In this document: positions 1 through 64,000 of the stretch, one piece after another
How positions within the stretch are numbered: position 1 is the first letter of the stretch
Layout: each line of letters starts with the position of its first letter
Origin: Tricharina praecox
Lineage: Eukaryota
DNA length: 64,000 nucleotides
Reading direction: 5' to 3'
NCBI RefSeq assembly: GCF_024521635.1
Contig: NW_026250406.1
Location: forward strand, 1,054,001 to 1,118,000
The notes under the pieces: generated by a model
The model's database searches: none
Seen by the model: the letters and a program-made list of their open reading frames with translations, nothing else
Told to the model about the DNA's origin: nothing
Translations under genes and position numbers: made by a program

Positions 1-1
1 G

Positions 2-1674
2 CGTCGTCCTTCGCAGATCGTTCGCCGACAGTCACTGCTGCCGCAGTCCGACAGCAAATTCATCACCGAACTCTACTTCGGCCAGCCAACCCTAGCCGAG
101 GAGGTGGATTCGGACGGTGTTCTTCGGACCGGGCAACAATCCCCGGCCATGACTGCTCGCAAGGTTTGGGTCAAGCGGTGCAACGCATCCCCCACTTCCG
201 TGCTGGTTACCGAAGAGGACTTGGTGGACGATGTCCGTGATTTGATCTTGGGAAAGTATCAGAACACGCTGGGACGGCATTGGGATGCTCCCGACGTACA
301 GGTCCGCATCGTGCCGCGGGGAGCGAGGCCGAGGGCTCACGATCGGAGTCACGAGAGAGGACACGGGTCCGAGCGGATACTGTCTCCGGACGAATCGCTC
401 TTGAGGGTGGTCGAGGAGTACTTTCCCGGGGGACAGCACGCAGATGATGCTCTGATCATTGAGGTTCCAGAACGAAAGACACCGCGGCCATCGCCCGGTC
501 CTGTCATGCATAGCTACACCTACGGAGGCGATCATCACGTCGAGCCGGGCTACTTCGACATTCCGCCACGTCCCGTTCTTAACCGTGGAACCCCAGATCC
601 CACCAACGGCGGACGGGTCGCGCCGATACCTAGCCCCCAATATCCACGGGAACCGCATCGTCCCCAGATAGGCCGCCGGATGGCCACCTCGCCTCCAGTT
701 CAAGGCATCATCCTCGCTCCCAAGGTCCCAGCCGGGAGGTCCCGGGGTGGGTCCGATGCGTCTGCGCCAAATGGAGGTCAGCCACCTCCTGCCCCACCTC
801 TCAAGACTGTCCCGTCTGAAGAAGATCGGTCCCAGAATACCGCCATGTCCACACCCGCCCGGGTCGCGTCGCCACTGCCAATAGGATCCAGGAAGATCAA
901 GGACGTGAAGCAGGCGAACCCAACCCCACCACCGGCGTCAGGGCCGGGGCGACGTTCCGACGGCACGGTACCTCCGATTAAAGTGCTGATCGTCGAAGAC
1001 AACGTCATCAATCTGCGGTTGCTCGAGGCGTTTATGAAACGACTCAAGGTTCGGTGGGAGGCGGCGATGAACGGAAAGATCGCGGTGGATAAGTGGAGAG
1101 CCGGGGGATTCCATTTGGTATTGATGGATATCCAGTTGCCAGTGATGAATGGTCTGGACGCGACCAAGGAGATCCGAAGGTTGGAGAAGGTGAATAGGAT
1201 AAGAGCAGCATTCCCACACACGAAACCGGATGATGAAGACGACGAACCGGTACCGGAGGAGATACCAGAGGCGGACCGCCTGCCCGATTCGATTCTTTTC
1301 AGGTCTCCAGTCATCATTGTTGCCTTGACTGCTTCTTCCTTGCAGAGTGATCGTCACGAAGCGTATGCAGCCGGGTGCAATGACTTCCTAACCAAGGTTC
1401 GTTTCTCTTTCTTGGACCATCTACCTGAACGTGGGTTTGCTGACGTGTTATACAGCCTGTGAATTTCATCTGGTTAGAACGGAAGGTCACCGAGTGGGGC
1501 TGCATGCAAGCCTTGATCGATTTCGATGGATGGAAGACGTGGAAGAAGAGTGCAGAGGAGATGTCTGCGGCCGACGCAACGGTGGCCAAGAACAAACGAC
1601 TAGCTGCAGGTAACAAGACCAAGAAGCTCAAGAATAATGTCGACGATTCTAAGCCCACCACGCCAGCCGGATAA
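2..1674 (+). CDS. SSK1: Two-component response regulator of the HOG pathway (Ssk1/SskA/Mcs4 type), 5'-truncated by the window; exons <2-1396 and 1456-1674
   Basis: The frame is open from position 2 (RRPSQIVRRQSLL...RKVWVKR). The receiver domain is VPPIKVLIVEDNVINLRLLEAFMKRLKVRW...FHLVLMDIQLP...VIIVALTASSLQSDRHEAYAAGCNDFLTK|PVNFIWLERKVTEWGCMQALIDFDGW. A 59-nt intron at 1397-1455 (GTTCGT...GCTGAC...TACAG) restores the conserved TKPV. Confidence 0.93.
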
Positions 1675-3978
1675 GTAACGGCCGTGGGAATTTTGGCACA
1701 CATGTTTTTTTCCAAGATCCGCCCGGACGGACCATCACCTTATTACCCCCTAGATCTTGCGCTGCTTTGGCGACGACGGCGATGGATACATGCGTTTTAT
1801 ATTCATACACTATGACACCGGATGTTCTTTTGCTCGAGTCCACCGCCGGTTGACATCTAGGAACAAGCTGTTTCAGTTACATTCTTACAAACCATACAAC
1901 CCAACCATACGGCTGCAGTTTATCGCATTGATAACCCGTTGTTTTTTTTTGTTCTTTTTTTTCTCTTTCTTTCCCTTTGCTTTCTCTTTTACATTTTCTT
2001 GTGTCGTCATGGTGGTAATATCATTCATCATATCATTTTAGCGTTTGGTTTTGCGCCACATTTGTCGCAAGGAAAGGACTTCATTGGTTTTGGGGGTGGA
2101 AGGGAACATACAACATACATACATAAGCATGGATTGGGATTGGATTGAATTGGATTGGATTGGATTGAATTGAATCCGATGAGATTGGGGAACGGGGACG
2201 GGGACGGGGAAATAAGAGGGGGAGGGTGGGGGGAGGGTGGTTTTGACTTTCTTTTTTCTTTTTCTCTCTTTCGTTTCTTGTCTTTTTTCTTTTCTTTTCT
2301 TTTCTTTTTCCTTATGTCTGTGTTCCTTTCTTTCTACTTCTACTTCTACGGGTACTTCACGTCATTTTTTGCCGCTGCTACCTTGCTGCTGCTGCTGCTG
2401 CTGCTGCCGTGTACTACCTACCTATGTATATTGATTGCCTTTGCGTTTGGATATTTCGGGGGTTGGGGGTTAGGGGGATGAAGATGGGAGGAGGGGATGG
2501 GCGGAGGTTCTTTTCGGCGTTTTTTTTCATTTTCTTCAAACTTTCAAACTTTCAACTTTTTACACACTGAATGAAGCCTGAAGCCTGAAGCCTGAAGGAG
2601 GTGGGGACGAGACGGGGGTCGGGACGCGGAGGGCGGAGGGCGGGGGCCGGGGGTCGGGACGGGGATTGTATACGTATAGGTTTATATACACTTACATTGC
2701 TTAATTGATTGATTGATTGATTGTTCATACAGCATGGAACCCGAAGGTTATGGCGATAGAGATATCTACAATACAACATTTCGACAAAGAAATCCCACCA
2801 CCAAATCCATACAGAAATGACAAGCCAAATCCCTTCGTCTCGCAATATTTTGAAAGTGAGCCTCCGAAGAGGCTCGGGTTGTCGGTTTTGCGCTGTAGCG
2901 GCGCTTCGTAGCCCTCCTCTTCTGCAAAAGATACCTCTACTCGGTACTACCCTCAACATAACCAGTCTGGCGCACACGGCATGGTGCTCGAAAGGAATCG
3001 TCGTCTCGGGGTTTGCGTAGCTGTCAAGGCCGGGGCCCGATGAATCTCTCCTAGAGTGATAAAATCGATGATGATGTGCGGGGAAGCGATGGTGAGACTT
3101 CTTCAGAGGTTCGGACGCCGCACCCGTGGTGGTGCAGTTCTCCGGCCAGGGACCGAGGCTCGATTGATCTCTATCGCTTCATGCTCATCGTCGTCGAATT
3201 CGTCGGTCGGGGCACTCAATCAGCGGTCGGAAAGAGTGGACATACACGCCACATGAATCCTGAAGTCAAAGTGAGCGGGGCATTTGGTGTGCCAACGCAT
3301 AGTCTTGGCATTTTTGGAAGGTTGGTGTGGTTGTCGGAGGTGTGTGTATTTACATTGCTTACATTGTTTGGTTGATTGTTTGGTTGTTTCAAGTTTGGTT
3401 GGTTGGTTGATTGATGGGGCTTGAAATTTGGTGGAGGACGGTGGATGGTGGGAAGCAAATGTACTCACTTCGATTGGTACTCTCTACCTTCTTTTGCTGT
3501 GTATGCTGCCTATAGGCTGTAGGCTGGCTCGGTAAACCGCGCCGCTGTTGACAACTCGACAGTTGATCGGGATCCCGTGGGCTATGGACTTTGTTGGGGC
3601 TAGCTGTCTGGCTGTCTGGCTGCCCAGGGGGGGTTTAAGGCTTTAAGGCTTTGAACGGATATGACTTCGTGGGCTTTGACATGGGCTGCTTTCCTTGTAC
3701 GTACGTAAGTAGGTACCGAGGTACCCAAGTAAGCGCGGAAATACTACGGCTTGAGAATTGACTGTTGACTCTAGACTCTTGAAAGTTGAGGCCTCACCTC
3801 CGCTATGTATGGTAGGTATTCTCCTTCGAGCTCTTGGAAGTTGGACTGGACATATCCGTATACAGGTAGGTACGAAATAGGTACGGAATACAGGTTGAAT
3901 TTTCAGCGAGGGTAAAGGGTCGAGGATCGAGCTTTCGGCGAAGGTTGAGGGGCGAGGGATGAGGGTCGAGGGTCGAGG

Positions 3979-4041
3979 TTCGGGGTTCGGGGTTCGGGGT
4001 TCGGGGTTCGGGGTTCGGGGTTCGGGGTTCGGGGTTCGGGG
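3979..4041. repeat. Heptamer tandem repeat (TTCGGGG)x9
   Basis: Read directly from the sequence; preceded by degenerate GAGGGTC units. Confidence 0.95.
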
Positions 4042-5278
4042 TTTTGCACGATGAATCGTGAATGAATGATGAATGATGAATGATGAAGCGTGAATGATGA
4101 ATGGTGTTTTTATGCTTCGCCCACCACTACATGCAACCCGACGGATGATAAATTCCAAAAACAGTGAGTGTAAGCACTCCAAGGGAACGGTCTTGCTACA
4201 GGCTACAGCTATGTACACGAGCAAGCGAGCGTACAACCACCCTCGGACCTCACGATGGGCTTTACGAAGGAAACTTATGGTTGTGTCGATACTCTACCTG
4301 CTCTACCTACTCTGTGGTTAGTACTCTGTATAGGTACTTGGCTTTGGCTTTGGGTGTTCGACGTTGGATGTTGGATGTTGATGGTTGACGTTGGATGTTG
4401 ATACATACCGTAGGTGAATACTCGCATGATCCAGCAATACCTACTTCATACCTAGGCGAGTAGGTATCATACAGAATGATGAATGAAAACCCCAGCTCTA
4501 TAACCAGTATCTACCGGAGGGTTTTGACAGCGGTGCCCACGTGCACAGTCTCGACATGTGATATCACTCGATTCTCGGACCACGGCCATGGGATCGATCT
4601 ACTACCTAGTAGACTGCCTGTGTCCATTCGAGCACCTGCAGGCTGCAGTGGGACTGTTAAAAGCGGCTGTTTCCTCCGAATGCGAAAGATATTCACCAGG
4701 TAGTATCTAGACTGGTAAAGATATTTATTTTGGGGGTTAATTGTGGAAAGTTACTTAATTAGGTACTCTTAGGAACAAGAGGCAAGGGAGGATAGGTCTA
4801 TTGTGCTATACTATAGCGTTCACGATAGACGCATAACTACATAGTTTACTGTGGGGTTTTGGTGGTGACGGTCGTTGGATAGGTACATCACCAACTCAAG
4901 CCAGAAGCGCGTTCACAGTGTAAATAGCAACGATGCGGTGGGCGTGGATACTATCGCTATCGTAGATTCCATCCCCCCTTGCACTATATAGTGTATACGT
5001 ACTTGCACGGAAGTAGCCGTTCTTCGAATGCCAAAATACAAATACATACTATCTATTATGGTATTAGATCCTCTCTGGTATCACTCGTATGCCCCGACCG
5101 GTCACCACCCCATCCACACGTATTGCTCCTATGCCCCCGTAGAAAGCGCATGGCTAGCCGTTATTCGTTATATGGCAATTGCTAGGCCCGCGAATCATCA
5201 TGTCAGTACATAGGTAAGTATTCTGGTAGGCCCCGCTCAGGATGTGGGTGACAAACCCCATCAATTGCCCTGCGGCTT

Positions 5279-8200
5279 TCAAAGCTCCACGATCGATTCG
5301 CGAGCTCTCTCTCGGGCGATTCCTCCATATCTCGCCGGATCTGCATTACCGCCGGCGTTATCCTGCAGCAGTAGGAGCTCGACAATCGGCGCGTGACCTC
5401 CCTCGCACGCGGCTTGCAGAGCGGTTCTTCCACACATCGCTGGCTCAGCACCGACATCGGCGCCATTCCGCAGGAGGAACTCGACGACCGATTTGTGGCC
5501 TCCTTCGCACGCGGCCTGGAGAGCGGTTCTTCCATAGCCCCATGCTGGGGGGGGGGGCATTGACATCGGCGTTGTTCCGCGGTAGTAGCTTGGCGATTAG
5601 TCCGTGGCCTCCCTCGCATGTAGCTTGAAGCGCTGTTCGCCCATTAGACGCCGCGGGAGCTGCGTTGACTTCGGCTTTGTGCCGGAGTAGAAGGGAGACA
5701 ATCAACATATGACCACCCTCGCATGCCGCTTGTAGCGCGGTCCTTCCGTCAGTCGCCGCTGGAGGGGCATTGACTTCGGCATTGTTCCGTAGCAGGAGCT
5801 CGACAATCGGCCTGTGACCCCCTTCGCATGCGGCCTGGAGGGCTGTTCTTCCACCCGACGCCGCTGGATCGGCATTGACTTCGGCGTTATTTCGTAACAG
5901 GAGCTCGACAATCGATCCATGGCCTCCCCCGCATGCGGCTTGAAGGGCGGTCCTTCCGTCGGTCGCCGCTAGGTTAGCATTGACTTTGGCTTTGTTCTGC
6001 AGCAGAAGCTCGACAATCGATTCGTGGCCTCTCTCGCACGCGGCCTGGAGAGCAGTTCTTCCACACATCGCTGGATCAGCATTGACATCTGAGTTATTCT
6101 GTAGAAGAAGCTCGACAATCGATATGTGACCGTTTCCGCATGCGGCCTGGAGGGCAGTTCTTCCATAGCCCCATGCTGGAGGCGCATTGACGTCAGCGTT
6201 ATTCAGTAGTAGAAGCTCGACAATCGACCCGTGACCTCCCTCGCATGCAGCTTGAAGAGCGGTTCTTCCGTCAGTCGCTGCTGGAGGGGCATTGACTTCG
6301 GCGTTATTCCGTAAAAGAAGCTCGACAATCGATTTGTGACCTCTCTTACATGCGATCTGGAGGGCGGTTCTTTCATAGCCTCATTCTGGAGGAGCATTGA
6401 CTTCGGCTTGATTCCGTAGTAGAAGCTCGACGATCGATTCATGGCCTTCCTCACATGCGGCTTGCAGGGCGGTTCTTCCATCAGGCGCCGCTGGATCAGC
6501 ATTGATGTTGGCGTTGTTCCGTAGTAAAAGCTCGACAATCGACCCGTGACCTCCCTCGCATGCAGCCTGGAGAGCGGTCCTTCCACTGTTCCATGGTGTA
6601 GAAGCATCGACATCAGCCTTATTCCATAAAAGAAGCTCGGCAATCGATTGGTGGCCGTTCCCACATGCAGCCTGGAGATCAGTTCTCTCATGGGCTGCCG
6701 GCGCCAGGCGTGTTAGAGGAGCATTAGGTTCAGCACCAGCCTGCAGCAGAAGATCGACAATCGATTCGTGACCACTCCTGCATGTGTCTTGCAAAACCGT
6801 CGATTCGCTGGTTATAAAGTTCGGATTCGTGTCGCGGTCGAGTAATAGTTTGACGGCACGGGTCGAACCTTCTCGGCACGCATGCTCGAGCAATGTCCCT
6901 CCAAGCGGTTTCCAATAGTTGTCAATAGTATTGGCACCACATGTCCGGAGCAGCGCATCCACGGCATGATCCTGTCGGGCTAAGATCGCAATCCAGAGGG
7001 CGTTCTCAATATCTTCGACGCTGCACACTCCCCTTTCCAGCAAAAACTCCACCAACCGTGTATGACCGCCATAAGCTACACCAGTCAAGGCACAAAGAAT
7101 CCTGACAATTTTCCCATCGATCTCGACGGAGATTCCGCTACTCCCATCGGCACTCACGCCGTCTTCCAGAAGCAGGGCCACCACATCGTGAAGACCTCTT
7201 GAACTCGCGTGAAGGAGAGCCCGTTTGGGAAACGTGGTTCTGCCAATGCTGCGGAGATGCTTTATGAGAAGAATTGCAACCGAGGTGTGGAGGTTTGTGA
7301 TTGCCGCGATGAGAGGAGTAAACATGCGACAGTCGCAATCGTCATCGTCGTAGGAATAGCAATCACAATCGTGGTTACTGCTAATTTCCGCAGCTGGATC
7401 GGCGCCTTTGTTCAGGAGAGCGGAGACCATCTCGAATGAGCCATATCTGGCGGCGATTAATAGAGGGGTCCTTCCTATAGAATCCCTCGTTTCCATAGTG
7501 CCTTCTTGCTCAAATAGTTGGTCGACGATGTGTGGCCATGAGATCTGCTGAGTCCTGGCCCCCGCATTGGTAACATTCTTCGCTGCCCGACCGTTGAGAA
7601 CGGCTTTCGCGATGAAAGGGCTTTTGGATTTCAACGCACGGTGCAAAGGCGAGAAACGCGGAAGTAACCCTGCCTCCTCATTGAAGCCGTCGAACTGCTG
7701 ACGAAACCGAGTGTACAAGAGCGACAGACGCACCGCCGTCTTTTCAACTGTGGCCACCGCTCCTTCGTCCTCAAACTGGCCATACCAGTTTCTGTAAGAT
7801 TTCCGCACCACTCTTCGTAGACTTCTATGGCAGCTAATATCTCGCCGTTGTCCTCCAGCATCGTAGCAAGCTTCGTAACTGCCCGTTCGTGATATCTAGA
7901 GATGGTGGATACACCGTTGCATCGTGTCGATTCGACTTGCGTGAGGAAGCTGATCACCTTTCGGGAAAGGCTCTCTGCCTCTGCAAGTCGTTGCTGTGAG
8001 GCAAGGGCGGAAACCACTTCTCCTGAGAGAATGACAGCCTGTTTGCTGTACTCGTAGAAGGGCTGGCATGATGTATCGGAGTACCGCTGCGAACCCATTT
8101 TCGAACACTGCTCAAGCAGGGCCAATCTTTGACAGCTATCACTGTAAGATACAATCAGTTCTGGAAATCGATGGAGAAACATACAACATGACTCACCATG

Positions 8201-9664
8201 CTCGAAACACCCATACGGGACATGTGCCCCCTTCTTTGTGGTCCCTAAGTAAGACCTTGCATCCTCGAAAGCCGAAATGCCACTAGGTGACCAAGTGTCA
8301 TCGGTAATTCTTTGTGGCGATGAGGTATTGTCGTAAGGAAGAACCGCTCCGTCTAAGATGGTCAATACTTTCCTCTCCTCGGGGATGTCAGGCAGGTTCG
8401 ACGGTGGGCCTGCCGCAGGGCCCGATGAAGATTTAGCGCGAGGAGAATGGTTGGATTCCTTCAGAGGGCATAGGTTCTCGATTTTCATGTGAATGGGCGA
8501 GGGTCCGGGTGCTTCCGGGGCGTGGGGTAGATGTTCGACTACAGCAGAGTCGGGTTTCGGTGACCCTTGAGATTCTCCGAGGCTGTCATGGGCCTTCTCT
8601 CGTACAGAACTAACTGGATCCTTTGGTCTCCTGATCGCCATCTCTGGCTCAGAACACGGCAAGCCCTTAAAATCGCACCGCTTGCACTTTTCTGGCCATC
8701 GTTGCTCGTCGGGCTCGCACTATAATTCGCCGTTTAGCGTTGGCCGCAATCCCCCAAGCTTTTCGGAGCTTCCATACCTTCTGCTTGCTCTTACGGCACT
8801 GCAGGCATTTGAGACTGGCTAACTTCCTCCTCTTCGTTTCTCCCGGTCCGTCAATCCTGCAGGTGTACCCGAACCCGGTGCATCGTTTGCAGGACGGTGA
8901 ATCCACGGGCCAGTTGCACTGCATCAAGGTTAGAGACACGTTCCACGGAATACAAATACAAGTAGGGTTTTCACCCGTCGGCGGTCTGTTTTGCAGTGCC
9001 AGCACCTCCTTTCAGGCTGCTCCTCTGTACTCCTCCCCCTCTTCCGGCTCACGGCCGAGAGTGCCAGCAGCGCCGATTATAGCTCCGGGGGATTTGATAT
9101 GACATAGCCAAGGTGAGACGGCTGCTGGGATTCGACTTGCGATGGAACTCCCGAAAGTTGCATTCCCTGAGTACATTGTGATCTTTCCAGGACTACAAGA
9201 TGTGATGTGGCCCCTCCTCCTCCTCCCTCTCCTTCTCCTCCTCCTCCTCCCTCTCCTTCTCCTCCTCCTGGCAAAGTCAGTGACGTTCCAGCAAGGCATC
9301 CTCAGACCTGCCGCGAACGATAGACATTAACCGATGCTGGGATAGACAAACCCGAATTCTAAGAAGGAGCATCCAAATCATGTGATTGGGTTTGTATTGG
9401 AGGTTGCACATACTGGACGAGTTGTGGCCCTCCCGAGACCTCAGAATATGACGATGATGTGCCCTCTGCAACTGGTGAAATCAGTGATGTTCCAACAAGA
9501 CGTTTTCAGGTCTTCCAAGATAGCCGCAAACTGATGGTGGAGAGACAACCTGAATTCCGAGAGGAAGGGTGCGAGATATGCGATGGCCACTGGGCTGGAA
9601 TTTTGGGCCAGAGCTCCCCGAACTGAGGGTAATGGCTAAAAGCCGCACTGGAGCTGAAGTCCAT
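5279..9664 (-). pseudogene. Paralogue A: 2x Zn(II)2Cys6 / TPR-like block / ankyrin-repeat protein, disabled
   Basis: Predicted exons 9664-9550, 9471-9352, 9267-8975, 8918-8778 and 8719-5279. Splicing yields CWHCKTDRRR|CNWPVDSPSCKRCTGFGYTC and CLQCRKSKQK|CEPDEQRWPEKCKRCDFKGLPC. These are followed by a TPR-like helical region, several divergent ankyrins and 13 GRTALQAAC-type repeats. Lesions are in-frame TAG 9359-9361, TAA 9077-9079, a frameshift at about 7812, TGA 6381-6383 and a frameshift in the G11 run 5547-5557. Confidence 0.85.
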
Positions 9665-10120
9665 TGGAGTAGCAGTGGCTGAGGGGAGATGTGGAAAGAC
9701 GGGTAAAGAGCTCCATTTTCCGCGGTGGATGTGAAGATATAAACAATTCCCGAGATGTCTTTTGTTATTGCAACCCTAGGCTCTCAGCTCCACACTGGGG
9801 ATGTGCGCGGAGTGCGCGAAGTGCGACGAGTAATGGAGAATTAAGCAGCGTACCAAGTCATCACACGTCGGATGTGTCGCAAGTAGCAAAACGAGTCCCC
9901 CCGCACGCCGGATGAGCAACGACGTGCGCGAAATGCTACCAGGTACCTAATGTACTCTACTCTGGAGCAGCTGTTGGATGGGTGTGTGTAACGGGCAACC
10001 GATCCTGCCCAGTTCGCCTTGTCGTGAGTACGGTATGTACGTGTGTAGAGTATCTCAACTTTGGTTTTCTTTTGTATTCGTGGCAGGTACTATTACAGTA
10101 TGTACGAGTACCGTGGCACT

Positions 10121-10286
10121 TACTATCCCAAGGGTGGGTAACAATGGTGGTCGTGCTACCGCATGTTTAAGAAAATTGCAGTGATATGGTATCAGTACGG
10201 TTAAAATACGTGTTTTTATGCCCTGATATAATATCAATATGCGTCCAGCGGTAACAACGTTTTTATAACCCCCGCTTGAAAGTAGT
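10121..10286. mobile_element. Degenerate relative of the fold-back MITE at 19443-19562
   Basis: Core GTATCAGTACGGTTAAAATAC (10189-) matches GTATCAGTACGGTCGAAATAC (19483-). The ends TACTATCCCAAGGGTGGGTAA...TATAACCCCCGCTTGAAAGTAGT are imperfect inverted repeats resembling the termini of the 19443 element. Confidence 0.5.
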
Positions 10287-10585
10287 TCTCCCCAAGAGCA
10301 GCCTTCCACCAGCATAGCAGCCGAGAAGCGCGCATAAAGCTGTTATGACCAGATCTAAGGGAAGATTTAGGTCCTTATTGGACTCTTTCGGATGGAGATC
10401 GGTGGGGAACGACGGGTTTATGGGCAGAAAAACGGCTCTGGTCACCATCAACCACCAGTTTCTCCCGAGCGCAGCCTCCCAACCAAGAAGCGCGCACAAT
10501 ACTGCTATGACCAGATCTAAAGAGGGCTTGGGTCCTTATTGGACTCTATTGGATGAAAACCGGTGGAGAACGACGGGTTTAGGTT
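10284..10585. repeat. Imperfect tandem duplication, period about 162 bp
   Basis: AGAAGCGCGCA...TATGACCAGATCTAA...GGTCCTTATTGGACTCT...GAACGACGGGTTTA occurs at 10324 and again at 10486. Confidence 0.85.
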
Positions 10586-10897
10586 GAGGCAACAGCCACT
10601 TTCGCTACATATGAGCAGAGGTATAGAATGCCCGCTGTGGATCTAAAAAGGTACCCGGCACCCTCGTCGTTGCGCGATGCCCGCTGCACCGCCACACTAA
10701 TGCTGCGTACAAAACCAATTTTTTTGAAGATAAGCAGTCGACTGGAAAACGAGAGTTCGACAGGGTGAAAGAGAATGCTTTTGTATTTTATTGAAGCACT
10801 GGAGCTCGCTGAGATGCTGCTTTTTCAACTTTTATCACGATTTTTTCGTGGGTTATGTGATCCATCGGTTGAGAAGTAGAATTTTGGTTGGTATTTC

Positions 10898-10960
10898 AGT
10901 AACGAGTCAATCCATTTTAGTGACGAGTCAATCCATTGTAGTGATGAGTCAATCCATTTT
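10898..10960. repeat. 21-bp tandem repeat x3 (AGTRAYGAGTCAATCCATTKT)
   Basis: Three consecutive copies start at 10898, 10919 and 10940. Confidence 0.9.
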
Positions 10961-12331
10961 TAATGATAAGTCGCTAGGTGCACCCATAGCGAGTCGGTAG
11001 CTTTTATGCCTCAAGCGCGAACTCCACTCATCTGGTCTGAATTTTCTGTTCACAACGTGCAACTGGAGACAAATTGGCCACTCTACAATCATGAAACGCG
11101 AAAAAATCCTCAGCATAATCTAGGTAGGTAGTAAACGACTGTCACGAGTACTCTAGCGATTATTTTCCAGCATAGATCTCATCTGGTTGGATTGGGACGG
11201 GTGGTCCGGACTCCAAAGTGCGAACGCCATCGGGTAATTACCTAGCCATAGTGGCGTACCGCCGCTGGTGCTTCAACACACCTGTGGTCAATGGTCATAG
11301 GTGACTGGTATCCCCACAGCACGGAACGCGCTGCTTACCCATCTTCTGAAGTCCTTTACTCTACTCGACGAACTGTCCGAAGGTGGGGGGGGGGGTTGCG
11401 ATCCTGAACCCAATCCAGGCAAACCCACAAGCAAAATTGCGGAGTCTACAACGTACAGCACCTGATCTGAATATGTCAAGGTGCGGATAGTAGGTATATA
11501 GTACTACACGATTCGACGGCTGGCTGTGGCAACCGGGACGGTAGCCCAGTGTAGGCGTCTTCGGTGAGCTTGAAGATACAATTGGGAGGTGCCCGGTGAG
11601 TGTTGCAGAATCAACCTACGCACACGGCTTGGAGATTCGTAGCTTGACTATGTATCTTATGCAGTTCGTGCCTTCGTTGTTTCTCGGACAGACTTCGTCC
11701 TTTATGCACCACTCTCCTACTTTTCGTTGCCATTTCCTTCGCTGATGGGGAAAAGCATGATGAGGATGTTGTTTAGAGAGGGGGAGGATATGGATACGGT
11801 GGTTTGTTCGGTGAGTCTGTAGTAGGGAGTCAAGAGAGGGAAAATATAGTGGGCGGGTGTAGATGTGAGTGACCGGGTTTGCCTCCGTCCGATCGGCTGC
11901 TACGAGACTGTCCCTAATCATTCATTATTCCTGCACTGGCGAAGGATAGTAGGTAGGGCATAGGAACTTTGATCGCGAGAATCGGTGGGAACTCTCGACA
12001 GATGTATGGGATGTAGAAGTAACGATAGTTCTTCAAAAGACAAATACAAATCATGGCAAGATTTTAGATCGCTCTCAGTAGCTCCAATACACTACATTCA
12101 GATCCCTCAACCCACCCGCGCGTATACCGGGCCCATGTGCTGAATGCTAACACTAACCAGCCTGCGATATAGATATAATCAAGTATTCTAATGATCGTGT
12201 CAGTACACTTTATGAGTTCACTCAGAATCTGGGACACAAACATCATTATTCGGTTGCTCCTGCGTCTCTTAAAACCTCCATGATCCCGTATACTCGCCAC
12301 GTAACGCTGCAGTCAGCGCTGTTACACCTCC

Positions 12332-15300
12332 CTACTTCGTTGGGGGTGCATTGACTTCGGCGTTATTCCGCAGCAGAAGCTCGACAATCGATTCGCGACC
12401 TCTCCCGCATGCGACCTGGAGGGCGGTTCTTCCACCATGCACCGCTGGAGGAGCATTGACTTCGGCGTTATTCCGCAGCAGAAGCTCGACAATCGATTCG
12501 TGACCTTCCTCGCATGCGGCCTGGAGGGCGGTTCTTCCACCATCCACCGCTGGAAGAGCATTGACTTCGGCATTATTCCGCAGCAGAAGCTCGACAATCG
12601 ATTCGTGGCCTCTCCCGCATGCGACCTGGAGGGCTGTTCTTCCATTATTCACCGCTGGAAGAGCATTGACTTCGGCGTTATTCCGCAGCAGAAGCTCGAC
12701 AATCGATTCGTGGCCTCTCCCGCATGCGACCTGGAGGGCTGTTCTTCCATTATTCACCGCTGGAAGAGCATTGACTTCGGCGTTATTCCGCAGCAGAAGC
12801 TCGACAATCGATTCGCGACCTCTCCCGCATGCGACCTGGAGGGCGGTTCTTCCACCATGCACCGCTGGAGGAGCATTGACTTCGGCGTTATTCCGCAGCA
12901 GAAGCTCGACAATCGATTCGTGACCTCCCTCGCATGCGACCTGGAGGGCGGTTCTTCCACAAATCTCCGCTGGATCAGCATTGACTTCGGCGTTATTCCG
13001 CAGCAGAAGCTCGACAATCGATTCGCGACCTCCCTTGCATGCGGCCTGGAGGGCTGTTCTTCCACAAATCTCCGCTGGATCAGCATTGACTTCGGCGTTA
13101 TTCCGCAGCAGAAGCTCGACAATCGATTCGTGACCTTCCTCGCATGCGGCCTGGAGGGCGGTTCTTCCACCATCCACCGCTGGAAGAGCATTGACTTCGG
13201 CATTATTCCGCAGCAGAAGCTCGACAATCGATTCGCGACCTCTCCCGCATGCGACCTGGAGGGCGGTTCTTCCACAAATCTCCGCTGGATCAGCATTGAC
13301 TTCGGCGTTATTCCGCAGCAGAAGCTCGACAATCGATTCGCGACCTCCCTTGCATGCGGCCTGGAGGGCTGTTCTTCCACAAATCTCCGCTGGATCAGCA
13401 TTGACTTCGGCGTTATTCCGCAGCAGAAGCTCGACAATCGATTCGTGGCCTCTCCCGCATGCGACCTGGAGGGCGGTTCTTCCATTATTCACCGCTGGAA
13501 GAGCATTGACTTCGGCGTTATTCCGCAGCAGAAGCTCGACAATCGAATCGTGACCTTCCTCGCATGCGGCCTGGAGGGCTGTTCTTCCATTATTCACCGC
13601 TGGAAGAGCATTGACTTCGGCGTTATTCCGCAGCAGAAGCTCGACAATCGATTCGTGACCTTCCTCGCATGCGACCTGGAGGGCTGTTCTTCCATTATTC
13701 ACCGCTGGAAGAGCATTGACTTCGGCGTTATTCCGCAGCAGAAGCTCGACAATCGATTCGCGACCTCTCCCGCATGCGACCTGGAGGGCGGTTCTTCCAC
13801 CATGCACCGCTGGAGGAGCATTGACTTCGGCGTTATTCCGCAGCAGAAGCTCGACAATCGATTTGTGACCTTCCTCGCATGCGACCTGGAGGGCTGTTCT
13901 TCCACCATGCACCGCTGGAGGAGCATTGACTTCGGCGTTATTCCGTAGTAGAAGCTCGACAATCGATTCGCGACCTCCCTTGCATGCGGCCTGGAGGGCT
14001 GTTCTTCCACAAATCTCCGCTGGATCAGCATTGACTTCGGCGTTATTCCGCAGCAGAAGCTCGACAATCGATTCGTGACCTTCCTCGCATGCGGCCTGGA
14101 GGGCGGTTCTTCCACCATCCACCGCTGGAAGAGCATTGACTTCGGCATTATTCCGCAGCAGAAGCTCGACAATCGATTCGCGACCTCTCCCGCATGCGAC
14201 CTGGAGGGCGGTTCTTCCACCATGCACCGCTGGAGGAGCATTGACTTCGGCGTTATTCCGCAGCAGAAGCTCGACATTCGATTTGTGACCTTCCTCGCAT
14301 GCGACCTGGAGGGCTGTTCTTCCACCATGCACCGCTGGAGGAGCATTGACTTCGGCGTTATTCCGTAGTAGAAGCTCGACAATCGATTCGCGACCTCCCT
14401 TGCATGCGGCCTGGAGGGCTGTTCTTCCACAAAACTCCGCTGGAGGAGCATTGACTTCAGCGTTATTCCGTAGTAGAAGCTCGACAATCGATTCGCGACC
14501 TCTCCCGCATGCGACCTGGAGGGCGGTTCTTCCACCATGCACCGCTGGAGGAGCATTGACTTCGGCGTTATTCCGCAGCAGAAGCTCGACAATCGATTCG
14601 TGGCCTCTCCCGCATGCGACCTGGAGGGCGGTTCTTCCATTATTCACCGCTGGAAGAGCATTGACTTCGGCGTTATTCCGCAGCAGAAGCTCGACAATCG
14701 AATCGTGACCTTCCTCGCATGCGGCCTGGAGGGCTGTTCTTCCATTATTCACCGCTGGAAGAGCATTGACTTCGGCGTTATTCCGCAGCAGAAGCTCGAC
14801 AATCGATTCGTGACCTTCCTCGCATGCGACCTGGAGGGCGGTTCTTCCACAAATCTCCGCTGGATCAGCATTGACTTCGGCGTTATTCCGCAGCAGAAGC
14901 TCGACAATCGATTCGCGACCTCCCTTGCATGCGGCCTGGAGGGCTGTTCTTCCACAAATCTCCGCTGGATCAGCATTGACTTCGGCGTTATTCCGCAGCA
15001 GAAGCTCGACAATCGATTCGTGACCTTCCTCGCATGCGGCCTGGAGGGCGGTTCTTCCACCATCCACCGCTGGAAGAGCATTGACTTCGGCATTATTCCG
15101 CAGCAGAAGCTCGACAATCGATTCGCGACCTCTCCCGCATGCGACCTGGAGGGCGGTTCTTCCACAAATCTCCGCTGGATCAGCATTGACTTCGGCGTTA
15201 TTCCGCAGCAGAAGCTCGACAATCGATTCGCGACCTCCCTTGCATGCGGCCTGGAGGGCGGTTCTTCCACCATCCACCGCTGGAAGAGCATTGACTTCGG

Positions 15301-16738
15301 CGTTATTCCGTAGTAGAAGCTCGACAATCGATTCGTGACCTCCCTCGCATGCGGCCTGGAGGGCGGTTCTTCCATGAATCTCCGCTGGATCAGCATTGAC
15401 TTCGGCGTTATTCCGCAGCAGAAGCTCGACAATCGATTCGCGACCTCTCCCGCATGCGACCTGGAGGGCGGTTCTTCCACCATGCACCGCTGGAGGAGCA
15501 TTGACTTCGGCGTTATTCCGCAGCAGAAGCTCGACAATCGATTCGTGACCTTCCTCGCATGCGACCTGGAGGGCGGTTCTTCCACAAATCTCCGCTGGAT
15601 CAGCATTGACTTCGGCGTTATTCCGCAGCAGAAGCTCGACAATCGATTCGTGGCCTCTCCCGCATGCGACCTGGAGGGCTGTTCTTCCATTATTCACCGC
15701 TGGAAGAGCATTGACTTCGGCGTTATTCCGCAGCAGAAGCTCGACAATCGATTTGTGACCTCCCTCGCATGTGGCCTGGAGGGCTATTCTTCCACAAAAC
15801 TCCGCTGGAGGAGCATTGACTTCAGCGTTATTCCGTAGTAGAAGCTCGACAATCGATTTGTGACCTCCCTTGCATGCGGCCTGGAGGGCTGTTCTTCCAC
15901 CATGCACCGCTGGAGGAGCATTGACTTCGGCGTTATTCCGTAGTAGAAGCTCGACAATCGATTTGTGACCTCCCTCGCATGTGGCCTGGAGGGCTGTTCT
16001 TCCACAAAACTCCGCTGCTGGAGCATTGACTTCAGCGTTATTCCGTAGTAGAAGCTCGACAATCGATTTGTGACCTCCCTTGCATGCGGCCTGGAGGGCT
16101 GTTCTTCCACCATGCACCGTTGGAGGAGCATTGACTTCGGCGTTATTCCGCAGCCGAACCTCGACAATCGATTCGTGACCTTCCTCGCATGCGACCTGGA
16201 GGGCTGTTCTTCCACGAATCTCCGCTGGATCAGCATTGACTTCGGCGTTATTCCGCAGCAGAAGCTCGACAATCGATTCGTGACCTTCCTCGCATGCGAC
16301 CTGGAGGGCGGTTCTTCCATGAATCTCCGCTGGATCAGCATTGACTTCGGCGTTATTCCGCAGCAGAAGCTCGACAATCGATTCGCGACCTCTCCCGCAT
16401 GCGACCTGGAGGGCGGTTCTTCCACCATGCACCGCTGGAGGAGCATTGACTTCGGCGTTATTCCGCAGCAGAAGCTCGACAATCGATTCGTGACCTTCCT
16501 CGCATGCGGCCTGGAGGGCTGTTCTTCCACCATGCACCGCTGGAGGAGCATTGACTTCGGCGTTATTCCGCAGAAGAAGCTCGACAATCGATTCGTGACC
16601 TTCCTCGCATGCGACCTGGAGGGCTGTTCTTCCACCATGCACCACTGGAGGAGCATTGACTTCGGCGTTATTCCGTAGTAGAAGCTCGACAATCGATTTG
16701 TGACCTCCCTTGCATGCGGCCTGGAGGGCGGTTCGTCC
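12332..16738 (-). repeat. Coding tandem array of 42 units of 105 bp (last unit ends at the stop after 102 nt), no indels
   Basis: The motif ATTGACTTC recurs every 105 nt from 12350 to 16655. Unit n starts at 16738-105(n-1). Confidence 0.97.
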
Positions 16739-17888
16739 TCCACACTTTGCTGGAAACGAATTGACATTGGAACCAGCAGTCAGTAGATGTTCGACTCTTG
16801 ATTTGTCACCTGCCTCACATGCGGCGTAGAGGGTAGTCCGCCCTATCTCTTCGCTGATACCAGTCGGATGCGGGGGGGAGTTCGCCTTGGCACCGTGCGA
16901 AGATTCCGCATCAGGCAAATGATCGAATTGGTCTGGGCGGTATGGGCTCTCGGCTCTTATAGACGCAGATGAGAATCTCAGGACGTCGGGAGGGGAGGGA
17001 TGACGCTCAATGATGGCGGATGAAGGCGTGAGTGATTTCTGTGATTCGCGAAGACTGTTGTTGCCCTTCTTCGGGTCCGGCCCGATTGGCACGTTCGATT
17101 TTCCGGTCGCCGCCTTCAATCTTCCGGTCGCCAAGGTTGGTGGAGAGCATGGCAAGCCGCGAGCGATGCACAACTTGCACCTTTCTGGCCACTGCCTCTC
17201 GTCAGGTTTGCACTATCACTCACCGTTTTTATGTTAGCGGCAATCCTTTCGAGATCGTTTCAGGCTTCCGTACTTTTTGCTTGCTCTCACGGCATTGCCA
17301 GCATTTGAGACTAGCCAACTTCCTTCTCTTTGGATCTTCGAGTCCATCTATCAGACAGGTATACCCGAACTTCTTGCATCTTTCGCAGGACTGTGAACCC
17401 ATAGGCCAGTTGCACTGCATCAAGATCAGAAAAAATGTTGCCGAGATAAATGGAGAACAATCACCTGTCGATGGTCTTTGGTGCAGTGCGAGCACCTCCT
17501 TAGAAGCTGCTCCCGCGTCCTCCTCCCCCTCTTCCGGTTCATGGCCGAGGACGTTTGCGGCGGTAGTTGCGCTGCGGGGCCTGAAATGGTTTGGACAAGA
17601 TGAGGCGAACATTGTGATTGCGCTTGCGACGGAGCTTCCGGAATTTGTATTTCCTGGAAACGGTCTGGTGTCTCGGGAACCTCTGGATATGATGTAGCCC
17701 CTTCTGCTAACGTGGTCAGTGATATTCCAGTACCACCCTTTAAGTTTTGATCTAATCGTCGACCAATGCGGAATAAACCAACCTAAACTGTGGGAGTGAT
17801 TGTTTAGATCAGGTAGCCACAAACGTGGGAAGTTAAGGCGAACATCCGAAGAATTCTGGTCAAAGTAGATCCTGGAGTTGGAGTCCAT
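12332..17888 (-). CDS. Paralogue B: protein of about 1789 aa with two tandem Zn(II)2Cys6 clusters and 42 highly conserved 35-aa ankyrin repeats, plus one divergent N-cap repeat
   Basis: Exons are 17888-17783, 17706-17465, 17414-17274 and 17212-12332. Introns of 76, 50 and 61 nt have GT..AG ends and branch-like CTGAC/CTGAT/CTAAC, and all phases are compatible. The spliced product contains CSHCTKDHRQ|CNWPMGSQSCERCKKFGYTC and CWQCRESKQK|CKPDERQWPERCKLCIARGLPC, then the repeat GRTALQxACxxGxxSIVELLLRNNAEVNAxxxxxx. Exon 1 is the least certain part but is mirrored in paralogue A. Confidence 0.88.
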
Positions 17889-19442
17889 TGGTGTAGCGGC
17901 TGCGAGAGGGTGGCAGAATAGTAGGAAGTACAGAGCTCCATCTCCGGAGGGTGGATATGTGAAGATATAGAAAACCTTCGAGGTAGCCTTTGCTTTTGTG
18001 ATACCAAGCTTTCGCCTCCCAATGAGGGATTGCGCAACATGCGGCGGCGAATGGAGCTTGTGGGGTAGAGGGGAACATCCCGCACTTTGCGCATGTTGCG
18101 AATTGCGACGTGCGACGTGCGACGTGCGCAAAGTGCCAATGGCCCCAGCCGCCAGATCTTTTGCAAGGGTGTTTGGACAGGCTGACATTGTGGCGCCTCC
18201 AGTTAGCGGCGTGTGGAGGCAAGGCTGACGAAAGTCCTCAGCACCGCTCTCAACCGCCAACAGCCAACCCCGAGGCTCGTCACTCCTTATTCTGTCTGAC
18301 GGAAAGACATCAGGCTCGAGGTAAGAAGAGGAGCTACGGCCAGTGGTGATGGTAGTTGTTACTATTGGAGAGTCACGCAGTTCTGATTCTTCTTCAGGCG
18401 GAACCCCTGTTCAGCCTGTCTGAATATCCAAACAACGATCTACCGGTAGTGGAGTGCCCCAACGTCGCTTCTCTTTTCCGGCCGCTACATGTTATGAGGT
18501 TATATCGAGATAATCCGTGCGAAGTGATTGGAAACGGAACCATCGCCACGGTAAGGGCTACTACTCTACTCTACATACCTACTCGTGGCGGGCATCTGAT
18601 ATGCAGTAGGTATTCGGACACACCAAAGGAGTGTGGGTGGGCACCAAAACGAGAAATAAAACACGCCATCCGGATACATCATACGTGCCACGAGTAGGTA
18701 GGTATGCAGGTCGGAAATCCCCACATGCGCGCACCATCTTATTCGCCCACATTGTCGGAAAGAACCGCCAGATACAAAGTACAAGGTACTTACCCAGCTG
18801 GCTTACTAAGTTCACGACCACGGTGGCCCAAGCAGCCGGAAGACGGTATTTTCCAACTGGCCTGTGTGCGACGCTCGCTACATATGATTACTAGTATGTA
18901 GTAACTATCGCCCACCTTTCCGCCGCGAAGCTTCCCTGGACTGTATCTAGAAGATGAGGTAAGCTTTCTGCAGCGCAAATTCCCTGGCGACCATACAATG
19001 TATGTATATACATACAGTACTTGTACAGTACATAGGCCCTGCGAGATTGGGGGCTGTGCATCGATCCTGCTTGGCGCTTGTCCTAGCGTCATGGGGAAGC
19101 TGGAGCCTCGGAAGGCGTCTATGACTTCTTTCCCCAGTCTCATTAGCAGTCTATTGCACAAAATTAGAGTAATAGATTGAAGGCTAGCCTCGTTCCAGCG
19201 CGACCGGTTGGCTCTTATGAAGCAATGACGATGATCTATACGTAATATGTATGTAGGCAGGTATGTTGATGTGAGGAAGTTATGAGAGCGGCAGTCAGCC
19301 GTGATGAATGGGCTCATTACTATATAGGAGACGAGGTAGCCGCCATCAACGTGATGATGAAACCCCATGGAACAAGAGTACCATCACAGAGCCCTTGAAG
19401 GAGTGTCCACAAATCAACACTACCACTGCAGTACATTAGGTA

Positions 19443-19562
19443 CTATAGTGAAGGGGGGGGGGGTAAAAATCCGCTTTCCTGCGTATCAGTACGGTCGAAA
19501 TACCCATTTTGACCGTACTGATGCGGAAAAAGGCTTATTCTTTACCCCCTCCTTCACTATAG
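19443..19562. mobile_element. 120-bp fold-back (hairpin) MITE flanked by TA, possibly Tc1/mariner-type
   Basis: Outer inverted repeat TA|CTATAGTGAAGG...CCTTCACTATAG|TA, a G-run/C-run pair and an inner inverted repeat ATCAGTACGGTCGAAA / TTTTGACCGTACTGAT around a short loop. Confidence 0.7.
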
Positions 19563-19601
19563 TACGAACGAACATCACGAACAGGCTTCGCGTCCTCTCA
19601 T

Positions 19602-19919
19602 CAGTGTTCTCCATCGTCCGGTCCTTTCGGCCAAAATTCCGGACGGTCCGAGCCTGGGACGGACGGTTGCAAAATCTGTCCGTCAGGTCCGAGCCTGGGA
19701 CGGACGGGTCGGTCCCCATCCGACGGTGGAGAATGACCGTCCAAATCATGTGAATATTATTCGACTGATTGATGATTTCTTAGCACCGATATCCTACGCA
19801 CCACCGCGTCAGTTCATCCCTCGCCGCTCCAAAAGCTGTGAAAAGTAGTAGTATTCTGACTCGGATGCCGTCCTCGTCCGCGGCCCAGGACCGGACGGAC
19901 CGGACGATGGAGAACACTG
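19602..19919. mobile_element. 318-bp non-autonomous hAT-type DNA transposon (MITE)
   Basis: Perfect 23-bp TIRs CAGTGTTCTCCATCGTCCGGTCC / GGACCGGACGATGGAGAACACTG. Perfect 8-bp TSD CCTCTCAT at 19594-19601 and 19920-19927. Internal direct repeat GGTCCGAGCCTGGGACGGACGG x2. Confidence 0.92.
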
Positions 19920-22597
19920 CCTCTCATACATAGGTACATACTCACCACTTCACTGTCACGAACATCCTCTTCTTCTCTTCGTTTATCCCCGTAACGATGT
20001 ATCTAAGGATGGACAACACCAAGATGCCGAAGAAACCTTACCGGGCTACCTACCTATCTAGGTACATACCGGGAGGCCCATAACAACCAATGGCTCGGGT
20101 CCGGGGTACCTACTACCTACCTAAGTAGCCATCCGGCTGTCATGCTGCCGTTAGATATTCAAAATGCAATGATTTCTCCACTCATTGATGATTAGGTAGC
20201 TGGAGCCGCCCTCAGCACTCGAGGCGCCTACCAGGCCACGGTACCTACCTAATGTATCTAAGTACCTATGTCAAGTTGACCCGTGCTCGATACAGTTTGG
20301 CCCATATGAAAAGTGATCACGTACATACATCATGTAGCAGCAAAAAGCGGGGTGCGATTGCTACCCGTGGTGATTTTAATACCAAAAAACCACTAGATTT
20401 TGTTCAATACGTATACGGTCTGCCCACTTTTGGAAATGTCAAAGAACACGTATTTCCATAATGACAGGAGCCGTAGGTATCATACCGTCTTTCTCACATC
20501 ACGTGTCGAAAAGTAGTACGTCATCTACAGACTACAGACAACGAGAGTTCTAGTTACAGTATTGCAATGCACTACGTAATTATATCAAGCGTGCAGGTAG
20601 TTGCAGGTTCGTTTTATAAACAAGACTGCGTAGGCATTTGGTCAATTCGGTAGTACTACGTGACCGACAATCGGATAGCTGCGGTATCACTGCTTAACGA
20701 CTTCCGTGCTTGCACTTTAGGGTCCGTACAATGCGATCTTTTGGAGTATTACAGGGTTTGGTAGATGCAGTAGTTAGCACAACGGAGTTGCAGACGGCTT
20801 CTTTACCAATAGCCTTCCAGCCCGGCGGTGGCGTCGAGAGGAGTTCGCACACTTCCTCTCGTCGACAGCTCCTCCTTCACTTCCTCCTTTCGCTGATAGC
20901 TCCTCCTCTCGCCGCAACTCCTTCTCTCGCCAACAGTTCCTCCTCCTCCTCCTCTTGCAGACAGTTCCTCCAGGACACGGCCCCGGCCACAACCATAGCT
21001 AGCATCCGCGGCGAGCTCAGTAACCACCAGTACCAGTACAGCACCTCGCTCAGGGATAGTGTCGCCGTGGTACCGGAAGGGCACCGGTAGTTTTCCGAGT
21101 CCCGACGATCCCTAAGCTTGGATTGTCAGCACGAGTTGTCTATTACTACCTATCATAGTAGTAATACCTGCAAAAACTGAGACGAATACCGCAAGCCACA
21201 CAGTGCATATTGTAACTGGTGACACCCATCTGGAATTCCAAAACACATCAAGGCATTTAGGTACCCCGGGGTCCGAGTGACACATTATGCCCGCCCGCTC
21301 GCCGCACGACGTACGGTACTTAGGAAGGTACGCAGGTAAGTATCCCCCCTCCTCGCGCTCCCGCCTCCCTTCGGCCAGAACACACGTTCGTCGCCGCACT
21401 CCGCCGGTGTGGATGGAGGGACAACTTACAAGTACAACGGTCAACCCAACCAGGCTGGCCGCCGTGGCAATGGAGGCGTGCACGGGGATCAAAAAAGCTA
21501 CAAGGTAACTACTATCATAGCTCGGACAGGAATTCCAGAGCAACCCCCTCACTCACACTCGCGCTCACACATTCCGCAACACATTCCGATTGGATTCGAT
21601 TGGATTCGGTTTGAGTCGACGGCACCGACCGACGACTAGCGGCCAGCGACCGGCGGCCAGCGACTGGTGAGCGGTTCACAACATCTCACAAATTCCCAGA
21701 TTCACAACATCTCATAAATTCACATCTCACAGATTCACAATCCTCTTCCTCTTCCGTTGCCATTGCCACTGCCATTGCCATTGCCATTGCCATTCGTAGC
21801 CATTGCCATTTCCATTCGTAACCATTGCCATTCGTAACCATTACAACCTACATACCAAGTAGGAATCACCGTATCATACCGCAATATTTCACACTCCGCC
21901 TTTACCCTCACCACCAGCTCCACTACTACCTCTCCCGTGCACCAGCACCAGCACCAGCACCAGCAAGACCAAGACCAAGAGCAAGTAAAGTAACGTATAA
22001 ACCCCCCCGCCCCCGTAAAGTAAAGTTAAGTTAAGTAAACGACAATTCAAGAACGTAAATCCCCCGCGCTCCCCCCCACGCTCCCGCTCCTCTTGAAAGG
22101 AAGGAAGGATGGATGGATGGAAGGAAAGATTCAGGAAAGAAGAAGCTCGCAAGCCCCCCCTCCTCCCGCCCCTCCCCCGCCAACAAAGAACCCAAACGAA
22201 CCGAAACGAATCGGACAAAACGAAACAGTAACGGAAACAGAACTCACCATCCGAGTCATCATCATCGTTCAAGCTTCAAGCTTCAAATCCTCACAACCCC
22301 ACAACCGCAGCGCAACGCAACGCAAAAGATGAAAACCCGAACGAGCGACATCACAGCTATGCCCCGCGCCTCCTCCCCCGTCCCACCCGACCACCCGAGT
22401 ACCGCAGGCTGGAATTTTTTGTAACCCTCACAACGAAACAAAATCCGATGCCGTAGGAAATACCAACAAACTCCAGCAATTCAATCGATGCGTTTCCGTG
22501 CGATGCGTTTCCATGCAGCAGTGCCAGCCGTATCTTTGAGTAAGCGCGAAAATAAAGAATAAAAACATACAAGAAAGAAGAAACAGAAAACGAGATA

Positions 22598-22599
<2 letters not shown>

Positions 22600-22632
<33 letters not shown>
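22600..22632. repeat. C33 homopolymer (G33 on the WHI3 sense strand)
   Basis: Read directly from the sequence. Confidence 0.95.
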
Positions 22633-22635
<3 letters not shown>

Positions 22636-23251
22636 CCCGGGAGACAACATGTGACGACACCGCGAGTTCGATCGAGGGGGAGCAAGAAAATTGTAAAACC
22701 ATACAAAGTGACAAAGTGACAGAAAGATGACAGAAACAACCCATATCGCAGCCTTGCCTTGCCCCCTACAACACCTGACCTGCTGTGTGTGTGGTGTGTG
22801 TCCTCCAAGCCCAAGCCCAGCCATAGCTCCGGATACATGCCCATTTCGCCTCGCCCCCCTACCCCCCACAACCACGCAGTCATGAACCAACAACAGCAAG
22901 AACACCTTCTCTCGTAGACCAACCAACCCATGAGTCCCAAAAAGAAAAAAGAAAAAAAAAAAAAGATGAATGAACTAAACCAGCCAATATAATGATGATG
23001 TCAATGAAGATGAAGATGGTGACAACGAAGAAAAGCGACAAATGAGAAGAAAAAAAAGGGCCCCCAAAAAAAAAAGCAATACCCCCACGCAATCCCCACT
23101 TGTGATGCTGTCCTTTAGAAACCCAACAAAAAAGCCAAGAAATTAGTTCCCCGTTCCGTTACGCCAGTGATCGTTTTCTCGTGAAGGATGCAATAAATGT
23201 TTCAACGTAGCGAAAGTGACTCCCCACGCAAATGCCGATGCAAATCCCCTC

Positions 23252-25174
23252 CTATCTAGTGCCTATAGCGCCCGGTCCGGGAGAATATCCATCGCCGATA
23301 GAACGCATGTCCAATGGTGACCGGAGATCCGGCGTGGTTCCCGAGTAAAAGGCCGAGCCGGTGGTTGGGATACCGGGAGGCAAGCGTGACGTGGGCTGCG
23401 AACCACCGAGTATGCCGCCACGGCCGAATATGCTGTTCTGTTCCCTCAGCGGCGTCGAAGAGCCATTCCCGAACAATCCGGGTGGAGGACCGGTGGGGTC
23501 GCTAGAAGTTGGAGTGGACAACGACATCTGACGGGATGGCGCCGGAAGTCCCGGTGGAGCACGCACGGTTGGACTATTGAAGCCATGGGAAGGAACACCG
23601 CTCGCTCCAGAGATGGAGCCGTTCACTTTCGGCGCACCGGGATTGGCTGGGCCGGTTGGGTGTGAACGCACGCCAAGAGGGTTCTTGGAGAAACTGAGCC
23701 GCACACCACCCTTTGTGCTGTTGGACAACGCCCGCCCGTAGAGCTCGGTCAGAGCCTTGGTGGCGTAATGAGTGTCTTCGAATTCGACGAAACACATGGG
23801 ACCCTGGGGTTTCGTGCGGAAACACATCCTCTTGTAACCACGCTGTCGGCAAAACATTGCCTTCAACTCGTCCTCCGATGTCTGCGCCGGAAGATTACCA
23901 ACGTACAGGGTGTTGCACGGAGGGTTCTGGTCGGCGGGATTGGCTGGAGGGTGCGAGATGGGGAAGTTGTTGGCATAGTACTGCTTGTTAACCGCCGAGG
24001 CCGGCCAACCGTTTGGCGAGTTGACAGACATTGGCGAAGTTAATCCCGGCGCAGCAACAGGGGGCGCGGTGAGGGGCGATGTGATCCCTGCCTGCGAATA
24101 TCCATTCACACCGACCGTGGAGAGTGGTGGCAAGCCGCCAAAGCGGCTGGTGGTGGGCTGGGCGGGATTGGTCTGCCGGCGAGGCCTCGCGAAGGATAAG
24201 GGGTCGTAATTCTCTCCGGAGTCGTGATCCAGCGTCATTCCGCGGCTGGGAAGGAGATTGGCCATGTTGTCGAGATAACTGTCGGCCAGGAAGGCGTTCT
24301 CGTAACCGTTAGCGCCACCAAGACCGTTCATGCCACCGTTCATCTGGTCGTTAACACTCAGTCGGTCCAACGCAGCCACCATGGCATCTGACGCAGGGGT
24401 CCCGTTCCCGTTGGTGTTTCCACCGACCCGCCCCATCCCGTTCATGCTCGGGAAAACGTCGTTGCCAAGACCGGAGTCGGTCCTACCGATCACACCGTTG
24501 CCCGTGTGACCGTTACCCATGGGTGATGTTAAGTGACGGGAAGCCACAGTTGTATATTCGCTCAATGGCTTCGTACCGATGGTGCCGGGGGTAGTCAGGC
24601 CATCCGAGCTCGAGGGTGACTGCGATGTGAAGTCGGGTGCAAACATCTCCAGAGAGGCTGCCATCGCAACGATCTCGGATGGAGTGGGCCTGGGGACCAT
24701 CGCGACAGTGATGTTGTGTCCGTTGAACTCTTTGCCGTTCAGCAGTCGCTCGGCCTCCTGTGCGCATTCCGCGTTCTGGAGACGCACATACGCGTCGGTC
24801 GAGTACGGACCCTTTACCGCCGGGTCGCTTCGAATGATCCTGACATCCTCAAATCCAACGCTGAAGATGAACATCGTCTTGACCTCCTTCGCCGTAACAC
24901 TGGCGGCCAGACGATCGATCTTGACACCATTCCATTCCCTCGAAGGCGATCCAAAAAAGTCCATCAGATCGTTTGCTCCAGGCGAAGGCGGGCTGTAGCG
25001 CCGCGGTGTCGCAGAGCTGCTGACCGACAGTGGGGCGGTAGTGTGGTCACCACCGCCGGGCATCATACGTGAAAACGCCAGCGATTCCGGCATCCAATTC
25101 AGACTCTGGAGAATGGAAGATTGTTGATTTGAGGGTGAGGAACCCATGCCGGATGCCCCTGGAGGGGTTTGCAT
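23252..25174 (-). CDS. WHI3: Whi3/Whi4/Scw1-family RNA-binding protein (RRM), 640 aa, apparently intronless
   Basis: Signature [21 protein letters not shown]...[25 protein letters not shown]...[26 protein letters not shown], a second degenerate N-terminal RRM and low-complexity G/N/P/S linkers. Confidence 0.92.
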
Positions 25175-28100
25175 GATTTGTAGTAGCGGTGTAGTGGTGT
25201 TTTAAACGCCTTTATTTATTTTTTCTCCGGTAATTTTTTCTTTTCTTTTCCGGTTTGGTTGAAGAAGCCGATGATCGCGCGGAACCCGGTATTTGTCGCA
25301 AGTAGATCTTTGCGCGAGTAGAAATAACGAGCGTTGATCAAAGCTTGTGTCGCTGAGTACTATCGAGACCCGAAAACCCGAGAGAATTCCACGTTTTTTT
25401 CCGCGGTGCCTTCCGGGTTATTTGCGATTCAAACTAGCAGGCTGTCGCGGGTGGGAGAATAGCGGGGGGAGGGATGGCGTTGTCGTTGTTACTGTTGTTT
25501 TGATGCCGATAACGAAGGCCGTAACCGAGGGGGAAAACTGCAGTCTTGTGAGATAAACCGCACGCACGCACACACACACCCAGACTCCTCCTACGCCCAA
25601 AATGCGGTGGAACAAAGACTTACAGTCACGGAAAGAAAGAGAAGATGGCTAGTACCGAGTAGATGCGCGTGGCAGGACCGGATCCGTAGTCGAAAAAAAC
25701 TTTACTTGAAATTCGTCGCGAAGCGCAGAGACCAGCAGCGGCGGTGTTTTTTTTTAATTTATCGCGGTTGGTGACGCGCGCAAAGATCAGATGGCGAGCG
25801 AAGAGCGACCGAGCGAGTGGGTAGGGTGAGCGATGGATCGCAAAGAGAGCAGAGCAGCAACCGGGAGTGCGCGACAGCGGAGACGGATGCGACAAGGGGA
25901 AAAGATGATCCTCGTGACGAAGAGAAGTCGAGTGGACAAAGGATCCGAAGAGAAAGCGATCGATGCGCGCGGCGATTTCGAAGGCGAACGGGCAGGTAGG
26001 CGTGTGGGAGGGATTTGTTGGGTTTGGGGTTTTGGATGTGGACGGGTTGGTTGGTTGATGCGGTTGCGGTGCGGTTGCGATGCGGCGCAGAGTGGGAACG
26101 GACGATTGATTAATGCCTGTACAAGCAGATGGGTTTCGCTGACGATGATGATGCTGATGCTTCTGGTGCTAGGGGGCCTATTTTTTTTCTTTCTTTCTTT
26201 TCTTTCTTTCTTTTCTTTCTTTCTTCCAATAAAGTTCAACTGCGATTTCGCGACACCGAGCAGAGTCTATCGACGGAGTCCGAGAGCGCGCTCCTAATGG
26301 TGCTGGGCCGTGAGCCGTAGATTTCGGAGGTGTAAATGTGGGGAGAAGTGCGGGCGCCGGAGGGTTTTTGGGGTTGGTGTGTGGAGCAGGAGGAGGTGGT
26401 GCAGGATGTGGAGGAGGAGAGGAGGTGGAGGGAGACAGAGGGGACTGACTATCGAAGAAGGGCGACAAGGAACAAACGAGACGTAGAAGGGAGGAGGAGA
26501 TGGCCGTGGTGGGAGATGGTGGCCTGCGATGGGGGAGGGTGTGTGGTGGGTTGGGGTGGTGGGAGGTGGGTGATGGGTTGGGGGTGGTAGGTGTGGTAGG
26601 TGGTGGGTTGGGGTTGGCGCCTTTGGACGAGCGAGAGAGCGACTGGGGAGCGAGGGGGTGTGCTCGGTGGTATGTATGGGAAGCAGTTAGGATGAAGTGA
26701 CTACTAACTCTATGGTATGCTACCAGATGATCAGGGTGTGTAGAGTGTCCAAAGGGAATGGATATGAGTGAATGGGGTGGTGGAAGGGTGGAAGGTTGGA
26801 AGGGGGCGATGGGGGCGATGGGGTGATGGGGTGAATGGGGGGTGGGTGGTGGGGAGGGGCAGGGCAGGAAGACAGTCAGGCTCGAGGGGCCCGTCCAAAT
26901 GGGATGGACTGGACGATGGCCGAATGGATGAGGCAGGTAGGCAAGGTCGTGAGAAGAGAGTATGTGTGCATATGCGAGTGTGTGTGTTGCGAGGGCGTGT
27001 GTGCACACTCCGGTAGGTATGGTTGAGAAAGGCCAGGCGAGCAAGAGGCGCCGAGTTTCTTTCTTCCCTCATTCTTTCTTCTTTCTCTTGTTGTTGTTGT
27101 TTCTTCTGCAGCCTTCGAGAATCGACAATCGAGACTCGAGTCTTCTTTCTTTCTGCCCTTGTTCCCTCGCTTTCTTTCTCCCTTGTTCCATCCAACTGCC
27201 CCCTCCCCAACGCGATGATGCCCAATCCGCAAATAACCTCTCGTCCGCATCCAAGTTCCGTTCCATCTCTGTCCACAGTCGGAGTAGGCAGTTGTCCAGG
27301 CTCCATCAAGGTATGCATATCCCCCCTTCCATGCAGCTACCAAACGAAACGGAGAGTATGCCATCGGTGGGGGGTGGGGGGATCTAGGTACTCCAGTATG
27401 GCAGTAGAGTAAGCCAAACAGAGTGCTGAGGGCTTCTGTGAGATAGAGTACTATACACTAGCAGTACAGTAGAAGCTTAACCCTTCCTTGCGTCGTCGTC
27501 GTCGGTGAGGAGTCACATAAGCATAGAGCGAGAAGCACTATCGACGTAACCGTTCCCTATGTACATATCGTCACCGTGGTCCGTACGAGTGCGTGTGCGT
27601 GTGCTGACGAGTGAGTGAGTGCGTATAACCCACAAAGAAGTGTTACCCCCCGATGCATCTACTCTAGTGGCTATGCTCAACGGGTTCTGGAGGTTCGATT
27701 GAGACGCAACCCATCATAGGTGGTACACCGTACCATAGAGCAAGCAGCAGAACCCTAGCCCCGTAACAAACCGTCCATGCGCTTTGCGCACGACCACAAC
27801 GCCATCCCTCGTCTCGATCGTCTCCGACACCTCACCTTCGTCGGCAGCACGCTCTCCAATTCTTCGGGATTCGCTCTCTAACGAGTGTCTATGATGCGCC
27901 TTTGACCTTTCCAAGAGGCCGATCTTGACGTCTTGACGTCTTCTTGGTGGGGGCCGATGCACTGTTGCACCGGTGCACCGAGGGGGCCTTTCGGGGGGTG
28001 GAGGCTTGGTGACTGGTCAAGCCAGCAGAGCTGCAGATCCACCATCGCGTATCTGATCACCTTCTGAGGTGGCGCTGTTGACATTCTTCGGTGCACTACG

Positions 28101-28904
28101 AAAATGTGAGTGGCGCGGGTGAGGGAGAGGGCTTTGAGCACCTATGGATTCCGTGGGAACGGACACTAGTAGAGTAGAGTACCTACTCTAGGTGTGGCTG
28201 AGACTCGAGATGGCCTGGGTCCCATGGTTGGAGATAGTAACCACAGTAGGGCTGCCGGGAGTGAGAGATGGCCGCCACGCCGCCGCCCTCGCTGTCGGCG
28301 ATGCCCAAGTGCTGTCGGTTCATGCCCTGTGGCTAAAGTCCGTCTTGTCTGCAGCTCATCTTCATCACGAATATCCACCACCGCCGCCACCACCACCGCC
28401 ATTCGTCGGCGGTCTTGGCACCGGTAAGGGCAACTTCGGTACTCAAATTTCAACTACCAGTATCGACACCTTCGGTAGGCCGATGAAGCTGGCGGTATGT
28501 AGTACATAAAGTTGTTAAACTTATCAGCATCTAGAAAGACACAAACTATCGTACTCTAATCTTCTAGCAGCACGGTTGGCGCACACGATTACTGCCCTCT
28601 AGGCTCTTCGTACTCTTCATGCTCTTCATGCTCTTCAGGCTCTTCAGGCTCATCGTGCTCATCGTACCCGTCGTCTGTTCTATGCATAACTTCTAACTTC
28701 TAACTTCTCCTCTCGAAAAGCTAGAGTACCTATTTCAAGTTTGTCGCGACTCGCGATATCGATCCGGACTGACTGTGCTTTGCTGCACTGCAGTTACTCT
28801 ACCGTACTCCACTCTACCGTACTCCACTCTACCGTACTCTACTCGTGCAGCCGAGACGAGACCGCAACGTTGTTCTGGAAGCCGCACGTCACCCTTCCTT
28901 CACA

Positions 28905-29030
28905 CTTCTGCTTCTGCTTCTGCTGCTTCTGCTGCTGCTTCTGCTGCTGCTTCTGCTGCTGCTTCTGCTGCTGCTTCTGCTGCTGCTTCTGCTGCTGCTT
29001 CTGCTGCTGCTTCTGCTGCTGCTTCTGCTG
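28905..29030. repeat. (CTGCTGCTGCTT)n minisatellite, about 10 units
   Basis: Read directly; it produces the spurious poly-L/A/C/S ORFs in the track. Confidence 0.95.
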
Positions 29031-32000
29031 GCAATCCTACTCCACCTCCACCACGGCACCACCACGGCACCACCACCACCACACATCGCGCGCGCCGTCT
29101 CGCAACGGAACCGCCGGCGCACACTGCACAGGCGGACAAAGCAAAGAAACACAGGAGGGAGGGAAAGTGAAGGAAAAAAGGAAAAAAGGAAAAAGCACGG
29201 TTCCGCTGCTCTAGGTACCGAAACTTCTACCGAAAGAGAAAAAAGAAGAAATAATAAAAGAAAGAAGAAAACAAGTCTAAAGTAAAGTCTGGTTGGCTGG
29301 CTGCCCTTCCAACATAGGTAGAGTAAGCATCGTTCCAAAGCTCGAGCGACGTGATGACAACGTAGGCGTGTACTCTAGGTAGAGTACGTACAGATGGTAG
29401 GTACGGTACCTTTGGTAGGTAGGGCAGAACGAGCAACGAGCAACGAGTGGAGTTTGTGGAGTTGTGGAGCGGATTATTATGTAGAGTACATACCAGCAGG
29501 CAATGCCCGCACCCGCATGCATTCGATGTCATTCATTTCCACTAACTAACCACTCACTCTAGAATACGGTACGGTACCGTATGTAGCTGTGAGAGGAGAG
29601 GGGAACCACCCCCTTCGTATGTAGAGTACGCACTCACTCAGCTCAACTCCCCTGCGTAAGCGCTGTAACAAGCAAGCAAGCAAGCAGGCAAGCAGGCAGG
29701 CAGGCCAGCATATGCACATCGCCATTGCGTGCACACGCTCTACTACTAGTATCGAGGTTCTGCACCTCCCGTCTTACTTAAACTCCGTCCTATTTTTCAG
29801 AACAAGTGCGAACAAAATTTAAACGAGGTTCTGCAGCGCCCGTCATAACGTTTCGTTCTTGGCATTGCATAACCCATCCAAACCCCCAAAAAGTCAGTCG
29901 GGTGGCGGGGCGAGGCGACCCATAACCAGCCAAAGCCACAACCAACAACCCACGGTGATGCCGTGACACCGCGACGCTACGACACGCAAATCAACCGTTC
30001 ACCAGAGAAAAAACCCCCCATTTGTAGCGACCGTAGGGAATTTGATTTGATGCGAACGACGTAATAGAGTCCATATTGAACTGAAGTCTTGATAGTGATG
30101 GTTGTGGGAGTTCTCTCTCTGTACCTCCGCGCGCGCACCACAGGAGCCTCTGACATGAGTTGTGGCTGAATTCTCAATCAGGTAGTTTGTTTACGTCTTG
30201 GGAGCATAGGACGGACAGGGGTTACGCCCAATTTTTCCTGTGCATACTTTGCCCGGCGTCGTCAGCCTCGTCCATAGCCTCGAGGATGTGCTTGACTTTA
30301 ATCCCGACACCCGCCCCTGCACCACCCCTGCAACCCTCCGTTGCTGTGACGACCTATGTAAGACGGGCGGTGCAGAACCTCGATAGTAGTAACTCTAGTA
30401 ACTCTACATAGTAACTCTAGTAATTCCTAGTGAACTTTGGAGGTTATTCGTACCGTATGTACCCTAAATACCCACTGTGGGACTCGGGAGGCCAGACCCG
30501 ATGCGGTTGCCTCAACGTTGAAATGTCCTCCTCCTCTGTTGCTACTTTCATGTTCGTCTAGTCGGTTGGCCCCTAGAACACGCGAGGCATAGACATTATC
30601 ACCACCATCAGGCATTATTAGTTCAACATCGCGGAGATACTTTGAGGCTGTTCGGCCCGAAGAACACAGGCTGCTTGATTTTCTTGTTGCATTCTAGTCA
30701 ATTCAATCGGTCTCACCAGTTGCCCGTACCCGTCGGAGGTCTCTCAATACCCACCTATGCAAGTCTCGCCCGCTCGGACCGGAAGCACTGCTAACAGATG
30801 TCACTTTCACTTTTGCGCAGAGTTCACCAGAGTTCACCTCCAGATCCAGATCTAATCACCGATTACCGTATTTTACCTCCTCCCTGAGCCCTCCTCGCTC
30901 CTCACTTCGAATCGAGTTGGGTCGAGTCGAGTCGAGTCGAGTCGAGTTGAGTTAAGTTGAGTCGGCCATCCTCCCCTGGGTCCTCCCAGTCAGCTGCATT
31001 ACTGCATTGGTCGGTTAATCGATGGGTACGGTGGTCACGTGAGAAATAAGCAGTGCTAATTAGTACCCGGGTGCTCTGGAATAGGTAGTTTGCGCTGCCG
31101 GAAGATTCGTAAGGAACTGGCATCTGGTAGATACCTGTCCTTAAACCCCTATTAGAGTAACTTGTCTGTGCCTGGCTACTCTAACTAGTGGCTGCATCAA
31201 AGTCACGATCCGTTTGCAGTATATGGTAACCGTCCCCTCAACTCCATGTACTATTCAGTATTGGCCTTATTCATCATTGAACGTGATACCTACATTACTT
31301 GTCTATTAGGTATACCTAGTATGTATAATAGGTACTACCTCCCACAAAACATCATCCAGACACTCGTGACCCCCTACCGTACTGCGTACTCCGGAGACGC
31401 GTGGACAAGTTACAAGTTACAACTTCTGCTTTTGTTTTGTTTTTTTGTTTTTTAGTTCAATCAAGCAACTCGTCACTCGAGCGAGTGATACTTAGTGAAT
31501 AACAAATTTCACTTCCGCAGCACGCTGCACGCACCGGCACCATGGGGGAGTGATAGGTACTATATTTGGAAAGGAAAGGAAGAGATGCCACTATTTCGGC
31601 GGACCTGGAGACGCGTCCATTGCCGGACGAGTGCTAGATCATGGCCGGCTACCGGGCTACGGATCCACTGTGCCTAGTAGGTACATAGGACCCAGCACCC
31701 AGCACTTCCTCCGGGACCACGGCATCGAAGGCGTCGGTATGCGGACCCCAACCCAGCCCAATAGACCTATATACTCTCGAAATGGCCATGTATGTCTACC
31801 GACCGTACTGGTGCAGGCTGTCAGTGGTCAGGACAAGACATTACACGCGAGCCACCTAGGTAGTTGACAGTTGGAGATCGTCGACCCCCACGGATTACTC
31901 CACCAGCTCTAGGCATGTACCAGTACCGCGTGTACCATGGTCCATACGTTACTAGCGCTTTCCGAACATACGGTTCTACATACGCGCGGATTCAACCTCC

Positions 32001-34029
32001 ATCGTTGGGTGCGTTGCCGCGCGAACTATTCGGTTTCAGCACTTCCGACGGTTCTAGCACTTTCGATAGTATCGCGTCCCCCATTGGTCATCGGTCCCAT
32101 AGATCTCTACATATCGTGGGAGCGTCTTGGCTTTCGAACAGGTCTCCTTTCTATGTAGTACCGGTACTTCTTGGACCGACGATCCATCTCACGGACGATC
32201 GAGTGACGAGTCCCTCTCTCTTCTACTATCAGTGGTCGTGGCGATAGTGATAGCACTACCTATACAATCGAAGCACAGTCCGTCCGAACACCGCTCCCGG
32301 ACGGACTGCCAAGATACAGTCCAGTCCAGTCCGAGGCTCAGGACGGACGGACTGGACTATGTCGAACACTGTCCCGTACAAACAGCGATATACCAAACTC
32401 GTGAGCATCGAGCCTTCGGTTCGGGGACCTGAGAGAACGTAGTGAAACACCGAAACTTCTACCAATGGGAGAGCGAAGGCAGTGGGCGAATAGGTATCCT
32501 GCAGCACTGCGAACCGGGGTTTGCCGATACCTAGTTGCAAACGGGATACCATCGTCGCCGTCGAAGTATACCAACCTCCCTCTTGATGGCCTCGGGATTC
32601 ATGATTCATCGGCGCCGAAGCGACAAGACAAGTACAGCCGTCTCTGCCCGTTCGCCCGTGGTGAAGAGGACTGGGGAATAAAGACAATCTTCGGCCCTTT
32701 CTTCCGGGTTTTTGGCGATACTCAAGCCCGCGTAGTCCTCTGTGTACAATATTCCAAGTATACGCCGTGCTCTTCTGACTTCAATGGGTACTAGTAGCCC
32801 ACCCCACCGCTTCATCAGCGTTGACGAGAAATGTTGCCGCTGTAACTATCTAAAGTTATGGCGAGGGGTAGTGGGGACTGCGAGGTGCCATTATAGTAGC
32901 GTGGTTGTCGTCGTGCAGAAGGCAATAGCGTGGAGCTTGGGGCCTCAATCAGGGTTGCTTATTCCCATTCAGGGTTCACGTGAGGGGTACGTATTTGCCG
33001 GCGTTGCAACTGCACAAACCGCGCGGGTGGATCATCCAAGTTCCAACGCGAACTTTGTTTTTCGTTTTTGTGTTTTGTTGTTTCATCGTATGTAGAGTAG
33101 GTGCTCGCATTCAGCCTACATATCAGATCGTTCCTGTCCATAGTTAGGGTATGTGCCAGGCCCACCTCGACGAATGCGGACGAAATCGACACGGACTGTA
33201 CATTCTGGCTGGTGCGCGCCCGATGGGATGGCATGCGAGGTACTTATCACGCACATAATCTCGCTCGCTAACGAGTGCTTCTCAATCCTGAGGGAACTTA
33301 ATAGACGTCGGCCGCGCTCCGTACGGAGCAAGAGGAGTTTACTGTTTTTCCAAATATTCCGCGGAATGCAAGTGAGAACTTGTGAAGCACTCTCCCCATT
33401 ACCCACACACTACAGCGACCACTATTGCCGCTATGTACCACAAATCCATACGACCCCCCCCAGAGGCTGTGAGATGGAAAACCGCTACAGGCTACAGCAT
33501 TGGAAGACTGTCGGTTAGGATGTCAATTCGGATTTGCTGGTACTCGGAGATTCGAAGATGGAAGTGCGAGGTGCGTGTTTGAGAGTAGAGCTTGGAGTGC
33601 GCTGATGCTGTGCTGCGGAGAACCTGCTTGGAGAATTGAGCTTGGGCTTGGAATCATAGCCTTGGAGAAGTGAGCTTGGAATCACGGCCCTTGGAGTTAG
33701 ACAGCCACTGGTAGAGTCAATGGACGGCCTGTTCCGGCCCTGCGGAGAGTGAGCAACGCCTGCCAATAGTCGCATTCCAATCATCTCCATCTCGAACCCC
33801 CACTTCCATCCCCCAATCCACCGCCCAGTGCCGAGTGCCGAGTGATTCCGCATGCGTTAGCCCTATCTGCCATCCAATCCAGCCAAAGAGCAGCATTTCC
33901 TCGTCCCTCCCCCCTCAAAATATGCGGCAATCCTCGTCTCGTCTCGGCTACGTATCCTTCATACATCTGCACCGGATACCCACGGCGCGGAGGAGGGGCC
34001 GAGGACGTAATGTGAGTTCCCGGCGGACC

Positions 34030-34560
34030 AAAGAAATCATAATGGAATGTTTACCTGTGTTCTTCCTCCTCATTGACCTCCACGCCCGACGGCTCGCTCT
34101 CCCTTCTCCTTCTTCCCCCCTTGGGATTTACTTCCGATACTCATGCCTTGAAAATTCAAGTATAGCTGGGCTACGCCTTTTATCTGTAGATAGCTCAGAT
34201 AGCTGGACAACGATTTCTCGTTTCTTCGAATTTATCCTAACCGCCGGCCCAGCGCCTGATCTAGTTGTACTCCACGCAAATCTTGCGGAGGTCGCACCAC
34301 CAACAAGTGTCCTTGCTCTCTCTCCAGTCCCACGTAAAGAAGGCTCCGTAAGTATAGGTATTCGGTCTTAAGCCGATAAACAACATGCCCCAGCCTTGAC
34401 GGCCTCTGTTACTGCTAGTCCCGTGAACTGCTTGCGCTGTAGTCGGTACACATGGTGCTTGCCCATGCGTGTCTCTATCCATACATTCCGGGATCTAGTT
34501 CCTCTCGTGATGCCCCGCTTCAAGAGACTGGGCGGGATCAGGCTCAATTGTGAGGCAGTT
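34030..34560 (-). mobile_element. Decayed 3' end of a non-LTR retrotransposon (Tad1-like LINE ORF2 C-terminus)
   Basis: Frameshifted minus-strand translation gives SLLKRGITR...WIETRMGKHHVYRLQRKQ...AVKA / YRLKTEY / GAFF..RESKDTCWWC / LSELSTDKRRSPAILEF. This resembles the recalled fungal LINE ORF2 tail (LKR..TE..W...RFYQLKTGH...CWWC...LF.D.RC..AILxFL). Similarity is from memory and was not searched. Confidence 0.65.
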
Positions 34561-34887
34561 GTTCGATGCTTTCCTAGAGTCCGTTTTCTGCTATCACATT
34601 GGTCTCCACGTAAATTCGGGGCGTGTTTTACTGCTCACTTCGAGTGACAAAGTATGTCTAACGGTGATATCATCATCGTCAGTCACTAGCTCTCTTGTCA
34701 TGACAAGGTTCAAGAGTGCAGAATGCCGGATAGCAACAGTGGGGCTCTGGGGGAAATAGATCCCCGAATGTGTAACGTTTCAAGTCATCCTGACCGTTGC
34801 CATCATACATACACTTCGTGAAACTCGAAAGGCAATCAAACTCCGGTAAACCCAAATCTCAGATACAAATGTAAACCCCACGCCCGA

Positions 34888-35589
34888 TCAATAATCTAGC
34901 ACCCCTGTATCGCTCGTGACGGCGCTTGGAGTCTCAGCATCGAACCACATCTCCTCTGCCTCCCTTCTCTCCGTCTCCTGGTCATCCCAATCCTCGCTCT
35001 CATCGATCGTCACGTAATCAACGTCGGGGTCCCTCCCCTCGAGAAACCGTAGTGTCATCGTCTCACGCCACAGCTGCTCGCCCTCCTCCCGGGTGGACAC
35101 CACCTCTCCGGACGCCGTCTCCGCCCTGGCCTCGACAGGCACACTGGTGTCGCTGTCCGCGAGAGCGGCAACCTTCGCCTCAGCGCGAGTGAGATCCGCT
35201 TCGAGAACTCCCGACCAACCCCGCGCACGCCCTTGTGCTTCGCGTTCCGCCGGTGTCATGTATTGTCGGATTAAGCGGTCGTAGAGGAGTGGATCGGCGA
35301 GCTCGAGGTCGGGCGCAGTGAAGTAGGTCGGGGTTGATGAGAGGTAGTGAAGGCGGCGATTGCGGATGAGGGTGAGGCGGGTGCGTTCTGGCGTCATGGG
35401 TGGTGCGCGCTGTGGCGCGGGTGGAGGTGGGGTACGCGCGAGGTCAGGCACGGACGGTGGAGGCGTCGAGGGCGTGGGTGTTTTTGGAGACTCCGCGGCT
35501 GTGGAGAGTGTGGGCGTTGGTGAGGCGTCTGCTGCATCCGATGAGCAATCCGTTGCGTCCGGCGACGAGGATTTTAAGCGACCTGGCAT
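34888..35589 (-). CDS. CCDC97-like (DUF2052) protein, 233 aa
   Basis: Motifs IRNRRLHYL...YF...LELADPLLYDRLIRQY, MTLRFLEGRDPDVDYVTIDESEDWDD, EEMWFDAE and the C-terminal DTGVLDY. Confidence 0.85.
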   Translation of the reverse strand: MPGRLKSSSPDATDCSSDAADASPTPTLSTAAESPKTPTPSTPPPSVPDLARTPPPPAPQRAPPMTPERTRLTLIRNRRLHYLSSTPTYFTAPDLELADPLLYDRLIRQYMTPAEREAQGRARGWSGVLEADLTRAEAKVAALADSDTSVPVEARAETASGEVVSTREEGEQLWRETMTLRFLEGRDPDVDYVTIDESEDWDDQETERREAEEMWFDAETPSAVTSDTGVLDY

Positions 35590-36005
35590 ATTTTGGTGTT
35601 ATGTGCGGCTGTTGGCGATGGTGGCAATGGGTGGTTGTGAGTCGTGACGGTGACGAAGGCTGGAGCTCTTTTGAGACCTTGTGTCACGGTGCTATTGGAG
35701 ACCAGCCGTTGCCAAGCTCGGCCCTGGACGTATCATGTCGCGACCAGCATGCAAGCGTATCGTCCACGGTCCGCTTTGCCGCAAGCTCTCCTCTTTCAAA
35801 CACTTTATCCATCCTCCCTTCTACATACCACATCACCTTTACCCCGTCAGATGGATTGACGACACGCTGGCCTTGTCGAATATCCTTACCCCAAAGCTTT
35901 ACTTTACTTAATCCTATAGCCATCGATTTACAGCGCGTCTCCTTCATCTTTTTCCGAAGCTACCTTTTTTCGAAGTCGCTGGCTGGTTGCAGCTCCACAA
36001 TCATC

Positions 36006-39000
36006 ATGGCTTCTCCACAACCTCCACAGCCGCAGCTGTCCGCCAAAGGATTACGTGCGGCCCAAAAGCGCGCCCAGCAACCACGGAGCCCTCTCCTGGC
36101 GATAGATTTCTTTTCAATCGCCTATCGCATCATACCGTGGACACGGGCTGTTCTCTATCTGGTTGCTGCAGCTGTAGGATCGTACGTCTCGCAGCTGTCG
36201 CTGGCGCCGGTATACGGCGAGATACCCTCGTCGCTCCACCACGACAAGATTGTCAGCGGTATGTTCTTTTCGGTCTGGCTTTTGAAAGGCCTTGTCAGGA
36301 AATTCCCGGTCAAGTTGTCGGCATTGATCCCAGTGCTGGTGTTGCACACCCCCGGAGTTCTGCACTTCATCTTTCGTTACTCAACCAAATGGGGCGCTAT
36401 CAACGGGCCGATCTACACTGAAGCGCTGACGTACTACCCGGTTCTATTCCTGAGTGTGTACGCTGCAGCTACGCTGATGGAGTTCAACAACATCGTCTTG
36501 GACGCTATTCCCGCCGGTATTTCTTACGCCATCTTTAGCATCGCGCGTAGCACCATTCCCGGTCTCCTGCAGAACCACATCGGATCTTCATGGGCACTGA
36601 CTCGGTGTGGGTTGCATCATGTCCTGGGAGGCCTGTACGCGGCCCTCTCGCCGAGTCTCCTGTTGGCGACAACTATCGCCGCTATCTTCCATTCGGCAAA
36701 CGATAATCCGATGTGCATTCTGACGCCGGCGTTAAACGAGACATTGGCGGCACACAACCATACCCTCATTGCTAGACACGAGAGCAACACGGGATACATC
36801 TCGGTCTTGGAGAACTTTCAGGTCGGATATCGAGTGCTGCGTTGTGATCACTCGCTGCTAGGAGGCGAGTGGCAGCGTCCACCGATCGGCTTTGAGCATA
36901 TGGACCACCCGAATTTCAAGGAGCCCATATATTCGATTTTTGTCATCATGGAGGCTGTCCGCCTGATCGAACCGGCACCAAAGAGTCCTAACCCGAAGGC
37001 ATTGGCGATGTAAGTCGCTCTAGCACTGGTCATGTTGGGTCACTCGGAACTTACATTTGCTGGCAGTGGTCTGGGAATCGGCACCTCGGCTGATGCGCTG
37101 ATCAAGCATGGCATTGAGACGGACATCGTTGAGCTGGACCCGATTGTCTATGAGTATGCCCTGGAGTACTTCGGGCTCGAGAAAAACCACACGGCGTATA
37201 TCGAGGACGCGGTTGGTTTTGTGAAGAGGGAAGCTGCCAAGAGTGAGGATCCGAAGAAGTACGACTACATCTTGCACGATGTCTTTACTGGAGGCGCCGT
37301 ACCTGCTAGTCTTTTCACATCGGAACTGTTCGAGGGTTTGAGTCAAATGCTGAACGATGATGGAGTTATCGCCATTGTGAGTTTCTATCTTCTGTTCCCA
37401 TTTCGTCTGCCTGTTTCTTGAATCCTCGCACTTACCTCTACCGATTGTCCCCGCTTAACTGCCGGGCGATGACGCTCCTTCTGTATGGTGATGGGGATTC
37501 GGTGAGACAAGAATCACTTGCATGCAGTTTTGATGCCCCATCTCGATTTCCCCGTCGCTCTCACCGACCTACAAAGCAAGATGTACTTTCTTGTACCTCG
37601 TATGTTTCAGGTCACAGTCACTCGAGGTCCCATTTTATTGCATAATGTGGCCATGCAAGGCGGCAAAATTGAGATGCTATGCATCGGACGTCGGACACTG
37701 CGCATGCTTTGATGTCTACATGGACTTAATCTATATCCTCGTCTCGATCATGAAATCCATGAACGGACATTATTTTTGCAAGAATCGCCACTGACCACGC
37801 GTCAACTACCGCAGAATTGGGCCGGCGACTTGAAATTACGGGCAGCGAGATCCATAATTGAGACGGTCCGAAAAGTGTTCCACAACTGCCGCGTGTTCCG
37901 CGAGGAAATGCCGAGCGAGGACATCAAAGAGGCAAAGATGGACTTCACAAACATGGTGAGTTTTCACAGCTTCTCCTTCTCTTCCGTATCTACGGTGGCG
38001 CATTTGTTCGTTTGTCGTTTTATTGTTCCCATGATTTGGATATATCGTTTTCTGCGGCACTGGCGATGTCGCACACACAAAGCACAATACGCAGATACCT
38101 GTCCATCTACCCCGCTACCACGCATTCCACATGTCAGCCAGTCCTCGACATCTGGTTCGGCATGTTCCAGATGCGGAACGAACGTCGACTATCATTTTCT
38201 CCACAAACCTGGACACCGACAGTATATCCCTCGTCTCCCTGGGTGGTAGTGGTGGTCAGGATAGTCCCTTCGTTATTGTATCTCTTCATTGGGATAATCG
38301 AGACCGGGAAGCCGTCGCCTCAGCACAGAGAAGTCAGATCAACGATCTCACTTCGCTCCCGAAACCCCGTATGAAGGGTCTCCAGTCATCTGGTCTCTGG
38401 AAGGAGGGGGATGTTCCTGTTGGTCGGTCAGACGACGGACCAGCTTTACGCGGATCTGCCAGCTGGAAGGAAGCACTCAATATGCGAGGCTGAGAAGCCG
38501 TGATATCCGGAGGATGATGATGTGGTGGAGGTGTGCATGCGTATGAGTGGGAAAGATCTGTCGGCAGGGTATCCAACCCTTGTAGGCGCATTTTGTGCTG
38601 CCGTATGGACGTCGGTGCGTCAAGCTTTCTGCAGCCCATTTGCTCTTCCCGCAGAAGCCGAATGCTTGTTCGTTCACCATGCATCACACCAACCTCTCCT
38701 CCCGCTGCTACCTTTTATTTTTCCGAGCAGTCATTCGTTGCTTTTCACGGACTGTACGCCCTGAAGGTTACCCGATGCTTCAATAATGCACTCCATATTT
38801 CTCGGCCAGAAAGCTTGTTCTCCGGACACTTATTTCGGGCACCCTCCTTTTATTATCTCTTTACTTTTTTCGTTGGAGTCTAGAAGTCGGACCTGTCCCT
38901 CCACCAATGGAGCCTGTGTATGGAGGATGGGAGGAGTGCGCGTTCCACGAAAGATCTACTTTGCACGAACCAATGTGGGAGATTTCCAGCGAGCTGACTA

Positions 39001-39286
39001 TGGATGGTTGTGGCAGGTGATGTTCTGTACCAAGTATACGGCACCATACGAATTTCGGGCGCCTGTGGAGTCCGACTTCCTAGGCTCGTATGCACGGCAA
39101 AGGTTCCTGTTCCCCAGGTACGAGATCAACCTCGAGAAATACTGGGCGGATATTGCGGACGATAGCTATGAGATCCTCACCGAGAGCAACATCGGCAAGC
39201 TCAATGCCTGGCAGAAGATATCCGCCGTCGGTCACTGGGGCGTCATCAGGACTGTTGTGCCGGATGTTGTTTGGGAGAACTATTAG
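36006..39286 (+). CDS. Membrane-fused spermidine-synthase-like / class I SAM-dependent transferase, about 574 aa; exons 36006-37009, 37067-37376, 37815-37955, 39017-39286
   Basis: N-terminal hydrophobic helices, then ESNTGYISVLE, YRVLRCDHSLLGGEW, KALAI|GLGIGT, IVELDPIV, IEDA, YDYILHDVFTGG, GVIAI|NWAGD, DFTNM|VMFCTK and GHW..IRTVVP..VWENY. Introns of 57, 438 and 1061 nt have GTAAGT/GTGAGT donors and CAG acceptors. Confidence 0.87.
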
Positions 39287-42200
39287 TGGTATGACTCGGA
39301 GACTTTTTGGGGTTTTGGTAGGTGGGTTTTGGTGGGCGGGTTTTGGATGGGGCTTTGGGTTGATGTGAAGATGGTACTCTAAATTGTATCTGGTTTGCTT
39401 GCTGTCCTGCTGTTCGAATAAGCATGTTCCTATCATCTATCTGATTTAATCAAAGTACACTTATACCCTCTACCACTTTGATATCTAGTCCAGTGCGAAT
39501 GAACAAAGAAAGTCACAATACCCAACCATCCCATCCCATCCCGTGACCCAACCCGGCCCCCGGGTCCTCCATTCATTTCTCGATCGAGTGATATTTACCC
39601 CAGACGACCGTAACGAATCACGGCGCGATCACTCATCACTCACACACACTGAGAGGAAGCAAACGGTTGCCATGCCATGCCCATGCCCATGCCCATGCCT
39701 TGCCTTCCTTCCTTCATGCACTCCACAATATGGTTTTCGGACGACGCTCGTCCGTGCCTGCCTGGTTTGCCAGCCGGCCCGCTCTGGGGTGCAGTAGGTA
39801 TGTATGTGGGCAGGTAGGGCACACCGAAAAGGCTTATCTCTACCTACTTACCTACCGTACTCACATACATACATACCTACCGGTACTCGCCTTCGTCTTG
39901 TCCTGTCGGATACGGAGAGTACTGCCGGTAATGGAGGTGGAGGTGAGATATATACGTACTGTACGTACATATGTACATACCTACCGGCAGACAGACAGGC
40001 AGCGACGTGGAGTGGAGCACTGGAGCCTTATTTTCCTCTTTCCTCTTTTCCCCCCGCAAGATCCCTACATACTCCGCGGGATCCTTATGTAGACGCGTAG
40101 ACCGAGATCTACATACATACCATCCCGTTTGCCGTCCACGACTCCAGGTGTAGTAGAGTTGAGTAGGTACTGTTCTCAAGCTTCTAGATCAACCAAATTT
40201 TTCTTTCGTTTCGTTTCGTTTGCTTCAGTGTACATACTTGGCGCTTCACCCACGAGAGTCCACCCAAGAGACGGACTCTGGAACTTTGGGCGGACCTTTC
40301 AAAAAACCCCAAAAAAAAACCAAAGAAAAGGCTTATTTCTCCATCCCGCTCTTCCGCTCTTCCGTCCTTCCGACATATAATTCCGGAGGAATTTTTCCTT
40401 TTTCTTCCTTTTTCGTTAAATGTAAGGGGCTATTTTTCTCTGGATTTTCCGCGGAAGGAGTGAAGGGCCTCGGATTTTCCTTTCCCCGAGCGAGCCCGCC
40501 GCACCCGTGCCGTCCGACATGAGTGTGGGATGTGGGATGTGGGTAGGCCGGCTCGCTGGGTGGTGGGTTGGTGGGTGAGAGTTCTCCCACCCACTTTCTC
40601 CGCTTCTCCGCTAGCTAGCCAGAGTATGTAGACTAACTACTGCGGGGCGACGGCGGCGTTGTGTGCTCGCTCGTGCTCGTGCTCGTGCTGGCGCTGGCGC
40701 TGGTGCGGCGCTGGTGCTGGCAAATTTTAGGTGGATGGATGGACGGACGGACCCGCCTGCCTGCCTGCGTGCCTGCCTGCTTCGCGCGCCGCAGATGTCA
40801 TCGCTCACGGACTCGCGTTGGAGTAATTTACAGACATATGTAAATACGGTACACTAGGTACAAACACTAGAGTAGAGGACACACTTAGCCGCCCGCCATT
40901 TCCTTCTGACCGGGCGTGCGCCGTCGAGTCGAGTATCTAGAGTAGAGCCGCGAGATTTGCTTGCTTGCTTGCTTGGGGAGGGGGGAAGGAAGCAATAGGG
41001 AAAGCACCCGAAAAGCTGACTCTGCGGCCCAGTTCGTGATGTTATGCCGCGGAGGTGGAGGTCGTGGAACCTTCATCATTTTGTATTGTACACCAGCCAG
41101 AACCATTCGTTCTGCCACCCTTTTCGTCGGTAACCATGGCGGTGGTGGTGGTGGCGAAAGAACGCTCTCGCCTCCCTTTCCTTTCCCTTCCTTTCCTTTC
41201 ACCCACCCGCAAGCCCAAGCCGAAGCGCAAGCGGGGAGTTGAAATATCGAATTAAATCCTGTTGCTATTATTTCTACAATTTCTATTTCGACAGGAATTT
41301 GAATTTGAATGAATTTCGAACCGATTCTCTCCGCCCTTACATGGCTGCTTGCAACCCGCGCCCCGAGGCGAAACGAATTTCTCCCCGCCACCACCACCAC
41401 CACCAGCCCACCCACCGCCCTTCGGTCCGGGGAAAATGCTCCTCAAAAAAGAAAGAAAACCAAGACCAAGAACCGTTAAGAGCGGCGGACGCGGGTTGGC
41501 CGTGGCCATTCATATTTTTGCCCACACACCCACGGCCACACACACATCCACGGCCACACAAGCAACTATCGTAACACACCCGTTTTTCTCCGAGTCGAGT
41601 GGCTAGGCGATCCTGTGCTTTGTGTAGGTAGTTATTTGTGTATTTGTGGGGTGTGTGGAGAGTAGAGCACGAGTGAGATCGCGTGTTGAGTGGGGGGGCA
41701 GCACCTCATCGCCGGGGGAGGGGGAATGATTATGCGCTCTCGCTCGCTCGCTTAGGAGGAGGAAGGTAATCCAGTTTCGCGATTGGCTAGGTATGTTCTT
41801 AGCTGTGGTGTCAGCGTCGATATCATATCAGCCATCGCTCACACTTATGCATCCACGTCCATCGGTAAAGGGCTGGTGGATCTGGATACTGCCAGTTTGG
41901 AATAGAGGCCCCTCTCGCTCTATCTACTCTAAGTAGAGCACTCTGCTGGACCCGTAGTTCAGTTAGATAATGCTATATCTATACGTCCGCAGGAGGGTAG
42001 GTACAGGCGTGCGTAGAGTACCTAGAGTACTCGACGTCCGCAGAAGTGATCCGGGGGCGACGGATGAATTATTTCGAACGGGAAAGTCATTACCACCAGC
42101 CGGCACTCTGGAGGTGGAGGGAAGGATCAAAGGTCTGGGGTTTTGCTGCGGATAGGTATCGATTGGGTGTATCTATTGTAGAGTAACTATCGTCCGACCG

Positions 42201-42639
42201 ACCGACGCCTCCATCGACGAATTGCATCCGATACGATAAGGGAGGTGAGGGGAAGTGGGAGTGGAGGCGAAAAGGAAAGTGGTAAAAAAAGAAGAAAAAG
42301 AAAACATGAAGGAAAGGGAAGGCAAGAAAAGGAATTAATCTCGAGACGAGAGAGTTGGAGGATCTTGAAGCACGAGAAGACGCAGAAGGATACGGCGGCA
42401 TAGAACTTTCGAAATTCTCTTCCTCGTCCTGTGCTGCTTCGACCTAATTAGTTGGCACCCCACACTTCTGCGATTCTCTGGGCGCCGAGCGCTGTCAACA
42501 TCTTGGTTCCTGCTGTTTGCTCATCGCCATGGACGGCCACAAGATCAGGCAGAAACCAATAAGCATGCAAGCAGGCAAATCAAGGGCAAGAATCCGGATC
42601 GGAACGTAGAGCAAGGGTTCTGGTGCCGCTGCAGAAAAG

Positions 42640-42670
<31 letters not shown>

Positions 42671-45600
42671 GAAAGCAAGATTTGCCCAAGGGCCCATCCC
42701 ATCCTTCGGACCGCGCCTATTGGGCTGGAGGCAAGTGAGTGCGTATGAAATGGGCGTGCAGAGATAGCCCGCAGCTGGCAGGCCGTCAGCATGACTGATG
42801 GGACTACGTGAGATGAACTCGCTGGTGTGGACCCCCCCACCACCGTCTGCATATGCCATGCAACTTGTATGCTCAAGCAGCCCTTTCACACGCGCCAGAG
42901 CCTCTCTCTCGTTCATGCACTGACCACACCCACAGGATATCATACCGGTAGTCTGTCGGCGACCTCCAAAAGCAGGCAGGGCATGGCGAAGAGGAGGCAA
43001 AAAAAAGGAAAGCAAATCTTGTCCGCGGATCCTATGGAAGCCAGAGAAGTGCTCCAGATCATCGGCCGGTGTCCCCGGTCGCCCTGCACGTGTAATCACG
43101 TCAATTCTTCCTCTCCTCTATGTATGGTCCGGGCTGCAATATTACTCCAATGCGACTGCGGGGTGCGCGATGGCCGTTTCCAAAGGGGCCGATGCGAGCC
43201 GGCGATACCGATGTTGCTTTGTTGCTCTGCTTTGCTTGTTCCTGTTCGACGTTGATAACGCAGCGCAGGCAAAGGCAAGCCCATATTTGTCTCAGACACG
43301 GCAGCAGTGAGCAGTGAGCACTGAGGCAGCAGCACTGAGGCAGCAGCACTCGGCGGTAGCAGTGGAGATGGAATGAGCTCGAGGCCGAGTGGTGCCCACA
43401 AGCAGGAGGCGGGCAAGCGAACGAAAGAGAGTGAGCGGAGGGATGCGCATGCCTTCTTAGACGGTTGTCTCCCCGGCCGGTCGTACAAATAATAGGTACT
43501 CTATTATGTACTTGGGAATCATAATGTGGGGAGGACGTGGATTTGCGGCAGCTGAGTATGCACGCAGAAAATCCTCACCCACCCACACCCACCGTGCCTA
43601 CTGCATGTGTCAAGTCAGCAGCCATCTCCGCATCTCCACAAGTAGTGCACCGACACACCGACACCACCACCCCCATAACAAACGATGCCTTCGTTTCTTC
43701 GCAGCGCAGCGTAGGCAACGCGCGGGTTGGCGATGATGGGGAAGGCCCGGGAAGGGAAGCTGCGGCAAACAAGCTTAGAACAATTCCCCATCACCGTAGA
43801 TGAGCTGGTCCGCACGTACATACACATACCATGCTGCATTCTCTCATGTGTGCGTGACGCCCGTGGGTGCATGCCTTCATGTAGGATGAACCGAAACAAC
43901 CCAAAGTCTGGCACGCCATCCATCATTGTCGGCTTTGTCGGTTTCGTGGGGCTTTAGAGTATCTAGAGTGCTCGAGTAACTGCCGGTATTCTTTGGTAGA
44001 TTGCGAGCAGGAAGAGACCATTCTGGACCTCACTGTAGGTCCCTTGGCGGCCTGGTTGTTGAGATTGATGGTTGAGAGGAAGATCTGCGGGTGGTGAGGT
44101 TCAACATAGAAGTCACAATGTCAATGGAATGGTTGCTGTGGAGGACTGTGGCGCATGACCAGTTAGTGGCGCATTGCGGTGGTTGAAATGAGGCTTGGCT
44201 CGAGGCTCGCAAGCCTTCGTCTCCGCCTTCCCACTCCTGCATTGCCGTCTTCCACAGACCTACATATCACCACAGCTCCCCCGCACCCGTCATCCTCTGC
44301 CCCTCACCTACTCCTCCTTCACCGGGGAACTTACACAACATTCAGGCCCACGACCGCAACATGGACGAAACCTCAAGGCATAAAGCGCGGAAGCTGCGAC
44401 GGAGAATGTGGTTTCAACGCAAGCACCATACCTACAGGAGGGCTCAGCATTTCGAGTCTGAACTCAAGGACCAGCTCTCGGAAGACTGACGCGTCTTACC
44501 GGAGGATCGCGACTCCCCGCAATGGACTGCCTAATTCTGCTCAAGATGCCATTATGTATTCGCCCATCGGAGCGCGCGCAACCACTCCGCGCAACCACCC
44601 CGCGGAACTGGTGACACGGACCAAACATGAACAAATAAATGAAGAGTCAGATTTGTTCGGTATGCTATGACGTCACATGCTGTACCTGCATAACCAGGCG
44701 ACATGGAGTGGTCGTCGAAAACCCGAGGATCCGAATTCAGTTTGTGAAAGGATACCCTCACAACAGTCATGGCCATGGCTGTCGTGATGTTTAGGGAGGA
44801 CAGAGGGTGACTTCACCTTCAAGGAACATGTCTTTACCTTAACGGACGCTGTCATCCAGAGAAACACGAAACGAAAACTGCCTTCGGAGACTCGGGATTC
44901 GGCAGACTGGGGGTCTATGTTGGTATAAAAATCGTACGAGGAAAAACGTGGTTACTCTACAAAAAGTGGCGACGACGACACAGGCACATTACAAACCGGC
45001 TCCGGGAGAGGGAGAGGGAGGCATCAAGGGACCCGTCGTCACAGCTCGGGACATCCCAGTATGCATACCGGAAAAACTTGGTTCATCTTCGATTTGGGTC
45101 CTGGATGATCGGCTCTTTGTCGAAAAAAGACTGGGAAGTTGCTGCGGATTGATCCGTCATACATAACCTGGCCATTTCTCACCGGATATTTTTGCACCGC
45201 AATGAGCCTGGAGCGTGGATACCTCTGACCTCCGACCTCTAGCTGGCCGGCCGGCCGTGCGGCTCTCAGATATTGCGGCGAGCTTGAATCGTGGGAAGGC
45301 CGGGGGTTGACGACCCTGATAGGACGACTTCCGTGCTGCCATCCTACCCAGGTACTACAGCGCAGGCCTGGGGAATACATGCACCTTTCGAGAGCAAATG
45401 CTTAGCAATCGCACGAGACTCGGTGCTCTTCTGGGTACACTTGGGAGAATTGACGCAGACGGCCTTTCCGATCGGACGCCGAACATAACCTACCCATGTA
45501 GCAAAAGGTTGGATTCTGGAACTGTTGCTCCTGCGCACGCCGCAGCGTCATACACAAAGTACGTAAAGTATAGCGCCCAGTTACTAAGCTCGAGTCCGCT

Positions 45601-47379
45601 GGACGGGACAACGACCCAATGGAGAATATGGTGACCTAAGCCTTGAACGCAGCCCGCCGGGTTTCAACCTATCGTGTACGGATCTGTCTCGCCAAACCGG
45701 CAAGGCGTTTTCCTTTTGCAGATCATTATTCGAACTGCGGGGGCTCCGTACGTATGGTTGCCACGTCTTTCGTCTTTCGGGCTTGTGCGGCTGCGGTGGA
45801 CCTTGGGACCGCGGAGCGTCGGTCACTACTCAGGTAGGTAGTACATACATACGGTACCATTTCTTCAGCTGTGTAGATAGTTCTATCTCAAGACACATTC
45901 CCACCGCCTTCAAAGCCAGCCTTCTCTACGGACCCTATGTATGTGTAAGACGTGTAAGATCTCAAAACCTCAGCCATTCGGGTGAACCATCTCATCACAC
46001 GTGCCGATCTAGCTGATGTAGCTTCCGTTGAAGGGGGGTCATCTGCCTGCCTCAGTGCCCCTCTCCCACTCTTCCCCCGCCCCGCCGCCGACGATGACGC
46101 CCGCCTACATAAGTACGGTATCTACTCGTGTGTTAGCATCCAATAGTTACAGCGATGTGAAGTGAGGTTCTACTGTGGTGGTTAGTTAGCCTCGTGCTTG
46201 TGCTGCCGTGTCAGTGTCGATGTCGGTGCTGTTCTCTAGCATAGGTTCTCTAGCTTATGTATGTAGCTTACCTAGGGCGAGGCGAGCTGAGGCGCGATAT
46301 GATACGATACGGTGTGATGGCGGAGGGGTGGTATCGTGATGCTTCCTCGCAGTATGCAGCCTACCTACATTCACACCTACATATGTAAGTGCGCATGGAT
46401 CTTTCCTTCCATCCGCGGGGAACGCATGCACAGTTCAGTACACACTGTTGACGATCCCTTGGGGCCCTTCGCTCCTCCACCACCTCCTCCTGCTCCTCGT
46501 CGTCCTCCTTCCGTCTTGGACTCTTGGTGATGCACGGGGTTTACTGCACGATGTCCCCACAGCAGCCGCAAGCAAGCAAGCAAGCCACGGGTCGGATCCG
46601 TTATGTAGGTATGTAGATAAACACCTCAACGCGCACCTCAAAGCCTCAAACGGGACCGCCGACGACCGGCGACCGGCCACAGCTACGGTCACGGCCACGG
46701 TGACGGTCACGCTCAGAGCTCCGTTCGTCGTCGCCATTCGCAGTTCGTTCGTCGCCGTTCGTCTCCGTTCGTTGGCCATTCGCCGCCACATTTACACACT
46801 GCGTATGTACTCGTGTATGTATGTAAGTATGCATCACGGTATGTGGGAAGAAATCCCGCACCACCGCACCACCGCACTGCACCGCGTGCGGACTTACACA
46901 CGCAGCTAGCATAGGGTAAGCATGTGGAGCATAGACATGTAGGCCGACCCGCGAACGCAGCCCGGGCCCAGTCCCAGCCCAGTCCCAGCCCGGGGCCAGT
47001 CCGGGGCCAGTCCGGGCCTGCATCTCGCTCATCGGGTTCCCACCTATCATACCTGTCATAGGAGATCGGGGGGCAGCGGGCGTATGCGGTGGTGACACTG
47101 GGGCAGCCCGGTTGTGTGTGTGTCGGGGGGGTGTTGGGGACGTGGGCAGGGCAGGGCAGATGCGCGAATGTAGACATGGACGGGCGGGCGAATGGATGGA
47201 GTGGAAGTATGAAGTATGTTTGTAGAGATGTTCGAAAGTCAATTGCGCCGCGAAGGTAGTTGCGTTTCCAGAGACCGCGACCGTGAGCGACGGCGACGTC
47301 ACCGCCGAAACGTTGAAAAGGTGGCCGAAAGTCTAATCTTGAATCTCGAATGTCGAATCCCAAGTCTCAAATCTCGAAA

Positions 47380-47490
47380 AGCTTGAAAAGCTTGAGCTTG
47401 AATTTGAGTTTGAACTTGGACCTGAATTTGGACCTGAACCTGAATTTGAGCTTGAACTTGAGCCTGAGCTTGAACCTGAGCCTGAGCCTG
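47380..47490. repeat. Degenerate hexamer repeat (TGAGCT/TGAACC/TGAGCC)
   Basis: Read directly; it is the source of the QAQVQ and KFKL pseudo-ORFs. Confidence 0.85.
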
Positions 47491-48259
47491 CGCGCGAGAC
47501 ATCCCCACCACCACCACCACCACCACTGAAGTAGAAGCAGAAGCACAAGCACAAGCCATCATCGGCCACCATCGAGCGACGAGACGAGACAAGTCCAGTC
47601 AGTGCAGCGAAGCGAGCAGCGCAAGATCGGCTCAACCCTCCGCCGCTACGATACTCCCCTCTACTCCCCTCTACTCTTGATGGTTATGTCGACACTGGTA
47701 CTTCTGTCGAATCCGCCCCCCTCCCCATAGCATGCCTGCACGGACCGACCGATCCCCCATCCCCTTGCCCGCCTCCATTCTTCCCCACGTAGATACTAGT
47801 TTGCAGTGCGGTGCAGTGGAAGTGCACGAGAAGCCCCACCGCCTCCTCCACCGCCCCAAGTGCAAGTGCCCAGCAACAACAGCAGCAACATCGAAAAGCA
47901 CAGCGAGCGAGCTGCGAAAACGAGCAAGTGATCACGTGCCCCGCCCCCATCCCACGCCCCCTCCGCCGCCGCCGCCGCCGCCGGCCAACCCGCAGCTCAG
48001 CTCAGCTTTCCCTCCACCATCACCAGCCCCCCTACCTCGCATGTAGGCCACCCAACAACCCAAACCGAACCCACCAGTTGAACCCACCAGTTGAACCCAC
48101 CAATCCACAAACCCACCAACCGAACCCACCAACCGCTTCGCACGACCCAGCTAGACAAACCCACCAGCCAGACCCACCAATCTAAAGGTACTTCCTGCGC
48201 GATGCCGCTTACCCGCCGGGCTGAGGGTGAGGGTGAGGGTGAGGGCTGAGGGCTGCAGC

Positions 48260-48357
48260 GGGCAGTGGGCAGTGGACAGTGGGCAGTGGGCAGTGGGCAG
48301 TGGGCAGTGGGCAGTGGGCAGTGGGCAGTGGGCAGTGGGCAGTGGGCAGTGGGCAGT
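48260..48357. repeat. Heptamer tandem repeat (GGGCAGT)x14
   Basis: 98 nt with one variant unit (GGACAGT). Confidence 0.95.
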
Positions 48358-50047
48358 CACCATTCACCGGTTACCAGTCAGCAATGGCGATTGGACATTG
48401 GGGAAGGAAAAAGGCTTATTCGCATTCGCGAAGCTGGGCTGCTGCTGTGGGGACTGGGGGACGGGGGACGGGGACGGGGACGGGGGATGGGAGACGGGGG
48501 TGGGCGAACCGAAGTACGGTTTTGCTTTTTTCTACCTTTTTTTGGAGGGGGATTGTGCTTCTAGACTTCAATACACGAGAACTGAGAATTTAGAACTGAG
48601 GACTGAGGAGTGAGAACTTCGAGAACTTTGAGGCTGCTGTCTGCTGCTGTGTATGATGTCGCAGTACTCTAGTAGACTGCGTAGACAGACAGGCAGTAGA
48701 CTGCGTAGACAGACAGGCAGTAGACTGCGTAGACAGACTGCGTAGACAGACAGGTAGACAGACAGCCAGGTAGCCAGATAGTAGGCTGCGTATGAAGGTT
48801 GGCGATGATGGCGAGCGCGCACGACACTACCTACACAAACAACACTACAATTACACTACAGCACTGCTTAAGCCCGCACTCATACAACAACATAAACGCT
48901 CTGATCACCTGGCTTGCATTTGCATTTGCATTGTCATTTGCATTGCATTGTGCGTTGGCTAGTACCCGCCCGTTCGCCGTGCGCCCTCATCACCGCGCTC
49001 ATCATGACCAGCCAGCAAACACTCTTCCTCTAGGTACTCTTCCTCTAGAGTCTACAACATAGAGTCTACAGCGGAATCATCAGCTTGATATGAAGTCTAT
49101 AGGTATGTAGCATAATATCGCATAGATTTGATTACCGAAACCCCCCCCCCTCCCCCCCCAACAGCAGCCAGCGATCGGTAGATGGTAGGAACATGGAGTA
49201 ATTAAATCGCCGTCATTCTCCAGCAGTTCAGATAGGTAACGTTCCGTTCCGAGATAGGTATTCTACCTACTCAACACAACACAACACAACAAATAGACAT
49301 CAATCGAAGAAATTAATCCAATTCCACGACAGCCAAACAGCCAAACAGACAGACAGAACAGAACAGACAGAAGAAGTTGCATACAACAACGAAGCTTTCT
49401 TTGTATTCCTGGTGATTCTCAGCATTCCCCACCACCAGTCCACCAGCCCCCAATCCCCAAACCCGTAGATATCCAATCCAATCCCAAATCCAGTAGTACT
49501 CTATACACCCTCCCACTTGCCCAGCCCACCCGTCTGCTGCGCGCCGTTTCATCGATTTCAATAGAAACAACGTAGTAAGGGAAAAGAAAAAAGAAAAAGA
49601 AGAAGAAAAAGAAGAAGAAAAGGAAAAAGACGACAATATTAACACATCGTACAAAAATTAAACGCAAAAGATAGAGCACCTCCTCCCCCTCCCACCCCCC
49701 CTAGCTTGATAACCCAAAAAAAAAACAATCCCTTCAAACACCTGGAACCGCACGAAAGAGAAAGGAAAAAAAAAAGGAAACCTCTTGGCCTACGAAATTT
49801 GCCAGTAAAGAAAGAAAAAGGAAAAAAACGGATACCCTAAGCGGATGGACGATCCCTCCTACCATCCACAAATATGCAGAGAAAATCAGTGCAATATAGA
49901 CAGCAACAAAAGTACAACACAACCTGCGCCAGTGAAATAGACACCCCGGACCCATAGAACAAAGCAAAAACACTGTACAGTAACGAAATTGTGAACGCAG
50001 AATCAAACAATTATTTTCATCGAAAGAAGAGGGTCGAGCCCGTCCAA

Positions 50048-52138
50048 TCAGTCGTACTCCCGGCCGTAAATCTTTCCGACGTTCGGGGGGAGGTGGTGGT
50101 GGAGACGGTGTACACCCGCCTTGGCAACCTGCTTGGAAGAAGCCTTGCAACTGGCGTCCACCTCTTTGTGGGAGCAGCCTCTGCCGATTTCGACGTTGCA
50201 GACCTCGAGGGATTGAACCCATCTGTCGGAAAGTGCCTCCTGGATGGTGATCCGCTTCGACGGGTCCAGGTGAAGCATGCGGTAGATTAGCTTCATGGCG
50301 GCCGGCTTCAGGCTCGCGAAGACTGGGTGACGAGGGTAGGATCCATCCTTGGTCATCTCGCCCGAGGGGTTCCGCTCCTCCCACTCCCTGAAAACCTCGA
50401 CGTAACGCTTGAAGTGAGTGTTGTTGTCGGTGAGCTCAGTCGAATACCAGAGCGGTCCGGAGAAGATGATGACCAGGTAGATCATGGCACAGGACCAAAC
50501 ATCGAGCTTCCTAGCGTCGTAGGGACCTGATGGACGAGAACAGGTCAGTTTAGGTGGGAGGGGGCATCGTGTGAGAAGGGACTAACCAGTCTTGCCTTGA
50601 ACCTCGGGTGAGATGTACGGCGCACTTCCCACGATGCCAGGATTGCTGAGTCGGATCTCGGTCATGTCCATCCCACATCTGAACCCGGTCGAACCGGGGT
50701 GCTTTCCGGCAAATACCTCTGAAACTCCAAAGTCGGTAATCTTGAGGTGTCCGTCCACAGTGACCAGGAGGTTCTCGGGCTTCAGATCCCGGTGAGCGAT
50801 GCCGTGTTCGTGCAGGTAAGCAACACCACGGAGGAGCTGCTTGAAGCAACAATGCTTCTCGGCTTCTCCCATAAAGTCCTTCTGGATTAGGCCAAAGAGG
50901 TCGCCACCGGCACAGTACTCCATGACGTGACACCACCGCTTCGAACTGCTGATGCAGAGATCCTCGGTGATGACGATGTTGGGGTGGTCGAGACTCTTGG
51001 AGATGCAAAACTCGGAATTGACCTTCTCAAGGTACTCATCCTCGCTCTCGGCCTTGGCTCGTTTCCGGAATTCCTTGACAGCGAAGAGCTCGTTGCGCTG
51101 TCCGTTGAGGCTGTGCATGACCTTGACGACGGCGGAAACACCCTCACCGCACCGCTTCGACTTGCCGGGAATATGGCTGTGGCTGGCGTATTTCGAAGCG
51201 AGAGCAGTGACGGGCGCGCTCATCTCGGGGACCTGTGTGCTCATGCGACGCGACTTGGATCCGGCTCCGGTCATGGCGGGGTGGGTGATGGCGGTGCCGG
51301 TGAGATCCTTGATCCCGCTGACACTGCTGGAGCGGCTCTTACGCGAGAAGAAGTGCGGCTTCGACTTGTCTTCGAGGCTCGAGGGGCGCTGGGCGGTGAT
51401 GGTGGTGGCTGCAGAAGGCTGGGGCTCGAGGGAGTTGGTCGGCGATGGAAGCGAGCCAGGAGATGGCGGCGAGATACCACGCGTGGAAGAAGAGGAAGTG
51501 TTCTTTCTCGAGAAGAAGCCGCGTTTTGGAGGAGAGCTGGATGGAGGCTCGATGACGAGGCCGAGACCCTCGCCGCCGGCTTTAGCAGTGGACGAATTTA
51601 CCCGACGAATCATGGTCTGGATGCGCTCCGACGCATGTCTTCGCAAGCTAGCGCGTCCGACGGAGGGGGCGGTGGAGGTTGCGGACGAAGACGCACCCGG
51701 TTCTAGGGCGGAGTGGGAGTGCTGTTTCGGAGTGGCGGGGGTAGCGATGATGATGGGGGCGGTTGCACGGAAGCCTTCGTCGGAACTGGAGCTGATGTAC
51801 ACACCGTCGTGAGTTTCGCTAGTGGGGGTTACGGGTTCCTGCAACTCGCTAGCCGTCTCGTTGTCTTCGTCCTCTTCGGGAACGGTGTGGCATTCTCTGC
51901 CGTCGGCATCGAGATCCGGGGGTCCGACAACAAACTTGGCGTGGTGGTGGTGCGCGAAGTGGTCTTCCGAGTGATGTTCGTCCATCATGTCGAAATATGG
52001 GCCGGAGAGTGGAGGGTTGAGAGCCGGGACGAATTTAGTGTTCAATTCCGGTAACGATTCTGGTGTGAGAGGCATCGACAACGACGAGATAGAGCTGGAA
52101 TAAGTGGAAGCAGAATCGTATTGGGGTGGAGTATTCAT
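50048..52138 (-). CDS. Ser/Thr protein kinase of the fungal HAL (Npr1/Hal5) family, Ptk1/Ptk2-like; about 676 aa; exons 52138-50587 and 50526-50048
   Basis: Motifs GEGVSAVVK, FAVKEFRK, SEFCISKSLDHPNIV, WCHVMEYCAGGDLF, HRDLKPEN, DFG, GSAPYISPEV and KTG|PYDARKLDVWSC, with an S-rich N-terminal extension. A 60-nt intron lies at 50586-50527 (GTTAGT...ACTGAC...CAG). Confidence 0.9.
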
Positions 52139-53607
52139 GAAGAACGGAGTATCGGATGGGGGGTGGTCAGGGCGATGTCCGTTCGTATTGAAACTCGACT
52201 TCTGGTATTGCGGGGGTGTATGTATTATGTTGCGCAGCGATCCAGGCTAAGGGTTGTAGGAGGGAGAATGTCGAAGCTGGAAGCGGAAGCGGACTAAGTG
52301 TGTTGAAGGCCTACAGGATGGAAGAGGGCGGGCGGAAGGATATATGTATAGGAACGTGAAGGAAGAGGATTATAGATGGACCGCTATCAGGTGGAACTCG
52401 ATATGCCATACGACAAAGCAAGATTTCCAGAAGAGAAGAGCCGGGTGAAGAAGGATAGATATAACTGCGGAGGGGTGTTTCGGAGCGGCACTGCACTATA
52501 AGGCGTGGCGACAGGATATCGAAGGATTAAGAGACGCGCAGGAAAAGAGGGTGGCGTCTTGGGGGGGAGGGGGGGTTAGGTTCGGTGGGAGGGTGTGTGT
52601 GTGGAGGAGGAAGCTGGATGTTTTCTTTTTTTTTCTTTTTTTTCTTTTTTCTTCTTTTTTTTTTGGATCCGGTGAGGTGGTGGTGGACGGAGCGAGGGGG
52701 ATGTGTGGAAGTGTGGGAGGGAGGGGGGTGAAGGGTGAAGGGTGGAGGGGGAAGGGGAGGGGGGAGGGATTTGTATGTAGCTGAGGGCGGGAAACACAAG
52801 CGGCGGGCGAGCGCAGGAGCACAGCAGCGCAGGAGCCCCTCGTCGTCTCTGTTTGTGTGGAGAAAGGACAATCGATAGCGGGGGGTGGGACACCAAACGC
52901 TATCTGGGTATCGCTGAGGGTTGTGGCCAACTGGGAAAACCTAGTAGGGGTCGGGGTTTCGGTCTTGGACAACGAAACGTACAGCTTGGAGACCAGGACG
53001 GGGGAGGAAAGGCAGTCGGGGAGACGATGGAAGGAAGGAAGGAAGGAGGGCGAGGGAAGGGAAGGGAGGGGAACGAGACTCGAGAGAGCGAGGGAGCGAA
53101 GCGTCAGAGTGTACGAAAAAGGTAGAGTATGTACGGGCTGGGCTGGCAGCGAGCACTCTACATACTTGGGGACTTTCCATCGGGGCGAGTCTCGAGTCTC
53201 GAGTCTCAAGTCCCGCCGTGTTGTGTCTCGCGTTCATTCTCGCCGTGTTGTGTCTCTCGTTCATTCTCGCCGACGCTCTCTACTCTAACTACGGTATGCG
53301 CCCCTCCCCCTTCCTTCAGGCAGACAGGCAGGCTTGGTTGGTGGGACTCTGTGTGTGCGTGTGCGTGTGTGTGATGCCTGGCTAACTGCCCTGCGGACTG
53401 GACTCGAACATGACTTTGCTGGAGAAACTATGATATGTGTGCAGGCAGCGCAGGCAGCGCATATCTAGGAGTACTCTACTCTGCTCTACTCTACGGGATT
53501 ATGTGTGATGAATTGTACCGTGACTACAGCTGCTGCTGCTCCGGTACAGACCGGCACCGATGGCTGGCTGGCTGGCTGGCTGTCTCTCCACCGTGCGACG
53601 ATGAATC

Positions 53608-53682
53608 AGGACTCAGACTCAGGCTCAGGCTCAGACTCGAACTCGGACTCGGACTCAGACTCGGACTCGGACTCGGACTCGG
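53608..53682. repeat. Hexamer repeat (GACTCG/GACTCA/GGCTCA)n
   Basis: Read directly from the sequence. Confidence 0.9.
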
Positions 53683-54847
53683 ACGCGGCAACAAGCACGC
53701 AAATAACTGGCAATCGCAATCTCTCCTCTCCTTCCTGTCGCTCTCTCTCTCTCTCGTCCGCGCAGGGTTTCGCTTCGCCGCCAGTTTTGTTTACGGCTAG
53801 TCTCCGTTTTGGCGCGCTCTCTTGCTGGGGCGGCGGTTCTGTGGGAGATGGGGGGCTGCTCAGGTGTGTGGGAGTGTGGGAGTGTGTGGCCTGGTCACAG
53901 TGGTCACCGTGGTCGGTCGGCCAGCCAGCTAGATAGAGTAGCATCGACGATGATGATGCTGCTGCTGATGCTGCTGATGATGATGATGTTGTGGTGGTGG
54001 ATAACCGGGTATCCCTCTCGGCTCTACTCTTCGCTCATTCCGGGGCTGGCCATGCATAGAGTAGAGTAGGTACAATCGAAGAGCCCTCTCTCGTTCTTAC
54101 TTCCTACTCGAGGCGGGTGATGCGAAAATTGGAAATGGGAGGGACATGATTTTCGAGAGAGGCCGGAGCGAGGAGCGACGAGCCAGAGAGTGAGAGTGAG
54201 AGTGGACCCTGAGAGGCGATGCGTGCGGCCGGCAAGGCAAGGCATACTACAGTGCCGCCGCCGCCCTCACCAGCATCAGCATCAGCATCAGCATCAGCAT
54301 CAGCATAACCTCACTCACTCACTCACTCCCAGCGCCGGTGACTCCCTTTCGTTCCTACACCAGTCATAAGGAACTACTAGTACTTGCGCGCAAAGTCGAC
54401 ACAAGTACCAACCAGGAGAGAATCCGCAGTGAGACCCGCAGCAATTGCAGAGTACTTGAGCAGAGCAGGCAGGTCTGAGATTCGCATGAAGCACGACAGG
54501 ACAGGACAGGACGCCGCACTGCACTGCATCTCTAAGAGACCCCATCACCCATCACCCATCACCCCGAAAAGGCGAAAAGGATCAAAGGCTTCTCGCCAAA
54601 AAAGAAAAGGAACGAGAAAGCCCTGCCCCGAATAGGAAACGAAATAGTAGAGTAGAGTGTCTAACCTCTAACCAGCCACAGACCAGCCTTCACACACAAG
54701 ACAAGACAAGATGGAGGCGGGCAGTGGGTGGCGGTGGGCGGTGGGGTTGGCCATCCATCATCCATCGATCAATCATCTCCAATCATCGTGCGGCCCATGC
54801 CTCGCTCTCGAGTCTCCAGGGAACTGCTCGACTCCTCCCCATCCGTC

Positions 54848-54997
54848 CACTTCGACACTTCGACACTTCGACATCCACACTTCGACACTTCGACATCCAC
54901 ACTTCGACACTTCGACATCCACACTTCGACACTTCGACATCCACACTTCGACACTTCGACATCCACACTTCGACACTTCGACATCCACACTTCGACA
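54848..54997. repeat. 22-bp minisatellite (CACTTCGACACTTCGACATCCA) x about 6, built from an 8-bp subunit
   Basis: Read directly from the sequence. Confidence 0.9.
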
Positions 54998-57900
54998 GTT
55001 CTACACACCGCGATCCACCACCGTCCACCATCCACCATCCACCGTCCACCATCCACCATCCACCGTCCGCCCGTCCACAGTCCGTCCGCACGCACGAACG
55101 CACGCAAGCACATTGACACTGACACCCACCCATCCACCCATCCATAGCCATGGTTGTTGTTTCGAGGGGCGGGTGGATAGATGTGTGTGTGGATGTGTGT
55201 GTGGATCACAAACCACTGACCACTGACCACAGTTGGTTCAACGAGCTTCGCTGCAGCCAGCTTTGCAGCATCGCGCTCTCCGGCGTAAATAAATTACAAT
55301 TACTAATAGCGCCAACGCCAATGTCAACGCCAGTCCCAACGCCAGCCCCGTACGGGCTATTATCTTGTAGATGTGTAGAGTAGGTATTCGAGGTTCCCTA
55401 TGTAGCCCCGCCATCGACACACTCCCAGATCTGCCCTGTCCCGAAGGCTGGAGCGGAGCGGAGCGGCGCTGCTGCCAGTTATGTACGCCGACTCTCCGAC
55501 TCTCCGCGCAGATACACATACACATACATCTGTATCTACATAACTTCATACGGTACTCTTAATGTATGCCCTGTATGTAGTCGTTTATGTAGTCGTTCGT
55601 TACCACGTTCACCGCGTTTGTCTCGTCCCAATTGTCCCAGCTGTCTCAATTGTTTCCCCTTCCCTTCCCTTCCCTTACTCTTCCCCTCTTTTCGGTCGGG
55701 CCCGCAAAGCCTCCCCATTCGTGGAGCGCACCTTGGAGCACCTTGGGGTCGATCTACTCTCGCCGAATCCCTCCCCTCCGATAGATGAACGCATCGCGCT
55801 CGCTGTGTGTGGGTCCCCCAGTACTAGTAGGTACTATACTTCGAGATGGAAACATACGGTAGGTGGGTAGGTGGGGTCCCACCACCACCACCCGGACCCG
55901 GAAGAGTCGGAGGAGGGGAGGAGGGAAAGAGTGCTGTGGCCTGCGGGTAATGACAGCCGATTCCTGGTTGTGCGTGCGTGCAGCGGCGGCGGCGGGCATC
56001 TCGGGACGTCGGGAGGTGGATGCTGGATGGATGGATGGATGGATGCTGGATGGAAGCGTCGAGAAGAAACATCTGTGTGTGTGAGTGTGTGTGTATGGGT
56101 GTGTGTGTGGTTGGGGTAAAAGCAAGTTTCCCAACCGTCCGTCCGTTATGACGATACTCCAGGTAAAGTAGAGTACCGGTAGAGTAGGTATCCGGAGTTT
56201 TGCTGGCCTCTGCCGCCGAAGCAAAGCAAAGTGCAAAGTGCAAAAGGTATAAGTTTTCGCCCGACAACTCGACTCGGGCCAGACAAGAAGGAAGGATTAC
56301 GACGGTGACATACTTCTTGGTAAGAAAGTTGGTATTCTCATGCCGTGCTTCGAACTCGAAACGACAGCTCTGTACAGATATCGGAATTTCCGGAATTTCA
56401 AGATTTCCAAGATTTCCCACCGCTCACCGCGAGGATTACTATAAACCCTAGCCCTGCCCTGGTCCCTGGTCCATCTTGAACTTCAAAGTTCAGGCTGTAT
56501 TCTACCGTCGCCGTTCACCTGGAAGGGCAGAGATCGACACTGGACACTGGACACTGCACAGGTGACTTCGACTGTTGTACCTACCATGTACTCCTGTAGG
56601 TAGCACCCGTGGGTCATGACTTACCTGGACGAGGCTGGTCAGCCGCAACGACAGCAACATCAACAACGACAGCGACATCGGATATCTCCGCATATCCCGT
56701 TCGTCGCAATCTCGTAACGAGGCCGAGCACGGCCGAGCACGGGGCACGGGGCACGGCGGGGAGTTCGGCAGGGCCGAGAATCGAGATCGCCGGTATCATA
56801 AGTTCATAACTACCGTATGGCAGTCGTTCCGACTCCGAAGCTTCACTCACGCTTTCCTTCCTTCCTTCCTCCCTTCCTTCCTTCCCTCTAGTTTGGTACC
56901 CAGGCAGATATCTCTGTCATGTCCTGTTGCTTCTCCGGCATCTCCGGCAAAAACAAAAAACTCAATCGTGCACCACCGCCGACCGACATCGTGGGGGTGA
57001 GAACCCTGGACGAAAGTCAAGGAGATCGGAAGCCTACAGGCACATCTCCGACTGACCGACCGACCTGCGTGAGATATGTAGAGTACAGACCGGCATCTCC
57101 ATCTCGCGGCCTCCGGCGTGGCTGCTGCTACTGCTGCTGTAATAGAGTAGCTTCTCCACACCTGGCTGGAAATATTTTCTACATAACCACCACCAAACGC
57201 CAAACCAAACGCCAAACCAAACCACACAAAGTCTGGGACTCTGGGGTTACCGGGGGAGCCTGAAGGAGGAGGAGGAGGGTTTGTGCGTTTGGATCGGGGA
57301 TCCCAATTACCTAGGCCGCTTGCAGGAGTTTCTATTACTCTACATATCATATGTACTCGAGTAGGTACTCCAATGAGCGCGAGCCCTCGAGCCACCCAGC
57401 TCCCCTCCCCTCCCTCGCCCACACGGGGCTGCCGAGCGTCGACGAGGGTTTCGTGCATCGCATCGCATCGCATGGCATGGGAGAAGAAGAGGAAGAAGAA
57501 GAAGAAGAAGCAGAAGCAGGAGAATCAGAAGCAGGAGAAGAAGGAGTCGTGTGCTGGTTTCCCGTTTCCAGATGATGACAACACACTCCCCATGTATGTA
57601 GAGTATGTACATACGGTATGTAGACTCCGTGGAGACCTGACACAGTCAGCCTCCACCTCCACCACCGCGACGCGGGAGGAGATTGCCGACGTACCGATGT
57701 AGAGTATGGAGGTATCTAGAGTGTGTAGAGTACGGTACGGGAGGCCAAGAATAATTTATATAGGGTATGTATTAGGGAGTAGCAATGCGTATTGCGTACA
57801 TATATACTCCTGGTGTGCACTTTAGGAGGTATGTATTGTACTGTAAATACTGTAGATACTCTACATACGGTATTTGGGTATATGTACTCTACTCTAGCAA

Positions 57901-59411
57901 CTCACGAACTCTACGAGCTTTAGCAGGACCTCCTGTAAAGGCATGTATGATACGCATGCAGACAGGCAGCAATACCACTACCCACTACCTACTCTACTGC
58001 ACCTGTACAGTACGCGCTGTACAGTACTGTACGTGTCTATTTTCTCCCTACCTATGCATCGTTACATAGGGACACGATGCCGAGATGTTAGTTATGTGTA
58101 CCTACCGTGGTAACCAGCAGCCAGCAGTCCGCAGTCCGCAGTCCGCAGTCCGTCCGCATAGCTATCGCTCGAAACGCCTGACAGCTCTCACTCTCTTTCT
58201 CTTTCTCTTTTCGCGATGATGGTGTTTGTGAAACCCACGAATTGGGTATTATTTTACCCAAGGCCCCGCCCGTCCGCCCGCGACGCCCGTCCCTGTCCTG
58301 TGATACGATACGCGCCGCAAGCCAACAGCTCGGGGGTCGTACTCTAGGACTTGACGCGGCTGGAGCGCTGTCAACTCAGTCCGTCGGTCTGTCGGTCAGG
58401 CAGTCAGGCAGTCAGGCCTGTTTCGTCCCATCTTTTTGTTTTCTTTTTTTCCATTTCTTTGTTTTTGGTTTATTTCTTTGCACCACCACACACAACCACA
58501 CACCACACACGACACACGAAAACAACCAGAACGCGATGACGCTATGACGGCATGTGGTAACGGCTAGCCGAGTCCGTAAAAACTCGCTGCCGAGTCCGAA
58601 TCTGTGCATCCCCTAACCTCTCTGGGAGCCTGGGAGGGACCCCCCCCCCCTCCCCCCCAGCAAAGGCCGCCAGTTACTAAGTCGTGTGGATGGTGGGACC
58701 TGGGGTGTGTGTGTGCCTGCCGAGATAACCCCAATCCCCGCTGGGCGATACTAACGAATTGACTAAGTTGGTTGCCCCAGAAATAAATGTTCGCCGTTTC
58801 GATGGAGGCCCTTGGACTTGAAGGCCCTTAGAGGGGACGGCTGAGTGGATGGATGGGATCGCGCTGCTTACCTAGTTACGGTACTGGTTGGTTGGTTGGT
58901 TGGTTCGTTGCTCTAGGCACGATGTGGGCAAGTACCTGCCTAAGTACTTCTATACCTGCCTCTCCACTTGAGCAGCGTACCGTAGCACACGAGAGTAGTA
59001 GTAGAAGTGAGGCTGCAAATATCCCTCAAACCCACCGCGCCGTTCGCCGACAAGGAACCACAGGCTTTCCGCATGCCCCACTGCACCCGCTCGGCCCTGC
59101 CGACATGCGTGCAAGCAAACGAGGCTTCTTCCTCAGCCGAGAGAGCCGTGGACGCCAGGCCCATCCATCGGCTTGCGTGGAAGCCGGCGTCAAATGTACC
59201 CTATGCTATGCACCCGGGATTCACACAGAGGAACGTGGAGAAGATGTGTGTATGTACCTGCCCTGCATGGGGGTTGCACGCGGAAACGAGCGGGTATTCG
59301 GAATCGTAGCCTCTTTTATGTACACATGGCAAAACTATGATACTTACAGGGCAGGCAGACAGAATAGACGAACAGACAGACGGATGGACATGTCAGGCCA
59401 GGCAGACACCT

Positions 59412-59437
59412 CCCCCCCCCCCCCCCCCCCCCCCCCC
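59412..59437. repeat. C26 homopolymer
   Basis: Read directly from the sequence. Confidence 0.95.
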
Positions 59438-62400
59438 ACGATCCGGTCGCGATCGCTGTCTGTCTGTCTGTCTGTCTGTCTGTGTGTCTGTTTGTCTTGT
59501 CTGTCTCACTCACGATGGTCAGCATCGCCATCCATCAATCCCCTTCATTCTCGGCTTACGATATCGGAGAGATAGAGAAATAAAAAAATATTTCCTCATT
59601 CTGAAGTTTCACCGAGTTTGTGCCACGGACTGGTACGCGGAATGTCAGCGGGGAATACCTAATCCGCCGGGGATATTGCCCGGCAGCGACCCTACCAACC
59701 TACTCCTAGTATCTAGTAGTCTCGAAACCTCCGTGAACCGGAAATCCGATGCGTGACATCAGGGATCCAGGGAGTGAGGGGAGTGCGAGGGGAGAACCGA
59801 CGCCCCATGGCCAACGCCTCCGATTCGAACAAGACCAGACCAGAGCTAACCCCGCCGCCGCCGACGAAACATACCGGTATGGACATACATATGGCCGGGG
59901 GTCCCGTTCTGATTCGCCAGAGCAGAGCAGAGCAGAAGCACGGCACGGCACGCCTTTATCGATATCGATTGTGATTTTCGTGGCGTCGATCGGTCGCCGA
60001 CTCCAGACCCTCCAGACCCCTTCAGACCCTCCAGACACCCCCCCAGACCAGACCCGCCAGAGTCAAAAGTCCAACGTGAGCGCCAGCTGTCAGAGACATG
60101 TATCTATGAGGTACCGTAGTTAGCGATCGGGGAAAACGGGTTGGAAATTGGGACACTGCACGAGCAATTTCCTCTATTTCCAACTTTTACGCGGATCTAC
60201 GATGGCACCGTGGCTGGCTGGTTGGCTGGCTGGCTGGCTTGTCGTGGCTTGTCGTGGCTTGACGTGTCCCAACCCCAACGGCTTTCGAACCGTGAACTCG
60301 AGAGCGAGAGGTTCCACCGTTCCACCGTTCCACAGAAGAAGAAAAAATGTATACATATATTCTTCAGCGGGTACCAAAAGTCTGGGCTTTGGACTATTCT
60401 CCGGTATGTACAGTACACAAAAGATCGTGATGCTTGGCTTGTAAATTGTTTAGATACGCTGTTGTTTCGGTTTGGAAAGCTTTAGAAATATGTAGACATA
60501 GGTACAACAGGCACATGACGAACATGTAGAGCAGGTATGTAATCCCTTCTTCTTCTTTTCTCCGACGTCGGAACTTCAAACTCCCCCCTTGCCAGGCGCA
60601 GTCACTCTTTCCGATCTCGCACACTCATCATTCGTCACACGGTCAACGTCATATGTAACCACATGAAGTTTGAACGTCAATCACCGCTGGCCTTATACAT
60701 ACCCCTTCCGCGTCCGCATCCGCATCCGCAGCCCGACGATTTCCGCCCCGGGTGCGACTCGGCGAATAGGTGAATCCACAACCATCCTCCACTGCGAGCA
60801 CTTCGGTGCACACTCTTACCTCTCAACGCCTCCACAGTCCATCTCTCGGTCGAGCCGTTGGCAAGCAAGCATGCGGACATTGGACTTCATGCAAAACGCT
60901 CCCGAGCTTTGAAGGTCCCAGAGCTCCGCTTCGGCTTCGGCCTGGGTATGTATGTATGCCGCATGCGCAGAGAGGGCAGGCAGAAAGTGGGTGGGCCGGG
61001 TGGGGTTGCGCGGATCGCTGCGGATATATCATATCAACCGCGGTTCGATGATCTACTTTACTTCAAGGACGGCTGTAACTAGAGGTAGATAGCATGTTAC
61101 AGGCCTGCGTCGATGGAAAATGCTCTGGTATAGTCGGGGTCACCGGTATAGGTAGAATGAGGGGTACATGGAATAGAACAGTGACCTTTGATCATTGATG
61201 CCCCTTCAGGCTTCAGCGTAGCATGGCCACCGGCCAGTCACAGATAGCGGGTCAGGCCTCTGCGAGGGTCCACTGTTCAGTACCATAGGTACCATGGTAG
61301 CCAACGAAGTTACGACACAGTGCCGCTATATTCTGGCGTAGATGAGCTTGACGCTTCCTCGTGACTCGTGAGTAGCAACGTTGGTACATTCTGGCAGACG
61401 AATAGGTATCTAGATGTAGTTACTAGCATCCAAGCATCCGTCACTTCACTGCGCCTCACCCCCTACAGAGTGGTACCGACCCGGCGGGAGATCGAAAAAG
61501 TATCCAACATTTGTCTTGACTCTATCCTACGTGATGATCCGTCATGAAGTCAAAAAATACCAAGAGTCGCCGGGGGGCACTGCTTCATGCACGCCGGAGA
61601 TATCTAAGACAGCACTGCACCGAACTCCGGTTTTGGGACGCGGAGCCCGGGGGGAGGAGGGGGGGCGCGGACGTACTCTACGCGCAACAGGATTCGTACA
61701 TCGTAGGCAGAGACACGCGTAGGTGTTAGATGGAACATGGAACACGCATGTCTACATATAGATGATCGTCCGACGTCCGTCCGTCCTTACGGCCGCTGAT
61801 CTACAAAAGCAACCTATCCCCCCCCGCGCCCTCCCCACTGCCAAGGGCTGGGCTTCGGAGGAAGTCAACTGCTACTGCAACGCCAACGCTGGGAAAGCTT
61901 CGCCCCCCCGAGCGAGCGACGGGAGGGGAAGGGGGAACTGTTTGGAGACGAGGCTGACGGGCGACGGGCGACGAAGCTTGTTGGCTGCGGGATGGCTCTT
62001 GAGAGTTGGGTCCCGGGGATGTGTTGCAGGAGTCCGGTACGTGTCGTCGTCGTCGTCGCCGTCTTCGTTGGTTGGTATATCTTGGCTCGGCGAGGGTGCC
62101 GCGCGCTCGCTCACTCATTCACCTCACCTCACCTTACGATCCTCACATCACGACGCAAACCCCCCAACAATAACATGGAACAGAGCAATTGATCCCAAGC
62201 AAGCAAGGAAGGCACAACGTGGAATCAACACATACCTCGGGGAATGATCACCGAGGTCGCGGCGCGCCTGTTCTGTGCAGACTGTTCTCGTCGGTCGCCA
62301 AGAGCTTGCTGTTCCACGCTGACGACGTTTCCTCCGAGGTCCATCCCAGGTCACTGGCCGAGCGCGACATTGTGATGCATCCTCCCGTCACTTGGCAATT

Positions 62401-64000
62401 GCGGATTGCGGGTGCGGTATCCACTCCGCACAGAACGCATCATGTGTGCTTTTTGCGGGGCGGTAATTTACATCTCTCCTACGAGGCGGTAACTACGGTC
62501 GAGCGGAGGATTGAGGGGAGGGGATGGCAACGAACTGGGTTCTGGTTCGAGGGATATCTACCTACTACCACTCTATAGTTGTTGAGCTGGGCGGGAACGA
62601 GAATAAGCCTCCGTTGGGGATTCAGATGACCCAGCAATGCCCAGCCTTCAATTCATCAGCGTGTATAAGCTCGCGCCGATTGGGAAAAAATAAAGCCAGC
62701 TCCTCCGCTTGAAGCAGATAGAGTAACTCCCTACTTCATACCTACATCGATATCCAGCGCAAATATGGAGCGCGAGCGGTAGGGAAGTGTTGGAAGTGTT
62801 GGAATTGATGGCTATCCTATCCCTCCATTCACTGCATATTATGCGCCCTGTTACGGACCCATGTCTGTCCGTCCACAAAGACTGCGGGTATCTCGACGTT
62901 CGACGTTTGTATGCAGGTCCACAGTGCCCCCTTCCCCCCGGGAAGCAATGTCTTGTTGGGCGAGGTTAGGGCTTGGCTAATTTTACGGAGGGCCTCCGTG
63001 TCTCGAAGGCTTTCGGACCTTGCATCTTCGAACGTACCTCCCCGAGAATGCCAAGCACAATGATCTGTGCGAGGCCGACATCTACATACTCTACTATATC
63101 TACATCGTGGTTGGATCTCCGGACTCGAGCTTGGCGGCATTTCGTGTTCTCCTGTACAGCGGGAGCAACCCGTTCGTGCGTTGTAACTGTTGAGGGGCAC
63201 GAGGCGGTTACCGATACATGGACCGTACATCTACCCGTCGCGATCGGGCTCGGCTGTTTTGGCCCGGTCGAGCGACAGGGACTCTGCGCTTCGATGTTCG
63301 TGTGTGTCCACCCGATGGCCGCCGAACGGCCAAGGCTCTGGCCGGTGCTCTCCCTCGGGACGGCTGGCCCATCCATCAACCGTGCCGTGTCGTCCCGGGT
63401 CATGGTTCGTTCAGCGGCATGGCCTGGGCCTGGATGTTGTTTGTAGGTACATGTGAGGTGTTTCGGTGCGCTGCACACCTTCAGGGTGGATATCGAATCT
63501 AGGTTACGGGATCTATGTACTAGTATCTACCTGGCCGCATGTTGAGACATACATAGCCATCTACCTATACTACCCTACGAGAGCTCGAATGACGACAGGA
63601 TTGCACAACGATCTGCCCTACCCGTTAGATGTCCACGCGTTGCTCAATGCCGATTCGTGCAAACGCAGAGTTGTCGGAACGCAATGTATGCCACGACGAC
63701 TTTGCTTTTGCTTTACCTCTCGTGCGTAGACAACATCCAATACGCATCACCGTCACCGTCACCGTCACCCCGGATCCTCCGGGCGGTGCTCGGCACCTGT
63801 CCACAGACCTGACACACGTATGTACGTACTCTATGTACTCTGGTTACGAGTACATAGGTACTCCGCATGAAGCGGTTGGCCAGCATGGAAGGGGGGACGT
63901 TGTCATAAGCTTGGCGCTTGTTTTAGGTTCCAACATGATCTCCCCCGGCCGGCGGGGATGATTTGTGAGGATGTTTCACTGTCAAACCGCAACACCGAGC

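Follow-up and report, generated by a model that had tools for sequence, protein, structure and literature searches.

Repeat arrays that are highly homogenised but variable at the surface have been proposed as the ligand sensors of fungal NLRs, and to our knowledge almost nothing is known of their binding partners and signalling. The ankyrin sensors among them are described as near-identical tandem units with signs of concerted evolution and with variation in the inner helix and hairpin loop (PMC4986451). In that survey, Dyrka 2014, NLR-like proteins account for only 60-70% of the highly conserved repeats of dikarya, defined by >85% identity over at least 100 aa, so NOD-less arrays are not in themselves unprecedented (PMC4986451). 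Among DNA-binding proteins, Bhr1 of Dichomitus squalens, a characterised activator, carries two PF00172 domains on a single chain together with an unusual partner domain; its clusters lie near the C-terminus, with septin-like NTPase segments (PMC13532241). The bANK factors ToxE, Aps2 and Apf2 join an N-terminal DNA-binding region, a bZIP-type basic region without a zipper, to four ordinary C-terminal ankyrin repeats and are found in secondary-metabolite clusters; in ToxE each of the two parts, basic and ankyrin, takes part in DNA binding (PMC4109984).

The window analysed here, a stretch of 64,000 nt, carries a previously unannotated minus-strand gene, gene A (12332-17888), with a double zinc cluster and a 42-unit ankyrin array in one predicted chain. 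It shares with the NLR ankyrin sensors the near-identical tandem units, the signs of concerted evolution and the place of variation, but has 42 units against the maximum of 21 highly conserved ankyrin repeats given in Dyrka 2014, and a unit of 35 aa against the typical 33-34 given there (PMC4986451). Unlike the receptors themselves it lacks NACHT/NB-ARC and an effector domain (HET, PNP_UDP, Goodbye), and it has a module of DNA-binding type at its N-terminus. Gene A and Bhr1, as the latter is described, have in common the six-Cys spacing of binuclear clusters, with basic residues, and two clusters per chain (PMC13532241); unlike those of Bhr1, the clusters of gene A are N-terminal and 17 aa apart, an intron splits each of them at the same position, and ankyrin repeats come after them. 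It departs from the bANK factors in having cysteine clusters rather than a bZIP basic region and 43 repeats including the cap, 42 of them homogenised, and from canonical Gal4-like regulators in lacking both a coiled coil and a fungal-TF middle region (Pfam, AlphaFold2). Gene A appears, then, to combine predicted zinc clusters with a surface-variable array otherwise known from fungal immune receptors, here without the switch domain. Our preferred explanation as a whole, to which we give a probability of about 0.45, is that gene A is a real gene whose product would be a two-cluster DNA reader with a partner-binding, re-tunable solenoid, under the control of that partner. A natural array joined to a DNA-binding module would give transcription as a simple read-out of array-ligand recognition, and gene A would show such arrays serving outside the NLR switch architecture. 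The features concerned are as follows.

17783..17888, minus strand: gene A exon 1, ATG at 17888-17886, 106 nt, ending in phase 1
17704..17782, minus strand: intron 1, 79 nt, GT..AG, joint 17703/17783 in one contig each of X1 and X2
17465..17703, minus strand: exon 2, with an S/P/Q-rich stretch, basic patch RKRGRR and the first half of zinc cluster 1 (C-x2-C-x6)
17415..17464, minus strand: intron 2, 50 nt, interrupting zinc cluster 1 immediately ahead of its third Cys
17274..17414, minus strand: exon 3, 47 aa, with the second half of cluster 1, a 17-aa spacer with KRRK and the first half of cluster 2
17213..17273, minus strand: intron 3, 61 nt, interrupting zinc cluster 2 at the position homologous to that of intron 2
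17355..17494, minus strand: predicted Zn2Cys6 cluster 1, residues 106-135, x8 between Cys3 and Cys4, spanning intron 2
17147..17303, minus strand: predicted Zn2Cys6 cluster 2, residues 153-184, x10 between Cys3 and Cys4, spanning intron 3
16844..17146, minus strand: linker, 101 aa, residues 185-285, P/S-rich, predicted disordered
16760..16843, minus strand: divergent N-terminal cap ankyrin repeat, helices 121-134 and 137-145 in the exon-4 model
12350..16759, minus strand: 42 ankyrin repeats in tandem, each of 35 aa (105 nt) with 9 hypervariable codons
12332..12349, minus strand: tail of five residues plus the stop codon; the array has no cap repeat at its C-terminal end
5279..9664, minus strand: gene B, a tandem paralog that shares the double-cluster module and the intron positions of gene A but has a longer middle region

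Gene A belongs to a Pezizales fungus and is a real gene that is transcribed and spliced correctly. RNA contigs from two public runs, X1 and X2, match it with 0 mismatches and cover exons only, introns 1-3 all being spliced out; the three introns all have GT..AG ends and CTRAC branch-site-like motifs. Record 5 of X1 covers 17883-17783 of exon 1 and then joins 17703. The intron 2 joint is present in both X1 and X2 contigs, and that of intron 3 in X1 record 3 (722 nt, 0 mismatches), which connects exons 2, 3 and 4 as far as 16700, within array unit 1. The first-pass annotation had called the junctions 17783/17706, 17465/17414 and 17274/17212, on one transcript linking the zinc clusters to the array. 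The RNA contigs bear out the second and third junctions, and X1 provides the transcript, in which the zinc-cluster exons run on into the cap and first repeat; at the first junction the acceptor is instead 17703, 3 nt off, where the distal CAG of a tandem TAG-CAG is used, so that the product has one alanine fewer with the frame kept, 1788 aa and not 1789. The exon 4 frame (12332-17212, minus strand) is open over 1626 codons, and we infer from this open frame that all 42 units lie in one protein, because no RNA contig spans the array. The start codon is placed tentatively at 17888-17886; the ATG context and exon-1 peptide can be aligned in gene B and in two metagenome relatives that share the cluster module, L001 and L002, and the position of intron 2 is common to all four. 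Other ATGs lie upstream at 17941 (out-of-frame) and 18188 (in-frame).

The six-cysteine spacing of Zn2Cys6 clusters is C-x2-C-x6-C-x(5-12)-C-x2-C-x(6-8)-C. Used as a regular expression, it matches the RNA-supported protein twice, each time behind a basic patch and with further basic residues between Cys2 and Cys3, which agrees with the earlier call of two complete six-Cys clusters preceded by RKRGRR and KRRK. When the first 300 residues were shuffled 20,000 times, only 1 shuffle gave any match, and across the whole window the six unspliced frames contain one match, a trivial microsatellite. All 12 cysteines are kept in gene A, gene B and L002, among which the module has a dN/dS of 0.28-0.30 over 96 codons; dS between genes A and B is 0.71. 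At the level of sequence, the N-terminal module is a tandem pair of predicted Gal4-type six-cysteine clusters. In Pfam the PF00172 queries were half-domains, each domain being split by an intron: exon 3 alone scored 13.1 bits in gene A and 15.1 bits in gene B, at profile positions 16-35 of 39 and below the gathering cut-off of 21 bits, while the other half-domains, as single-exon queries, gave no PF00172 match and exon 2 matched no Pfam family. With exon 3 as query, a sequence search of the PDB gave four matches, all spurious designer PPR proteins, and no zinc-cluster structure. These partial scores, the PDB result and the lack of a coiled coil and a middle homology region might suggest that the cysteine clusters do not bind DNA and instead form zinc-stabilised knots, structural or for protein interaction, on an ankyrin scaffold in the cytoplasm. 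We hold this to be highly improbable, as it must be set against the exact spacing found twice at the N-terminus with its basic residues and upstream patches, and against weak Pfam matches that are to PF00172 itself, on the expected half of the profile, from queries that were half-domains by necessity.

The whole pre-array part is only 285 residues. Its linker, measured at 101 aa where roughly 100 had been estimated, has an AlphaFold2 pLDDT below 50 at exon-4 residues 24-118, and no database relative of it was found. Over the same residues the model contains no helix able to act as a dimerisation coil after cluster 2, which fits a monomeric two-cluster reader. The P-loop/NACHT/NB-ARC, HET and fungal-TF middle regions that the first-pass annotation had failed to recognise are likewise missing from the Pfam results: exons 2, 3 and 4 gave no NACHT, NB-ARC, HET or any P-loop NTPase family, and exon 4 no middle homology region (PF04082/PF11951). 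No activation domain or coiled coil is recognisable by Pfam on exons 2-4 or in the AlphaFold2 model. In exon 4, seven ankyrin-type families match, and nine more are listed with 0 individually significant stretches.

The array of one cap and 42 near-identical 35-aa repeats was found as first described. TRF reports 12341-16742 with period 105, 41.9 copies, 91% matches and 0% indels; cutting the frame at the repeat motif yields 42 units, each exactly 35 aa long, with the cap before and five residues and a stop after; and Pfam Ank on exon 4 gives E=0 and 974.6 bits in 42 stretches. AlphaFold2 places paired helices in every modelled unit, and Foldseek ranks DARPins and the repeat domains of ankyrin-B/R highest, with a probability of 1.00 for DARPins and ankyrin-B. 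Compared pairwise, the units have a mean nucleotide identity of 0.911, 28 of the 42 units are distinct at the nucleotide level and their order is non-periodic, and exact duplicates of 442, 288, 271 and 271 nt occur inside the array. Aligned to itself with a shift of 9 or 18 units, it is 86.3% identical in amino acids over 1155 or 840 aa, above the Dyrka 2014 level of high internal conservation; over all 861 unit pairs the mean is 83.4%, with 40% of pairs at 85% or more. By these data, duplication or conversion of repeats maintains the homogeneity of the array. The repeat number is that of one assembly, and Illumina assemblies are described as unable to reconstruct arrays of high internal conservation (PMC12222747); a Logan contig with the upstream part of the gene is only 2344 nt. 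That the gene is real with its array shorter or otherwise ordered, the count or order being an assembly artefact, nevertheless seems very unlikely given 28 distinct units in non-periodic order, 0% indels, a frame perfectly kept and a public contig of 1.72 Mb with the neighbouring gene, which suggests contiguous assembly.

Variation is concentrated in few codons of this highly conserved array, as had been proposed. Nine of 35 codons are hypervariable, with pN/pS of 15.5 versus 0.12 in the other 26, values that are pairwise among recombining repeats of one gene and are not a formal positive-selection test. Synonymous differences are higher in the framework codons (pS 0.102 versus 0.021), and extra amino-acid variants stand to extra synonymous codons as 22:2 in variable and 9:9 in framework codons (Fisher p=0.004). 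In the AlphaFold2 unit, helix 1 spans 11-18, helix 2 21-33 and the loop 34-10; variable sites are 2, 5, 6 and 7 in the loop, 14, 17 and 18 in helix 1, 20 in the turn and 21, the first residue of helix 2, with none of the nine at 22-33, the rest of the outer helix. On this model the nine codons fall on the classical ankyrin binding face of hairpin loop, inner helix and inter-helix turn. The suggested likeness to fungal NLR sensor arrays holds in high internal conservation, exact duplications and loop/inner-helix variation (PMC4986451). Eight loop types and 11 helix types recur as cassettes, and the variation is a shuffle of these few, not open-ended diversity.

So limited a set of cassettes, the long exact duplicates, which point to very recent amplification, and the array of about 12 diverged units in gene B are also what one might expect of an ordinary lineage-specific zinc-cluster regulator whose ankyrin tail is a constant interaction scaffold, as in bANK factors and Swi6/Mbp1, the 42 units being a recent, largely neutral runaway expansion with unselected cassettes from few ancestral unit types. 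Regulators joining a DNA-binding domain to ankyrin repeats do exist (ToxE/Apf2, PMC4109984). We consider this account rather unlikely, though to be taken seriously, since neutrality leaves the restriction to loop and inner helix, with its contrasts in pN/pS and pS, unexplained, and such focused variation is described as a hallmark of NLR sensor arrays (PMC4986451).

Under the preferred explanation, the two clusters would read two CGG-type half-sites from a single chain, in place of the usual coiled-coil dimer, the long solenoid would bind at least one partner along its concave groove, and unequal crossing-over and selection would re-tune its surface. More speculatively, partner binding to the array might control the DNA-binding end, and one conceivable route is that the groove sequesters the basic or disordered linker of its own chain for as long as no ligand competes. 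This route is modelled on the ankyrin-B autoinhibition segment or on NF-kB p105, in which the DNA-binding domain is restrained by C-terminal ankyrin repeats of the same polypeptide. The 24-repeat membrane-binding domain of ankyrin-B/R with its autoinhibition segment (PDB 4rlv, 5y4d, 5y4e) serves as a "works like" comparison only, being a long solenoid whose groove takes extended disordered peptides, an own-chain segment included. Gene A has no sequence kinship with ankyrin-B/R or p105 beyond the ankyrin fold and no Rel homology domain, and autoinhibition in it is speculation by analogy. A more ambitious version, which we regard as doubtful, is that gene A encodes a NOD-less receptor and transcription factor in one, its reshuffling solenoid recognising a variable non-self or environmental protein ligand and activating genes through the single-chain double cluster. 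If true, it would mean a fungal pathway, immune-like or for allorecognition, in which NLR oligomerisation and cell death are bypassed.

In the literature searches and in those protein-database searches able to reveal one, we found no protein, characterised or not, that joins a zinc cluster to such an array. This agrees with the first-pass annotation, which knew of no characterised protein of this combination; the double Zn2Cys6 cluster, less unusual than it had implied, has a precedent in the two PF00172 domains described for Bhr1 (PMC13532241). No zinc cluster occurs among the 120 best array relatives listed, 28 of which have NACHT (PF05729) by hand count. The gene A product is absent from the 5.8-billion-protein collection searched, and no secondary-metabolite cluster was recognised around the gene. 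The architecture is documented in one genome only, because gene B is decaying and L002, the sole metagenome relative with a visible exon 4, ends ahead of any ankyrin repeat.

Gene B is by its lesions a decaying paralog. They comprise two in-frame stops, TAA (9079-9077) and TGA (6383-6381), and two frame changes, one in 7631-7895 and one near 5590; its diverged array (5376-6677, 105-nt unit) has 72% matches, and the open frame of gene A, by comparison, is intact over 5.4 kb. In exon 3 the two genes are 72% identical. Gene B transcripts are present in X1 (record 4 and its loose ends), with the homologous intron 2 removed, although an in-frame stop, kept in the RNA contig, precedes its clusters. 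A further reading draws on this and on what gene A lacks, the roughly 600-aa middle region of gene B, a C-terminal cap and any ortholog in the protein databases searched: gene A might be a young chimeric or decaying gene without function, a transcription-factor N-terminus recombined onto an NLR-type ankyrin array, transcribed but heading toward the state of gene B. We judge this quite unlikely in view of 1788 codons free of stops and frameshifts, 4.4 kb of recombination-prone repeats included, a cluster module at dN/dS 0.29 with a dS of 0.71 from gene B, constrained framework codons in the array and accurate splicing of all three introns in two runs. The two genes also mark an annotation gap: the gene A product is missing, and the public models of gene B, P0001 and P0002, begin downstream of its zinc clusters, so that both would escape a census that counts fungal transcription factors or repeat-array receptors.

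Gene A, the minus-strand gene at 12332-17888, is expressed and intact and encodes two Zn2Cys6-type clusters, a predicted disordered linker and 43 ankyrin repeats, in which the putative binding face varies and the framework is frozen. The minus-strand frame from 17212 to 12332 is uninterrupted over 1626 codons, and the gene has three introns, each with GT..AG ends and a branch-site-like motif. For a splice check, contigs of two sequencing runs that hold the upstream part of the gene (X1 and X2, both presumed to be RNA) were aligned to positions 16600-18600. Joints 17414/17465 and 17703/17783 were found in contigs of both runs and joint 17212/17274 in X1 contigs, all three reading CT..AC on the plus strand, that is GT..AG in gene sense. 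Contig cover fell on exons and was zero on introns and the upstream spacer, as expected from mature mRNA if the runs are what we presume. The three introns of the first-pass annotation were therefore recovered in joined form; its junctions 17465/17414 and 17274/17212 were exact, and 17783/17706 had to be corrected, exon 2 starting at 17703. The intron 1 acceptor is a tandem TAG-CAG of NAGNAG type (17704-17709, minus strand), and both runs use the distal CAG, which keeps the frame with one alanine fewer; splicing at the proximal site would give one alanine more. The RNA-supported splice form gives a protein of 1788 residues.

One X1 contig, record 3 (722 nt, 0 mismatches), comprises 16700-17212, 17274-17414 and 17465-17532, and so connects the two zinc-cluster exons with the linker and cap and reaches 60 nt into array unit 1; X1 record 5 links exon 1 with exon 2. 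A further run, X3, had no contig aligned to the gene A region. As no X1 or X2 contig runs across the array, it is the open frame that supports an mRNA continuous through the 42 units. One of the main rival explanations is a miscounting of repeats by the assembly, which matters here because arrays of this sort cannot be recovered by Illumina assembly (PMC12222747).

Placing the start at 17888 is tentative, because there are upstream ATGs at 17941 (out of frame) and 18188 (in frame, 100 codons further up). Of the in-frame ATGs, 17888 is the first to lie in RNA-covered sequence; the exon-1 peptide and the context of this ATG can be aligned in three relatives, and both zinc clusters are retained whether translation begins at 17888, 17541 or 18188. 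The ATG at 17941, in the transcribed leader, opens a 46-codon frame (17804-17941, minus strand) that extends across the main ATG in another reading frame and may be a regulatory upstream ORF. This leader ATG is also present in gene B, the tandem paralog, and in the metagenome contig L001, and is ATT in a second such contig, L002.

Two Zn2Cys6 patterns behind basic patches had been proposed from the unannotated sequence, and both are matched in the spliced protein: the six-cysteine binuclear-cluster spacing occurs at residues 106-135 and 153-184, with a basic patch ahead of each. When the first 300 residues were shuffled, any six-cysteine match appeared in 1 of 20,000 shuffles, and an unspliced six-frame control over the whole window gave a sole, spurious match in the repeat at 28908-29030. 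An intron lies just before the third cysteine of each cluster, so that exon 3 carries the end of cluster 1 and the beginning of cluster 2, half a cluster each, with a 17-aa spacer between them; this shared layout suggests that the pair arose via duplication of an exon-intron unit. The clusters being intron-split, Pfam scored unjoined half-domains only, and PF00172 reached 13.1 bits on exon 3 of gene A and 15.1 bits on that of gene B against a cut-off of 21 bits. Both matches lie in the half of the profile where they would be expected; the remaining half-domains gave no match. Exon 2 of gene A in in-frame translation matched no Pfam family, and exon 3 searched against PDB sequences returned four matches, all spurious designer PPR proteins, with no zinc-cluster entry among them. 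On their defining spacing the putative clusters fit Zn2Cys6. A main rival accepts the clusters and gives them a non-DNA-binding role.

Tandem Repeats Finder reported one array at 12341-16742 (period 105, 41.9 copies, 91% matches, 0 indels), the Pfam ankyrin repeat matched its translation in 42 separate stretches (E=0), and cutting at the repeat motif gave 42 units of exactly 35 aa after one divergent cap repeat, so that the cap and 42 near-identical repeats first described hold on all three counts. Seven ankyrin-type families matched the array frame, and nine more did so as sums of weak matches with no individually significant stretch. Five residues and a stop follow the last unit, and the array is therefore without a C-terminal cap. 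Near-identical 35-aa units that vary at a pair of residues made us consider a TALE-like nucleic-acid-reading array, which we rejected as the family, the units being unambiguous ankyrin repeats. Plus-strand frames antisense to the array (12305-16678) are stop-free up to 547 aa and repeat with the 105-nt unit; they are a by-product of the repeats and do not point to a gene.

Among the 42 units there are 28 different nucleotide sequences and 23 different peptides, with a mean pairwise nucleotide identity of 0.911 and a peptide identity of 83.4% (861 pairs). That several units at a time were recently duplicated or converted is shown by exact duplicates within the array, 442, 288, 271 and 271 nt long and offset by 18, 11, 9 and 9 units. 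Aligned to itself at a shift of 9 or 18 units, the array is 86.3% identical at the peptide level, above the 85% over 100 aa of Dyrka et al. 2014 (PMC4986451). Variation among units consists of 8 types of loop cassette and 11 types of helix cassette in shuffled combination, concentrated at nine codons (positions 2, 5, 6, 7, 14, 17, 18, 20 and 21), which bears out the expected focus on a few codons. When the 28 distinct units are compared in all pairs, pN/pS comes to 15.5 at these nine codons (pN 0.333, pS 0.021) and to 0.12 at the other 26 (pN 0.013, pS 0.102), a descriptive contrast among recombining repeats of one gene rather than a formal test of selection. A constant scaffold with neutral runaway expansion is another of the main rivals.

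A single-sequence AlphaFold2 model of exon-4 residues 1-400 (mean pLDDT 64) predicted paired helices in every unit, helix 1 at positions 11-18 and helix 2 at 21-33. The nine variable sites all lie in the hairpin loop, helix 1, the inter-helix turn or the first residue of helix 2, and none at positions 22-33, the remainder of the outer helix. This region also coincides in part with the residues that are varied in DARPin libraries. Over exon-4 residues 24-118 the pLDDT of the linker stays below 50, and the linker is predicted to be disordered. Ankyrin arrays of NLRs vary in the same region, which Dyrka et al. equate with the ankyrin binding interface (PMC4986451).

The N-terminal module has further relatives, one of which lies beside gene A:

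About 5279-9664, minus strand: gene B, 3 kb downstream of gene A on the same strand

In gene B the three cluster-coding pieces and the intron positions are as in gene A, exon 3 being 72% identical, and a metagenome scan found two further members, L001 and L002, with exon 3 70-72% identical and the same exon structure. All 12 cysteines are conserved over 96 module codons, and dN/dS is 0.29 for A-B (dS 0.71), 0.28 for A-L002 and 0.30 for B-L002 (dS 0.44). Because of this conservation and the dN/dS of 0.28-0.30, we regard the double-cluster module as old and under constraint; it belongs to a small lineage-specific family of which gene A is, by these comparisons, the most divergent member. After the clusters, gene B continues with a middle region of ~600 aa without a Pfam match followed by degenerate ankyrin repeats and, after these, an array of about 12 units with a 105-nt period and only 72% matches; L002 has a B-type linker and then a P/Q/N-rich stretch, its contig stopping before any repeat and before the C-terminus. 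From this layout gene A looks like a derived form, its middle region missing and its array hugely expanded. The stretch in L002 (1585-2517, plus strand) is long and of low complexity, of a type typical of activation regions.

Units of gene B are 71-83% identical to the gene A consensus. Recent conversion between the two genes was ruled out, their arrays having no exact match of at least 40 nt; since pS among gene A units is 0.086 against an A/B dS of 0.71, homogenisation took place within gene A and much later than the A/B split. Gene B itself is decaying. An in-frame TAA lies 13 codons ahead of its basic patch and is retained in a spliced contig (X1 record 4 and a loose end; presumed RNA), the ATG ahead of the gene A basic patch is GTG in gene B, the frame changes once in 7631-7895 and again near 5590, and an in-frame TGA interrupts the array at 6383-6381. 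Despite these lesions it is transcribed and spliced, as seen in the same presumed RNA run. The architecture of gene A is thus far documented in one genome, beside this decaying sister, and a young non-functional chimera is a further main rival to set against the constrained module and the intact frame.

The gene A linker (exon-4 residues 1-150), compared with proteins of 894-2846 aa, gave 392 word candidates and none at E<=0.001, and the ESM Atlas returned only generic ankyrin clusters, all <0.9, for exon-4 residues 1-300. The exon-3 profile matched one of five candidates among longer proteins, an unspliced genomic ORF on a 2344-nt Logan contig from the same locus. The 362-aa exon-4 frame of gene B, searched against 1.84 billion representatives, had three matches at E<=0.001: one spurious repeat protein and two public models of gene B (P0001 and P0002), both of which begin at a methionine downstream of the clusters. 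The longer, P0002, labelled 'ankyrin repeat-containing domain protein [Tricharina praecox]', crosses the gene B lesions by introns and agrees with the window at every one of the 148 residues compared.

A search with 12 gene A array units found 4369 proteins at E<=1e-20. None of the listed matches was identical to gene A, whose product is therefore absent from the protein collection within the length range searched; the closest listed relative besides gene B (67%) was 59% identical. Among the best 120 of the 4369, PF00172 occurred in none and NACHT (PF05729) in 28 by hand count; others carry HET, PNP_UDP or additional families associated with STAND proteins.

The gene A protein combines two known kinds. 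The NOD by which NLRs are defined is absent, so it does not belong to them; Pfam found no NTPase, HET or fungal transcription-factor family in the array frame, in line with the absence initially noted. Nor is it a canonical Gal4-like regulator, because coiled coil and middle homology region are lacking, or a bANK factor. For parts of the combination, precedents lessen the novelty first claimed. Bhr1 is a characterised activator with two PF00172 domains (PMC13532241), a two-cluster factor in Alternaria is mentioned second-hand (PMC10305253), regulators with a DNA-binding region and ankyrin repeats are already known (PMC4109984), and in dikarya 30-40% of highly conserved repeats lie outside NLR-like proteins by the figures of Dyrka et al. 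(PMC4986451). The same work quotes at most 21 highly conserved ankyrin repeats (PMC4986451), half the number of units in gene A. A zinc-cluster module joined to a homogenised, surface-variable array was found neither in the open-access literature searched, whose supplementary tables might list some, nor in protein database searches (for the array search, the best 120 of 4369). Two candidate reports of a zinc-cluster-ankyrin architecture, PMC9210304 and PMC9605165, were rejected, since what they describe are separate proteins. Gene A is real and unusual.

Taking the clusters to bind DNA, the pair would stand in, within one chain, for the usual dimer and read two half-sites; they are 17 aa apart, and AlphaFold2 predicted no helix after them. 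The ankyrin solenoid would bind partners along its groove, and Foldseek matches include ankyrin-B repeat domains solved, by their entry titles, with extended Nav1.2 and autoinhibition peptides. More speculatively, ligand binding might regulate the DNA-binding end, conceivably because the protein's own linker, basic or disordered, is set free from the groove; parallels would be NF-kB p105 and the autoinhibition of ankyrins. If true, the protein would provide a transcriptional read-out for array-ligand recognition.

In a soil metatranscriptome run (X4), a contig of 154 nt matches the array unit at 16626-16730 with a joint that goes back 105, its pieces each having 0-2 mismatches to the gene A unit; transcripts of near-identical ankyrin units therefore occur in that soil RNA sample. 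Among 35 other open frames of the window, Pfam recognised no secondary-metabolite gene and no NLR gene; besides the gene B ankyrin repeats, it identified the following neighbours:

2-1462, plus strand: response-regulator receiver
23252-25201, minus strand: RRM
34888-35598, minus strand: CCD97-like
50582-52246, minus strand: protein kinase

The window also holds clean minisatellites at 28908-29030 (12-nt unit, 10.2 copies, 97% matches) and 54855-55005 (22-nt unit, 6.9 copies, 98% matches).

Follow-up and report, generated by a model that had tools for sequence, protein, structure and literature searches.

Shuffled hypervariable repeats probably allow the recognition repertoire of fungal NLRs to diversify fast. 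The closest described systems are the HIC repeats of these proteins, and passages of Dyrka 2014 (PMC4986451) describe the HIC ANK, TPR and WD repeats of fungal NLRs as subject to concerted evolution together with diversifying selection on the binding face. For the ANK repeats, the same passages report that repeat number is polymorphic and that sites under positive selection lie on the concave face. [quoted passage not shown] The HNWD proteins of Podospora anserina are a further example. The WD40 domains encoded by het-e, het-d and het-r undergo unequal crossing-over, concerted evolution and diversifying selection at hypervariable codons, and combinations of repeats set specificity (PMC12222747 and papers cited there).

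Here we describe a minus-strand gene that ends in an ankyrin array of this kind, in a window of 64,000 nucleotides. Our main reading, to which we give a probability of roughly 0.7, is that this is an expressed fungal gene with a shuffled HIC ankyrin array, the binding-face diversity of which is kept by selection, and with a zinc-cluster-type head. The array is an instance of the regime already published for fungal NLRs, and the phenomenon is not new. What is new is an expressed gene with three introns, supported by spliced contigs from two studies, that has a double Zn2Cys6-type head without a NOD domain and a diverged paralogue 3.6 kb away.

The array comprises 42 tandem ankyrin units of 35 amino acids (105 nt) at positions 12335 to 16738 of the minus strand, as seen by repeat finding, translation and Pfam matches to Ank_2 and Ank on the first units. 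Tandem Repeats Finder returned a single array (12341 to 16742, period 105, 41.9 copies, 91% matches, 0% indels, score 6851), lying in a minus-strand open frame that runs from 17212 to the stop codon at 12332 to 12334. The motif G-R-[TI]-A-L-Q occurs 42 times in this frame, with a spacing of 35 amino acids in 41 of 41 intervals. Unit 1 starts at 16738, and codon c of unit k begins at 16738-105(k-1)-3(c-1). Unit 42 is truncated by the stop codon, which follows its loop directly, and the focal array has no separate C-terminal capping repeat. Nineteen of the 35 positions per unit never vary. Over 1435 amino acids, the units agree with their consensus at a mean identity of 0.868, above the HIC threshold, and the mean pairwise identity of 0.836 is borderline.

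Variation is concentrated in nine hypervariable codons, namely 7, 10, 11, 13 and 14 at the end of helix 1 and in the turn, and 30, 33, 34 and 35 in the inter-repeat loop. The 41 full units contain 11 versions of the helix module and 10 of the loop module, and there are 26 distinct units at the protein level and 31 at the DNA level. The di-residue at codons 10 and 11 has four core alleles, EE (15 units), GR (13), KG (9) and EG (4). The array is acidic, with a pI of 5.36 and a net charge of about -50, and the entire net charge is contributed by the variable codons, which add between -5 and +2 per unit. An earlier, sequence-only reading of this DNA had described a nearly invariant scaffold carrying discrete modules. 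That description is accurate: every module on its list was found, four singleton loop variants being missing from it, and the loop partners that it gave for VACGRGRE in units 4, 13, 16, 22, 25, 29, 34 and 38 are all correct.

The units are mosaics of these modules. Helix modules associate at random with the loop that follows them (permutation p = 0.23, and p = 0.74 with 10 units left out as later copies from duplicated blocks). Of 231 informative site pairs, 121 showed all four gametes; for biallelic pairs the figure was 74 of 153, with an Rm of 6, and linkage disequilibrium falls with distance (r2 against distance, r = -0.35, p = 0.0002). Each module has its own linked synonymous markers (LPAVDG is marked by nt 72, the EFC loops by nt 75 and GRGH by nt 36), so that the modules must be haplotypes spread by copying and not the product of recurrent mutation. 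Block duplications show up as perfectly matching stretches, of 442 bp at a lag of 18 units, 288 bp at 11 units and 271 bp at 9 units. Units 16 to 18, 25 to 27 and 34 to 36 are copies of one duplicated block, and thus are not independent recombination events. Singleton variants lie almost entirely in units 1 to 10 (9 of 10), as expected if the edges of an array homogenise less. The footprint of the inter-repeat exchange typical of HIC repeats is present here both as mosaic units and as block duplications, and the mosaic is best read as recombination within the invariant stretches. RIP was considered as the main source of variation and rejected: of 37 changes in total, 15 were C>T or G>A, and a CpA/TpG context was seen for only 3 of these. 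A simple higher-order periodicity was also rejected as the cause of the mosaic, since the distance between units shows a modest dip only at lags 9 and 18, arising from the three duplicated blocks.

The sequence-only reading had envisaged two modules that recombine freely to give a natural DARPin-like library. By permutation and four-gamete tests, helix and loop alleles do assort and are not in complete linkage, and the free assortment of a helix with its following loop stands. The claim is too broad in other respects, because the loop preceding a helix is not independent of that helix and the duplicated blocks are not independent of each other. Likewise, the loop block is tight and behaves as one module, but the helix block is split by Rm intervals into at least three assorting parts. 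The recombinational origin of the mosaic is retained; a library, however, needs alleles or strains, and the present evidence comes from one array in one genome. Since the HIC regime is known in fungal NLR repeats, the two-module "code" is its expected footprint.

Most differences between units change the amino acid, as had been claimed. The nine variable codons need at least 1 synonymous and 20 nonsynonymous changes, and the scaffold, with 26 codons, needs at least 8 of each (Fisher p = 0.0023). The ratio of dN at the hypervariable codons to pooled dS was an elevated 6.0, with the reservations that dN/dS among repeats exchanging sequence is a nonstandard test and that the nine codons were picked after seeing the data. 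The scaffold gave a dN/dS of 0.09 to 0.11, and the whole unit, at only 35 codons, gave 1.44. The array shares with HIC repeats an excess of nonsynonymous change on the binding face, and the diversity at the nine codons is most likely kept by diversifying selection.

The fold of the units is that of ankyrins. On the piece containing the first units, Pfam gave 162.3 bits for Ank_2 (cut-off, 27.3) and 104.4 bits for Ank (cut-off, 21.1). An AF2 model of moderate quality showed two helices per 35 amino acids, with a pLDDT of 74.5, a pTM of 0.71 and loops at a pLDDT of 48 to 67. Foldseek with this model gave 427 matches at an E value of 0.001 or less, with TM scores up to 0.67 and with DARPins, FEM1 and ankyrin-1 at the top. 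Sequence matches of the array in the PDB reached E values down to 2.8e-79, DARPin fusions being the best here as in Foldseek, and the 24-repeat domains of ankyrin-1/2 as well as NOMPC were among the best.

The variable positions of DARPins were reportedly listed by Binz et al. in 2003 as 2, 3, 5, 13, 14 and 33. In an alignment to DARPin D12 (5le2), codon 10 corresponds to DARPin position 13, codon 11 to 14, codon 34 to 2 and codon 35 to 3, and codon 30 falls on or beside position 33. Five of the nine hypervariable codons hence align to DARPin variable positions, and codons 13, 14 and 33 lie off the randomised positions. Codon 7 is equivalent to position 10, which is randomised in the ANK-N5C library according to sections of PMC4308713. 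Binding by DARPins, as sections of PMC8229355 describe it, takes place via the randomised positions on the concave surface. The variable residues had been expected on the binding face, and by alignment to DARPins those at codons 10, 11, 30, 34 and 35 map there rather than to the convex or buried side. An independent NLR array, P0004, which combines NPHP3_N/NACHT with 35-amino-acid units of the same type that are 93% alike, varies at positions 7, 10, 11, 30 and 32 to 35. NOD-type domains (PF05729, PF24883 or PF22939) were present in 22 of 83 relatives of the array.

The array belongs to the final exon of a fungal gene that is expressed and spliced; its three introns are all GT..AG, and all features lie on the minus strand. 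The gene next to it points to Tricharina praecox, or an organism almost identical to it, as the source. The joints come from contigs of runs X4 and X5, which were labelled "RNA?" by guess, none being recorded as RNA; we treated both as RNA-derived because their contigs carry GT..AG joints. The upstream exon (17783 to 18188), which may be coding or 5' UTR, has no Pfam match; RNA-type contigs reach at least to 18043, and the frame is open to an ATG at 18188. An intron of 79 nt (17704 to 17782, joints in X4 and X5) separates it from an exon at 17465 to 17703, supported by spliced contigs, which carries a basic stretch, the first half of cysteine motif 1 and a candidate start ATG at 17542. After an intron of 50 nt (17415 to 17464, joints in X4 and X5, from two studies), an exon of 47 codons (17274 to 17414) holds the second half of motif 1 and the first half of motif 2. 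The third intron, of 61 nt (17213 to 17273), has its joint in one spliced contig from run X4. In the spliced sequence, the last exon starts with the second half of the six-cysteine motif 2 (17147 to 17212). This is followed by a linker of about 100 amino acids without a family match (16844 to 17146) and by a degenerate, N-cap-like first ankyrin repeat (16739 to 16843; Pfam Ank E value of 0.037 for residues 124 to 151 of a 158-amino-acid piece).

Zn2Cys6 clusters follow the spacing C-x2-C-x6-C-x5-12-C-x2-C-x6-8-C, and the spliced head has two tandem matches to this rule. Shuffled windows gave 0.02 matches each, and the unspliced window gave none except in a simple repeat. Because introns split both motifs, Zn_clus was scanned on single exons only, and residues 9 to 23 of the 47-codon exon matched Zn_clus positions 19 to 33 of 39 at 13.1 bits (E value, 0.11; cut-off, 21). 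The focal head is basic, with a pI of 9.99. On the cysteine pattern, the N-terminal motifs appear to be of the Zn2Cys6 type, and the head would then bind DNA, with an output that may be transcriptional rather than a NOD-driven oligomerisation. The N-terminal NOD domain of HIC NLRs is lacking: NACHT, NB-ARC and NPHP3_N gave no Pfam match in any focal exon or in open reading frames up to 19383. Pfam likewise did not detect the middle-homology domain of fungal-specific transcription factors in the focal gene.

Relatives of the head were sought in several ways. Protein searches returned no protein matching the N-terminal part of the focal gene. Residues 1 to 160 compared with proteins of 893 to 2842 amino acids gave one match, via the ankyrin part alone, and with the N-terminal 158 amino acids none of 702 candidates among longer proteins was related. 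A scan of metagenome contigs with the 158-amino-acid piece gave 329 pattern matches, none of which was confirmed. The 47-amino-acid cysteine exon had no match in the PDB at an E value of 10 or less, and the ESM Atlas had no usable match. A literature search found no description of a Zn2Cys6-ankyrin fusion, which is weak evidence of absence from print.

A diverged tandem paralogue lies 3.6 kb from the focal gene, at 5282 to 9221 of the minus strand. Its head keeps the double six-cysteine motifs, with introns at matching places. The motif exon is the best conserved part, with 72% amino acid identity between the two genes, and its flanks are 37 to 44% identical. The linkers are weakly similar (33% over 81 amino acids, 36.7% over 128). 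The paralogue continues with a middle region of about 450 amino acids, absent from the focal gene, and ends in a diverged array that has 69 to 84% nucleotide identity to the focal consensus and an in-frame stop at about 6381. The annotated model of the paralogue in Tricharina praecox begins downstream of the cysteine motifs and leaves out coding sequence, and a representative search with its 362-amino-acid open reading frame gave three matches, two being models of the same gene and one marginal (E value, 1.3e-4). With the motifs missing from this model and no match to the focal N terminus in protein searches, such architectures are easily missed. Gene models that overlook a head joined to an array are a practical warning, and the adjacent paralogue offers a built-in comparison for the focal gene.

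These data have to be weighed against readings in which the variable residues have no role in recognition. Under neutral concerted evolution, the nine codons would be unconstrained surface, and the mosaic would simply follow from unequal crossing-over while a possibly dispensable array expands, the array being no sensor and its diversity not selected for. The block duplications and the edge effect are indeed what purely mechanical turnover would leave, the N terminus has no relatives detectable by protein searches beyond this locus, and the in-frame stop in the paralogue array implies that members of the gene pair can decay. Neutrality, however, predicts diversity near the synonymous level, and piN at the nine codons was 0.32 against a pooled piS of 0.067. 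Codon alleles present in at least five units were 0 synonymous and 17 nonsynonymous at the variable codons, compared with 4 and 0 in the scaffold. Strong purifying selection on the scaffold (dN/dS, 0.09), a frame intact over 4.4 kb and variation at the same positions in the NLR-linked array P0004 also speak against neutrality, and we give this reading a rather low chance. A mechanical or scaffolding solenoid, in which the array serves through its length and its variable residues are of no consequence, would account for a repeat number far beyond the need of a single binding site and for the presence of ankyrin-1/2 and NOMPC among the best sequence matches. We consider it very unlikely, as the repeats of ankyrin-R/B and NOMPC are diverged and not homogenised with a raised dN on the binding face.

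An error of assembly would leave the units real but their number or order wrong, with free assortment arising in part from mis-joined reads. HIC repeats have been mis-assembled from short reads (PMC12222747), and the contigs of all four runs break within unit 1. Against this, all 42 units keep the same phase, free of indels and stops, and an identical neighbouring protein on a 1.72-Mb contig suggests a long-read assembly. In the DNA runs, the summed word depth of the repeat bin was about 37 times that of the flanks (300.4 versus 8.1 in X1; 130 versus 3.1 to 3.8 in X2), a ratio that fits about 40 copies, depth not itself being a copy number. Moreover, the haplotypes of the modules and the synonymous markers linked to them are the same whatever the order of the units, and we judge an artefact improbable. 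Least credible is the TALE-like code that the sequence-only reading had raised as a speculative alternative, with each repeat reading one unit of DNA, RNA or another periodic ligand and the zinc-cluster head as an anchor. Such a code would suit a long, uniform array with only four core alleles at codons 10 and 11 and a basic head of a DNA-binding type. The fold, however, is ankyrin and not TALE by Pfam, PDB sequence search and Foldseek, and variation extends over nine codons in two blocks and not over one di-residue. An array this acidic, with variable codons that swing the charge of a unit so widely, is also a poor fit to nucleic acid, and we know of no ankyrin-nucleic-acid code. The proposal finds no support here, given the acidic array and the ankyrin fold.

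On our preferred reading, that of a shuffled array under selection behind a zinc-cluster-type head, the protein would consist of a basic N terminus with two Zn2Cys6-type motifs, the linker, the degenerate repeat and 42 near-identical repeats. Unequal crossing-over and/or gene conversion between units would keep the scaffold uniform, synonymous sites included. The same exchange would duplicate blocks of units and re-deal a few old haplotype blocks, a tight one in the loop and a looser one in helix 1. With the nine diverse codons probably on or beside the face that holds ankyrin ligands, each rearrangement could give the long binding groove a different distribution of charge and shape. By analogy with the repeat domains of fungal NLRs, the array may be a variable protein- or peptide-binding sensor. 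A further step, which we offer tentatively and think rather unlikely, is a NOD-less branch of fungal hypervariable-repeat receptors. There, a DNA-binding head with two Zn2Cys6 clusters would carry the 42-unit HIC ankyrin sensor, a variable protein or peptide (non-self, partner or effector), once recognised, would trigger transcription and not NLR oligomerisation, and specificity would be re-dealt between strains by recombination within the array.

Compared with known systems, the focal array resembles TALE arrays in being a long run of near-identical units of 33 to 35 amino acids with few variable residues. TALE repeats fold differently, vary at a single di-residue per unit and are basic and wrap DNA, whereas the focal units are acidic ankyrin repeats with two variable blocks. 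With the Zn2Cys6 (Gal4-type) transcription factors of fungi, the focal gene shares the six-cysteine spacing, its basic surround and its N-terminal position; it differs in having two tandem motifs, a giant C-terminal ankyrin array and no detected middle-homology domain. DARPins and ANK-N5C proteins likewise have a fixed consensus scaffold that is diversified in the beta-turn and where helix 1 ends. They are designed, and their libraries consist of many short molecules with randomised blocks, whereas the focal array is one natural molecule of 42 units, each with a 2-amino-acid loop insertion, and has only four to five alleles per block. DARPin position 5 is a fixed Arg in the focal array, which varies additionally at positions 16 and 17.

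The HNWD proteins of P. anserina share the regime of concerted evolution with hypervariable codons; they differ in their beta-propeller fold, in their NLR architecture and in having an established ligand and phenotype. The nearest counterparts are the HIC ANK repeats of fungal NLRs, which have in common with the focal array near-identical units, few variable codons on the inner helix and the hairpin or loop, signs of positive selection and shuffling by inter-repeat recombination. The NLR relative P0004 has the same 35-amino-acid unit type and overlapping variable positions. The HIC regime is defined in part by repeat-number polymorphism and allelic diversity, and the focal array is known from one genome. 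Its 42 units are twice those of the 21-repeat protein and, at 35 amino acids, longer than the 33 to 34 typical in the passages of Dyrka 2014 (PMC4986451). In place of NACHT, NB-ARC or NPHP3_N, the focal transcript has a head with a double six-cysteine motif of the zinc-cluster type. The locus is a clear non-NLR case of HIC repeats, expressed and spliced, with a putative DNA-binding-type head, and if that head is a working zinc cluster, it would couple a rapidly diversifying sensor to gene regulation.

Tandem Repeats Finder reported the 42-unit ankyrin array of the minus-strand gene as a single array at 12341-16742, with a period of 105, 41.9 copies, 91% matches, no indels, and a score of 6851. 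The minus-strand frame is open from 17212 to a stop codon at 12332-12334 and holds 42 matches to G-R-[TI]-A-L-Q, spaced by exactly 35 residues throughout. Unit 1 begins at 16738, confirming the upper coordinate given by an earlier, sequence-only reading of this DNA. Among the 41 full units there were 31 different DNA sequences and 26 different protein sequences; mean nucleotide identity was 0.913, mean amino acid identity was 0.836 pairwise and 0.868 against the consensus, and 19 of the 35 amino acid positions did not vary. All of the helix-1 variants (helix modules) and inter-repeat loop variants (loop modules) named in that reading were present. The 41 full units contain 11 helix and 10 loop variants, including four singleton loop variants missing from the earlier list, and the unit numbers cited there for the helix module VACGRGRE were all correct. 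Opposite-strand and other-frame open reading frames (ORFs) of up to 503 amino acids, such as 12437-13948 on the plus strand, are by-products of a repeat unit without stops in several frames and do not indicate genes.

Variation within the unit was sharply localized. Thirty-one of the 105 nucleotide sites varied, 22 of them with the minor allele in at least two units, and amino acid variation at appreciable frequency was restricted to codons 7, 10, 11, 13, and 14 in the helix module and 30, 33, 34, and 35 in the loop module. In these nine codons, which were picked after inspection of the data, as applies to every variable-versus-scaffold contrast here, the minimum changes were 1 synonymous and 20 nonsynonymous, versus 8 and 8, mostly singletons, in the 26 scaffold codons (Fisher p 0.0023). 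Codon alleles carried by at least five units were 0 synonymous and 17 nonsynonymous in the variable codons and 4 and 0 in the scaffold. The corresponding piN values were 0.32 and 0.0077, and dN relative to pooled dS was 6.0 and 0.11. For the whole unit, dN/dS was 1.44 and pooled piS was 0.067 (pooled Nei-Gojobori); dN/dS between repeats that exchange sequence is a nontextbook situation, although published work on repeats of this type makes the same comparison.

The linkage pattern showed how the variants are reassorted. Nucleotides 88 to 103 of the unit form a tight block (Cramer's V 0.6 to 1.0, with no four-gamete pairs inside it), with which the synonymous sites 72 and 75 are linked, and nucleotides 20 to 40 form a looser one. 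Nearly every pair of sites between the helix and loop blocks showed four gametes, as did 121 of the 231 pairs in total. Among biallelic pairs the count was 74 of 153, giving an Rm of 6, and r2 became smaller as sites lay farther apart (r -0.35, permutation p 0.0002). The helix module showed no association with the loop after it (permutation p 0.23, or 0.74 once 10 units arising as later block duplicates were removed) and was associated with the loop before it (p 0.0007, or 0.015 with those 10 copies removed). The invariant stretch of nucleotides 43 to 87 is thus where most exchanges resolve, in line with the inference of the sequence-only reading that exchange occurs inside a long invariant segment; the short G-R-T-A-L-Q stretch is a poorer separator of blocks. 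Of the two-module system originally proposed, the free assortment of helix and following loop and the integrity of the loop block stood, but the helix module is itself split, by four-gamete intervals at 9-20, 20-32, and 32-40.

A single block was duplicated to give units 16-18, 25-27, and 34-36, and identical stretches of 442, 288, and 271 bp recur at distances of 18, 11, and 9 units; these three sets of units are therefore not independent recombinants. Private synonymous markers (T72 with LPAVDG, T75 with EFC loops, and C36 with GRGH) indicate that the modules arose by copying of haplotypes rather than by recurrent mutation. Units 1-10 (16738-15689) hold nine of the 10 singleton variants, and the rarer modules KGGHK, ATCEGGHK, and the EFC loops are likewise clustered there; the interior is more homogenized. 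The clustering of singletons is the edge effect expected from unequal crossing-over. RIP was considered as the main source of variation and rejected, since a CpA/TpG context was found for just 3 of the 15 C>T or G>A changes, which suggests that RIP acts weakly or not at all on this 4.4-kb, 91%-identity array (12335-16738) or that its products are selected against.

The units are ankyrin repeats by Pfam. AlphaFold, run on units 13-20 as a single sequence, predicted two helices per unit (pLDDT 74.5, pTM 0.71), with the lowest confidence in the loops, and the Foldseek matches of this model were DARPins, FEM1, and ankyrin-1, with TM scores up to 0.67. Codons were placed on DARPin numbering with a phmmer alignment to the DARPin fusion 5le2. 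Codons 34 and 35 correspond to DARPin positions 2 and 3 and codons 10 and 11 to positions 13 and 14, at all of which DARPin repeats vary among themselves, and codon 30 falls at or beside the variable position 33, where there is a two-residue insertion. The positions randomized by Binz and colleagues in 2003 were reportedly 2, 3, 5, 13, 14, and 33. Codon 2, an invariant Arg, corresponds to position 5, fixed in the array and variable in DARPins, and codons 13 and 14 correspond to positions 16 and 17 and codon 33 to the insertion or position 1, all outside the library positions. Codon 7 corresponds to position 10, which was randomized in the ANK-N5C library (PMC4308713). DARPins bind via their randomized positions on the concave surface, as stated in a passage of PMC8229355. 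The array has a pI of 5.36 and a net charge of about -50; the variable codons supply -5 to +2 per unit and the scaffold is neutral, so the entire charge of the array comes from the variable codons.

We put at roughly 0.7 the probability that the array forms a variable protein- or peptide-binding groove, which concerted evolution and diversifying selection would maintain and recombination within the array would re-deal. Turnover of the array is plain from its copied blocks, alongside which stands the nonsynonymous excess at the variable codons, and a purely neutral turnover seems unlikely to us. An error in the order or number of assembled units, somewhat less likely again, would be compatible with a binding groove; short-read assemblies of arrays with high internal conservation (HIC) are unreliable, according to a section of Ament-Velasquez et al. 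2025 (PMC12222747). Against such an error, in two DNA runs the repeat bin had about 37 times the summed word depth of its flank, which hints weakly at a unit copy number that is about right. A mechanical solenoid we consider improbable, and the TALE-like code raised in the sequence-only reading appears the least probable of all.

No ATG lies ahead of the repeats in the array's open frame, and contigs from four public runs were aligned over 16600-19400. Minus-strand introns with GT..AG joints were found at 17213-17273, in run X4 only, and at 17415-17464 and 17704-17782, both in X4 and X5, which belong to separate studies. Both DNA runs were colinear across all three places. With the introns removed, the frame continues upstream with two tandem matches to C-x2-C-x6-C-x5-12-C-x2-C-x6-8-C, which is the spacing of Zn2Cys6 clusters. 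Ahead of them come a basic stretch and, at 17542, a candidate start ATG; no stop interrupts the frame as far as another ATG at 18188. When the whole window was translated in six frames without splicing, the pattern gave four overlapping matches, all in one simple repeat at 28915-29050 (+) that reads in one frame as stretches of Cys and Phe and is an artifact for this test; shuffled sequence gave 0.02 matches per window (50 shuffles). Pfam scans of single exons matched part of the Zn_clus profile (13.1 bits, E 0.11, cutoff 21) over the expected second half of motif 1, and a PDB sequence search and the Atlas returned nothing for the cysteine head. We therefore label the head as probably of Zn2Cys6 type. 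The head region has a pI of 9.99. Coupling of the array to this putative DNA-binding head suggests that binding would lead to a transcriptional output.

A second ankyrin gene, a paralogue, lies on the same minus strand at about 5282-9221. Its 5' part shows 70.5% DNA identity to 17168-17708 of the focal gene and keeps the six-cysteine motifs and exon layout; the motif exon is 72% identical as protein, versus 44% and 37% in the flanking exon parts. The paralogue has a middle region of about 450 amino acids that is absent from the focal gene, its array is 69 to 84% identical to the focal consensus with an in-frame stop near 6381, and homology between the two genes stops at the arrays. The N-terminal parts of both had no detectable relatives in protein searches. 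The paralogue's ORF pieces match P0003, named 'ankyrin repeat-containing domain protein [Tricharina praecox]' at NCBI, letter for letter over the stretches compared by eye and at 100% over query residues 27-174 in a representative search, which assigns the window to this species or to a nearly identical one. The P0003 model (964 amino acids) starts at an internal Met just past the double six-cysteine motif, splices out coding sequence resembling relatives P0002 and P0009, and bridges the 6381 stop with a short 'intron'; P0085 (336 amino acids), a second public model, covers the first ORF only. The paralogue is thus mismodeled in public annotation. A 100-nt patch at 17872-17969, 74% identical to 9648-9741, lies upstream of the first shared exon and could be a conserved 5' untranslated region, upstream exon, or promoter element. 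The spacer between the paralogues carries a 21-bp tandem repeat (3.2 copies, 10893-10960). Elsewhere in the window, a response-regulator receiver domain (PF00072, 65 bits) occurs in an open-ended ORF at 2-1462 (+), which is probably the final part of a response regulator or hybrid histidine kinase, and a 649-residue ORF at 23252-25201 (-) encodes an RNA recognition motif (PF00076, 53.8 bits).

Units 13-20, used as a query, gave 83 proteins at an E value of 1e-20 or below among 130 candidates, the closest being the paralogue (71%) and then uncharacterized ankyrin proteins (54 to 64%). NLR-type domains (PF05729 NACHT, PF24883 NPHP3_N, and PF22939 GPIID_WHD) occurred in 22 of the 83, and PF00172 in none. 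One relative, P0004 from Cordyceps javanica, combines DUF7708 and NPHP3_N/NACHT with an array of same-type units; 12 were detected, nine of them of 35 residues, 93% alike across the first 29 residues. Its variable positions, 7, 10, 11, 22, 26, 30, and 32-35, overlap those of the focal array.

The closest known system is the HIC repeat regime of fungal NLRs. Passages of Dyrka et al. 2014 (PMC4986451) describe HIC in 10% of fungal-NLR ANK repeats, arrays polymorphic in repeat number among Podospora isolates, positively selected and polymorphic sites in the inner helices and hairpin/loop of the concave face, and 60 to 70% of Dikarya HIC repeats in NLR-like proteins. A passage of Ament-Velasquez et al. 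2025 (PMC12222747) attributes HIC to unequal crossing-over or related recombination. Given these reports, the proposed 'combinatorial code' is this known regime. We found no description in the literature of a Zn2Cys6-ankyrin fusion of this kind, which is weak evidence of absence. The focal gene differs from fungal-NLR HIC ANK proteins in its unit length of 35 amino acids and in its 42 units, versus the 21 repeats of the protein that Dyrka et al. 2014 (PMC4986451) chose for its most numerous HIC ANK motifs. Those proteins have a NOD domain, but no NACHT, NB-ARC, or other NOD domain was found in any exon of the focal gene or in ORFs up to 19383, and the array is joined instead to a double zinc-cluster-type head.
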